The translations under genes and the position numbers were made by a program. The notes under the pieces were generated by a model. The model saw only the letters and a program-made list of their open reading frames with translations, searched no databases and was not told the origin of the DNA. A DNA stretch of 56,175 nucleotides, counting the filler, from Jimgerdemannia flammicorona (Eukaryota), in NCBI GenBank assembly GCA_003990765.1. It is 3 parts of 3 records of this genome, joined end to end, with 100 filler letters (N's around TTAATTAATTAA, not from the genome) between each part and the next. Parts side by side here need not be neighbours in the genome. Positions count along the whole stretch, not along the records: positions 1 to 18,659 come from RBNJ01002146.1; 2 more parts are not named here. One strand, 5' to 3'. Below, piece by piece: positions 1 through 56,175 of the stretch (position 1 is its first letter; every line of letters starts with the position of its first letter).

Positions 1-312
1 GTCATCCTCTCCCCTCCTCTCTGCCTCAGACCTCCCCTCCCTCCGCCGCTGGGGCCCCGGCTAGCCATCGAGGCCCCTGGCATCCCCAAACCATCTCCCC
101 TCCTCCCCACCTGCTGCCAGCCAAAGGCGCCGCCACCCCCCTGGCCAGTATGCTCACCAGATCGATCGTTGCTGTCCATGTTGTTAGTCGTTGGACACCA
201 AAAACGTTGTAGAAAGTATTGTCTGAGTCTTGTGTAACCTGAATGTTACCGGAGAAAGGTGACCATTGGACTTGACAAAGTTATAAGTATAGCTAAGAAC
301 TGAGCCAATTCA

Positions 313-2017
313 ATGCTCATTTTCAAAGATCTAGTCAAGAGACAAGAGCTAGATGTTCTTATAGACAGTGGAGCTGTTGGGAACTTCATCAACAAGAACC
401 TCATCGACAAGCTCAAGATTCTCACCAAACTAGCTAGCAAGAATGGTGGAGTTATCACTGCAGATGGCACTATCTTACCAATTGACTCAATTGCTACTAA
501 ACTTACCCTCAAGATCCAGAAGTACTGAGAATGTTTAGATTTCGAGATAGCACCACTAGGAGACTATGACCTGATCCTAGGTAAACCCTGGCTTACACGA
601 TACAACCCTCAGATTAATTGGACCAAGAATGAAGTCACCCTGATTCAGGATGGAACCAATATTACCATCAAGCCAGACAAGACTCAGACAAGAATCCCAA
701 TTGCTACCCTTTTGGTAATTCAGTTCAAGAAGGCCCTCAAGAAAGCTACCTGTGCCTTTGTAACACTGATCCAATCAAAGAAAGAAAACAAGAAGCTATC
801 AATTAGTGAAAGCATCAAGTTACTACTGAATAAGTACAAGGATGTCTTCCTGGACAAACTATCTGATCTACCACCTTCAAGAGACCATAACCACGAAATC
901 AAGTTGGTATCTAATACAGCTATACCTAAGAAGAAAATGTACTACATATCTCCACTCAAAATTGAAGTAGTTAAGAAGGAGCTCAATGAACTCATTGAGT
1001 AAGGAGCCATTCAGCCAAGCAAGTCACCCTTTGGCTCCCCAGTCCTATTTGTCAAGAAAAAGGATGATACTCTGCAAATGTATATAGACTACTAAGCACT
1101 CAACAAGATCACAGTCAAGAACCATTATCTGCTACTGCTCATAGATCAAATCTTTGATGCTCTCAAAAATGCAAAGTACTTCACCAAGATTGATCTTACC
1201 TCTGGGTATTACCAAATTTGAATCAAGCCAGAAGACATACCCAAGACTGTCTTCATGACACCCTTTAGACTCTATGAATTTCTAGTCATAGCCTTTGGTC
1301 TCACCAATGCACCAGCAACCTTTCAAGATCTCATACAAACTGTCTTCAAGAACCAGCTCTATATCTTTGTACTTGTATATATTGATGACATCCTGATCTT
1401 CAGTAGCACTGAAGAAGAACACCTCAAGTACATTGAACAAGTTCTCAAGATCCTCTGCAAGAATAAGCTCTACACAAAGCTCAAAAAATATGAATTTTTC
1501 AAAAATCAAGTCAAATACCTTAGACATATTATATCAGCCAAAAGAATTCAAGTAGACCCAAGAAAAATACAAGCCATTGAACAGTGGCCTGTACCAGCAA
1601 ACCTCACTGAACTTAGGTCCTTCCTTGGTCTGGTAGGATACTACCATTGATTTGTCAAAAACTTCTCTGGCATTGCAGAATCTTTGACAAACCTCCTGTG
1701 AAAAGAGCTCAACTCTGACCTCTATGTCCCCTATATCTGAGATGTCTTCTGTCAATAAGCTTTTCAAGAACTCAAGAACTGCCTGATCTATGTACCTGTT
1801 TTTAGAAACATAGACCCAAGCTTGAAGTTTATGGTCACTACAGATATATCTAACTTTGCCATTGGTGCAGTCATTTCTCAAGATAATGGTCAAGGACACC
1901 AACCTATTGTCTTTGAGTTAAGAAAATTGTCCCCAGCAGAACAAAAGCTGGCTACTCATGAAAAGGAACTCCTGGCAATCATGCATACTCTCAAGATCTG
2001 ACAACACTACCTAGAAG
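313..2017 (+). mobile_element. Ty3/Gypsy pol pseudogene, 5' part (protease, RT, start of RNase H)
   Basis: Protease VLIDSGAVGNFI (313-528); RT motifs [41 protein letters not shown]; RNase H THEKELLAI..LKI*QHYLE. Many in-frame stops. Confidence 0.93.
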
Positions 2018-2059
2018 TAGTACTCTGTAAACCTGACCTGATTAACCTGAAACCCGACC

Positions 2060-2365
2060 CGTAAAACAGCCAACCCGGAATTAGACGTCACCTGTCTTTA
2101 ACCCAACCTGGAATTATATATCACCCATCTTTAACCCGACCCAGAATTATATATCACACATCTTTAACCCAACCCAGAATTGTATGTCACCTGTCTTTAA
2201 CCCAACCTGGAAAGATACATTACCCATCTTTAACCTGACCTGAAAATGTATGTCACCCAACCCATTATTTACCCTTAACCCAAACCTGAACCCAACCCCT
2301 GAACTCGACCCTGAACCCAACCCCTGAACCTGACCCTGAACCTGACCCTCTGAACTCTACTCTGA
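2060..2365 (+). repeat. Left subterminal tandem array (~33-bp unit AACCCRACCYGGAATTATATRTCACCYRTCTTT, then CCTGAA-type short repeats)
   Basis: About six visible 33-bp units; reverse-complement copies at 7690-7940. Confidence 0.85.
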
Positions 2366-2396
2366 AAAAATGATTCGGAAAATATTTGGATAATAT

Positions 2397-4752
2397 TCAG
2401 AGTAATTGAAAGTGAAAAATATCTGAAGACCACCAAGAATCCAAACACATGCATGCACAAATTGTATTTACATACAAGCTGTTTCGATGTTCAGTCACTA
2501 GCTCACCAGCAATAGAAAAAATATGTTTAGATGGAACAGATGTCACTGAAATAGCAAGATAATCATGAGCCATTCATGAAAGATTAGGATATACCAACTG
2601 ATTTCGCTGCCACCAATCCAGTATATCTATACGAGAATTAGCTGGATTCTCTGACAAATAACTGAAACAGAGAAATATGAGTGAAAATTAACCAAGCCAA
2701 TCAAAAAACATAAAAACAACACCCACCATTCAAGCTCATCATCTACATCGATGTGCTGTTTCTTCTTATATATTGAGTTGATAAAATCATCAGCATCACG
2801 AGATATTGAGGGTATAATGATAGCATTAACAGGCTTATACTCCTTTTCCCAGATATGTTCCATCTGATTCTTCCATTCATTAATTAAGGATTTTTTCCAT
2901 TGTTCATGATGGAAATAACACATGTTGATATGTGGATCTAAGGCCGAAGCTATGCTGTATAATGGTGTCATCTTGCAGTAATACTTTAGAAGTTTCATAC
3001 ATGCATTCTCAGCAGCGGTAAGCATTATCTATAAAAAATAAAAATATACACATATTACTTCCCAATTACTTACTAAATTAGTTCCTAAATTCACAAATAA
3101 AATTACTTTCAAAATCATATATATACCTGATTAAAATGTTCACCAGTTTGATATATATTGATGACATCTTCGAGGTGATCACATAGCCGATTAAATAGTA
3201 GGATAACAGCCACTATTGTAGGATACTTCAAAGCTGACATCACAGTTGTCACTTTGGCAAAAGGCTCGAGAAATTGGCAAATCAATTCAAATTGTTGCCA
3301 TGCATCTTCAGATATATTGCTCATTTGCTTATCTATAGCACACAATATATCCAAGCTCTATTTGGATGTAATATCAATTTATTTAGTACCAAAATACTTC
3401 CGAATTATATTCCAAAATCTATATAAATAGATTCAAAATCTTACCTTATGAATCTCCAGAGCACACGCTAACATTTCATGTATAGAACTCCATCTCATCG
3501 TAACATCTAAGAGAGGCTTCAAAATGGGAATTCCGGAGGATTTACAGACCTTCACCAGTTGTGCTTGTCATTGTGCTGAATTTTTGATCTTCTTTATCAA
3601 CTCCCATAGCTTTCCAATGGGCTCACTAAGAGAACCAAGATTATCATGAATGACGAGATTCAACATATGCCTGAAACAGCATACATGAGTAAGTAGATAA
3701 TGGAGATTCTCAAACAGAGTATCATTGTTACTGGCATTGTCATACATAATAGCAATGATTTGATTGTCACTAGGCAATAAATCATCTATTACCAGCTCCA
3801 GACTTTTCGCAAGATTGGTACCCATGTGTGTTATTTTGCTGATATTCACAAAGTCTAAGATAATGTCATGCATCTTCCAATCACTATCAATCCAATGGGC
3901 TGTTATTCCAAGGAAAGCCTTGATGTTAATGTCCGATATCCAACAATCAAGTATAAGTGACATCTTTGACTTGAGCCCTGCTAGCCTTGCTTTCACTTGA
4001 GTCTGCAATAGTTCGAATTCCTTTCGAATAACTTATGAAATCGTATCAGCCAATGGAAGGGCCAGATCAGAGCATAATATGTGAAGGAGATACTTGAAGC
4101 CAGCATTTTTGATAGTGGAGAATGGCTGATATCCACTGACAATAAAGTTGGCAATTAACCAACAGAAATTTTCATCACTTAAAGTCTTGCTAGTATATTC
4201 CTATTTGTAATAATAAAATTTGATCAATTATTTTTCTAATAACCTCCTAAGTACTTCCTGAATTCCATTCTATTCATATTTACAATATCATCTTTCTTAG
4301 ACCAGCGAGGATTCTCAGCACGCTGGAGAGGTAAGAGCATGGCATTGTGATGCTTCCAGAGATGTTGTTTAAGATTGTTGATATTGCCGTTCTTCAATAT
4401 ATAGCTTCAAGTCATGCAATGGTTGCAACTGATGAGCTTACTTTGTAAATTCTATTTGAATAGAGAGATATGAGACTATATTAGAACCTCAACCACTTAC
4501 AACCAACCACCCACCCTTACAACTGAGACCAATCACCCCTATGAATTCAACCATTAGCACAATGTATAAAACTACCTTTGTGGCATGATTCCACACCCAG
4601 CTATCACTAGGTTTTGTTTTTATTTTTATTCTCATGCTCATTGGTGATAACAAACTGGTGGAGATATCTGATATATCCTCCAATATATTCTCCGATATAT
4701 CATTTGACAGTTCTGAGATTTCTCCTAAATATACTTCTTGATCTTTAGACAT
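2397..4752 (-). pseudogene. hAT transposase (multi-exon, disrupted)
   Basis: N-terminal BED-like SWVWNH..CNHC..LKQHLWKHH; catalytic-region SLILDCW..AFLGITAHWID and YDNASNND..HVCCFRHMLNL; FLEPFAKVT..S..KYPTI; LDP; C-terminal dimerisation YPNLS*MAHDYLAISVTSVPSKHIFS. Confidence 0.9.
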
Positions 4753-5077
4753 TTTGAATATTTAATGATGGCAGAGACTAGGAGCTTGAGTGGGAGGCCA
4801 AGAGCTGGAAAGTGGCTAGGAAGTGGTGAGCTAGGGAGTGGCAAACTGGGAAACAAGCTGTGGGGGCAGTGAACTAGGGGGCAGGGAGTTGTGGAGAGGC
4901 AGCGAGTGGCGGAAAAAGCCAGGAACTGTGGGGGGCAGTGAGAGAGAGAGCAGCAAGGTGGTGTGCAATAGCCAGTGATTGATTGTGGACAGAGGATGGA
5001 TGAATAAATACACATGGGTAGTGAACTGGTACCCATTACACAACTACAAACAGCAAACAGCAAACATACTTTAGAGA

Positions 5078-5699
5078 TTCAGCGTGTTCTGTATTGAGCA
5101 AGGTTTGCAATGACATTTGAGTGAGATTTGTAGTACATTTGAGTGAGATTTGCAGTGAGGTTCGAGCAAGATTTGTAAGTGAGATTTGCAAGTAAGATTT
5201 GTACGTAAGATTAAAGTGAGATTTGCATAAGCCAGGCTTTGCAAGCCTTGCGCTTGTAAGCCTGAATAAGCTCAGTCACAAGCTGATATGACATATATAT
5301 AAGCTGATATCATATGATATCAGCTATCAGCTGAGCTTGCAAGTGCAAGGCTTGCAAATCTTGCTCGAACCTCACTGCAAATCTTGCTCAAACACACCAC
5401 AAACCTCGCTCAAACATCATTGCAAATCTTGCTCAATTGGGGCTTACGCAGAACCTGCTGAATTACATAGAGAGGAGTGGAACGCAGTGAGGAAAGCTCC
5501 AGATTGCAAGCATAAGCATAAGCATAAGCATAAGCATAAGCATAAGTATAAGCTTTGCTCCGCTCAGTCTGACAAGCTGATAATAAGCTGATATCACATG
5601 ATATCAGCTATCAGCTGAGTGGAGCAAAGCTTGCACTTGCACTTACACTTACGCTTATGCTTGCAATCCGGAGCTTTCCTCACTGCATTCCACTCCTCT
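5078..5699. repeat. Two adjacent long inverted repeats (hairpins ~5078-5462 and ~5471-5699) sharing a core motif
   Basis: GATTTGCAGTGAGGTTCGAGCAAGATTTG pairs with CAAATCTTGCTCGAACCTCACTGCAAATC; GAGGAAAGCTCCAGATTGCAAGCATAAGC pairs with GCTTATGCTTGCAATCCGGAGCTTTCCTC. Both loops contain AGCTGATATCAYATGATATCAGCTATCAGCTGAG. Confidence 0.85.
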
Positions 5700-6082
5700 T
5701 GTATTCCACTCCTCTTGCATTCCACTCCTCTTGTACAACCCTCATGTATTCCTCCACCTCCCTCACTCTCATTCCTTAGATTGCAAACAACATATAATTT
5801 AGAAATGGGTTTCGAAAGAGATTTTGAAGAGATTCCGAAAGAGATTTCGAAGAGATTTGGAAAGAGCTTCTGAAAGAGATTTCGGAGAGACTTCTGAAAG
5901 ATGTTATAGCTTTTGAACATTTAAGATATTGAAAGCTTACTTTTGCCTCTTGTTCTTTTCACCTCATCCTTCGCTTTGTCTTGTCCTTTGCTTCGCCTCG
6001 TCCTTTACTTCGCCTTGTCCTTTGCTTCGCCTCATCCTTTACTTCACCTCATCCTTTGCTTTGCCTCACTTAATTCACCACT

Positions 6083-7482
6083 ATGTTGAGAAAACGTGGA
6101 TATGACCACCCGGCCAATAAGTATTTACTTGGCCCCCCCCAAGCTCGATGCGCTTCAGCTCGCCATCTCAAAGCTCAGTGCCCTAAAGATGCCCAGCTTG
6201 CCGACACCCAGCCTGCCGAGCTTGCCGACACCCAGCCTGCTGAGCTTGCCGACACCCAGTCTGCCGAGCTTGCCAACACCCAGGTTGCCGAGCTTGCCGA
6301 CTCCCAGCTCACTGACCCTCAGCTCCCCAATCTCCAGCTTGACTGTCAGCTCGCTGCCAGTCTGCAAGCACAAGGTCCCCCACCAGATCCCAATAATGCA
6401 GCTCGAAAAAGTTAGTTTTTTTTTTTTTTTTCTTTTTAAATCAATGTCTGAATTTTTTTCCTAATAACATTCGAAATATACATATCCTCCAGCTTCTAAG
6501 CCTGGGCTGGAGTGCAAATCTTGCTACAATTGCCATTTTTGCCATCAAGTTTGCCCAAATACCACCTAGAAGCATTGCCAAATCAATTTCCCAGATGCCC
6601 CAAACCTCATGGAGAAAAGGCCTTACAAATTGGACATTAGGCGTGCTTTTGCTGTAGCCAACAAATGTATTAAGAAAGTACATGATGACCAACTGAGGCA
6701 AGAAGTCATAAGAGCGATAGAAAACCATGCAAAAATTGTGAAATGTTCATCATACCATACCGGCTTCAAGGTGAATGCCAAAGCATAAAACAAGCGAGGT
6801 TGTCCAGATGGAATTGTTGTCATAGATGAACACGAAAAACTGCTGGCCATATTTGAACAAGTACTGGTGAAGAACGACAAAATGCTTTATACGCGACTGA
6901 TAGATGGCAGGCTTGTGCATTTTGTTGAGGGGGGTGGTGGTGGAGGAGATGGAGAGGTGGGAGAGGTCGGTGCTGGTGGAGGAGTCGGCACCAGTGGAGA
7001 GGTTGGTAGAGAGGTTGACATGGGGGTGGTCAGCGTGGGGGAGGTCAGCATGGGGGAGGTCGGTGCGGGGGAGGTTGGTGCAGGGGAGGTCAGCACAGAG
7101 GAGGTTGGTGTAGAGGAGATCAGTGCAGAGGAATATGGAGGTCGGCGCAGGGGAGGTCAGCATGGAGGAACATGGGGAGGTCGGCACGGGGGAGGTTGGC
7201 ATGGAGGAACATGGGGAGGTCAGTGTGGAGGAACATGGGGAGGTTGGCATGGAGGAATATGGGGAGGTCGGCATGGAGGAATACAGAGAGATCAGTGCAG
7301 AGGACAAAATGGAGGTTGGCACAGAGGAGGTCAGCCCAGAGGAGAATATGGAGGAGGAGGATATAGAGGAAAGTGGTTCAGAATGTATGGAGGAAGATGG
7401 TTCGGAATATGAGAAGGAGGAGGATCAGTTGGTTTATAGTGATGAAGAGGAGGATCAGTTGGTTTATAGCGATGAAGAGTAA
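6083..7482 (+). pseudogene. Second (accessory) gene of the hAT element: Cys-rich domain plus Glu/Gly-rich repeat tail
   Basis: Exon 1 6083-6410, GT..AG intron 6411-6492, exon 2 splices in frame (AARK-T-SKPGLECKSCYNCHFCHQVC...). Two internal stops and a 2-nt deletion near 7140 relative to the MEEHGEVG repeat. Ends DQLVYSDEE* at 7482. Confidence 0.6.
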
Positions 7483-7689
7483 GATTTGTTTATACTGGTA
7501 AGTTCTTTATTTTTCTGATTTACTTCCTATTTATTTTCAATTTCATTTTGATTTTTGATTCCTAATTATGTTTCTGTTTGTTTATTCTAAATATATATCT
7601 TAGATGTGCAATATATTTTTTTTGGTGCCTTGTAGCTTAAAGGTGAATTAAAGACAGGTCTGTGTTGGGTTAAATACAGGTCAGGGTTG

Positions 7690-7940
7690 GGTCACGTATA
7701 TTTCTTGGATTGGGTTAAAGACGGGTGACGTACATTTCTAGGTCGGATTAAAGATGAGTGACATATAATTCCGAGTCGGGTTAAAGACAGGTGACGTATT
7801 ATTCCAGATTGGGTTAAAGATGGGTGATGTATTATTCCAGATTGGGTTAATGACAGGTGACATATAATTCCAGGTCGGGTTAAAGACAGGTGATGTATAA
7901 TTCCAGGTTGGGTTAAATATGTACATGGGTTGGCTTGGGT
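7690..7940 (-). repeat. Right subterminal 33-bp tandem array (inverted relative to 2060-2270)
   Basis: Repeated GGGTTAAAGAYRGGTGAYRTATWATTCCRG units. Confidence 0.85.
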
Positions 7941-7952
7941 TGTGATGCACTA

Positions 7953-8140
7953 CCTAGAAGGAGTTGAGTTTGATATAATCACCAATCACAGGTCTCTTTA
8001 GTACATCAATACTCAACCAACTCTTTCTTGCCAACAAGCCAAGTGGAGTCAACTACTTCAGACCTTTACCCCAAACATCATCTATAAGCCTGGCAAAACT
8101 CTAGTTGTACCAGATATACTTTCAAGGAGACCTGACCTTA
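7953..8140 (+). mobile_element. Continuation of Gypsy RNase H
   Basis: LEGVEFDIITNHRSL*YINTQPTLSCQQAKWSQLLQTF..IIYKPGKTLVVPDILSRRPD. Confidence 0.85.
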
Positions 8141-10826
8141 GTAGGCTTATAAACTTTGGAAAGAGCATAGAAAACTGAGAGATAAATATCTAATAAGAAC
8201 AAAGAGTTCTGAAAGAAGTGAAAAATAGATGTTATAAACAGAGAATCTAAAAATAAAGAGATATGAGCCAAACTAACCTAGAGAAGAGAGAACCTGATCT
8301 ATATAGCTCATAAGCTATAGCATAGAGGAGGGCAGAAAGACCATCAAGGTAGAGTAAATGAGGAAAAAGGATAAAATCTTAATTCTTATCAGTAACTATA
8401 AGTAAGTATAAAGATAATTACTTGACTAATTTAAGTATAGTATATGTGATATAGTCTGAAATTAAACAAGAGTAAGTATATCCAAAAGTAGATAGTGAGT
8501 AAGCTATATTGAGAAATATGTGGTTTGAAGAGATATTGATAAAGAAGACTCAATTGCTAGAAATGAAATAGTGAGAGACAATCTTCAAAGAAGATAGCAA
8601 GATTAAGAATATAATAAAAATATATCAAGTGAGCTAAATCAATAAGAAAAATTGAGAATAAGTTACTAGAAAGATGAAGTGAGGACTTAAAGAAAGAGTG
8701 AAGGAGAAAAGAGGAGAAAAGAGACAGTTAGCCTAAGAGAAAGGAGTAGATAAAAGAGCTCCAGAAAAGAATAAACTCAAAAATTTAAGACAAATAACTG
8801 GAAAAGATAAAAGAGGAATAATATAAAAAATCATTCAGAATATACTAAAAGTAATAACAGGATCCAAGAAGAGATAGGAATATCAAAAGAGAACTAAGCT
8901 GGAGAGAAGTTTAAGAGTAAGAAAACTTCTCTTTTTCTTAGACTTTTTTTTGAAGGAGACAAGATATCTAAGCAGAAGCAGACTCTGTTAGAATGTCAGA
9001 CCTTATGGCAACAGGCCTTAGTATAGATCTTATACTTGGGGACATAAGGAGAACAAGACTTAGAAGAGGCAGAAGATACTGAAAAGAGAGAATAAGAGTA
9101 GAAGGGAGTCTTAGAGAAAATAGAGGGGATGATAGGATGAGGAAGATCACCATATGGATAGTACAACTTAGTAGAGTACTAGTAAGTATAGTGGAGGTAG
9201 TTGATGTAAATAGAATAAGACCATATACCAGAGAATGGATACTTAGAGTATAGCTATATTTAGAGATAGTAGAGGTCTTAATAGAGAGAGAAAAGGAGTA
9301 GGAGGAGGACAAAGAAGCTTTAGAGGGGGTGGGAGACTTAGTACTCTTGATAGCTGTAGTAGTAATGAGATATAAACTTTCTTGTAAGTAGCAGTACAAG
9401 CCTTAGACTAAATAGTCTTAGAGATTAAGACCTCAGGAATAGCTGGAGAAGAGATAGTAGAGGTAGTACAGATAGCAGTAATAGTATACAAGACCTCAGC
9501 TTCATGAAGACAAGAGAGAAAGGAGTAGCTATTAAGAAGGAAATAGTGAACAGCATTGATATCAGTAGTAGCAGAGGAGATCTCATCAGTAAAGAGGTCA
9601 TAGAAGAGGATAGTATTGAAGAGATGGAAGACAGTAAGAGCCACAAAGGCAGTCCAGACTTGACAGAATTGGGTGGAGATAGCAGAGACTATATCATGTA
9701 TAGTATTAATAGTAGTAAGCTTAGAGTAGTAGAGATAATTCAGACCTTCTCAGAAAAGGCCTGATGATGTATCTTAAAGAAGACAGAGTAGCAAATAGTA
9801 GGTAAGGCTATAGTATCAATCTTACAGTAAAGGTAAGCCTCCTTGGAGGAAAGAGTGAGAGCTAAGCAAAACTGTATGAGTAGAGGATGGCCAGATGATC
9901 AAAGATTGAGAAGAAGGAAATAAATAACTGACAATATATAGATATCAAAAGAGATATTGTTAGAAGAGAAATAGGAGAGAAGGAGAGGAGAAATGATATC
10001 CTTATCTATAACTACACAAGTGGCAGAAGTTCTAATAATAGATAGTATAACAGAAAAAGAAGAGGGCATATTGGAAGCTATGAGAAGAGATAGATCAGAA
10101 AGTCCAGAGGTAAAGTCTGAGTCAAAGGTAAAGCAGAGGTTAGGGAGATAAGATATAAGAAAGATAGGAGAGAAAGAACAGAACAAAGAACTAAGCAGAA
10201 ATTATATTAGTTCTTATATATTAAATATAAAGTCTCAAAAACCACAACATAAAGTCAACTATATTAGGAACCAAATGTTATACAAGATTATATAAGAAGT
10301 CAATTTTAGAGGAAGAATAAAAAACAAAACAAAACAAATCCAAATCAAGATTAAAAAACATCTGCAGACCCCAGAGAGATGAGCAAGAGTGAGGAGTAGA
10401 GGTTAAGCAAAATAAGCCACAGTAAGTCTGAGGTAAAGCCAAGAGGCTGAAGATAGTAGAAAAGAGCAAAGTAAAGACCAAATACTCTAGAGTAAATGTG
10501 AGACTCCAGAGAGAGCTAGGATATTTTTTAATCTTAATTTGAATTTGTTTATTTTGTTTTTTATTCTTTCTCTGAGATTAACTTCTTATATAATCTTATA
10601 TAACATTTGGTTCCTAATATAGTTAACTCTATATTATAGTATATTATTCCTTTTTAGGACTTTATATTTTGTATATAAGGACTATATTTTCATAATAATA
10701 TACAGCTGATACAATTTTTACTTAGTTTTTTATTCTGTCCTTTTCTCTCCTATCTTTCTTATATCTCAGCTCCTCAATCTCTACTTTAACTTTAGCTCAG
10801 ACTTTATCTCTGGACCTTCTTTCTAC
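8141..10826 (-). mobile_element. Old, heavily mutated copy of the Penelope-like element (partial RT, ORF1, IR-loop-IR, ~300-bp inverted arm)
   Basis: Colinear with 13143-15220, e.g. AGTAGGCTTATAAACTTTGGAAAGAGCATAGAAAAC vs AGTAGGCTTGTGAACTTTAGGAAGAGCATAGAAAAC. IRs at 10349-10363 and 10519-10533; 10534-10826 is the reverse complement of ~10090-10348. Confidence 0.85.
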
Positions 10827-11060
10827 TAGTATTCCAAATAAGTTGATTTGAATTAAATTTAGATTCAATTTATCATATAATAATTTGATCTGAATCACTT
10901 TATCTAAATTACTCCATCTGAATCACTCTATCTGAATTACTCAATCCAAACTACTCAATCTGAATTACTCAATCTGAATTACTTAATCCAAATTACTTAA
11001 TCCAAATTACTCAATCTGAATCCTTCAATCCAAATTCTCTAATTCAAATTCTCTACATGA
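10827..11060. mobile_element. Terminus of a TAGTA-ended DNA element with a 14-bp TACTCAATCTGAAT tandem array
   Basis: Starts TAGTATTCCAAATAAGTTGA, similar to the MITE termini at 23049 and 24325; tandem 14-mers ~10885-11050. No partner end found. Confidence 0.5.
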
Positions 11061-11424
11061 CTCATATATTAGATATATCTACATATATAATATATATAAT
11101 AAATATATATATATACAAATATATATATATATAAATATATATATATCAATATGTAAATACATTATAATGGTGACCTCAGAATGATGACATCAGTACAAGA
11201 GACAGCCTTTCCTTGTAAGCCATCAGATTAGAATATAAGAAGATTATATACATAGTATGACTCAGACTATGAGATAAGTAATGATGACCAACTGTGAGTC
11301 ATTGTGACCACCATTCAGACATCTTGAGAAATATAAAAGAAGGATCAAGAAACCACAATAGCAGCAACTCAATAAGACCCACCAATCCCAAAATAGCTCA
11401 AAGACTTACCATAAATAAAATACC

Positions 11425-11930
11425 TGCAGAGGAGGAAGAAGGCCCAGCAGGAGCCAAGGGAGCGAACCCAGAGCCAGTGTCAAAGTGAACGGAAGACATG
11501 TGGAAGAGCGTGTATAAGGGGGACGAATAAAGAACATAACCGAAAATGCATCAGCCGTTTATTGCTACATAAAAACGCGGTCCTTATATACAAAATACAA
11601 CGTCCCAAAAGGGAGGATGCGCCACAACTCGGAGCAAACTGAATTAGGAACCACATGACCACCGGAGATAGGCGGAGATAAAGGGGGAGCCAATCCCAGT
11701 TGCAGGATAAAAATCACAAACAAACACAAACAAAACAAATCCAAATTGAGATTAAAAAACATCCGCAGACCCCAGAGGGGTGAGCGTGAGCGAGGGGTGA
11801 GGCCAAAACAGAGCAAACTGCAGCAAGCCTGAGTGAAGCGAGGGGCCGAAGGCAGCGGAGGGGAGTGGAGTAAGGCCGAGACCCTGGAGCGAGCACAAGA
11901 CCCCGGAGGGGGTAAGGATGTTTTTTAATC
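11425..11930 (-). repeat. Pseudo-LTR / partial tandem copy of the Penelope-like element (IR-loop-IR, 5' UTR, start of ORF1)
   Basis: 11425-11764 repeats ~14882-15220; loop 11765-11915 is the reverse complement of 15221-15371; follows the RT end directly on the minus strand. Confidence 0.88.
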
Positions 11931-14009
11931 CGCTCCAGCAGAACTGGAGGCACCAGAAGGTGATGAAAACGCAAAACGAGAGTGATGGATTGAAGAAGAA
12001 ATAGAGAGAAGACGCGAGTAAGCAATCAGAGGGCGTCAGGAAAGAGATGAAAGTCCATGGTATGAAAGAGAAGAGCACAGGACGGTATCAGGGTGTTGAG
12101 CGACCCAACGAGCATGATCAAATGGTACGACAAGAATCGGGGGTGGGAAAGAAGAGGGGGTATGGAGAGGGTAAGGGGGGAGAGAGAGAAGGGAGGGGGG
12201 GTAAAGGGGAGAGAGTAGGGAAGAGCGAACAACAGACCATTCGACAGAAGCAAGTAGATCGCGAATGATAGAAATAGGGTAGGCACGACGATGGACCACG
12301 AAGTTGCCAAGAACCCAAACCGCAGACACCCAATCAGAACGACGGGAGCAGCATAATGCAAGATGACGAGCCTCACCCCAAACGCATTCAAGAAGAGTGC
12401 GACGAGGATGATTGGACAAGAAGTCAGGGAACTGTTGGGAATAGGGAAAACGAGAATAAACAACAGTTCGGAAAGGAGAAAGAGAAAGGGAAAGGTCCAA
12501 AAAGGGAATACTAATCATACCGCACACCCAGGTAATAAAATGGTGGGGAGGGTAGACACCCAGGAACATACTAGGGATATCAATACCAGCAATAGCAAAG
12601 ACAATGAAGTCATCAATGTATCGGTGAAAGAAGATATCCCCAGCCCAGAACACAATGGAAAGAGGTGAAGTAATATCATGTAATGTATGCAATTCATGGG
12701 CCAGGCCAACAAGGTTGGTAAGAGTGGGGGCACAATTCATACCCATGGCAATACCAGAAGTCTGGTGGAAGGAGTCAAGGGCCAACTCAAAATAATTCGA
12801 GCCGCAGACGAGGAGCATAAGCTCAACAATGGAAGCCAGTGAAACCGGGGAATCCAAGGGAAAAACCAAGGAACCCAAGAAGCGAAGGCAGTCATCGATC
12901 TCATCAAAACGAATAGCAGTATAGAAGGAAGAGAAGTCACCAGAGGCCAAATGGAAAAAACGGTAAACAGGCACAATGGTGGAGCAGAGAAGGGCGAGCT
13001 CCTGAGTATCATGAAGAATAGTATACTCAGGCCCAAGACAGTGTTGTAAGAGAGCCATCCAGGAGAGAAAGAAGTGGGATAACCACTTCGAAATCTTGGT
13101 GGTAGGAGAACTGTACGCAGCCGTAATAGGACGCCAAGCCAAAGTAGGCTTGTGAACTTTAGGAAGAGCATAGAAAACTGGAAGAGAAATATCCAGGGAG
13201 GACAAAGAGTCCTGGAAGAAGTTAAAAATGGGGTTCATGAATGGGGAGTCCGAAAGCAACCTAGCATGAGCCAGAGAAACCCGAAGAAGAGTGAGAACCT
13301 CATCCAATCCTAGAGCACTAGGCTCGTAAGCCATGGCTCGAAGGAGGGCAGAAAGGCCATCAAGGTAGAGCAACTTAGGAATAAGTGCAAAACCCTGATT
13401 CTTATTAGTGACTGTGAGCAAGTGCATAGGCAATTGCTTGACCGATTTAAGCACAGTATGCACAGCACAGTCCGAAACCAAGCAAGAGCGAGCTCATCCA
13501 GGAACGGACAGTGAGCAGGCCATGTCGAGGAATATGCAGTGTGAAGAGACATTGGGAGGGGGGACCCAATCGCTAGGAACAAAATAGCGAGAGGGCATCT
13601 CACCACGATCTTGAAAGAAAATGGCAAGGTCAAGAGCACGACGAAAACGTGTTAGATGAGCTGGATCAGTAAAGGAGAATTGTGAGAGAGTCACAGGAAA
13701 AACAAAGCGAGGACCCAAGGATAAGGCAAAGACTTGAAGGGGAGAAAGGGGGCAGTCAGCCAAAGAAAAAGGAGGAGACAAAAGTGTTCCAAGAGAAGAA
13801 TAAACCCGAAAATTCGGGACAAGCAACTGGGAAAGGCGAAGGGGGGACAATATGAGGAACCACTCAGGGTGCACCAGAAGCGATGATGGAATCCGAGAAG
13901 GGACAGGGACACCGAGGGAGAACCACACCGGGGGGAAGTTTAAGAGTGGGAGGCCTTCTCCTTCCCTCTGACTTTTTTTGAAGGTGGCGAGCCCGACGAA
14001 TGGGAGCAC
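11925..14009 (-). pseudogene. Penelope-like element reverse transcriptase, no endonuclease (left arm)
   Basis: PLE RT motifs TNKNQGF, FYALPKVHKP..WRPI, GDFSSFYTAI, QTSGIAMG, RYIDD, IPFLDL, SNHP. Reading through TGA stops gives ..RPLIAYSRLLSISSSIHHSR..AGAD*, with the TAA inside the 15-bp IR. No GIY-YIG motif follows. Confidence 0.88.
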
Positions 14010-14967
14010 ACCCCATCAGAGTGCCAGACCTTGCGGCCACAGGCTTTCATGCAGCCCTTATATTCAGGAGCATGGGTGGAGGAGGCGGAGGAGGAACCAG
14101 TGGAGGAGGCCGAAGGTGAGAGGCCGATGAAGCCTGGTTGGGCTTGGCGGGGGTCTTGGCAGGGGTCTTGGAGAGGGCCTTGGTGGCGGCAGTGGCAAAG
14201 GAACGAACCTCAGCACAAGCGGAAGCACGAGCTTCAGCATGGATGGCCTCGGAGACCGAAACCTCGGGGGAGGTAGGCAGAGGAGTAGTGGCGGCGGTGT
14301 GAGCAGCGGCGGCAGCACGAGATGACTCCTGCTCATGAAGGCGAGCGACAAAAGAGGTGCCGGCAAGGAGGAAGTGATGTACAGCATCGATGTCGGCAGC
14401 AACAGAAGGAATGTCTTGGATGGCGAAGCCACAGAAGGGGGCAGCATCTGAAAGGCGAGAGGAGGCAAAGGCCACGAAAGTGGCACAGGCTTGTTGGAAG
14501 GAGGCAGAAGCGGTGGCGGCGGAAGCAGTGGCGGCATCAGCGGCGGCGAGCTTGGCGGCGGCAGTGGCGGCACGGACCTCTTCGGAGAGGGCTTGGCAGC
14601 GGGCCTCGGGGAGGACAGAGTAGTGGACGGCGGGCGGAGCGATGACGTCGATGTCATGGCGGAGACGAGCCTCCTTGGCGGAGAGGGCAAGAACTGACTG
14701 GAACTGAGAGAGGAGTGGACAACCAGAAGGATGAAGGTCCAAAGGGAGGGAGAGAATGGCAGAAGAGATGTAGGTCTCGAAGGAGACAGTGGTGGGGGTG
14801 AAGGCAGGGGGAGGGGGAGGAGGAAGTACCTCATCCATGAGCTCGTCGATGAGGACAGAGGCCCTGAGGGCAGGCAGTACAGCAGAGGAGGAAGAAGGCC
14901 CAGTGGGAGCCAAGGGAGCGAACCCAGAGCCAGTGTCAAAGCGAATGGAAGATATGTGGAAGAGCAT
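13940..14967 (-). pseudogene. ORF1 of the Penelope-like element, left arm (202-bp deletion, frameshifted)
   Basis: Near-identical to 15637-16854 but lacks the segment equivalent to 16474-16675. Confidence 0.8.
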
Positions 14968-15205
14968 GTATAAGGGGGACGAACAAAGAACATAACCGAA
15001 AATGCATCAGCCATTTATTGCCACGTAAAAACGTGGTTCTTATATACAAAATACAACATCCCAAAAGGGAGGATGCGCCACAACTCGGGGTGAACCGAAT
15101 TAGGAACCACATGACTGCCAGAGATAGGTGGAGATAAAGGGGGAGCCAATCCCAGTTGCAGGATAAAAATCACAAACAAATACAAACAAAACAAATCCAA
15201 ATCGA

Positions 15206-15386
15206 GATTAAAAAACATCCTTGCCCCCTCTGGGGTCTCATGCTCGCTCCAGGGTCTCGGCCTTACTCTGCTCCCCTCTGCTGCCTTTGGCCCCTCGCTT
15301 CGCTCGGACTCACTGTGGCTCGCTCTGTTTTGGCCTCACCCCTCGCTCGTGCTCACCCCTCCAGGGTCTGTGGATGTTTTTTAATC
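15206..15386. repeat. Palindrome centre: 15-bp IR GATTAAAAAACATCC / GGATGTTTTTTAATC enclosing a 151-bp loop
   Basis: IRs at 15206-15220 and 15372-15386; flanks are reverse complements out to 12135 and 18659 (gap). Confidence 0.92.
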
Positions 15387-15636
15387 TCGATTTGGATTTG
15401 TTTTGTTTGTGTTTATTTGTGATTTTTATCCTGCAACTGGGATTGGCTCCCCCTTTATCTCTGCCTATCTCCGGCGGTCATGTGGTTCCTAATTCGGTTC
15501 GCCCCGAGTTGTGGCACGTCCTCCCTTTTGGGATGTCATATTTTGTATATAAGGACCGTGTTTTTACGTGACAATAAACGGCTGATGCATTTTCGGTTAC
15601 GTTCTTTGTTCATCCCCCTTATACACACTCTTCCAC

Positions 15637-16854
15637 ATGTCTTCCGTTCACTTTGACACTGGCTCTGGGTTCACTCCCTTGGCTCCTGCTGGGCCTTCTT
15701 CCTCCTCTGCTGTACCGCCTGCCCTCGGGGCCTCCATCCTCATCGACGAGCTCATAGATGAGGTACTTCCTCCTCCCCCTCCCCCTGCCTTCACCCCCGC
15801 CACTGTCTCCTTCGAGACCTATGTCTCTTCTGCCATTCTCTCCCTCCCTTTGGACCTTTGTCCTTCTGGTCGTCCACTCCTCTCTCAGTTCCGGTCGGTT
15901 CTTGCCCTCTCCGCCAAGGAGGCTCGTCTCCGCCATGACATCGACATTGTCGCTCCACCTGCCATCTGCTACTCTGTCCTCCCCGAGGCCCGCCACCAAG
16001 CCCTCTCCGAAGAGGTCCGTGCCGCCACTGCCGCCGCCAAGCTTGCCGCCGCTGATGCCGCTGCTGCTTCCGCTGCCACCACTGCCGCCTCCTTCCAACA
16101 AGCCTGTGCCACTTTCATAGCCTTTGCCTCCTCTCACCTTTCGGATGCTGCCCCCTTCTGTGGCTTCGCCATCCAAGACGTTCCTTCTGTCGCCGCTGAC
16201 ATCGACACTGTACGTCGCTTCCTCCTCGCCGGCACCTCTTTTGTCGCTCACCTTCACGAGCAGGAGTCATCTCGTGCTGCCGCCGCTGCTCACGCCACCG
16301 CCACTGCTCCTCTGCCTACCTCCCCCAAGATTTCGGTCTCCGAGGCCATCCGCGCTAAAGCTTGTGCTGCCGCTCATGCTGAGGTTCATTCCTTTGCCAC
16401 TGCCGCCACCAAGGCCCCCTCCAAGACCCCCACCAAGACCCCGGCCAAGCCCAACCAGGCTTCGTCAGCCTCTTCCTGGTCTCCCTCCCCCACCAAGGCT
16501 TCCTCCTCTGTTCCCCCTGCCCCCAAGTGTGGCCGCCAACTTGGTTCTCGCCCCATCGGGGCCTGGCCTTGCGCTGTCTGCTCTGGCTGCCTCTACCATG
16601 CCTACTGGCACCCGGCCAAGTCTGTCTGTCCCCATGGTGGTGTTCCTCGCGCTGCTGCCCCTTCGGCTGCTCGCTCGCCTTCAGCCTCCTCTGCCGGTTC
16701 CTCCTCCACCTCCTCCACCCGTGCTCCTGAATGTAAGGGCTGCACGAAAGCCTGTGGCCACAAGGTCTGGCACTCTGATGGGGTGTGCTCCCATTCGTCG
16801 GGCTCGCCACCTTCAAAAAAAGTCAGAGAGAAGGGAAAGGCCTCCCGCTCTTAA
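15637..16854 (+). CDS. ORF1 of the Penelope-like element (405 aa; Ala-rich helical region, two CxxC..WH..VCxH Zn fingers)
   Basis: Intact ORF; CAVCSGCLYHAYWHPAKSVCPH and CKGCTKACGHKVWHSDGVCSH; overlaps the RT frame. Confidence 0.75.
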   Translation: MSSVHFDTGSGFTPLAPAGPSSSSAVPPALGASILIDELIDEVLPPPPPPAFTPATVSFETYVSSAILSLPLDLCPSGRPLLSQFRSVLALSAKEARLRHDIDIVAPPAICYSVLPEARHQALSEEVRAATAAAKLAAADAAAASAATTAASFQQACATFIAFASSHLSDAAPFCGFAIQDVPSVAADIDTVRRFLLAGTSFVAHLHEQESSRAAAAAHATATAPLPTSPKISVSEAIRAKACAAAHAEVHSFATAATKAPSKTPTKTPAKPNQASSASSWSPSPTKASSSVPPAPKCGRQLGSRPIGAWPCAVCSGCLYHAYWHPAKSVCPHGGVPRAAAPSAARSPSASSAGSSSTSSTRAPECKGCTKACGHKVWHSDGVCSHSSGSPPSKKVREKGKASRS

Positions 16855-18659
16855 ACTTCCCCCCAGCGTGGTTCTCTCTCGGTGTCCCCATCCCTTCTCG
16901 GATTCCGTCGTCACTTCTGGTGCACCCTGAGTGGTTCCTCATGTTGTCCCCCCTTCACCTTTCCCAGTTGCTTGTCCCGAATTTTTGGGTTTATTCTTCT
17001 CTTGGAACACTTTTGTCTCCTCCTTTTTCTTTGGCTGACTGCCCCCTTTCTCCCCTTCAAGTCTTTGCCTTATCCTTGGGTCCTCACTTTGTTTTTCCTG
17101 CGACTCTCTCACAATTCTCCTTCACTGATCCGGCTCGTCTAACACATTTTCGTCATGCTCTTAACCTTGCCATTTTCTTTCAAGATCGTGGTGAGATGCC
17201 CTCTCGCTATTTTGTTCCTAGCGATTGGGTCCCCCCTCCCAATGTCTCTTCACACTGCGTATTCCTCGACATGGCCTGCTCACTGTCCGTTCCTGGACAA
17301 GCTTGCTCTTGCTTGGTTTCGGACCATGCCGTGCGTACCGCGCTTAAATCAGTCAAGCAATTGCCTATGCACTTGCTCATAGTCACTGATAAGAATCAGG
17401 GTTTTGCACTTATTCCTAAGTCACTCTACCTTGATGGCCTTTCTACCCTCCTTTGAGCCACAGCTTATGAGCCTAGTGCTCTAGGATTGGATGAGGTTCT
17501 CACTCTTCTTCGGGTTTCTCTGGCTCATGCTAGGTTGCTTTCAGACTCTCTATTCGCGAACCCCATTTTTAACTTCTTCCAGGACTCTTTGTCCTCCCCA
17601 GATATTTCTCTTCCGGTTTTCTATGCTCTTCCTAAAGTTCACAAGCCTACTTTGGCTTGGCGTCCTATTACGGCTACGTACAGTTCTCCTACCACTGAGA
17701 TTTCGAAGAGGTTATCCCGCTTCTTTCTCTCCTGGATGGCTCTCTTACAATACCGTCTTGGGCCTGAGTATACTATTCTTTGTGATACTCAGGAGCTCGC
17801 CCTTCTCTGCTCCACCATTGTGCCTGTTCACTGTTTTTCCCATTTGACCTCTGGTGACTTCTCTTCCTTCTACACTGCTATTCGTTTTGATGAGATCGAT
17901 GACTGCCTTCGCTTCTTGGGTTCCTTGGTTTTTCTCTCGGATTCCCCGGTTTCGCTGGCTTCCATTGTTGAGCTTACGCTCCTCGTCTGTGGCTCAAATT
18001 ATTTTGAGTCGGCCCTTGGCTCCTTTCACCAGACTTCTGGTATTGCCATGGGTATGAATTGTACCCCCACCCTTGCCAACCTTGTTGGCCTGGCCCATGA
18101 ATTGCATGCGTTACATGATATTACTTCACCTCTTTCCATTGCGTTCTGGGCTGGGGATATCTTCTTTCGCTGATATATTGATGACTTCATTGTCTTCGCT
18201 GTTGCTGGTATTGATATCTCTAGTGTGTTCCTGGGCATCTACCCTCCCCACCATTCTATTACCTAGGTGTGCGGTACGACTAGTATTCCCTTTTTGGACC
18301 TTTCCATTTCTCTTTCTCCTTTCCAAACTGTTGTTTATTCTCATTTTCCCCATTCCCAACAGTTCCCTGACTTCTTGTCCAATCATCCTCGTCGCACTCT
18401 TCTTGAATGCGTTTGGGGTGAGGCTCGTCATCTTGCATTATGCTGCTCCCGTCGTTCTGATTGGGTGTCAGCGGTTTGGGTTCTTGGCAACTTCGTGGTC
18501 CATCATCGTGCCTACCCTATTTCTATCATTCGCGATCTACTTGCTTCTGTTGAATGGTCTATTGTTCACTCTTCCCTACTCTCTCCCCTTTACCCCCCCT
18601 CCCTTCCCTCTCTCCCCCCTTACCCTCTCCGTACCCCCTCTTCTTTCCCACCCCCGATT
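16785..18659 (+). pseudogene. Penelope-like RT, right arm (in-frame stops; runs into the gap)
   Basis: VTDKNQGF, FYALPKVHKP, GIAMGMNCTPTLANL, *YIDD, IPFLDL, SNHP; same frame across ORFs 16785, 17487 and 18267. Confidence 0.88.
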
Positions 18660-18758
18660 NNNNNNNNNNNNNNNNNNNNNNNNNNNNNNNNNNNNNNNNN
18701 NNNTTAATTAATTAANNNNNNNNNNNNNNNNNNNNNNNNNNNNNNNNNNNNNNNNNNN
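18660..18758. other. Assembly gap with artificial linker
   Basis: N-run, TTAATTAATTAA, N-run. Confidence 0.97.
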
Positions 18759-19334
18759 NGGAGATGGTGGAGGGAGTGGGTGGGGTTTGGGTTGGGGCTT
18801 GGGGAGGTGGTGGAGGGCATGGGGTGGGGTTCGGGGTGGGGCGTGGGCGGTGGAGGTCAGCGGGAGTGAAAAGCGCCGGGGTGGGATAGGGTCGGCGGGC
18901 GCTATAAAATACAGCTGGATACCTTATTATTTCTATTTTATCATTGTAATAAATTATTCAATGGACGTGGTTCAGGTGGACATGGTTCGGGTTGACGTGA
19001 TTATATGGTTTTTGATATTACAGCGAGCGAGATTGTTATCGCAAGGAGGAGAACGGCGATCAAAACAGCCAACGAAGGCGTGGAGCCATAAGAACTATAC
19101 AGCCGAAAATGGACGCAAATCTAGAGTTCAAAACAAAGTTCGCAACTGGGAGCCCACCAACGGCATGTAACCTACGCCTGCGCATTGATCAAACGCAAGC
19201 CTACCGCAAATCCAGCGGATACTGTCAAGCTAAGGACGTCCGAGAAATCCTAAAAGTCCGAAACAACCTCCGAGTCAACCACGATTTAAGCGGGAGTAAC
19301 CCGTAATAACGACATCCGTAACAAACGACATATA

Positions 19335-19390
19335 CGTTTATCCGGCTCTTACGACGCCGACTGGACTAGGGATATCGACGATCGACGCTA
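19335..19390 (+). mobile_element. Tiny Ty1/Copia RNase H fragment
   Basis: LSGSYDADWTRDIDDRR resembles the Copia GYSDADWAGDxDDRRS motif. Confidence 0.55.
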
Positions 19391-19991
19391 TAACACGTTA
19401 TAATACTGCGATGAGCAAATGGGACTTTTTTGAACTCATTTCTTGCTTTATTTCTAAGTACAAACTTTACACGTGACTTTTCAAACGGCGAAAAGCCTCC
19501 AGATATGCGGTATTACATTTCTTTGATTTTTCTTCTCATCACATCACACTACTTGTTGATCATAATGTCCCAGTGCCTTTTCCGCATAAAGGTGAAAAAT
19601 CACCCAACCATCGTCCACGCCACAAAAATACCTCGACCGCCATCTCTGCAACCTCCCTCCTGATGGTCTTCCGAAAATTCTCCTCTTGATCACACTCACA
19701 CCCCCCTCCTCATCGCCTTCCTGCCTCTCCTCCTAGGTTCTCCTTATGACATCGATATATTTAATTCTCTATCACACACCACTACTCAGCTCAAGACCGC
19801 GCCTCAGTAACACCCTGAATAGATAGAATTGTTAATCCCGCCATGACTTCGTATCTGATCAATCCAACAAGCTAGACCGGAAGTGGATAGTATGTCAGAG
19901 CCAGGGTCCTCCTGGGACGAGCTATCCAGTTGAACAGGTTAAGCAGGCCGTACTCCGGTCTGCGCACCCCAGGCTGCTCTTGGCAGTCTCC

Positions 19992-20117
19992 AAGGCGGAC
20001 GCCAACACCAAGAACAACAACGATTCGACACTGCTTTTCTTTTCTACGGAGAAAGGCCACTTGAAGGTCGTGAGGTTACTAATGGCCGAGTTCGCGGCGG
20101 ACTCCAACGCCAACTCG
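19992..20117 (+). pseudogene. Ankyrin-repeat fragment
   Basis: KADANTKNNNDSTLLFFSTEKGHLKVVRLLMAEFAADSNA fits the ankyrin consensus (ADVNAKD..G.TPLH.A...GH.EVVKLLL..GAD.N). No full gene visible. Confidence 0.6.
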
Positions 20118-20164
20118 TGGGAGGTTCGGGGTGGAAAATGCATGCTGCCGGCGTAAAGGCTTCA

Positions 20165-20265
20165 GGATAGGACGAATTGAAGGAGACAGGGGTAGGACGA
20201 ATAGAAAGAGACAGGGTAGGACGAGTAGAAGGAGAGAGAGGTAGGACGAGTAGAAGGAGACAGAG
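20165..20265 (+). repeat. Short tandem repeat (GGTAGGACGARTAGAAGGAGACAG, ~4 copies)
   Basis: Directly visible repeated unit. Confidence 0.8.
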
Positions 20266-21123
20266 TTAACGACTGCTAAGGAGTGGTTCCCACGTTTCGC
20301 AAAAGTGTCTTCAGTATAGATCCTACACTTACGCCGATGTCGTAGTTTCCTGAGAGGTAGTGTACGTGTGACGCGGGCGCCCAGCGCGGCAGATGAAAGA
20401 AGGTTTCCTCAGTGTTCAGTGTTCCATGCGTCGCCGTCAGACCACTCACGGCCGTCATGGAGTACCGTGTGGCGTCTTCGTCAGTTCTTATGCGTGTAGA
20501 ACTGGAAATTTCCCGTGCTGCCGTACGAGTTCGCGTCAGCGATTTGCGGGTACGTCAACATTGCAATATGAAAGGGGTGACGTAGGAGGCGTTCGCGCGC
20601 CATGGCAGGGGCGGGGGGGGCGGGGGTTGGGTATGATCCAGATAATATAGCAGGTGAGCTCCAAGTAGGACAAGTAATGTTTGAAGAATGTCTTTTGGGT
20701 TCGTGAAATGGGAATTGCATACATGAATATATGCCGTCAAATTTGTCAGGTTTTCATGCGACGGCAGCCAGCTAGTACCAGAGGTGATGGGATTCGTTCA
20801 TTTGGAACTCATAATGTAAACAATTGAAAGGTATCTAAAGATAAAGAAGCCTCGTGTGGAGTTTCAATTCCCTTCTGTTGCCTTCCTCGGACATTCCGAG
20901 ACTCGTTTTGGGCTGTGCCCTTTGCTCAAACCCCTCCCATTCCTCTTTTACACTCCTTTTACTTTGTATGGGTTCTTAAAAACTGACTAATTGCGTGTAT
21001 TTGAGATGCCCTTAATAGAGGTATTCGGCCAATAAACACGCTGAGAAAGAGGCAAGTCAATGAAAGCATATGGTGGCGGCTAACTGTTCGCAGAGTTCCG
21101 TGCACTCAATATATTTATAACTA

Positions 21124-22423
21124 CTAATCTATATCGTGAAATATCGGAGAATTAATTACATCACAATTCACATTCTGGACTTGGATACTTGTTCGCTGCT
21201 CTATCAACTTCAACCGATGCTGCTGGGCCTCTTCCAACGTGAATCCCCACTTGGCCAACTCCATGATCTTGAGTAATATTTCGGTCGGCATCTCTCTCCC
21301 TATCGTCCACACCACCACCTCATTCAGTGCCGTCATTACCCGGGGAAACACATGTTCCCATTGCTGCTCAGGTACATGCTTGGTGGACACAATCTCTCGC
21401 TCCGGATTAACAAGGAAAAAACTGAGAATTTTGCAGAGGCCGACCTCGTTCTTCGACTTGTTAAGAATAGTAGATACCTCATTCTGCAGTCCGTTGCCCT
21501 TGCCAAACGCGACTAGTCGGCCCTCCTTTACCTTGACATCCCACCACGATGCAGTAAAGTGCCGCTTCCTATGCTGGAAAGCGAGGCGGCTGTCGCTAAG
21601 GTGCGGGGAGACCGAGTAGTAGTAGACACCAGAGGCGATGATGTGCTCGTTTGACAAGCCTTCCAAATACCGCTCCTCTATGTCCATATTATCACCAGGC
21701 GGGATAACGTAGTTGACCGCTTTGACAATGACTTGCAACTCGCGGGAACGGAGGGGCATCTCCAGGATTTGCTCGAACATTGGGAGGAAGAGTGAAAAGC
21801 CGAGTTCGATGGCCTTGTATAAATCTCGGTGAGCCATGTCGAGGTTGTTGATGTAGGACTTGACACTTGTGGAACCATCATTTCCCACATAAAATTGGGC
21901 AGGGAGCCACTGGTACGGCGATATCACCCACTCCCCCCGAATACGGATAAATTGCGCCACCGAATGATGAGGCCGGATAGACGGGTCAAGAACGGTGCTG
22001 ACGCCCTCAACGTACGGGAACAAGGAAGGATGGATAAGAGCTTGAACCTTGTTGTCCGTCTTGGGGTGGTAATCCTTGAACGGCCTGGTCGCGATGACGT
22101 CTAACCCGCTGTTGAGAAGCTTGTGGAGGTTCGCGGGCATAACATTATCTGCTACCCGGACTCCAGGTAGAGGCCGGGCCATGATTTTGCCGACAACATT
22201 CTGCGCTGATGCGACCTCAGCACGCAGGTCTACCGTTTTGAAGGCGTCCTTACGAAGAGCGATCAGTGCGGCGACTGGAAATTTCAGAGCATTTGATAAG
22301 GTTTGGAAGCGAGCCTACAGCAGAAGGGTATGTGTGAGTTAGGAGATGTTGGCTTAAATTAACGAACGTTAAATATGCGAATATATAAAAACGGTGCAAT
22401 ACCTTTCGTTTGTTATATGACAT
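21124..22423 (-). CDS. DUF4246-like protein (2OG-Fe(II) dioxygenase-like family), 2 exons
   Basis: Exon 1 22403-22423 (MSYNKRK), GT..AG intron, exon 2 22314-21124 in frame. Motifs LIHPSLFP, YQWLP, SYINNL, LQVIVK, EGLSNEHIIASGVYYY, KILSFFLVNP..IVST..VPEQQ, TLEEAQQHRLKLIEQR. Confidence 0.8.
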
Positions 22424-23048
22424 ATTTCGGTATTAACGAAGAGAATATAGTGCGGAACAGCTTGACATTACAAGCCACAAACATTTAAAGTCACGAGAGC
22501 AACATCTAAATTAAGCCGCCACTTTCAAAGACGACGGATTCCTTGACATTGACAACGTTAAGGCACTGCCACCGAATATATGGCTAAAGCTACAACTACA
22601 CTATGCATTCCTACCAGCTGGAACTTAATCTTAATACCACATACGAGTGCCTTCATATACTTGAAGTCAGTGAGCCACTGAGCTCGTCAACAGAACCAAT
22701 CAAAAATTTGTCAGATATGAGAGGTTGATAGAAGAGATGGAAATTAACACCATCAACATTTAAATTCTTCCTTCTCATTTGTAGCTTTAAGATCTCTCTC
22801 TTCCATCTACTATTGCCATATTTAGAAATTCAAAGCTATATAACAGCTTCTTGCAAGCATGATATGACTAAGACAATAAGATATATAGAAGATATTTCTT
22901 TATAAGTTAATTCTAAATATAGAGTTATATACTATTTTATTATAGTCTATATTCTCTATATATAGGAAACTCTGGACAATTATATAGATATATATTAAAA
23001 TCAGAATAACTTATTATAGTTTTCTTTATAATATTATAATTTGCTAAC

Positions 23049-23521
23049 TAGTACTTAGAATAAATTGAATTGAATTGAATTTATCTCTAATTCAATATAT
23101 TTGAACCAAATTAAGAGTCAATTCAATTCAATTCAATTCAATTCAAATCAAAACAAGGTTCAATTTGATTCAAAGTCTAATTTAAATCTAATTTTTCAAA
23201 ATTCAATATCTTGATCAAAAAATATCCAAATTTAATAAATTTTAGCTTATTTGATACACTTTATGATAGAGAATATAGTACAATAAAGAATATTAAATTT
23301 GGACATATTTCCATTAAGTTAATATATTTTGAATTTAGGATAAAGATTTTCAATCAAATTGGACTCTAATTTAATTTAATTAAATTGAATCAGATCTTAA
23401 TTTAATTTAAATTCAACTTAATTTATATTCATTTTGAATTCTAAAATTTCCAATTCAATTCAATTTGAATAACTCTCAATTTGATTTAATTTAAATTGAT
23501 TCAATTTATTTAAGAATACTA
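23049..23521. mobile_element. hAT-type MITE
   Basis: TIRs TAGTACTTAGAATAAATTGAAT / ATTCAATTTATTTAAGAATACTA; degenerate 8-bp TSD TTGCTAAC/GTACTAGC (LTR consensus GTGCCGGC). Confidence 0.7.
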
Positions 23522-24324
23522 GTACTAGCTCAATAGAGATAAATTATAGAGTTGAGATAGCTATATAGATTGGCCTGAGCCCTAGTTATTTTGTCAAAAA
23601 GTAATGAGATATTCAGTTGGGTTTCAAAATGTAAGTTCTTTTAAAATGTAGAAAATTTAAGTAATTTTCTTATTAAGTACAGATTTGATATAATATGATA
23701 GTTTGGCAGACTTTTCCAAATAATAACTAAGTTTTTTAAACTTTATCTAGTAAGTAGACCAAAATGTTGAATAATTCAAGTTCTTCAGACTTAGTCTAAT
23801 ATGTATACTAAAATTAGTAGACTTCTTTATATTGAAAAGTAGACAGAGTAAAAAAGAAAATAAAGCTTATAACTTCTTAGTAAAGACTTATTAATAGATA
23901 TATCTCCTAAGTATATATTTTCAATTCTTCCTGAATTAAGTAGCTTTTGGCAGACAGTTCTTCTAAGTATATAAGATAATTGTCTTTTACTTTTTTGACT
24001 TTTTAGACTAATATTTATTTACTCAAATCTCTTAAATATTTTATATAAGTATAGTTGCTATCTGATTACTATTTAGATATATAATTATAGAATATACAGT
24101 AAGACTAGTTTAGAGAAGATATGATTACTTATTATCTTATAAGAGAGGTATTTCATTAGAACAAATATTCAACTTAAAATAAAAATTTTATTTAAAATGA
24201 TATTTTAGTTGAGATAAAATCAATATACTCAATTTAATATATCTAATTATTTATATAAATTTATAATATATATAATAACTATATAGAGTGACTATACTAA
24301 GTATCTTTTATATATTATTTAGTT

Positions 24325-24657
24325 TAGTACTCTTAAATGAATCAAGTTAATTAAATCAAATCAAATTGAGGGTCAATCAAATCAAATCAAATTTGAATTA
24401 AATTGAGGATCTGATTTGAACTCTAGAAATATAATAATATAATAAAAATATATCTAAATTTAATGATCTTTAGCTTGTTAAATTCCTCTTATATAGAAGA
24501 ATCTAATAAGCCAATAATTGTTAAATTTAGATGTATTTTTATTGAGTTATTATATTTTGAAAAATAGAGCTTAAATTAAATTTTGAATTAAATTAGCCTT
24601 TGATTTGATTTAAATTAAATTAAATTAAATCTTTGACTCAATTTATTAAGAATACTA
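24325..24657. mobile_element. hAT-type MITE
   Basis: TIRs TAGTACTCTTAAAT../..ATTAAGAATACTA; 8-bp TSD ATTTAGTT/ATCTAGTT. Confidence 0.75.
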
Positions 24658-24794
24658 ATCTAGTTATACTATAATATTTACTTATTAAATCAGCCCCCAC
24701 TAAATTATAGTCTATTCTAGAATATCCTTTAGTTAACAATCTTATATTTATAGATATCTTTTATATTTATATCTATATTATTATCTCCTTCTAT

Positions 24795-26111
24795 TATAAT
24801 ATATCTGGCTCAATGGAGGCAAATTCCAAGATTGGGGGTTGATGTAGTTTGACTTGAGCCACTAGTTATTTTGTTAAAAAGTAATAAAATGTTTTATAAT
24901 TCCTGAGGTCCTTGGTATTTAGTGGTATAATAGTCAAGATCTGGATACTATGTGAGCAGTTTCCTTATTGAGACAGGTTCTTGGGTATAGTGGTGATTTG
25001 TATATATATGAATGGGTTTCCTTCTTGAGTCAACTGGGAATGCCACAATTTTGTATAGTGAGACAATCTCTAAAAGTATGTGATTTCTGGGTATAGTGAT
25101 CTTGTGTAGTATAATAATCTTTATATATAGTATGGGCTTCCTTATGTATAACAGTCTATCAATTTAGCAGTTTTCCTTCTTGGGTGATGGCAATCTCTAC
25201 ATAACAATCTCCATATAGTATGATAATTTTCAAAAGTATGTAGTTTCTAGTAGATAACTTGATTTGGCTCACTGGAAATAAATAAATAACTCAGATAGCA
25301 TAGATTCTTCCTGAATTGGTGGCTTCAACTGGAAATATAGTGGATAACTTAAAAATGGCAGATGATGCAGATTCAGCTTCAACTGGGAATACTACTCAGA
25401 TAATATAGATTCTTCCTGAATTGGCAGGCTCTTCTGGGAATATGATGGCACAGATTCTTCTGAATTGGTAGATTTCTTGAAAATAGTAGCTTCAACTGGA
25501 AAATAACTTGGATTCTTGGTAAGTTACATCTAGACTGACTTCATTTGTATGAATAGATTACTGCAAAGTTACATCAAGAGGCTGGCTTGTGGCAAGAAGG
25601 GCAGGCTCTCTGAGAATGTGGCAAATAACTTGGAAATGGTACAAAGTTCTTCCTTGAACTTGGTGGTAAACTTTAGGCTTATCTGGCAAGTGAACCAATA
25701 ATTCCAAAGATTGTAAAGTTCTTCACTCAAACTTGGTGGCAAAATCTTCAGGCTTTATATTGGAAAGTAGACCAGAGTGGAAAGGAGACCAATGCTCAAT
25801 CTTTAAAGACTTCTTTGGTATTTGTATTTCAGACTGAGGTTTATTCACTCTTGTCTCTGAGGTAATTTATACAAGTTGATTGCTATCTGGTTACTATCTA
25901 GCTAACTATAGATTTGCTATATTTGGGTGGACAGCTACTGTCCGGCAGACAGTCACTGTCCAGGGGACAGCCACTGTTCACATTGTTCCCTTTTCTGGCT
26001 ATCTGGTTATTTATACATTTTCTGTGGTAATGGTAGCTAGTTACTATGCTATGCTAATATTCACATCACCTGATTAGGTTTCAAGATTGCTATGTTTTGT
26101 AGTTTATCATA
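24795..26111 (-). repeat. 3' LTR
   Basis: Colinear with 33673-34952; followed by TCAGCCCCCACTAAAG (PPT on minus strand). Confidence 0.9.
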
Positions 26112-26150
26112 TCAGCCCCCACTAAAGAGTAGTCTGTCTCAGACTATTCT

Positions 26151-26657
26151 TTAGTTATTATTCCAATAAGCATAGGCATCTTCTGTGTCTATGCCTGTTC
26201 CATCATCTTCATTATCTATACCAGGGTCACTCTATTCTAGCTCTGGATCCTCTTCTTGTTCTTTGGGAAATGGAATGTCTACTTATTGAAGAATACTCTG
26301 AAAGGTGGTCTTATTTATCTGATGAATATCATTGAGATAGAAATGGGACTGCACCAGAGCTCCAACATTTCATTTGTACAAGGTATAAATTTGTTTGGCA
26401 GTTCTTGCTTCTCAGCAGATTATGTCAGCTGATCCTCCAATATATGGCTGTTCTTGAAGTAGTTGTCTGATATTGTAGAAGGCCTATAGATGGTGGATCT
26501 GTAACAACCTTTGGGTGATGGCAAGGTTCTCTTGATACTTCTGGATCAATTGTATTGGAGTTTCTTCAAGTTGGCAGAACTGGGGTAAGGGAACCAGTAG
26601 AGCCTGAAAGAAGCTGAGGACTAATATCTGGAGGCACTGATCAATCCTTTAGCTCAT
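26151..26657 (-). pseudogene. Extra ORF3 between integrase and PPT (168 codons, unknown function)
   Basis: ATG overlaps the integrase stop (CT-ATG-A); single frame to the TAA at 26151 with five internal stops and no frameshift; similar to 52727-53164. Confidence 0.65.
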
Positions 26658-29539
26658 AGTGTAGAGGGGAGATATAGTTTGAGACAATTGATGTACACTG
26701 GTGTTTTCAGAGTTCATCTGTTCATACTTCTTAAATAGATACTGGTTCCTCTGATGTTGTGTACAAGATAAGATCTTTTCCATTTGAGTTCCAACTTGGC
26801 AGCAAAGTTTATCTTGATCATACTTCTCCAGACTAGGACTTGATCACCAATCTTGATCTTCTGATCCTTCTGCTTCTGGTCATAATACTTCTTTTGTCTT
26901 TTCTGAGCCTTGATAATCTAATTTCGGGCTTCATTATATAACTATTCTGTCTTTTGAAGAAGGTCTCCAAGATTCTCATGGTCAGTAGTTCTGGTCTTCT
27001 TTGCAAACATCATTTTGAATGGCTTTTGTCTGGTGGAAGCAGCAGGGGTATTCTGAATTTCCCATAGGATCTCAGGTAAGCAGAGGTCCCAATTAGTAGA
27101 ATTGACTTGGGCCAGTCCTTTCTTGATAGTCTGGTTCATTCTTTCTGTCATGCCATTGGTCTGAGAGTAATATGATGTGGTCTGTTTAAGGTGGATCTTG
27201 TGAATTTGGACATAAGTTATGATTATGTTATTGATGAATTCTGTGCCTCGGTCAGAGATAAGTTCTTCTGGGGGTCTATATCTAAGTATGAGTCTATAGA
27301 GAAGGCATATAATGGTTAGGGCATCCATGATTTCCATTGGAAAAGCCTCAGGCCACTTGGTCAGATGTTCTACAAATACAAGAATGTATTTATTTATTCT
27401 TAGTATAACTGATAGAGGTCCAATTATATCTATTCCCCATCTCTGAAAGATGTTATCTGATGGTGTGATTGGTTGCAATGATGCTTGATAGTTCTTCCTT
27501 TCTTAGTACTTCTGGCATGTGTTACATTTCTTGAGTATGTCCCAGACTTGTGTTCTGAGGTTGGGCCAATATTGGTGTATTGTTCACAACTTCTCTTCTA
27601 TATTCGCCTGTCCTTGATGGGCTTTCTGATATTCTTTTTGGATGAGATCTTCTTGTGTCTTGATGGTCTGAAGAGCTTTCTTTAGAGTGTAGTTCCTTGG
27701 AACACCCTTCTTCTGGTTCATTGGAGCTGGGGAAAAAGTACATCAACATTATTGTGAGCTTTCCCTACTTTGTGGATGATGGCGATTTTGTAATCCTAAA
27801 GGATAAAGATCCAGCAGGCTAGGATTCCAGCAGGTTCCTTGTAGTTGAATAACTATTTGAGAGCTATATGGTCTGTGATCAGAGTGAACCTTTTTCTGAT
27901 GAGATAATACTTGAACAGGGTGACCACCTATATGACTGCAAGATATTCCAGTTTAGTGCTACCATAGTTCATCTGCTGCTGATTGGTAGCTCTACTTGTA
28001 TAAGCTATCACATAGTACTATTGATTGAGTCCTTCTTGGGCTAGAACTGCTCCAAGGCCATCTTTAGAAGTATCTGTATACAAGATGAATGGCTTTTATA
28101 GATTGGGATGTACAAGGATCAGTGCTGTAGTCATATAGTTCTTGAGTTCTTTGAAAGCTTTTTTCTTATAATTCTGTCCATTTGAATGGTACTCCTTTCT
28201 TGAGAAGGATCTGGATTGGGGCAATAATTTGGGCAAAGTCCTTGATAAACCTTCTGTAGTAATATACTAGTATCAGGAATGATAGTGTTTCCTTCAGAGT
28301 CTTGGGTACTGGCCAATTGTTGATCTTCTCAGTTTTCTTTGGGTCTGTATGGATTCCTTCTTTTGAAACTATGAATCTAAGAAATTTGAGTTTCTGTTTT
28401 CCAAAGTAGCATTTCTTTGCATTTAGCCTCAAGTGGTTCTTGCAGGTAAGCTTGAAGAATTCCTCTAGGTGGTGCAGGTATTCTTTGAAATTTGCTGAAT
28501 AGATGTTGGAATTATCCATATATACAATCAGACAGTAGGGTATCAAGGGAGCATAGACTGAATTCATCATCCTCTGAAAGGTGGGGGGTATATTGCAAAG
28601 TCCAAAGAGTATTTGGAGGTACTCAAACAGTTTTCCTAGAGTAAGGAAGGCTGTCTTTTGAATGTTCTTGGGGTCTATGGGGATCTCATGGAATCCTGTG
28701 AAGAGGTCCATACTGCTGAAGTATCTGGCATCTTATAACTTATCCAAAAGGTCATCGATTCTGGACAAAGGATAGGTATCCTTTTTGGTGACTGAATTGA
28801 GTTTCCTGTAATCAACTCAGAGTCTCCATCCTCCTTTCTTTGGTACAATAAGTATAGGGCTAGCCCAGGGGCTGGTAGAGGATTGGATAACCCCATTGTC
28901 TAAGAGTTCTTGAATGTGCTCTTTTTTAAATGTTTTTAAGTGATGGGATATCCTATAGGGTTTCTGCCAGATGGGTGTTGCATTTCCAATATTTATGCTG
29001 TGGTAATATGATTGGTTGTATGGCAGGTTCCCATAATCGGTAGTAAAGATATCTTGATATTTGTTGAGAAGTTCTACTAGTTGTTACTATTGTTGGGGAG
29101 TCAATTCTTCTCCAATGTTGGTGGAAGGCTTCACTGTCTCCTGGGTCGCAGAGGGGCCTTCCCTTTCTTCTGAGACCTTTTGCCATTTCCCAATAGGTTT
29201 AGCTCATAAATTTCCCTATGAGTTTGGTTGAGAAAAGGTATCAGATGTTCTATGATGGTTCCTTTTGGTAAGATAATGGTCTCCCAACTTTGGTTGGTTG
29301 CTCAGAAGTATACTAGATTCATCTTATCAGGGAATGTGTGTCCCTCTATGTCCAGGTATGGGATATCTTCCTTGGGTTCAAAGAAAAGATTTCTGAGATC
29401 AGGTGGTGCAAAGATTTCGAAGGTAGTTTGTTCTCCAGGCTCCAGGATAAGATTCTTGTGCAGTCTGACTGGTTGCTGGTATACTTGCTGGGGAACATTC
29501 CTCTTGAGGTGGTTGACTTGAAGGAGATATACTTCCTTC

Positions 29540-29950
29540 TTGTCTGAACTTCTGAATCCTTTGGCTTATCTTATTCCTTCAGTCAATTCAGAGACTTCTT
29601 GTATTTGTGGGGTCTTGACCTTCATGAAGACTGCTTGGGCAATCTTCTGTCCTCTTATAATTCAATGCCATTCTGCACTGCTATTGTATAAGATAACCTT
29701 GATTTTGTCTGTATATCCTGAGTCAATGGTTCCTCCTTCCACAGTTATTCCTTGTCTGGTAAGTCTAGACCTTGAGGTCAGTTGGATGTAAGATCCTTGG
29801 TATGGCTGCATGGCTAATCCAGTTCTGATCATAAAGGTTTTTCCAGGCTTAATAGATTCATCCTCTAGACTATAAAGATCATACCCTATATCTTCTGGGT
29901 GAGCTTTAGTCAGGGGTTTGGCCTTGGGATATAGCAGGGTATACTGGGCA
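29540..29950 (-). pseudogene. dUTPase domain within Gypsy pol
   Basis: All five trimeric-dUTPase motifs in order: DIGYDL, SRSRL, GGTIDSGYTDKIKV, GQKIAQ, R*AKGFRSS. Confidence 0.9.
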
Positions 29951-32900
29951 ATGTCCTTGCTGAGTTCAGACTGTCTTAGGGCTGAAGCTCCACTAGCAGA
30001 GATCCTCCAAGCTCTAAGGTTGAGGTGTAACCATCTGGCTCCAGTAGAGGGGTCTCAGAGATAGTTAATTTCCCTTCTTCCTATAGGGTCTAGGGCTTCC
30101 ATGAAGTTGGTGACATCTTCTGCCCATCCTTGGCAAATTGCATGTCTGATGAGAGCTAGGATGTCTTCTCCTAAATCATAGATCTTGAGGATCCTTCTTT
30201 CTGGCTTTTTGGTCTCGCTTTTTTGGATCTGGCTTCTGTTATCTCCTCTCTTCAAGGTGTGAACTATAATATCATGGCTGAGATGGATCTTCTAATATCT
30301 GCAGTCTCAGCAGTCTGGGTGTCTTCTATGGTTATAATATCCTATTACTCAGAAATGATGTTCTCAGTTATTGATCTCTTATTGTCTTGGGAATCAGTAT
30401 CCATCTTAGTTATAGGTGGGTGGAAGAGTAGACAAGAGATATATCTCTGTCTGGGTGAAGAAACCTTGTCCCCTGAATCAGCTTTGCAATTTAGTGGTAA
30501 CTTCTTAGAAGGTAGTTGACTGTATAAGTGTATTTGGAGGTTCTGGTCTCTGGGGCCTCTGTCACTCCTATTGGTCTAGTAAATGACACTGATAGCAGTA
30601 GTCTTGAGGATAGTGGAAGACCATTTGGTGTGGACATCTTCCTAGCTAAAAAGCCTTTTCTTGGTGAGTTTCTTTCTTGGAGATAATAGTGATTATACTG
30701 GGTCCTTCTTCTGTATTCCAAGGGTCATTGTCTTCAGATGGTGTCCAGTGAGGATCATCCCAGGGAATGAGTTCAGGGACCTCATCTTCTTTAGGTACTT
30801 CTTGTTTAGGGACTTCTTAGTCGGAAGTTTCTTCTTCCTCAGATGATTCTTGACTCCAAATTGCTTATACTTCTGCAGCTTTAGTTGCAGGTGGTTCTGG
30901 AACATGTCTGTATTTCTTCTTCTACTTTCTGCATTCTGGGCAGACTGTATCAGATGATTTCCTTGTTTCCATGATCTTGGAGGAATGCTCAGAACACTTG
31001 TATCTCTTGAGGCAGATAGGACATTCTTTGGCTTCTCCTGCAATAGTTCCAATAGTGATAGAGATAGTGTTCTTGGCCCACCCATTGTCTTCTGGTCTGT
31101 CATCCACCAGGTTAATTTGGGGATTGAGTCTGAGATCATTTCTATCTTTGGATTCTTCTTTCTCTTCTGTAGTAGACTCCTAACTGCTGGCATATTCTTC
31201 CTGAATAGTGACCTTCTTTTTCTTCTTTGATTACTCATAGCTAGTCATCTTAACTCTGTACTTCTTGCCTCAGTAGTCAAACTTGAGTACTTGTTGACCA
31301 ATATCAATGACTGTATTCATTTCCTTCATCCAATTAGTGCCAAGAATTATGTCATAGGTGACAGCTTCTGTGACAACAGCTTTGGGGATAGAGAACTGAA
31401 TGTATCTAAGGGAGATAGTAATGTTTCATACTTCTCCAAGAGGTTGAGTTCGGACTCCATCTGCTACTATGATGCTGAGATTGGATGGTCTATTAATGGA
31501 CTATTGAAGAGTGTCCAGGAACTGTTTGGCAATGATACAGATGGCTGCTCCTGTGTCTATGAGGATCTTTGCCTTTTGTCCTCCAATATCTCCATATAGG
31601 TAGGTGCTGACATGTCTTTCAGCTGCTTGGATAGGGATGGGGACTGGTTCTTACTATGGGATTGGAACTCAGCCAGTGCTAGACCTGGTGGTTCTCAGCA
31701 ATTTGTTTTGGACTCCAGCTGGTGTCAGTTGCAGGAACTGCAGGAGAGGGACTTCTATCTTGGTCTCTTGGATCTTCTGCCAGGCTTCATTATAGATATC
31801 TCTAGGAATAGTCTTTGGGGTGTATTTTTTCTTAGGCTTTGGGACAACAGGTTCCTGTTCTTCTTGTTCCATTTCTTCATCTTCTGATGGCAACTTATTT
31901 GTTCTGAGACAAAAGGTGAGAGGGTTCAGGGGGGTGTTTCTACTTGTTCTTCTTTATATTCTTCATCTTCCTCTTAGATAGTTCTTCTGCTGACATTTAT
32001 AGATGGCCTTCCTACAGGTCTCTTCCTTTTCTCTGCTGAGTAGACTGTTTTCTGAGTGGTAACCTTGGTAGGATACAAGTCTAGGTCACTGTAGTCTTCA
32101 CTGTTGCTTACTTCCTCAAAATCTTCAACAGGATGGGCTTCAGTCTTCTTGTACTGAGTGTCATTTCTTTGGTTTGGTAATTCTGAGTCCCTTTGGTCAC
32201 TTCTTTTGTTATCACATTCAGTGGCATAGTATCCGAATTGTCCACAGTAGAAGCATAAAACTTGGGCTCTATCTTGAATAGGGTATCTTCTTTCTTCTTA
32301 CTGATAGTTCCTGTTATCTCTTAGTGGATAACCTTGGTTCCTCTGTGATGGGTATCCTCTGTTATCTTGGTAGCTCTGATTTTCACATATAGTAAGTTTT
32401 TCAATCAGTCCAACCAATCAATCCAACTTGGAGCTGAGGTCTTGAATTTCACTTCTGTCCTTCTTTCCTTTTTTGACTGGTCTTTTTTCTTCAGATCTCT
32501 CTTATCCTTGAAGGAGTCCTTGTAGGGCTTTGACCAGGATATCTTCTTTATCTTCTTTCTTATCATGATCACAAGTAGTTCCTTATCTGACATCAAAGAA
32601 TCCTTGGGCTGCATCTACTTGCTCTTCAGATCTTCTGATACCTAGGGTGCAGATATGCTGGACAATGTTTGGAGAAATTCCATTCATAAAGGTCATTGGA
32701 CCTATGATGTCCTGGTTGGTGGTATTGAACCTTGCAGCATACATTCTCTTTTGGATTCTTATGAAGAAGGCTCTGGGTGATTCTCCAAGATTCATCTTTA
32801 TCCCTATAATGGATTCTTAAGCCTTGTGGTGGGTTTCATTTTCTGCATACTTTTCAATAAGCCAGTGGACCATGGCCTCATATTCTAGCTCATAAGACAT

Positions 32901-33652
32901 TACTGCTTATATCTGTCTTGCTAGTTCTAAATCTGGGTTGTTTGCTGTTCAATGGAAAATTCCTCTAGCTGGTTCTCTGAGCTGAGCCTTATGGATGGTG
33001 ATTTTTCTTTCATCTGAGAGATTCCTCAAGTCTGCAATTTCTTCAATTCTATCAAGGAATTCTCTGGGATCTTCCTCTGGATATCCTGTAAAGGTTGGCA
33101 ATGAGGTAGCCATTTTGTAGTCACTTTCATCTGATTCTGGTTCTGTTCCAGATTCCGATTCTGGTTCACTTTCTGAACTATCACTGGAGATGGGAGTGCT
33201 TGGGTATCCTGAGGATGGTGTTTTAGTCCTGGATCAAAGTAGAATGAGCCTAGGTATTCTAGTAGGAACTACTTCCAACTCTGCAAGGGGTTGTGGTAAA
33301 GATTCTATTGGTGAGATTGATGGGATAGGTATGGGGTGTCTGGCTGTAAGATCTCAGGTTTGTGTGATAAGATCTTCTAGTTCCTGTGCAAGTTCTTCAA
33401 AATCTCTAGCAGGGCTGCCTATATTGTCTGGTTGATCTGGTTGGGGATTTCAGGCTATACTGCCTTCTGGTTCTGGTTGGGATCCTTCTGATACTGAGTA
33501 GTTGGCAATTTTTGATGTGATTACTTCTCTTTCTGTCTAGATACTAGTGATAACTGGTTCTCCTATAGTGGTAGAGGTTGGTGTTATATCAAATATATCC
33601 AGTTTGACTATGGGTTCTTGTGAGCTGAAAAGTCATGTTGATTTTTGAAATC

Positions 33653-33670
33653 TTCCCAGTTGAGCCCCCA
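33653..33670 (-). promoter_or_regulatory. Primer-binding site, tRNA-Pro type
   Basis: TGGGGGCTCAACTGGGAA, 2 nt after the 5' LTR; compare the classical tRNA-Pro PBS TGGGGGCTCGTCCGGGAT. Confidence 0.7.
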
Positions 33671-33672
33671 AA

Positions 33673-34952
33673 TGTAATGTGTCTGGCTCAATGGAGGCAA
33701 ATTACAAGATTGGAGGTTGATGTAGTTTGGCTTGAGCCCCCAGTAACTTTGTTAAAAAGTAACAAAATGTTCTATGATTCCTGAGGTCTTTGGTGTTTAG
33801 TGGTATAATAGTCAAGATCTGGATACTATGTGAGCAGTTTTCTTGTTGGGACAGGTTTTTGGATATAGTGGCAATTTATGTGTGTGAGAATAGGTTTTCT
33901 TCTTAGGTCAACTAGGAATGCCACAATTTTGTATAGTGAGGCAATCTCCAAAAGTATGCAATTTCTGAGTGTAATAATCTTGTATAGTATAATGATCTTT
34001 ATGTAGTGCAGGCTTTCTTATACATGATGATCTGTCAATTTAGTGGTTTTTCTTCTTGGGTGATGGTGATCTCTGCATGACAATCTCCATGTAGTGTGAT
34101 GATTTCCAAAAGTATGCAGTTTCTGGTGGATAACTCAATTTGGCTCACTGGAAATAAACGAATAACTTGAATGGCATGGATTCTTCCTGAATCAGCAGCT
34201 TCAACTGGGAATGTGGTGGATAACTTAGAAATAATAGATAATGTGGATTTGGCTTCAACTAGGAATACTACTTGAATGATTCAGATTCTTCCTGAATCAG
34301 CCAGCTCTTCTGGGAATATGATAGCATAGATTCTTCTGAATCAGTAGACTTCTTGAAAATCGCAGCTTCAACTGGGAAATAACTCAGATTCTTGGCAAGT
34401 TACATCTAGACTGGCTTCATTTGCATGAACAGATCACTGCAAAGTTGTGTCAAGAGGCTGGCTTGTGACAAGAAGGGCAGGCTCTCTGGGAATATAGCAA
34501 ATAACTTAGAAATGGCAGCAAAGTTCATTCTTGAATTCAGTGGCAAACTTCAGGCTTATCTGGCAAACAAACTAATAATTCCAAAGGCAGTGAAGTTCTT
34601 CACTCAAACTTGGTTGCAAAATCTTCAGGCTTTATATCAGAAAGTGGACCAGAGTAAAAAGGAGACCAATGCTCAATATTTAGAGGCTTCTTTGGTATTT
34701 GTATTTTGGACTGAGGTTTATTCACTCTTGTCTCTGGGGTAATTTATACAAGTTGGTTACTATCTGATTGCTATCTGGCTAACTATAGATTTGCTATATT
34801 TGGGTGGACAGCTACTGTTCACATTATTCCCTTTTCTGACTATCTGGTTATTTATACATATTTCATGGTAATGGTGGCTGGTTACTATGCTATGCTAATA
34901 TTCATATCACCTGGGTAGGTTTTGAGATTGCTATGTTTTGTGGTTGGTCACA
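33673..34952 (-). repeat. 5' LTR
   Basis: TGTAAT...GGTCACA; colinear with 24795-26111. Confidence 0.9.
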
Positions 34953-34956
34953 CTAT

Positions 34957-36145
34957 ATATAAATTACTCTATTCTAGAGACTCTTCTTATTCTTCAGAAA
35001 TAGAACCTCATTATGGTCAATAATACTTAAATAAGTAACTTTGTTCATTTTTATATATTACTTAGAAAGAACTGAGTCTATATTAGAGCTATAATATTTT
35101 ATTTATAGATTATATAAAATCTGTCTGCAGTAGTGGTATTCTTTCAAAATAGATTAGTAGTAATATAGATATAGATTTATTCTGAAGCTAGAAGATCTTA
35201 TAGCTATTTATCAATTATGTAGTAAGTCTATAGTTAATAGATCTATAGTAGATATTCTACTAAGGTGAGATTCTTTTAATATATTTAAATCTGTTAGAGG
35301 TAGGTTTTATTATTTTTACAGAACTGAAATAGTAGAACTGATAGAATCTGGAAAGAGTTAAAAATAAGGCTCTGAAGATAATAGTTAATTCTCTAGTTTA
35401 TAGTATAGATATATAATAAATATATCTTAAGATATTTGATATAAACTAGAGTTCTCAGATTCTATCTATCTATACTTCTTATATAGATACTTATTTCTTT
35501 GATATTATATATGAGATAGAGTTCTTTCTATTTAAGTTCCAGCTTTATAGCAAAATTGATTTTTATTATACTTCTCTAAATAAGGACTTAATATCTAATC
35601 TTAATCTTCTAATCCTTTTACTTTTGATTATAGTAGTTCTTCTACTTTTTTGAGCCTTGATTATCTGAGCTCAGGCTTGACTTTGTAATTGTTCTGCTTT
35701 TTTCCAGAAATTTTCTGAGATTCTCATAACCAGCAGTCCTGAGTTTCTTATTAAATATCATTTTAAATAACTTTATTTAGTGGAGATAGTAGAGATATTT
35801 CAAATTTTCCACAGAATATTAGATAAATAGAGGTTTTAGTTAATATAATTGATACAGATAAGTTTTTCATAAGTAATAGTCAGATTCAATCATTCTGTTA
35901 TACTATTTGTTTAAGAGTAGTATATATAATATAGTTTTTTTGAGGTAAATCTTATAAATTTATATATAAGTTATAATTAATCTATTAATAAATTCTGTAC
36001 CACAGTCTGAGATAAGTTCTTTCAGAGATCTATATCTGAGTGTAAGACTATGAAAAAGGCTGATAATGATCAAGACATCAGTGATTTCTATTGAGAAGAT
36101 TTCAGAGTATAGTAAGATATATTGTATAATATCTTTACTAAGTAT
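34957..36145 (-). mobile_element. Internal region (ORF3 and integrase remnants) of the oldest Gypsy copy
   Basis: Eroded match to ~26215-27350, e.g. LISDCGTEFINRLIITYI. Confidence 0.75.
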
Positions 36146-37417
36146 TGTAACGTGCCGGCTCAATGGAGGCAAATTACAAGGTTGGGGGTTGATATAGTTT
36201 GGCTTGAGCCCCCAGTTACTTTGTTAAAAGCAACAAAATGTTCTTGGTGTTTAGTGGTATAATAGTCAAGATCTGGATACTATGTGAGCGGTTTCCTTAT
36301 TGGGATGGTTCTCTGGGTGTAGCAGCAATTTGTGTATCTTTTCCTTCTTGGGTCAACTGGGAATAGCAGTTTCCTTTTGCGTGATGGTCTGGCAATTTAG
36401 CGGTTCTCCTTCTTGGGTGACGGGCGATCTCTGTGTAGCGCGACGATCTCCAAAAGTATGCGATTTCTGGCAGATGACTCGATTTGGCTCACTGAGAATG
36501 TATGGCGTGGGTTCTCCTTTCTGGGAATAATAACTCGGATAATTCGAATAACTGGGAATAATGCTGGCAGCGGATTCTTCTATAGCGGGCTCACTGGGAA
36601 CAACAAATAACTTGAATGGCACAGATTCTTCCTGAATCGGCTTCAACTGGGGATACTATTCGGATGGTGCGAGTGGTCTCGAATCGGGCTCTTCTGGGAA
36701 TGCGGATAACTGGCAGTGGATGATGCAGATTCTTCCTGAATTGGCGGACTTCTCGAAAATGGTGGCTTAACTGGGAATACGGTGGATAACTTAGAAACGG
36801 CAAATAACTTGGATTCTTGGCAAGTTACATCAAAGACTGGCTTTATTTGCATAGGGTTACGTCGTAGACTGGCTCCACTGTGAAGTTGCGTCAGAAAGAC
36901 TGACTTGTGGCAAGAAAGGTGGCAGAAATCTTCAGGCTTATCTGGCAAGCGAACCAATAATTCCAAAGGCGGCGAAGTTCTTCCTTGAACTTAGGTGGCA
37001 AATCTTCAAGCTTTGTATTGGAAAGTGGACCGGAGTGGGAATAAGGGGACCAATTGCTCAATCTTTAGAGACTTCTTTGGTTTACACTTCAATTCGGACT
37101 GAGGTTTTATTCACTCTCGCCACTGGGGTAATTTATACAAGTTGGTTGCTATCTAGTTGCTATGTGGCTAACTATAGACTTGCTCCTTATGGCAGGTGTA
37201 CAGAGTCTGTATGGTGTACAGGACCTGTACGGTGTACAGAGTCTGTACGGTGTACAGCATCTGTACAGGTAAACAGACCCTTTCTGGTATGTCTGGCTAA
37301 TTATACAGTTCCCACAGCAATGGTTGCTAGTTACTAAGCTGAGTGTTCACGTCATCTTGTTCACATCATCTGGTTAAGATATGATTCAGGTGGTACGTCT
37401 TGGCTTGTCTTTTTTTT
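36146..37417 (-). repeat. Younger related LTR (CpG largely retained), runs into the gap
   Basis: Starts TGTAACGTGCCGGCTCAATGGAGGCAAATTACAAG; shares most motifs with 33673-34952. Confidence 0.85.
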
Positions 37418-37517
37418 NNNNNNNNNNNNNNNNNNNNNNNNNNNNNNNNNNNNNNNNNNNNTTAATTAATTAANNNNNNNNNNNNNNNNNNNNNNNNNNN
37501 NNNNNNNNNNNNNNNNN
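37418..37517. other. Assembly gap with artificial linker
   Basis: N-run, TTAATTAATTAA, N-run. Confidence 0.97.
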
Positions 37518-37589
37518 GGTGGTGGGGGAGGGTTTTGGCCTATATAGTCTAGGTTCCCTTCCAATAAAAATCTGCAGGACTATGAGTCC

Positions 37590-37627
<38 letters not shown>
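37518..37627 (+). mobile_element. 3' end of a poly(A)-tailed (non-LTR-like) repeat
   Basis: GGTGGTGGGGAGGGTTTTGGCCTATATAGTCTAGGTTCCCTTCCAATAAAA..GAGTCCATT-(A)n; inverted copy at 39719-39808. Confidence 0.6.
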
Positions 37628-37630
<3 letters not shown>

Positions 37631-39718
37631 TTCTCAGTATTTGTAGATAATAAGTTTCTAGTATTGAGATATCTAGGTAATATCTGTATCATAGCAGTAT
37701 TTAATTATATCTTCTAGAAGATAGCTAATTTAATAGTAGCTTAAGATTTGTCTAATTCAGTAAGTTTTACTAAGTATATTTAGGATATTCTATTAGGCTT
37801 CTATAAAGTAAAGAGATATCAGACTATAGATATTCATGAGGGGTAGGAGAGATATAGCTTAATTGACAATGATATTTCAAATATCAGTACAGATATAATT
37901 GTAGATCTCAGTGATCATATTTGTATATATATTCAAGAGTTATAGTTATTTATTTGATTTGTTATAGTTCTCTATTTTGATATATCTGAGTGCTTAGTAT
38001 ATATATATTTGATCCTACTTAGTAAGATTCCATTTGTATAAATCTTGTATTCTGTGACTTTGAGTTGACTCAGCTTTGTGCTCTGTGACTTCAGTTTGAC
38101 TCAGCTTCATAATCTTGCCAGATTTGTTCTGAGGGTGACGTGTGATTTCAGTGGCTTAGAGGTTGTATACTTATATTTTTGAACATTATGGAATAATGCA
38201 CCCTCTATGCCAGCATTTTGGCAAAGTCTAGCAGTTAATTATGAGACATTTTTCAGGCTCTCAAAAGCCTCCCTTACTGCATTACATTTGCATACATATA
38301 TATTGACATCTCTCATCTATGAGCAGATTATATGCATTACATTTTGTGGGTATTTCAGAACACTTTTTGACCTGCGAAAATTCCTTAGATATAGGATTTT
38401 AGTTCTTTGGGTTATATGCAGTTCTAGTTTTTGCATGTGTTGCATTGCCTTTTACTCTAGTTTGCATTCTTTTGGTTTACATATCTTATTGAGCGGGAGT
38501 GTTGGGATGGCAACTCGATATATCAGCACGTGACTTACGCCATTCCATCAGTTTTACATCATTCATCTGTAACGCGTGAAATACGCGACCTATGCAACTT
38601 CAATAAAAATGCCTCTCTCTTTACAACATTTTTTTTGGCGAATTTTATATAGACAAGACAGGCAACCTAGATATGATCGGCTAGAAGGCAGGATACGTGA
38701 TACAGCGATCTTTGTGTGTGACCAATTTGTCTATAATCGGCCTGAACACAGAATTAAAGATCAGAGGCGCAGTCGCGTCCTTTTACATGTTTGTATCCGA
38801 AAATGGATACATGTTATCTGAGCAAACACGCACAGCTCGCCAGTTGGAACTCATCACGCAGCTGCAAACAACAGTTCGCTCGGTTCAAACATAAGATCAT
38901 TAACAATACTCACGCGTTGCAAGCGTACTTCAGGATATGGTTGAAAGTTCAACATGATCTTGGCTCAAAGTCTGCGACGGGGTTCGAACGGCGTGGACTT
39001 GGAAGTAAATAGAAGGAAAAATACCACGATCCATTAAAGCAAGTGCCCTCTTGCAAAGGATACCACCATACATGAAGGGAGGTCAATAACACTTCCCGTC
39101 ATAAAGAGCGGCCGAAACGAACTCTCTTCGGTACCACTTCCTTCGAAGGGCACGAAAAAAGGCTCGTTTGGTATCCAACTGGCATTCCGATGACGCTACA
39201 AGCCCGGCAATTTTCTCTGCCTCACGCGACGTTTCGCTAAATAGAATAAACGGCCAATCCAGAAGCTGGAAGCAACTGGGTGCTTGCTGCAAAGCGATTA
39301 GAACACCAAAAGGCTGGCGAAGGCGGGCGGAAATGCGGAATGTTGGCGGAAACACAAAATGCAGATGATGCAGGCGGATTATTAGACAACAGATGCAGAT
39401 CTCGCAATAGCGATTACTCGACCGAGAATGAAAGAAAGGGAGAGTTCTTACCTCAGAGGCTCACATTGGGGAGGCTGCTACGGCACTGGCAAGATCTTTT
39501 GCGTTCGTCCAAGAGCATGTGCGGAAATGGGGGAACATCGGGGATATGTAAACGTAGGGTGAAGCCGTATTTGGCCACAGCAACAAATATTTGGAGAAAA
39601 AAGTCATTCACTCGTTTTAATTAGTAGATATATATTATATAAAGTTGTAAATAAAATATCTCTCTCTCGAAAAAAATAAAATAAATAAAAAATAAAAAAG
39701 GAGTCAAATTAGGACTTA

Positions 39719-40900
39719 CTTTTTTTTTTTTTTTAATGGACTCAATGTCCCATGGATTTTATTGGAAGGGAACCTAGACTATATAGGCCAAAACCCTCCC
39801 CCACCACCCACCAGACATTATCCCCTCATTAACCTAGGTTACTGAATTATCCTTTTCAGCTATACATGTCAGATACACTGACTCCCACTACATAGATTAG
39901 ACTTGTCTGTTCACCAGGGCTCGATCATCATGACTACATATAAGAGCACACCAATATGTCAGATCTAGCAATACTGGGACTGAATAAGTAATAGCCCCCT
40001 GAACCCCAAACAAAGGCCTGAAGCAAAAAAAAACCCCCCAACTGATCAACAGTAGACAGAATAGATTCAAAGCAGATAAGTAAAGAACTTATATGCAGGA
40101 CCCCTCTCAAAAGGACTGATATATAGACTAAGGCTTGAACAAGCCCCATTTCTACTCTCTGAGCTATGGGCCTTGATTACATTACTGTATTAGCTCCCAG
40201 TTTCAGTCAGGTACTGTCAAATGAGAGAAGACCTACTCCTCAAGCCTGTAGGCCTCAATCACATTACTACATTAGCTCTTAGTTTTAGTTGAATATAGCC
40301 AGGATACTGGCTCCTGCACTACTCCACTCTCTGCCAGCCAATCAAAAGGCCCTACCAAGATAATGTCTGCACTAACCCCAATGACTGCTCTCAGCCTAGT
40401 ACTTTACTGGTCACTATTATTGCTCTTCTGCTTATCTGTGATGGTCATCTCTTCTTCCATCCTGACTCCACTCAAAAAACAGTCTTTTGTATTAGAACCA
40501 TACTTACTGAAAAGCTTGCTAAAGCTCAGAGAGCTCTACTATAAGTACTAGAGATCTGCAGGTAACTTATACTGATACTTGATATCTAAGGTCAGCTAAC
40601 TCTATATATAGTCTAAGATATATTACAATGATATCTTATTAATGATAGCAAAAGAAAGAAAGCACTACACCAAAACAAGTATACCCCAAATATAGCTGAA
40701 GATACTAGAAACTATAAAGCAGTAGAGAAAACACTGATCTGATACTAATAAAGGGGTAATTTATCATCATTACCTCTCTTCTACTATCCTACAATAGATA
40801 TAGTAAACCAACCTGAGATAGAGAGAGTATAAGTTGTGGAAAGTAGACTCAGAAGGTTGCCTACCAAATCTTGTAACTGATAAGATAGTAGAGAAAGGAG
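39719..40900 (-). mobile_element. Degenerate poly(A)-tailed retroelement (LINE-like), family not identified
   Basis: Poly(T) followed by the reverse complement of 37518-37593, then a CpG-depleted body. Right boundary approximate. Confidence 0.5.
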
Positions 40901-41400
40901 TTATTCTTGTTAAATTAAAACTTATTAAGATTATTTGTTTATAATCTAAATAGTAATAATTTTAATTAATATATTTTATTTTATCTAAAGAAATATTAAA
41001 AACTCTGAGCTATCAAATATAAATTAATAATATGATATTATTTATATATTAAACCAAAGAGTTAATCTTTAATACAAAAAATAAATAAAATAAATATAAA
41101 ATTTATAGTTTATTAAATTAATCTGATCAATTATATAATGATCTAATAAAGATTATTAATTAATTTTTTTAATAAATTAAATAACTTTATAAATTTACTT
41201 TTAATTGATTCTTTCAATATTATTTATTTTTAAAGTTAATTCTTTAAAATAAACAAATAAAATTAAAATAAGTTAAATAACTATAAAGATTAATTTTAGC
41301 TTATTCGAATCCTCTTAACATTATTAAGAAAATTTGTTACCATACTATTTTCAGATAATGATTGATTTCAGACGATCAAAATATCTTCCAAACATCCCAC

Positions 41401-42612
41401 TCACAACTCATTCTTCACACTTTCTTCCACTCCATACACTTCGTATTCGACCTCGGGCACCAGCCTCGGCATGCCCTGGGGGCAGAACACGTACTTCCCA
41501 ACCTTCCCTATCGACCACGTGGTCCCTGCGTCGACGACGAACCCAACAACTTTGCCTATGAGTGGTACGATCCCACCAAGGGTAACGAGCGCACCCTTCT
41601 CCTTATTAGCGACAGCGAACTTGCGTACGAGCTTGGTGCCAACCTTGCGGTTGATCCTGTGAATAAGCTGCGCGGGCACCTGATCGACGGAGTGATGCGC
41701 GAGCAGTTCCGCCATATTTTTCGCGGCGCGGCCGAAGGAGGAACTGGCGCCGTCTGCGACAAGGCAGAGATAGATCATAGTTCGCACGGCGTCGTCAGAC
41801 GGGTCGAGGTGCGCGGCGGCGGCGAGGCTCTGGAGCATGTGCAGCTGGATGGAGAGAGTGGAGACGTAATTGACTAGGAGCGGGGTCGGGAGTGCGCCTG
41901 GAATGGCTGGGAGACCCGGTGTGCCAGAGCCGGAAAAGGCGATGCCTGCGAGACCTGCGGCGAGGGAGTTGTAGAAGATGGTGCGGTCGGCGGAGTGGAA
42001 GTATTCAACGTCAAAGGTCTCGCAACGCGGGACGAGCCATGGGAGGGCTTGTTGCGGTAGAGAGGCCTTCTTGCGGACATTATCGACGAGGAGGTTGAGC
42101 ATTGAGCCTCCGTAGACGGTGGCTTTGGTGGCGGGGGCGAGGAGGATGGTGCGGGGTAAGGTGGGGGCATAGTGGGCGTTGAAGGTTTCTGGGGTATCGA
42201 AGTCGCCAACCTTGGATGCAGATTCGTAGACGGTATCAAGAATGGCGAGGGCGGTGGCGATGTCCAGGCCTGGAGCGTGGGAGGATGAGGCGTGGAGTTC
42301 GGAGGATGGCGCGGGGTGCGGTTTGCCGAAAAGGAACTCGACCTTGTCGGGAACATGGGTATCCTCGACAACTTCAACAGTGGCCAAGGTCTCATTCAGG
42401 GCGCGGGCAGAGATCAGGGCGGTCCAGTGGCGCACTTCGGCCAGGGTATCCAGGTCGTGGTAGAACTCCTCGGCGACTGCCTTGCCAAGGAAGGCTTGAA
42501 ATTTGGAGAGGGAGTCGTCGAGCGAGGTTGCGGTGACGGCTGTGTCGCGGCGGAGGGTGGCGACGAGCAGCAGGGTTGCGGGCAGGAGTGTCAAAGCAGC
42601 TGTTGGACGCAT
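41401..42612 (-). CDS. Secreted EcsC-family protein (403 aa, intronless)
   Basis: Hydrophobic N-terminus MRPTAALTLLPATLLLVATL; C-terminal half IQLHMLQSLA..LDPSDDAVRTMIYLCL..INRKVGTKLVRKF..KGALVTLGGIVPLIGKVVGFVVDA resembles bacterial EcsC proteins. Confidence 0.72.
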   Translation of the reverse strand: MRPTAALTLLPATLLLVATLRRDTAVTATSLDDSLSKFQAFLGKAVAEEFYHDLDTLAEVRHWTALISARALNETLATVEVVEDTHVPDKVEFLFGKPHPAPSSELHASSSHAPGLDIATALAILDTVYESASKVGDFDTPETFNAHYAPTLPRTILLAPATKATVYGGSMLNLLVDNVRKKASLPQQALPWLVPRCETFDVEYFHSADRTIFYNSLAAGLAGIAFSGSGTPGLPAIPGALPTPLLVNYVSTLSIQLHMLQSLAAAAHLDPSDDAVRTMIYLCLVADGASSSFGRAAKNMAELLAHHSVDQVPAQLIHRINRKVGTKLVRKFAVANKEKGALVTLGGIVPLIGKVVGFVVDAGTTWSIGKVGKYVFCPQGMPRLVPEVEYEVYGVEESVKNEL

Positions 42613-42745
42613 GGCTGGTTTGAAATGAGCGTAAGGGGAATTGGCTGGCTTTGCATCACACCATTTATCCTTGCAAGTCACATAATTACTGTGTATAATT
42701 TCCCTTTCCTCCCCTTTCAACACTTTTCTTTGTTGCTCTCCGAAA

Positions 42746-44028
42746 ATGGGCCCGACAGACCCATTGTCCTTCCCTAACCCTACACAGGCCCTTGTGTTTT
42801 ACCTCCAATCTTTTAGCTGCCTTGTTTCTCCCACAGACACACTGCTTTCCACGACCGTCCACCCGGCCTTGGACGAGACATGCATGCAGGGTTGTTGCGG
42901 AACCATTGCTTTGGAGCTGGGTCTCGTTCCGCACCAAGGTCCTATCTTTTGTTTGAAACGCTAAAAAAGGCTCTATTGGTCCAAAGCACCTGAATTCACA
43001 GGTTGTTATTGCTACATTTGTTGCTCTCTTGCAGACGATAGCGCCTCCGAGTTCATTCAACTCCTCGGGATATTTGGCTGTAAGAATGTCGATGAGGTGA
43101 ATCTGTATGCATAGTGTTTCCGGAATGCCGATGAGGTGAATCTGTATGCATAGTGTTTCCGTATTTTAACATGTCCACTAACGCTTATTACCGCTTAACC
43201 TTCACAGATGAACCAGCAACTGAAGAAACGGTATGTACGAGATCCTCTCGTATATTTCAACCTCGAATAATATCGCCAGTACTAACTCCAGATACCAAAT
43301 CTCCCACAAGCTTTGGAAAACTGTCGCTCGGCCTCCTCACTACCTCCCCAACCCTCCACGCCCTCTCCACCACTCTCTTATTCGCCCACGCTGAGCACCT
43401 TCCAACCCCCCCACCGGCCGTCACTCTCGCACACCACATCCAATCCCTCCTTTCCGCCAATCCCCAATCCACAACCACGCCCATCGACGTCCTCTTCATC
43501 CACCTCTCCCCGCCCGTCCCCGCCACCCCCGATGCCTACCGCCCCCTAATCGACCTCGTCGACGCCGTTTTCGCCGCCCTCCTCGACACCACCCCCAAGG
43601 TGCTCAAGATTGCGCTGACTTCCTGGGCGGCCGACGAGCCATCGGGGTGCGCGAACACGCTCTACCTCGACCCCCCTACAGACCTCGATGAACGCGCCAG
43701 TTTCCTTCGCCCAAAGCAGAGTCACGTGACAAAGGACGGGGAGGAGGTGGCAGTGGATACAACGTACGCGACCTCATCCCCCTTTTCTGTTTTGATTACT
43801 TTCTTATTTCGTACTGCACCAGCCTCATCCTCCCTCCTCGTGAATCTACACAGCCGCGGCCCAATCACAGCTCTCTACCACCACCACGGTTCGACGCGCC
43901 GCGACGCCACCGCCCGGTTTACCGAGCGCGAGGTGCTTGAGCGAGGCGAGAACGGGCGTATCCTGGCCTGGCACTTCCTGGCCGAGGTGGGGTACAAGCT
44001 GGGGTTTGTGCCCAAGTATGGGGCTTGA
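42746..44028 (+). CDS. Conserved uncharacterised protein ending FLAEVGYKLGFVPKYGA (multi-exon; 5' structure approximate)
   Basis: GC-rich coding segments; RPKQS and TRRD...F...G..I....FL.EV..KL...PKYGA resemble an uncharacterised eukaryotic family; GT/AG introns, e.g. 43764-43851. Confidence 0.65.
43084..43161 (+). repeat. 39-bp tandem duplication
   Basis: GAATGYCGATGAGGTGAATCTGTATGCATAGTGTTTCCG twice. Confidence 0.85.
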
Positions 44029-44476
44029 GCGATGGATCAGATTAGTGCCGAGAATGGAGTGCGAGAGATGGTAATAGTGTGAAGGGTTTTGTTGGGATTT
44101 TGGGGGATGCAAGATGGAGGCTAGGATGACGGACAGTTGCAATGTACATCCAATATGCTTCACGTGCAGAACAATTTGCAATGTAATCTCAAACACTGAC
44201 ACTGTCCGACACGGCACGTATTCTACACCATTTCTTCAAGCCCAACATCGCCAATCCCGACACAACTCCGAACATCAAAGCACGGACGATCATCTGCACC
44301 CTTTATAAAACTGTATCCCAGATACGTATTAAATAAACAACAACGACAACTTGCCTTCTACATACCACACATTCCGACGACCCAGAACTCAAAACAAGGA
44401 TAACAGAAAAATTTAACGTCAAAGGGAGAAATCAGAAAAAAAAAAAAAAAAAAAAAAAAAAAATAAAAAAAAAAGG

Positions 44477-44513
<37 letters not shown>

Positions 44514-44987
44514 AGTAGGGGGGAAACGAGATTAAGAGGAGAGGGAAAGAAAAGAAGCAAAAGCGGTTACGGAATGCGAGGGGTTCCGCTTGGATACCGA
44601 GATGTACGACAAGGGGTAAGGAAAGGGATATTCTAACAACCGTGTTGGCCAATCAAAGTGATCTCTAGGAACGAGGGAAAGAAAGAAAAAAAAAAAAAAC
44701 ATGCGGTCGAAAGGTAAACGAAATGGGAAGAGCGGGGGAGGGGGAGATGATATCATTTTATCAGGAAATTGGATTTCCGGCGCGCCTGCAACAAAACACT
44801 CTTAATAAGGGAACAGGGATAATATCACAAAACACGACATCGAGCCTCAGACTGCTGAACCCCTCCCTCCACAAAACGAGGGGACAAAGGTTTGGCAAAC
44901 GCGACCAAGATTAAACACATATGAGGTCTGCCGCCGACCGACCCTGGCCTCTTCACAACCCTCTCCCCTCCGAAACTCTCGTAACCC

Positions 44988-46981
44988 TTACTTCCGCCTT
45001 GTCGACCGATTGGCGTTAAGCATATCGTTCATCTCGCGCTCCTCCGCCTCGATCAGCCTCCTCTGCTCTTCTAGCTCAGCCATAAGCTGCTGCCTGCGCT
45101 GGTTGAGCTGTTCCTCGCGCTGCCGGAGGCTCTGCTCCTTCTCGCGGACCTTCTGGACGAAAGTCTGGCGCATTTCCTCCTCCTTGCGCAGCATCTCCTC
45201 GGAGAGGGTGGCCTTGGTGTTCTCGATGCGAACCTCATACTGTTCGTCGCATGCCAGAATTGATTCGGGGCGGCCGCCGCGGCGCAGCAGGCCCGCACGG
45301 TAGTTGTGGTAGTGGTGCGAATGCGTGATGTCGATCAGCTCGTGCAGGCACGAGGTCATAATCAACTCGCGGAGGTAGATGAAGTCGCAGTGCTTCACGT
45401 TCTCGACTGGTTGGTGGGTGTGGGTGGGTGGGTGGGAGAGGAGGACGATAGTCACATTTAGGATTAGTGGGATGAGATGACTTGATGCCTGGTGATGATG
45501 TCGTACATAGGTCTATCCGTTCTTGCTCTTACTTTCATATCTGCCCCAGTAGCCCAAGGCCACTACATACCTTCAACAACTCCCCATCGGTAGGAGCGGC
45601 CACGGACCTTCTTTCCAGCCGCGTTGACGAAATTGTCGCTGCCAATGACGGTAAAGGGGATGTGTTTCTACATGAGGGCAATCCAACACAAGGTGAGTCA
45701 GCGAGTCAGCAAGGGCAAAGACAATATCACGTGACACATCATCCCACTACCCCACCCACCTCCAATTCCACGATCATCTCGCGATCGTCCGGGTACGCGG
45801 ACGGGTAAATCTTGATGTTGTGCGCGTCCAGGCCGCCTAGGATGGAGCGCTTGAAGCTAACTTTCTCCTCGGGGGTCAGGGTATCGGCCTTGGCGATGAC
45901 GGGGATCACGTTCACCTTGGCGGAGAGGGTCTGGAGAGCGAGAATGTCAAGCTCCTTGAGGCTGCAAGTTGGTCATTGGAACGTGAGAAAGGCGGGAAAT
46001 GGTAAGGTACGAAGGAGGAATCTCGGTGGAAAGTACCGTCGGAGAGATAGAGAGCAAAGCGATGAGGACAACACGTACGTGTGACCAGTGGGAGGGATGA
46101 AGTAAAGCAGCGCGTGCACCCTGGTATCCGGGATCGCGCGACGGAACTCGGCACTGCGCTCAGCATCGTAGTAGGCCTGGAACTGTTCATCAATGTATTC
46201 GATGATGGGTTCAAGGCTGCAGTGTATGTGGTAGGCGGGGGAATTAGGATCACAGATTGTTATCGATAGGGTTGAAAAATCAGTTGCAGGAAGATGCAGC
46301 AACTTACTCGGTGCTACGGTTCAAGCGATCACCAAATCCGGGGGTATCGATCACGCAAAGGTTGAGCGACACGCCATCCTCGACCAGCTCTACACGAACA
46401 CGAATACGAATCGATAGAGATATACAAATACATGCCATGAATCAGTCCGAGTTTCGGGCACCTCGAGTCATAAATATTTCGCACGAAGACAAAGATCGAG
46501 GCCAATCGCTTACCGTAAGTCTTGGGGGAAATGACGACGGTCTTAGTGGACTGGGGAGTCTCGGGAATGATGCTTTCGACAAGGTCGGTGTTGAACAGGG
46601 TGTTCATGAAGGTCGTCTTACCTAGACCAGTTTCGCCTTAATGAAGAGGAGTAAAGCAGAAAACGAGAAGTGAGAAATACCACCAGAAAAAAAAAAAAAA
46701 AAAAAAAAAAAAAATCGTGCTATAGTCCGGCGTCATGCCGTGTGCGTGTATGCGCAGCGCAGTCGCTTGTGGTCAGACCGCTCGTCCGCACAATAAGCAC
46801 CCTATTCGCCCAAAAGGTCATTCCGACAGACTTACCAACAACCATAACGTTGAGGACGTAGGGCGTCCTCTTCGACTTGACGAAGCGCTGGGTGGGGAGA
46901 GCTTCAATACCGAGAGGCTGGTTGAGGGTAACCTTGCGTGCCGGGGGGACCTTCCACGGGCCGGGATCGGGAAACAAACCC
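44988..46981 (-). CDS. Septin with C-terminal coiled coil (further 5' exons probably up to ~47410)
   Basis: [21 protein letters not shown] (P-loop), [60 protein letters not shown]. Confidence 0.95.
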
Positions 46982-47672
46982 CTAGCAGATGGGGAAGATG
47001 GGCGGAGCAGAAGGGTGCATAAAGGAGAGGAGAGAGAGAATTGTGGTCAGATGGAGGTAAGAAACGTTTGGTGGGAGAATAACCGCGCGGCGCGTCGGAG
47101 TGCGTGTGTGCGTACAAACGCGGAGCGTGGAGTAGCAAAGTGGGATCAAGGCTGATGATGGGGTGGGGAGCGACGCGTGCGTGGGAGTTGCGAAGAGATT
47201 ATCAAATGCGGAGGTCTTTACCTGTGTTGTAGCGCGTATTCCTAGAAGGACGAAGAGAGCATTGTCGAAGATGAGGTTAGAGGTTTGGAGGCAGATGATG
47301 ATGAAGAGCGTCTGGGGGTGTGGACAGAGGCCATAAGAGCGACGATGGGGGGGGTGCAACTGTGAAACTCGGGCAGCAAGACAGGGTGAGTGTTGGGACG
47401 TACCAAAGGCATGTTTGTTTACAGACTCTGGGTTCTTCTTGGCTTGGTGGCAGACGTAGGGTTGAAGGTGTGTCTCTGCTCGTGCTGTTCAAGGAAGTTG
47501 GCCGGGTTGCGTGCATTGGTTGAATTAATTGACACGTTACACACGCGACAGCAGTCGGTCGAATGACAGCACGCATGCCAGCCACAGGCTCCCCACGCCC
47601 CTTACAAACCATTAATGTATCCTTATCCTGTGTGTGCTACCCATTGCCATTCTGCCATCAACTATTTATTTA

Positions 47673-48604
47673 CTACATATTGTCATGTCGTCTGGCATTC
47701 TCCATAAATTCAGTTTGCCGCGCCTTCTTCTTTGTAAACTCTTCCTTCTGGATCTGCACCTTGATCGTATTGAAGCTCGGCTCGAACCGTACGTTCGCCG
47801 GGATCTTATCCTTTTTCTCCTCAAAAAACTGCTGCACCGCACTGCCTTTCCTGGGCGCCTCTTTAGCCAGAAAGAAATCCACGGCGTCTTGCACCGTCGC
47901 GATGTTGTTCAGGACCAGGTTGGGTATGTCCTTGCCAGTCTTCGCGACCGACTCTTTCAGGATCTTTGATCAACAATCATGTCGAAAAGGGGGTCGGGTT
48001 AAAAAACGTGGAAGAATGGAATTGGAAAAAAAAAAAAAAAAAAAAAACCGCTGGAATACATAAGACCGACAGTCTTCGTGAAAGAACAAATCCTGATATC
48101 AGGATTGTTACGATACCTTAAATTTCAGCGACGGATCGGACAATTTAACGCTCATCCATGACGCCTCCACCGCGCTCGCGTTCTCGACGTTCGCCAGCAC
48201 CACTTCCCGAACGACCTGGCGCAGCTCTTCCGCGTTGGCTGGTTTCCGTCTGAGGCATGAATAGGCAGATTTGTGATTAGTTCCGCCAATACAAATATAT
48301 GAATAATAAACAGAACAAAACCACAATAAACTCACAATGGTACCCTATCCTCCTCCACCTCCGTCTCCACACACTCCGCACCGATCCTTTGCAAATCAAA
48401 CCCATCCAAAACCGAAGTCTTCTTTGCCGCTGGCTCTTCGACCGCCTTATTCCTTAAGAAGTTTTTAAAGCTATGCCACGCGTGCACCTTTTCCTTTTCC
48501 TTGCGGACGGCAGGCCGTGTGTGGATAGACGCAACTATGAAAATAAGATGCGGGTTCGGGGCGAGCAGGGCGCGCGTGAGGGTGGATGGTGGTGGGCGTA
48601 GCAT
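47673..48604 (-). CDS. Probable mitochondrial ribosomal protein mL50, 3 exons
   Basis: Mitochondrial-type presequence MLRPPPSTLTRALL; W..VKLSDPSLKFK|ILKESVAKTGKDIPNLVLNNIATVQDAVDFF..IPANVRF fits the mL50 pattern. Confidence 0.65.
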
Positions 48605-48742
48605 AGTGTGTGTGGGTTTGTAAATTTTAAAAATGTTGGGCTTTTGGGCCGATCGTGGGCCGATCGTGGGCACGTGACCTTCGTGAATTATTTTTTATCC
48701 AAGCCACAAAGTCGCTTCTTCGCTTCTCGCTTCTTCGCTTCC
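48605..48742. promoter_or_regulatory. Compact bidirectional promoter between mL50 and NOC4
   Basis: 138 bp between divergent ATGs; tandem GGGCCGATCGT and a CACGTG E-box. Confidence 0.5.
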
Positions 48743-51483
48743 ATGCCTCAACCTTTGAAGAAACGCAAACGTGCCGAGCCTTCCGCCGTGAGTGCGAAAC
48801 CGACACGCAAATAGAATTTAACCCCATTGAACCCCAAATTCATACCTTCGGGTTTGTTCCTAGGATTCCGAGAAACTATCAGAGCTGAAGCAGCTCGTCG
48901 CCAAAGTCAAAGAGCTCGAACAAGGCGTCGCGGCGAGCAAAGCCAACCTAAACAATATTGTCAGCCTTCTAGAGCTCTCCGAGGTTCGGATCCAATTGCT
49001 CTCAATATTCTGCAAAAGCACCGTTCAGTATTATCTCACCATCCCCCCTTTCCCGCAAATCCATAATCAGCACGACCACCCCAAGGTCATCCACGCGTCC
49101 CTCCACGCCCTCCACCGCGTCTTCACCCCTTTCCTCGCCAAGGGTGAGCTCCAGCGCCCCAAGAAGCAACCCACTGCGGATGATAAGAAGGTCACGGTCA
49201 CATTCTGGCTTCGCGATAACTACGTGCGCTATGTGAACCAGCTGTGCAAGCTCCTGCAGCACAACGAGCCCGGACTTCAGGTATTTCTCTCTCAACATCC
49301 TTTGCGCTCGATTTAATCTCACTCTGATTGTTTATTAACTCGAACACCCTCTCGTCCAGCTCCCCGCTCTCAACGTCCTCCTTGACCTCCTCCGCGTCGA
49401 GTCCTCACATCTTACCCTTGTCTCCAAGTCGCACCACTTCGCCAATGACCACTACGCCCGCGTTGTCGAGGCTGTGCTCGCGAACCCAAATTTTAGCCAG
49501 CCACTCCAGGCCGAGTTTGTGGACAAGTATATCAATGTTTATGACGATTTGAGATATTATTTCTTCAAGGATGCGGCGTGAGTATACTCATATTTTATTT
49601 TATTGAAACTCGGGAATCGGAAATGTGTAACGGGTCGGATTGAATCTCTTGGAGAGATGTAGATTAGTTTCATCTGGATATCAGTCTGGCTGACAGATTC
49701 TGTTGTTTCAGTAAGTTGATTACGACGACACTCGAGACAGGCAAGCTGAAAAATGGTGCGACGGCTGTCTCAAAGGTACTATAAGCCTAGCTTCATATTG
49801 GCTCTGCATCCCATTAAGTTTATGCGGCGGTGTCCGATTCCTCACCGCCAAAATTTCTATTATTCACAGAAAAAGAAAACCATACCCACACCCGCCCCCC
49901 CACCAATCCCCTCGTCCTTTATCACGACTCTCACGACCAACGCCTTCGCGATTCTTGAGAATATTCGCACGATGCCGACCTCCGAGTCCGAGATCGATGA
50001 GTTCTGGACCGGCCACCCAGACCCAATGCAAAAATCCGAATCGTCTATCGACGACTCCGGATTCGCCTCTTCCGACTCTGAGGGCGACGACCCCACAAAC
50101 CTGGCGTTAGCTCCCAAAAAGAAGCCCCCCCTCCTGCAGCTCCTCGTGCATCGCCGCGCGCTGTCTGATTGCTGGCTCGCGTTCCTCAGGCTCCCGTTGC
50201 CGAGCGATGTGTACAAGAAGACACTGCTCATCGTGCATAAAAGGATCATGCCGCATATGCCGCAGCCCACGTTGTTGATGGACTTCTTGACGGACTCGTA
50301 TAATACTGGTGGGTGGGGAAACGGAGGGTTGGTGCTGCGATGAGTTTAGGTGGTGCGAGTGTGGGGAGCCAATTTTGTTGAAGATAATTGTCCGGGACGC
50401 TCACTTCGTTTACAATCCTCTCCAGGTGGCGCCATCAGTCTGCTGGCGTTGAACGGTCTCTTCACCCTGATCACCGAACACAATCTGTGAGCGTGAGATT
50501 CATTCTTTGCCACTCGCGCTTATGATACCACCGGGCATGTTTGTTTTCTTCGAATCGGTATTAGTTGTATTTTTGACGTTTTTTTTTTTTTTTTTTTTTT
50601 TTTGGCACAATTACACAGCGACTATCAGGACTTTTATCCCAAGCTCTATCACCTCTTCGATCGCAATCTGATGCACGTCAAATATCGGTCAAGATTCTTC
50701 CGCTTGGTAGACGTATTCCTGGCTTCCACGTACGAGAATTCGTTTCGCTTCATCAACGATTGCATACGTACGAAACGGGGAGTCAATTTCCAATCCCATT
50801 CTTTGCTCCTCCTAACAATACATCAGACATCTTCCCGCGACCCTCGTCGCGGCCTTCATAAAACGCATGTCTCGCCTCAGCCTGACCTCCCCCCCAGCTG
50901 GGATCGTGATCCTGATTCCGATGATGTACAACCTTCTGAAGCGGCACCCGACCTGCATGGCGCTTATCCACCGCACGGAGGTGGCCGCGGGCGCGACGGG
51001 CGACGACCCGTACGACTTCGACGAGCCCGACCCGTACAAGGCCAACGCGCTCGCGTCTTCGCTGTGGGAGGTTCAAACCCTGCAGGAGCACTACTACCCC
51101 AACGTCGCCACACTCGCCAAGATTTTCTCAGAGCAGTTCACGAAGCCAAGCTACAATCTGGAGGACTTTTTGGATCATACTTATGCCACGGTAGGTGGCA
51201 TGGTTCTGGTGTTATTCCGTGAAAACACGACATCAATTTTCCTCTCCTAATATCGTGCCATTATCAAAACTTTACGTTCACCACAATCCCCTAGTTCTTC
51301 GAGACGGAAATGACCCGCAAGCGAAAGAATCCGCCGGCAATGGCCTTTGAAGTGCCCGACTACCTGTTCCCGATCGCCCCAAAGACAATTAATGAGGATG
51401 CCAAGGCGGTGAATGGCAAGAATGCGGCTGAGGAAGAGGATGCGGACGAGGTGGTGGGACGGTGGGCAGTGTGGGCGTTTTGA
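48743..51483 (+). CDS. NOC4: Nucleolar complex protein 4 (CBF/Mak21 family), multi-exon
   Basis: YDDLRYYF, LMDFLTDSYNTG|GAISLLALNGLF, DYQDFYPKLY..KYRSRFFRL..FLAST, AFIKRMSRLSL..PP, YNLLKRHPTC, ALASSLWE..LQEHYYPNV, FLDHTY. Confidence 0.93.
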
Positions 51484-51828
51484 ACTAGGAAATGGGATGC
51501 AAAGCCGTTTCGTTCGTTTCTGTATAAAAAAAAAAATACTTAATAGATTGGTCGGGCATGACCCTTAGATTCATATTTTGTGTCAAGTTTGACTGCATCA
51601 TGGTGTATAGTTCTTGATATAAACGGTGTTTCATTTTGGTGTTTCAGTGTCTCGGCTTCGAACTTGGAGTACTAGGTCCGCGTGGTGGGAGTCCAGCAGG
51701 TGACTACTGGCAAGGTCGAAGAACGACTTGCATGTCTTGGCGGTGCGAAGCATAAGATTTTCGAATTTGGGGGTTGAAGCCCATTCACGATACCCAGATA
51801 CCTTTTACTCAATTTCTGTGAAACAACC

Positions 51829-52078
51829 ATGTCCGAAAACACCCGCCTGAAAGACCTGCTGCAAAAACTCAAGCCCTTTGACGCCTTGGACAGAGCCCAC
51901 CAAACTGAAATCTTGGCCTGGAAGAAATATTTTGACTTCAACGATGAACTCCGTGCCTGCCTCTACTCCTTGGCCGTGCCGCAGCTGGTGCCTTACCTTG
52001 TCTGGATTCCATACGATTCTCTTTACAGTTTAAGGAGTCTTGCCGAAGGTGGATTTGCCAAAGTTTACCAGGCGCAAG
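51829..52078 (+). pseudogene. N-terminal fragment of a protein kinase truncated by retroelements
   Basis: WIPYDSLYSLRSLAEGGFAKVYQA is kinase subdomain I; sequence then switches to a Copia fragment. Confidence 0.7.
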
Positions 52079-52231
52079 TTGTTTTAAACAATGACCCATA
52101 TCTATCATCTTGAATTCCTGATATAGTGTCATTTTGACTTTGTTAATCTCACTTGCCATTCTGACCAGAATGATATCATCCACCCAAATTCCTAGGTATA
52201 CCATTCCTGAGGATATATGCTAGATATATAT
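52079..52231 (-). mobile_element. Ty1/Copia RT fragment
   Basis: VYLGIWVDDIILV....EINKVKMTLYQEFKMIDMG. Confidence 0.75.
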
Positions 52232-52689
52232 TGTAACGTAGTGGACGCTTACTCTTGAAAGTACGTCAGATTTCTGTATCTTGAAAACTTGACCGTTCTG
52301 ACTCTTGCAGAGTCTCTTGAAGTTGTAGGGGAGGGTAGGTGAGTTCGAAGTGTATCTGCCCACAGGCTTACTAGTTCCTTTGCTATCTCTTTGCTTTGAA
52401 CTATTTCGATCTGAGGTTTATTCACTTGAAGATACTGGGTTATTTATACAAGTTTGCTAGCTATGAGAGGGTGGCTAAGTAATAAATGAGTCATTTGGAC
52501 TTTGTTGAAACATTTGGACAATGTCTAAATGCTATACTAAATCAGGGTATTCAATTTGAATAATGTCTAAAAGTTTAGACAATGTCAAAATCGAGGACTG
52601 CTAACTATAAGGCTATACTACTTTGGGACTGGGTGCGATCAAGTATCTATTCCTTATTTTCTTCTTCCAAATTTGGCTATACCATCACA
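52232..52689 (-). repeat. 3' LTR of second Gypsy family
   Basis: TGTAAC...CATCACA; PPT TTCAGGAGGAAGT adjacent on the minus strand; TATA/poly(A) block GTATAAATAACCC..GAATAAACCTCAG resembles the other LTR family. Confidence 0.8.
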
Positions 52690-52726
52690 ACTTCCTCCTG
52701 AATAGATGGTCTCATCTCTGAGGTAT

Positions 52727-53164
52727 CTATTCAAACTCTCAGACTTCAACCATCTGTATGGTCTTGTACTGTGCAATTTGCTGCATAACTGTTTCCCAAT
52801 GATGTCTTCTCACTTTCTCGAAGTCAGTGGGGGTTACTCCTCTCAGGTGGTCTATTGCTGGTTCATTTTCTCAGAATAACTTGTGGATCCTTTTGGCAAT
52901 AGCAATCTGTGAGTGAGAGAGTTGACACTCGGCAATCCAGTCCTCTTTGGTCTTTGCTGGATCCTGATTGAGCACCTGTCCAATCTTGAAGTACTCTTAG
53001 AATTCTGCTTGATATTGATAGGCTCTAAAGTGTGAGATCCAAGAGAGATGAGTCTATACAATACTCTGAATATCCTTATAGTATGTCTCTATGGTTGGAG
53101 GCTTGGTGGTGTGCCATTGTCTTTCGATGGCTCTTTGGGCAGCACTAGTGATCTTGAGTGCCAT
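52727..53164 (-). pseudogene. Extra ORF3 after integrase (~145 codons)
   Basis: MALKITSAAQRAIERQW..F*EYFKIGQVLNQDP..IAKRIHKLF*ENEPAIDHL..DFEKVRRHHWETVMQQ; single frame; stops explainable by C->T. 3' end approximate. Confidence 0.65.
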
Positions 53165-53178
53165 CACAGTACTTTTGT

Positions 53179-55976
53179 TACTGGCCATGATATTTCTTGA
53201 GTTGGTTTCGGTGAATGGTGGTGGGGATTATTGTGCCTGAGAGTTTTCATAGCCAAAAGGTGGTCTCTTTTATATCTTGCATAAGGTAAGGTCCTTCCTA
53301 CTTGGGCTCCAGTTTCCGTGACCATGAAGCTTCTACTATATTCCGATACACTAAGACCTTGTCTCCTATCTTGATAATCTCCAAGGGCTTGTGGGTCTTT
53401 TCTGCATTCCTCCATTGTAGTGTCTGTACCTTAGTTATGTAATCCTCAGCCTTCTTCCTGATTTGGTATAGTCTCCATATTTCTATGTCCACATGTTTCC
53501 ATACAGTATCTCCATTGGATAATAGGGTTCCTTGAGAACATTCTTCTTTGAACAGCATTTCTTGAGGGGTAAAGTGGGTGCTTTGTAATCAGATATCTCG
53601 GAGAGCAGATAATGCTATTGGCAGATAGTGATCCCAGTTCTTGTAGTTATCACAGATCTTGGTGATAACATTCTTGAGGGTTTTGTTGGTCCTTTCTACT
53701 TGTCCATTTCCTTAGAGGTGATAGGCTGTAGTCCAAATATGCTAGATCTTGTACTTTTTGTAGAGAATCTCAAAGAGCTGGTTCATGAATTCTATTCCTC
53801 TATCTGTAGTTACTTGTGTCGGGGTCTTGAACTGGCAGATGATTTCCTTGTAGAAGAAATCGGCGATTGACTGTGCATTGGCTTCCTTGAGGGGTCCTGC
53901 TTCTATCCACTTTGTAAAAAGGTCTACGATGACAATGATATATTAGTTACCGGTCAGGGTCAAGGGTAGAGAGCCGATTACATCTATTGCTATATAGGCA
54001 AATGGTACTGGTTCTATGTGTGCTAATCCTGGGGCTTGATTCCATTGGTCTTGTTTCTGTTTCTGGCATTTGTCGCATGTCTTGACAAATTGTCTGATAT
54101 CTTCCTCCATCTCTGGCCACCATATTGTTCTTCTTGCCTTGTCATACATATTCATTCCTCCTAGATGGCCAAGTTCATGTACTGATTTCATCGTTTGCTC
54201 CTTCTTGTGTTCTGATATGACTAGTAGTTTTCCTTTCTTTAGTGTTTCTCCATTGGTTTCGAATTGTTTCCATGTTCTGTTGATAATCATTTGTGTTCAT
54301 TCTTCCAGATGTTGGGGCACCTTTTGCTGTCTCAGGTATGTGATAATTCCATAGTAGAGCTCTTTATTCATGATTGATTTGTTGGTTGGAGGTAGTTCGA
54401 GGTATCCATGAGAGAGTATCTGCATTGGAATTTGTTCTTCCAGGGCGGTATATGATGATTACATTATAGGCTTATAACTTCATTATCCATCTGACATAGA
54501 TTCCCTTGGGTTGTCCAGTGTCAGTAGCCAGGTGAGAGCTGAGTAGTCCATCTGGATGGTGAAGTGTCTTCCGGCCAGATAGTAGTGGAATTTTTCTACA
54601 GCCCAGATGACTGCAAGGCATTCCAACTTGTAGGACTCATATTCTTTTTCAGCCCCTTGGGTTCCATGGCTAAGATATGCAATGACATACTCTTTTTTGT
54701 CTTCTTTTTGAGCTAGGACTGCTCCTAGTCTCTGTGCACTTGCATCTGTCTGAAGGATAAATTCTTGGATCCAATTGGGTCGTCTGAGGATAGGTGCCTG
54801 AGTTAGTCTGATCTTGAGTTCATCAAATGCTTTTTGTTGTCTGCCAGTCTACTGAAACTTGGTATCTTTCTTGTTGAGTTTGTAGATTGGACCTGTAATA
54901 TTGGAGAATCCTCTAATGAATCTGCGATAGTAGGAGACAAGTCCCATGAAGGCTTGGGCTTCTGTAACAGTAGTGGGTCTTGGATATACTACTACTGCTT
55001 ATATTTTGAGAGGGTCCGTATGTGTTCCATCTCGATTGATAATATGGCCAAGATAGGAGATCTCAATTTCTACAAACTTGCACTTCTTGGGTTTGATATA
55101 AAGGCCATGTTGTCTTAGTCTCTCCATTATCTGCTGTATGTACTGCAGATGTTCCTCAGGTGTCTTACTGTAGATGATTACATCATTGACATAGACCATC
55201 ATCCATCTTCCCATATTATAGTGGAAGATTTTGTTCATTATTTGCTGAAAGCTTGCTAGTGCATTGCACATTCTAAATGGCATTCATAGGTAGATGTAGG
55301 TTCTGTCTGGGGTGATGAAGGCTGACTTTTCACTTGCCATCTCTGTGAGTCCAATTTGGTGAAATCCTGAGTATAAGTCCAAGGTGCTGTAGTACTCTGC
55401 TTCGTCTCCCAGTGTTATAAGGATGTCACTGATGAGTAGCAGTGGTTAGCGATCCTTCTTGGTAACTGCATTGAGCTTTCTGTAGTCGACACAGAGCCTT
55501 GGAGCAAATTCTCCAGGTTTGCTTCCTTTTTTCGGAGCTAGTACAACTGGTGAAGACCAGGGGCTACTGGCTTCTTTGATGATGCCGGCTTCTTCCATCT
55601 GCTTGATTTCTTCTCTGAGCCATTCTCGGTAGGCTGGCGGGACAGGTCTTGCCTTCTGGTAAATTGGTTCAGTGTCTCCAGTATCTACCTTGTGATAGTA
55701 ATGTGGGGTCTTTTCCTTGATATCCTTGAAATCCGTGATAAGGACATCCTCGAATTTGTGGAGTATTTTCTTGAGTTCCTCCTTGAGTGGGAATTCATCT
55801 CCAATGGTATAACTGTGCTTGCTTGTGTTTTCCTCCTTCTTATGCTCAAGTTTGGTGATCTTGGTGCTGGCAAATACTCCTCTTCCTGTGGATCCAAATC
55901 CTTTCTTTCCTCTTTTCATTTCCTCTAGATTCTTAACTTCTATGATCCTTGGCTGTATGATTAGGAAGATCAACAT
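53179..55976 (-). mobile_element. Second Ty3/Gypsy pol (dUTPase C-terminus, RT, RNase H, integrase), degenerate
   Basis: RGKKGFGSTG, SSPWSSPVVLAPKK..RLCVDYRKLNAVTKKD, MPFRMCNA..YVNDVII, HELGH..WWP..CDKCQ, IAIDVIGSLP, IGDKVLV..KLEPK*EGPY. Unrelated sequence begins at ~55977. Confidence 0.92.
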
Positions 55977-56175
55977 CCAGCTCCTTTCTCCGCTACCTTA
56001 CCAGTCACAAGGTTTGGTAGGCGACCTTCCGAGTCCCCTTTCCCCTAATATTACCCCCTCTACCTCGGGTTGGTTTGCTGTGCCTGCAGGGGCATGGTGG
56101 GAGGAGGGCAATGGTGATGAGTTGCCCCTTTATCAGTGTCGGATCGGTGCTTCCTCCACTTTTGCGTGGATTCTG

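Follow-up and report, generated by a model that had tools for sequence, protein, structure and literature searches.

Inverted pseudo-LTRs without an endonuclease: a dispersed Penelope-like family of Jimgerdemannia flammicorona and its possible integration from both ends of a break

Introduction

In Pen2a_Av of Adineta vaga, a typical insertion of the endonuclease-bearing (EN+) Penelope/Poseidon elements, the ORF lies between two direct pseudo-LTRs (pLTRs) and is accompanied by an adjacent inverted pLTR (PMC3846280). Self-priming at head-to-head palindromic junctions was proposed earlier for such nuclease-bearing Penelopes, and the fungal EN-deficient Penelope-like elements (PLEs) were stated not to share the Penelope pLTR organisation (PMC3846280). 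Another EN-less group, PLE-X of Chara braunii and Selaginella, inserts genome-wide or at non-telomeric sites by a mechanism given as unknown in PMC8557442. The same study describes the origin of tandem and inverted PLE structures as undefined, and the insertion of nuclease-less PLEs away from telomeres as an open question. In an EN+ PLE, internal initiation near the ORF start was shown in vitro (PMC11167929).

The palindrome described here lies in a stretch of 56,175 nucleotides, filler included, of the J. flammicorona genome (the window) and is one copy of a dispersed endonuclease-less PLE family. As in Pen2a_Av (PMC3846280), direct and inverted pLTR have 15 bp in common where they overlap, and the head-to-head junction lies at a palindrome. 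Unlike EN+ Penelope/Poseidon elements, the family has no GIY-YIG domain, carries two ORFs with a likely frameshift, and resides in a fungal host in hundreds of copies; the 8–10 bp TSD and the 30–40 bp tail are absent, and short deletions or duplications of 183–1006 bp are found instead. With Athena and Coprina (EN-less fungal PLEs, e.g. Coprina-1_Alen, PMC13159263) it shares a DKN-motif RT, thumb and linker, the lack of an endonuclease, and two ORFs between direct repeats. It differs from both in its non-telomeric location, with no telomeric repeat at its ends and no hammerhead found, and in the inverted pLTR present in every full copy seen. EN-less, non-telomeric insertion is shared with PLE-X, whereas the CxC motif, the canonical hammerheads and the affinity to Chlamys described for PLE-X (PMC8557442) were not found in the family.

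Organization of the palindrome

Self-BLAST of the window aligned the inverted arms in two segments, 12135–14120 with 18659–16674 (94.3% identity) and 14073–15220 with 16525–15372 (90.6% identity). Global alignment of the left and right arms gave 198 transitions, 7 transversions and the 202-bp deletion of the left arm. These results bear out the initial annotation, which described two head-to-head ORF1+RT copies around a 151-bp loop. The segment 11425–11930, described there as a partial tandem repeat, is instead a 3′ pLTR, with the 15-bp stem and the loop already inside it.

Table 1. Features of the palindrome and its surroundings in the window
Feature	Position	Strand	Remarks
Older CpG-free relative, same layout	8140..10820	-	RT remnant 8140–9022, 185-nt hairpin 10349–10533, short inverted arm 10520–10820
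Target: first ~260 bp of a high-copy, probably LTR-like repeat	11163..11425	+	Split by the insertion; 2965 first-look candidates
3′ pLTR, left copy, 505 bp	11426..11930	-	91.5% to 15206–15710 (self-BLAST, aligned as 15710–15206)
ORF2 (PLE-type RT, thumb, linker), left copy	11925..13980	-	Two premature stops; natural stop within pLTR stem
A7 run at ORF1/ORF2 overlap	13972..13984	-	Candidate ribosomal frameshift site, -1 frame
ORF1, left copy (Ala-rich helical part, Cys/His motifs)	13940..14838	-	Broken by 202-bp deletion near 14120
Inner pLTR segment (A′ + R), left copy	14882..15220	-	Self-BLAST and family comparison
Axis	15206..15386	.	Stem A 15206–15220, 151-nt loop between the arms 15221–15371, stem A′ 15372–15386
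5′ pLTR, right copy	15206..15710	+	Self-BLAST and family comparison
ORF1, right copy	15754..16854	+	Start codon ATA; two CxxCxxCxxHxxWH...C.H-type motifs
A7 site and ORF2 (RT), right copy	16810..18659	+	Three premature stops; truncated at contig end

The 505-bp pLTR consists, in order, of the 15-bp stem A, the 151-nt loop, stem A′ and a 322-bp segment R. The axis folds into a laddered rod, and the A′ + R segment alone forms the inverted arm in most family members. The outer end at 11426 is the fixed family terminus, which recurs at 94–118 ends of other copies; here it has a 2-nt GC microhomology with the target. Seven homologues of the target repeat run uninterrupted across the insertion site, and the repeat is probably LTR-like, judging from its TG start and from paired copies 7–12 kb apart. 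Positions 1–18659 of the window belong to one contig (RBNJ01002146.1), which ends within the right arm; the supposed contig gap at 18660 is a spacer, beyond which the window holds unrelated contigs. A pattern search for the right junction missing from the window gave no match, although it would also fail if the target were duplicated over a long stretch or the end mutated. For the older subfamily, examination covered the 5′ junction at 20 loci.

Coding capacity and classification

Both arms contain ORF1 and an RT ORF with the PKVHK...RPI, GIAMG and YIDD motifs, which ends after RPLIAYSR..SI. Both window copies are dead, owing to in-frame stops, the ATA start of the right ORF1 and the frameshifting deletion on the left. 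Elsewhere in the family, ORF1 starts with ATG in 66 of 70 copies, and the A7 run has a length of seven in all 51 matched copies. In the family, the RT frame has its end inside the pLTR stem, with GAT-TAA as the stop (AG-GAT-TAA at 58 of 59 ends), and an open 696-aa version of ORF2 was found in the loci L036 and L048. In a search for a hidden nuclease, Pfam assigned ORF1 to no family, and its Atlas matches, all below 0.9, serve as leads only.

ORF2 is colinear through the linker with the GIY-YIG-bearing homologues P0062 and P0142, ends about 15 aa past the linker and consists entirely of RT, thumb and linker. The GIY-YIG HMM, which detects 11 EN+ homologues, reached a best E value of 0.86 in six frames of 8 loci. 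In a FastTree tree of 148 rows, built from homologues without named clade references, ORF2 fell outside the EN+ group and clustered with P0001, P0003 and P0005 among the EN-less rows. Its nearest homologues are EN-less, the named matches being from Racocetra and Puccinia. The top four PDB matches of the predicted ORF2 fold were TERTs (Foldseek; model pLDDT 70.6). Thus, alignment, HMM search, tree and fold agree with the earlier observation that the RT ends past a linker-like motif without GIY-YIG. The element encodes a PLE-type RT lacking GIY-YIG, with the TERT-related DKG/DKN motif, core motifs, thumb and linker; pLTRs, a PLE hallmark, are present in direct and inverted orientation. Unlike telomerase RT, the family is mobile, has a kilobase template and carries no telomeric repeat.

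The absence of an endonuclease agrees with Coprina and Athena, while the layout of EN+ Penelope/Poseidon, Neptune and Nematis (direct, direct and inverted pLTR) was found at all 31 visible 5′ junctions. For the N-terminal GIY-YIG of Naiad/Chlamys, there was no Pfam match in ORF1 or the ORF2 N-terminus and the six-frame HMM search was negative; their CxC linker was also not found. Pfam families for the tyrosine recombinase, integrase or RNase H of DIRS and LTR elements were absent from ORF1 and ORF2. No Rfam hammerhead match was obtained at E ≤ 5 in 7000–18659, where decayed or non-canonical forms could escape, and the pLTR of L036 has no CTGANG[AG] hammerhead core.

Family structure across the genome

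The inverted junction of the window has at least 160 exact matches genome-wide, and of 93 stem-loops in the family, 90 measure 181 nt. The unit is pLTR-ORF1-ORF2(RT)-pLTR, present in hundreds of copies, and the common insertion consists of an inverted pLTR followed by pLTR, body and pLTR. Both outer ends of each insertion carry the same terminus (pLTR position ~502–505), facing outwards, and the inner join lies at the 15-bp stem of the pLTR. An ORF1-selected set of 37 contigs (four end too early, one was not fetched and one was not reached) gave 31 copies with a visible 5′ side, all with an inverted arm at the stem. The loop stays with the long arm in 17 of them, is flipped in 6 and has an intermediate register in 2; the double arm of more than 3 kb seen in the window is a minority form (6/31). 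The loop is thus found either way round as well as in intermediate registers.

Family sequence follows 12 of 118 outer ends, in sense orientation in all 12 cases and from scattered unit positions; these cases include short arms (L015, L037, L271). The arms are not mirror images in L037, L041, L271 and L282, the last chosen for its odd spacing, and L283 combines partly mirrored segments with sense pieces whose end is loop position 78. All ten double loci have one haplotype in their two long arms, which differ at 0–2 of up to 60 informative columns. In L042, L055, L105 and L108, where polymorphisms differ, the haplotype of the short arm is that of the 5′ pLTR, and in L047 the short arm has a pLTR haplotype unlike that of its own long arm. 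In 12 of 28 loci, short arm and 3′ pLTR have concordant end offsets, versus 6.4 expected (p 0.007).

Among 77 metagenome loci with distant relatives (21–28% identity, mostly on short contigs), none had a stem-centred inverted arm. In one of them, L234, a 436-bp inverted repeat flanks the RT region. Many of the metagenome relatives carry telomeric repeats.

Target sites and telomeres

No short TSD rose above the shuffled control in 35 insertions, and no target motif or fixed stagger was seen at family insertions. Target duplications of 183–1006 bp were found in 6 of 34 insertions, three of them checked against empty homologues, and deletions of 1–23 bp in five.

The host telomeric repeat, TTAGGG, is present at contig ends. 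None of 95 element ends had telomeric repeats within 300 nt, an exact join of an element end with CCCTAA was absent genome-wide, as was the opposite orientation, and 9 terminal and 4 internal TTAGGG sites had no family DNA or PLE RT within 8 kb. Telomere association is rejected for this sample, and the family is interstitial, as the initial annotation, which saw no telomeric repeats at the junctions present, had tentatively proposed.

Proposed mechanism of integration

Based on the sequence comparisons above, we suggest, with a probability of roughly 0.6, that this nuclease-less PLE spreads in chromosome interiors via breaks not of its own making, by priming from both ends and joining at the 15-bp stem. 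ORF1 and the -1-frameshifted RT would form an RNP, in which the telomerase-like RT would take any DNA 3′-OH with 0–4 nt of pairing and start at a fixed pLTR site. Both ends of the break, or of a collapsed fork, would serve as primers, with one RNA or sibling RNAs as template. A start at the 5′ pLTR would give the short arm, a start at the 3′ pLTR the long arm, and two long arms the palindrome of the window. A cDNA that stopped early may re-prime at the same fixed site, which resembles telomerase repeat addition. The two antisense cDNAs would then anneal via stem A/A′ or a rung of the loop ladder, host repair would fill in, and the target scar, a short deletion or a long duplication, would be set by break geometry. 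In L1 twin priming and endonuclease-independent insertion, two target 3′ ends likewise prime two cDNAs that join inside, and target deletions result; here, by contrast, a single fixed site, present in each of the two pLTRs, would serve both primings, and a hairpin would encode the join.

Since the tandem joins are all sense and begin at scattered unit positions, the outer ends of both arms are probably start sites of reverse transcription. The inverted arm at the stem in every visible 5′ side, the absence of a short TSD alongside long duplications and short deletions, the lack of an endonuclease, the discordant short arm of L047 and the internal initiation of an EN+ PLE in vitro (PMC11167929) also argue for priming from both ends. 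On the other hand, the common haplotype of both arms in the double loci would need one reused RNA or one active donor, and the concordant end offsets look as if one end had been copied from the other. The mirrored segments of L283 also speak against this reading, the 17:6 loop bias is not accounted for by it, and, in an assembly broken into 35,354 contigs, mis-joining or gene conversion could account for individual discordant loci.

A less probable explanation is fold-back, the idea of the initial annotation, which for EN+ Penelopes had been put forward before (PMC3846280). Whether or not the target primed synthesis at first, one cDNA would reach the RNA 5′ end, where its terminal A′ would pair with A and prime the second strand; full run-through would yield a double arm, and short arms would result from a stop at the pLTR end or from later pLTR–pLTR recombination collapsing one arm. 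This directly predicts the same haplotype in both arms of all ten doubles, and the invariable junction at a pre-existing stem, the 5′ pLTR haplotype of four short arms and the concordant end offsets are consistent with it. However, fold-back predicts mirrored arms, contrary to L037, L041, L271 and L282, offers no reason for short arms to stop at the start site or for tandem re-starts, and requires a second step for flipped loops. Recombination collapse would presumably favour flipped loops (503 versus 337 bp of homology), whereas these are the minority, 6 versus 17. Of the initially proposed integration as a self-primed hairpin duplex, the fixed junction at a 15-bp stem, the interstitial location and the lack of an endonuclease stand, while hairpin priming in place of TPRT is less supported, given fresh RT starts on arbitrary 3′ ends at the outer ends, non-mirror arms and the loop in both orientations and registers. 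The tandem joins and the several non-mirror loci favour both-end priming over it.

It is very unlikely that a single cDNA, primed at a nick or by a nascent strand, paired its 3′ end with the distal stem near its own 5′ end, copied R and ran off beside the priming site. Such a return would explain why copying stops exactly at position ~503, why the loop has two orientations and why the ends agree, but it predicts a short arm equal to the 3′ pLTR. Four loci follow the 5′ pLTR instead, and derived sites shared by the short arm number 82 with the 5′ and 57 with the 3′ pLTR (33 loci including double and tandem loci, p 0.04), which disfavours this model.

Slightly less probable still is an endonuclease acting in trans, from an EN+ PLE or another element, that would nick both strands and make the family semi-autonomous. 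The layout equals that of EN+ Penelopes, and Dualen LINEs, equipped with two nucleases, are known for very long TSDs (PMC9977147). Against this, the best 12 of 34 GIY-YIG matches have no ORF2-like RT within 1.5 kb, and target motif and fixed stagger are lacking.

Finally, an assembly or amplification chimera, which the fragmented assembly and the right arm ending at a contig end might suggest, and two independent adjacent insertions are rejected as highly improbable by family comparison, with the identical junction at 160 places, and by the arms themselves: they have in common three transversions absent from all others of 62 copies, yet stand 198 transitions and a deletion apart, which points to one old event.

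Implications

The family separates the inverted-pLTR layout from the nuclease. We tentatively propose, as a reading that may well prove wrong, that a fungal PLE lineage turned telomere-type end healing into general nuclease-free integration, in which both break ends are healed from one fixed RNA site with telomerase-like re-starts and the cDNAs are spliced by a laddered hairpin that the element encodes. On this reading, RT and RNA alone would have produced the inverted-pLTR layout of all Penelopes before the GIY-YIG fusion took place, and such elements would stand between telomerase and the mobile PLEs. The family has hundreds of copies, uniform and with target scars that can be read, and yields concrete predictions, namely a fixed start site, primer promiscuity and an A/A′ bridge. 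With duplications of 0.2–1 kb and palindromes of 7–8 kb, the family is also a source of structural change in its host.

Palindrome and Single Origin of Its Arms

Self-comparison of the window reproduced the palindrome described in the initial annotation, with inverted arms around a 151-nt loop and a 505-bp pseudo-LTR (pLTR) repeat. It lies in the first of the three contigs that make up the window (1-18659, G000:C2146). The N44-TTAATTAATTAA-N44 stretches at 18660-18759 and 37418-37517 are spacers between near-equal contigs, not genomic gaps. A host gene on another window contig has 71% identity to an Endogone protein; on the strength of this one gene, the host probably belongs to the Endogonales (Mucoromycota).

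Features of the window and of the element unit (u, unit position; u1 = window 15206)
Feature	Position	Orientation/frame	Remarks
Palindrome arms	12135-15220 and 15372-18659	inverted	self-comparison of window
505-bp repeat (pLTR)	11426-11930		self-comparison of window
pLTR	u1-~503		
ORF1	ATG at u549		
A7 run	ORF1/ORF2 overlap	-1 frame	length 7 in 51/51 copies
ORF2, then second pLTR	downstream of A7 overlap		
Older relative of the element	8140-10820		zero CpG left; hairpin-centred layout kept; 600 bp from the insertion that carries the palindrome
AT-rich palindromes	23062-24687 and 5093-5699		imperfect, ~230-400 bp; the type at 23-24 kb is MITE-like and also occurs in flanks of other loci
Short-period tandem repeat	2070-2263 and 7684-7922	inverted copies	PPC/PPHV-like reading; 5.5 kb apart
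Host genes, other contigs	21124-22314, 41401-42798, 50497-51222		DUF4246, weakly EcsC-like protein with Endogone homologue, CBF/Mak21 piece

We counted 198 transitions, 7 transversions and one 202-bp deletion between the arms, and the reading frames of both copies are broken. Among sites with readable context, 40 of 59 C/T and 63 of 90 G/A differences stand in CpG context, which we read as methyl-CpG decay after insertion. An assembly or amplification chimera would be expected to have near-identical arms and was rejected in view of this divergence and of the private changes common to both arms. The latter also argue against independent side-by-side insertions: the window arms have three changes in common that are absent from the rest of the 62 copies compared. 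Locus-private transversions are likewise common to the pLTR copies within L031, L036, L043, L045, L046, L050 and L058. At all ten loci with two long arms, the partners differ at 0-2 informative transversion columns, while the median difference between unrelated copies is 12-33%. Each locus appears to represent one insertion event.

Element Anatomy and Absence of an Endonuclease

The pLTR begins with a 15-bp stem half A, a loop and the other half A′, and this hairpin region is computed to fold into a laddered rod. The stop codon of ORF2 lies inside stem A. Expression of ORF2 would involve -1 frameshifting at the A7 run. At L039:5295-8030, a 912-aa frame leads from ORF1 into the RT despite a normal A7 run, so the frames were fused by an indel elsewhere.

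ORF2 is open over 696 aa in two copies (L036 and L048). It aligns with GIY-YIG-bearing (EN+) homologues across the RT, thumb and linker and ends where their nuclease starts. A nuclease HMM built from EN+ homologues, which detects 11 of 151 homologues, had no match in six frames at eight family loci, and the proposed lack of a GIY-YIG endonuclease was borne out. The nearest predicted fold is telomerase RT. In the RT phylogeny suggested as a check (FastTree, 148 rows, unnamed homologues), the protein groups with EN-less rows and not with the EN+ group. Several GIY-YIG ORFs per contig cluster on G000:C509, C6559, C1998, C24471 and C17552, and probably encode homing endonucleases of organellar origin; at the 12 loci examined, the GIY-YIG ORFs had no PLE RT next to them.

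Family Census and Layouts

Exact-pattern searches of the genome gave at least 160 inverted junctions and at least 90 3′-pLTR junctions, two minimum counts that should not be compared. The ORF1 probe had 40 matches on 37 contigs (four contigs end too early, one was not fetched and one was not reached). In all 31 of these copies with a visible 5′ side, an inverted arm is joined at the stem. Twenty-five have a short arm only (pLTR segment u167-503), with the loop in the sense of the long arm in 17, flipped in 6, and the join at an inner rung of the loop in 2. Two long arms, as in the window, are present in 6 of 31. One solo palindrome without a body (L062) was seen.

An older subfamily (772 first-look candidates), to which the relative at window 8140-10820 belongs, has a hairpin of 183-189 nt. 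Its stem is that of the main family, and inverted arms surround the hairpin in most of 20 examined loci. The transversion haplotypes of the bodies are mosaic in blocks (62 family copies), a pattern suggestive of RNA-to-RNA template switching or of ectopic gene conversion. At pLTR alignment columns 188-191 and 268-271, single copies from unrelated loci (L045, L104, L059, L108, L110) share an identical 4-nt insertion that follows TATA-like runs.

Genomic Location and Target Scars

The interstitial location originally proposed was supported for the sample examined. The host telomere repeat, TTAGGG, was found within 300 nt of none of 95 element ends; the genome held no exact end-to-telomere join, and 8-kb stretches at nine terminal and four internal TTAGGG sites contained neither family DNA nor PLE RT. 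At its left end the window element interrupts an LTR-like repeat of high copy number, and 2 nt of microhomology link it to this target. The right end is off the contig, and a pattern search for its junction gave no match.

Short TSDs were not above the shuffled control (35 insertions). Duplications of 183-1006 bp accompany at least 6 of 34 insertions, a lower bound given many short flanks, and three were confirmed against empty homologues. Five insertions have target deletions of 1-23 bp; three more show apparent deletions of 54, 1032 and 1283 bp, each with one comparator. At L039:4535-4596, a perfect 62-bp palindrome of target DNA adjoins the short arm, and the opposite end has a small inverted piece (L039:9050-9075), a configuration like snap-back synthesis at a break.

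Origin of the Second Arm

We suggest, with a probability of roughly 60%, that both ends of a break are primed and that the two cDNAs are joined by A/A′ pairing. Such joining would yield both loop orientations as well as inner-rung joins. Near u503, 12 of 118 outer ends, some on short arms, continue into family sequence, always in sense orientation and at scattered positions (u24-u3556); we interpret these as cDNAs that ended early and then primed another start at u503. Mirror symmetry is lacking between the arms of L037, L041, L271 and L282 (L282-L285 were picked for odd spacing), and the short-arm haplotype of L047 differs from that of its long arm. Taken together, these observations favour priming from both break ends over the self-primed hairpin of the initial annotation, in which the second arm is copied from the first. 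The agreement of double arms speaks for self-priming: their haplotypes agree in 10 of 10, which two-ended priming could account for only if one RNA were used again (PLE RTs are not known to have RNase H) or if only one donor were active. Within loci, end offsets agree more often than by chance (12 of 28 against 6.4 expected, p 0.007), and L283 is partly mirrored. Nevertheless, we consider self-priming unlikely. Two-ended priming itself leaves the 17:6 loop bias without explanation, and single loci are possibly mis-assembled. A panhandle variant, the return of one cDNA, is disfavoured, as the short arm tends to track the 5′ pLTR.

At L283 (G000:C7023:5200-10254), more than 15 short pLTR-end pieces follow one another in a chain that includes three stem junctions and whose sense pieces end at loop position 78-79.

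Relation to Known Elements

The family has the same direct-direct-inverted layout as the EN+ element Pen2a_Av, where the overlap is 15 bp (PMC3846280). That paper proposes self-priming for head-to-head Penelope structures and describes fungal EN-less PLEs as being without this organisation. EN-less PLEs are generally terminal, according to PMC8557442, which also reports EN-less PLE-X genome-wide in Chara and leaves its insertion mechanism open. A Coprina element likewise has two ORFs but is telomeric (PMC13159263), whereas the present family is interstitial. In other reports, an EN+ PLE initiates RT internally without homology and extends both strands (PMC11167929), and Dualen LINEs produce duplications with a median of 900 bp (PMC9977147). 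In the mainly open-access literature searched, no dispersed EN-less PLE of a fungus was found to be described with such a layout; the files of Craig et al. may contain one. On the metagenome contig WNFD01006130.1 (L234), a distant RT relative (23%) is flanked by 436-bp inverted repeats (2400-2835 and 10913-11360) that lie 8 kb from each other, possibly a comparable layout from another organism.

We conclude that the family in J. flammicorona is a genuine PLE of high copy number, interstitial and endonuclease-less, with a Penelope layout, and that its normal integration has the giant palindrome among its outcomes.
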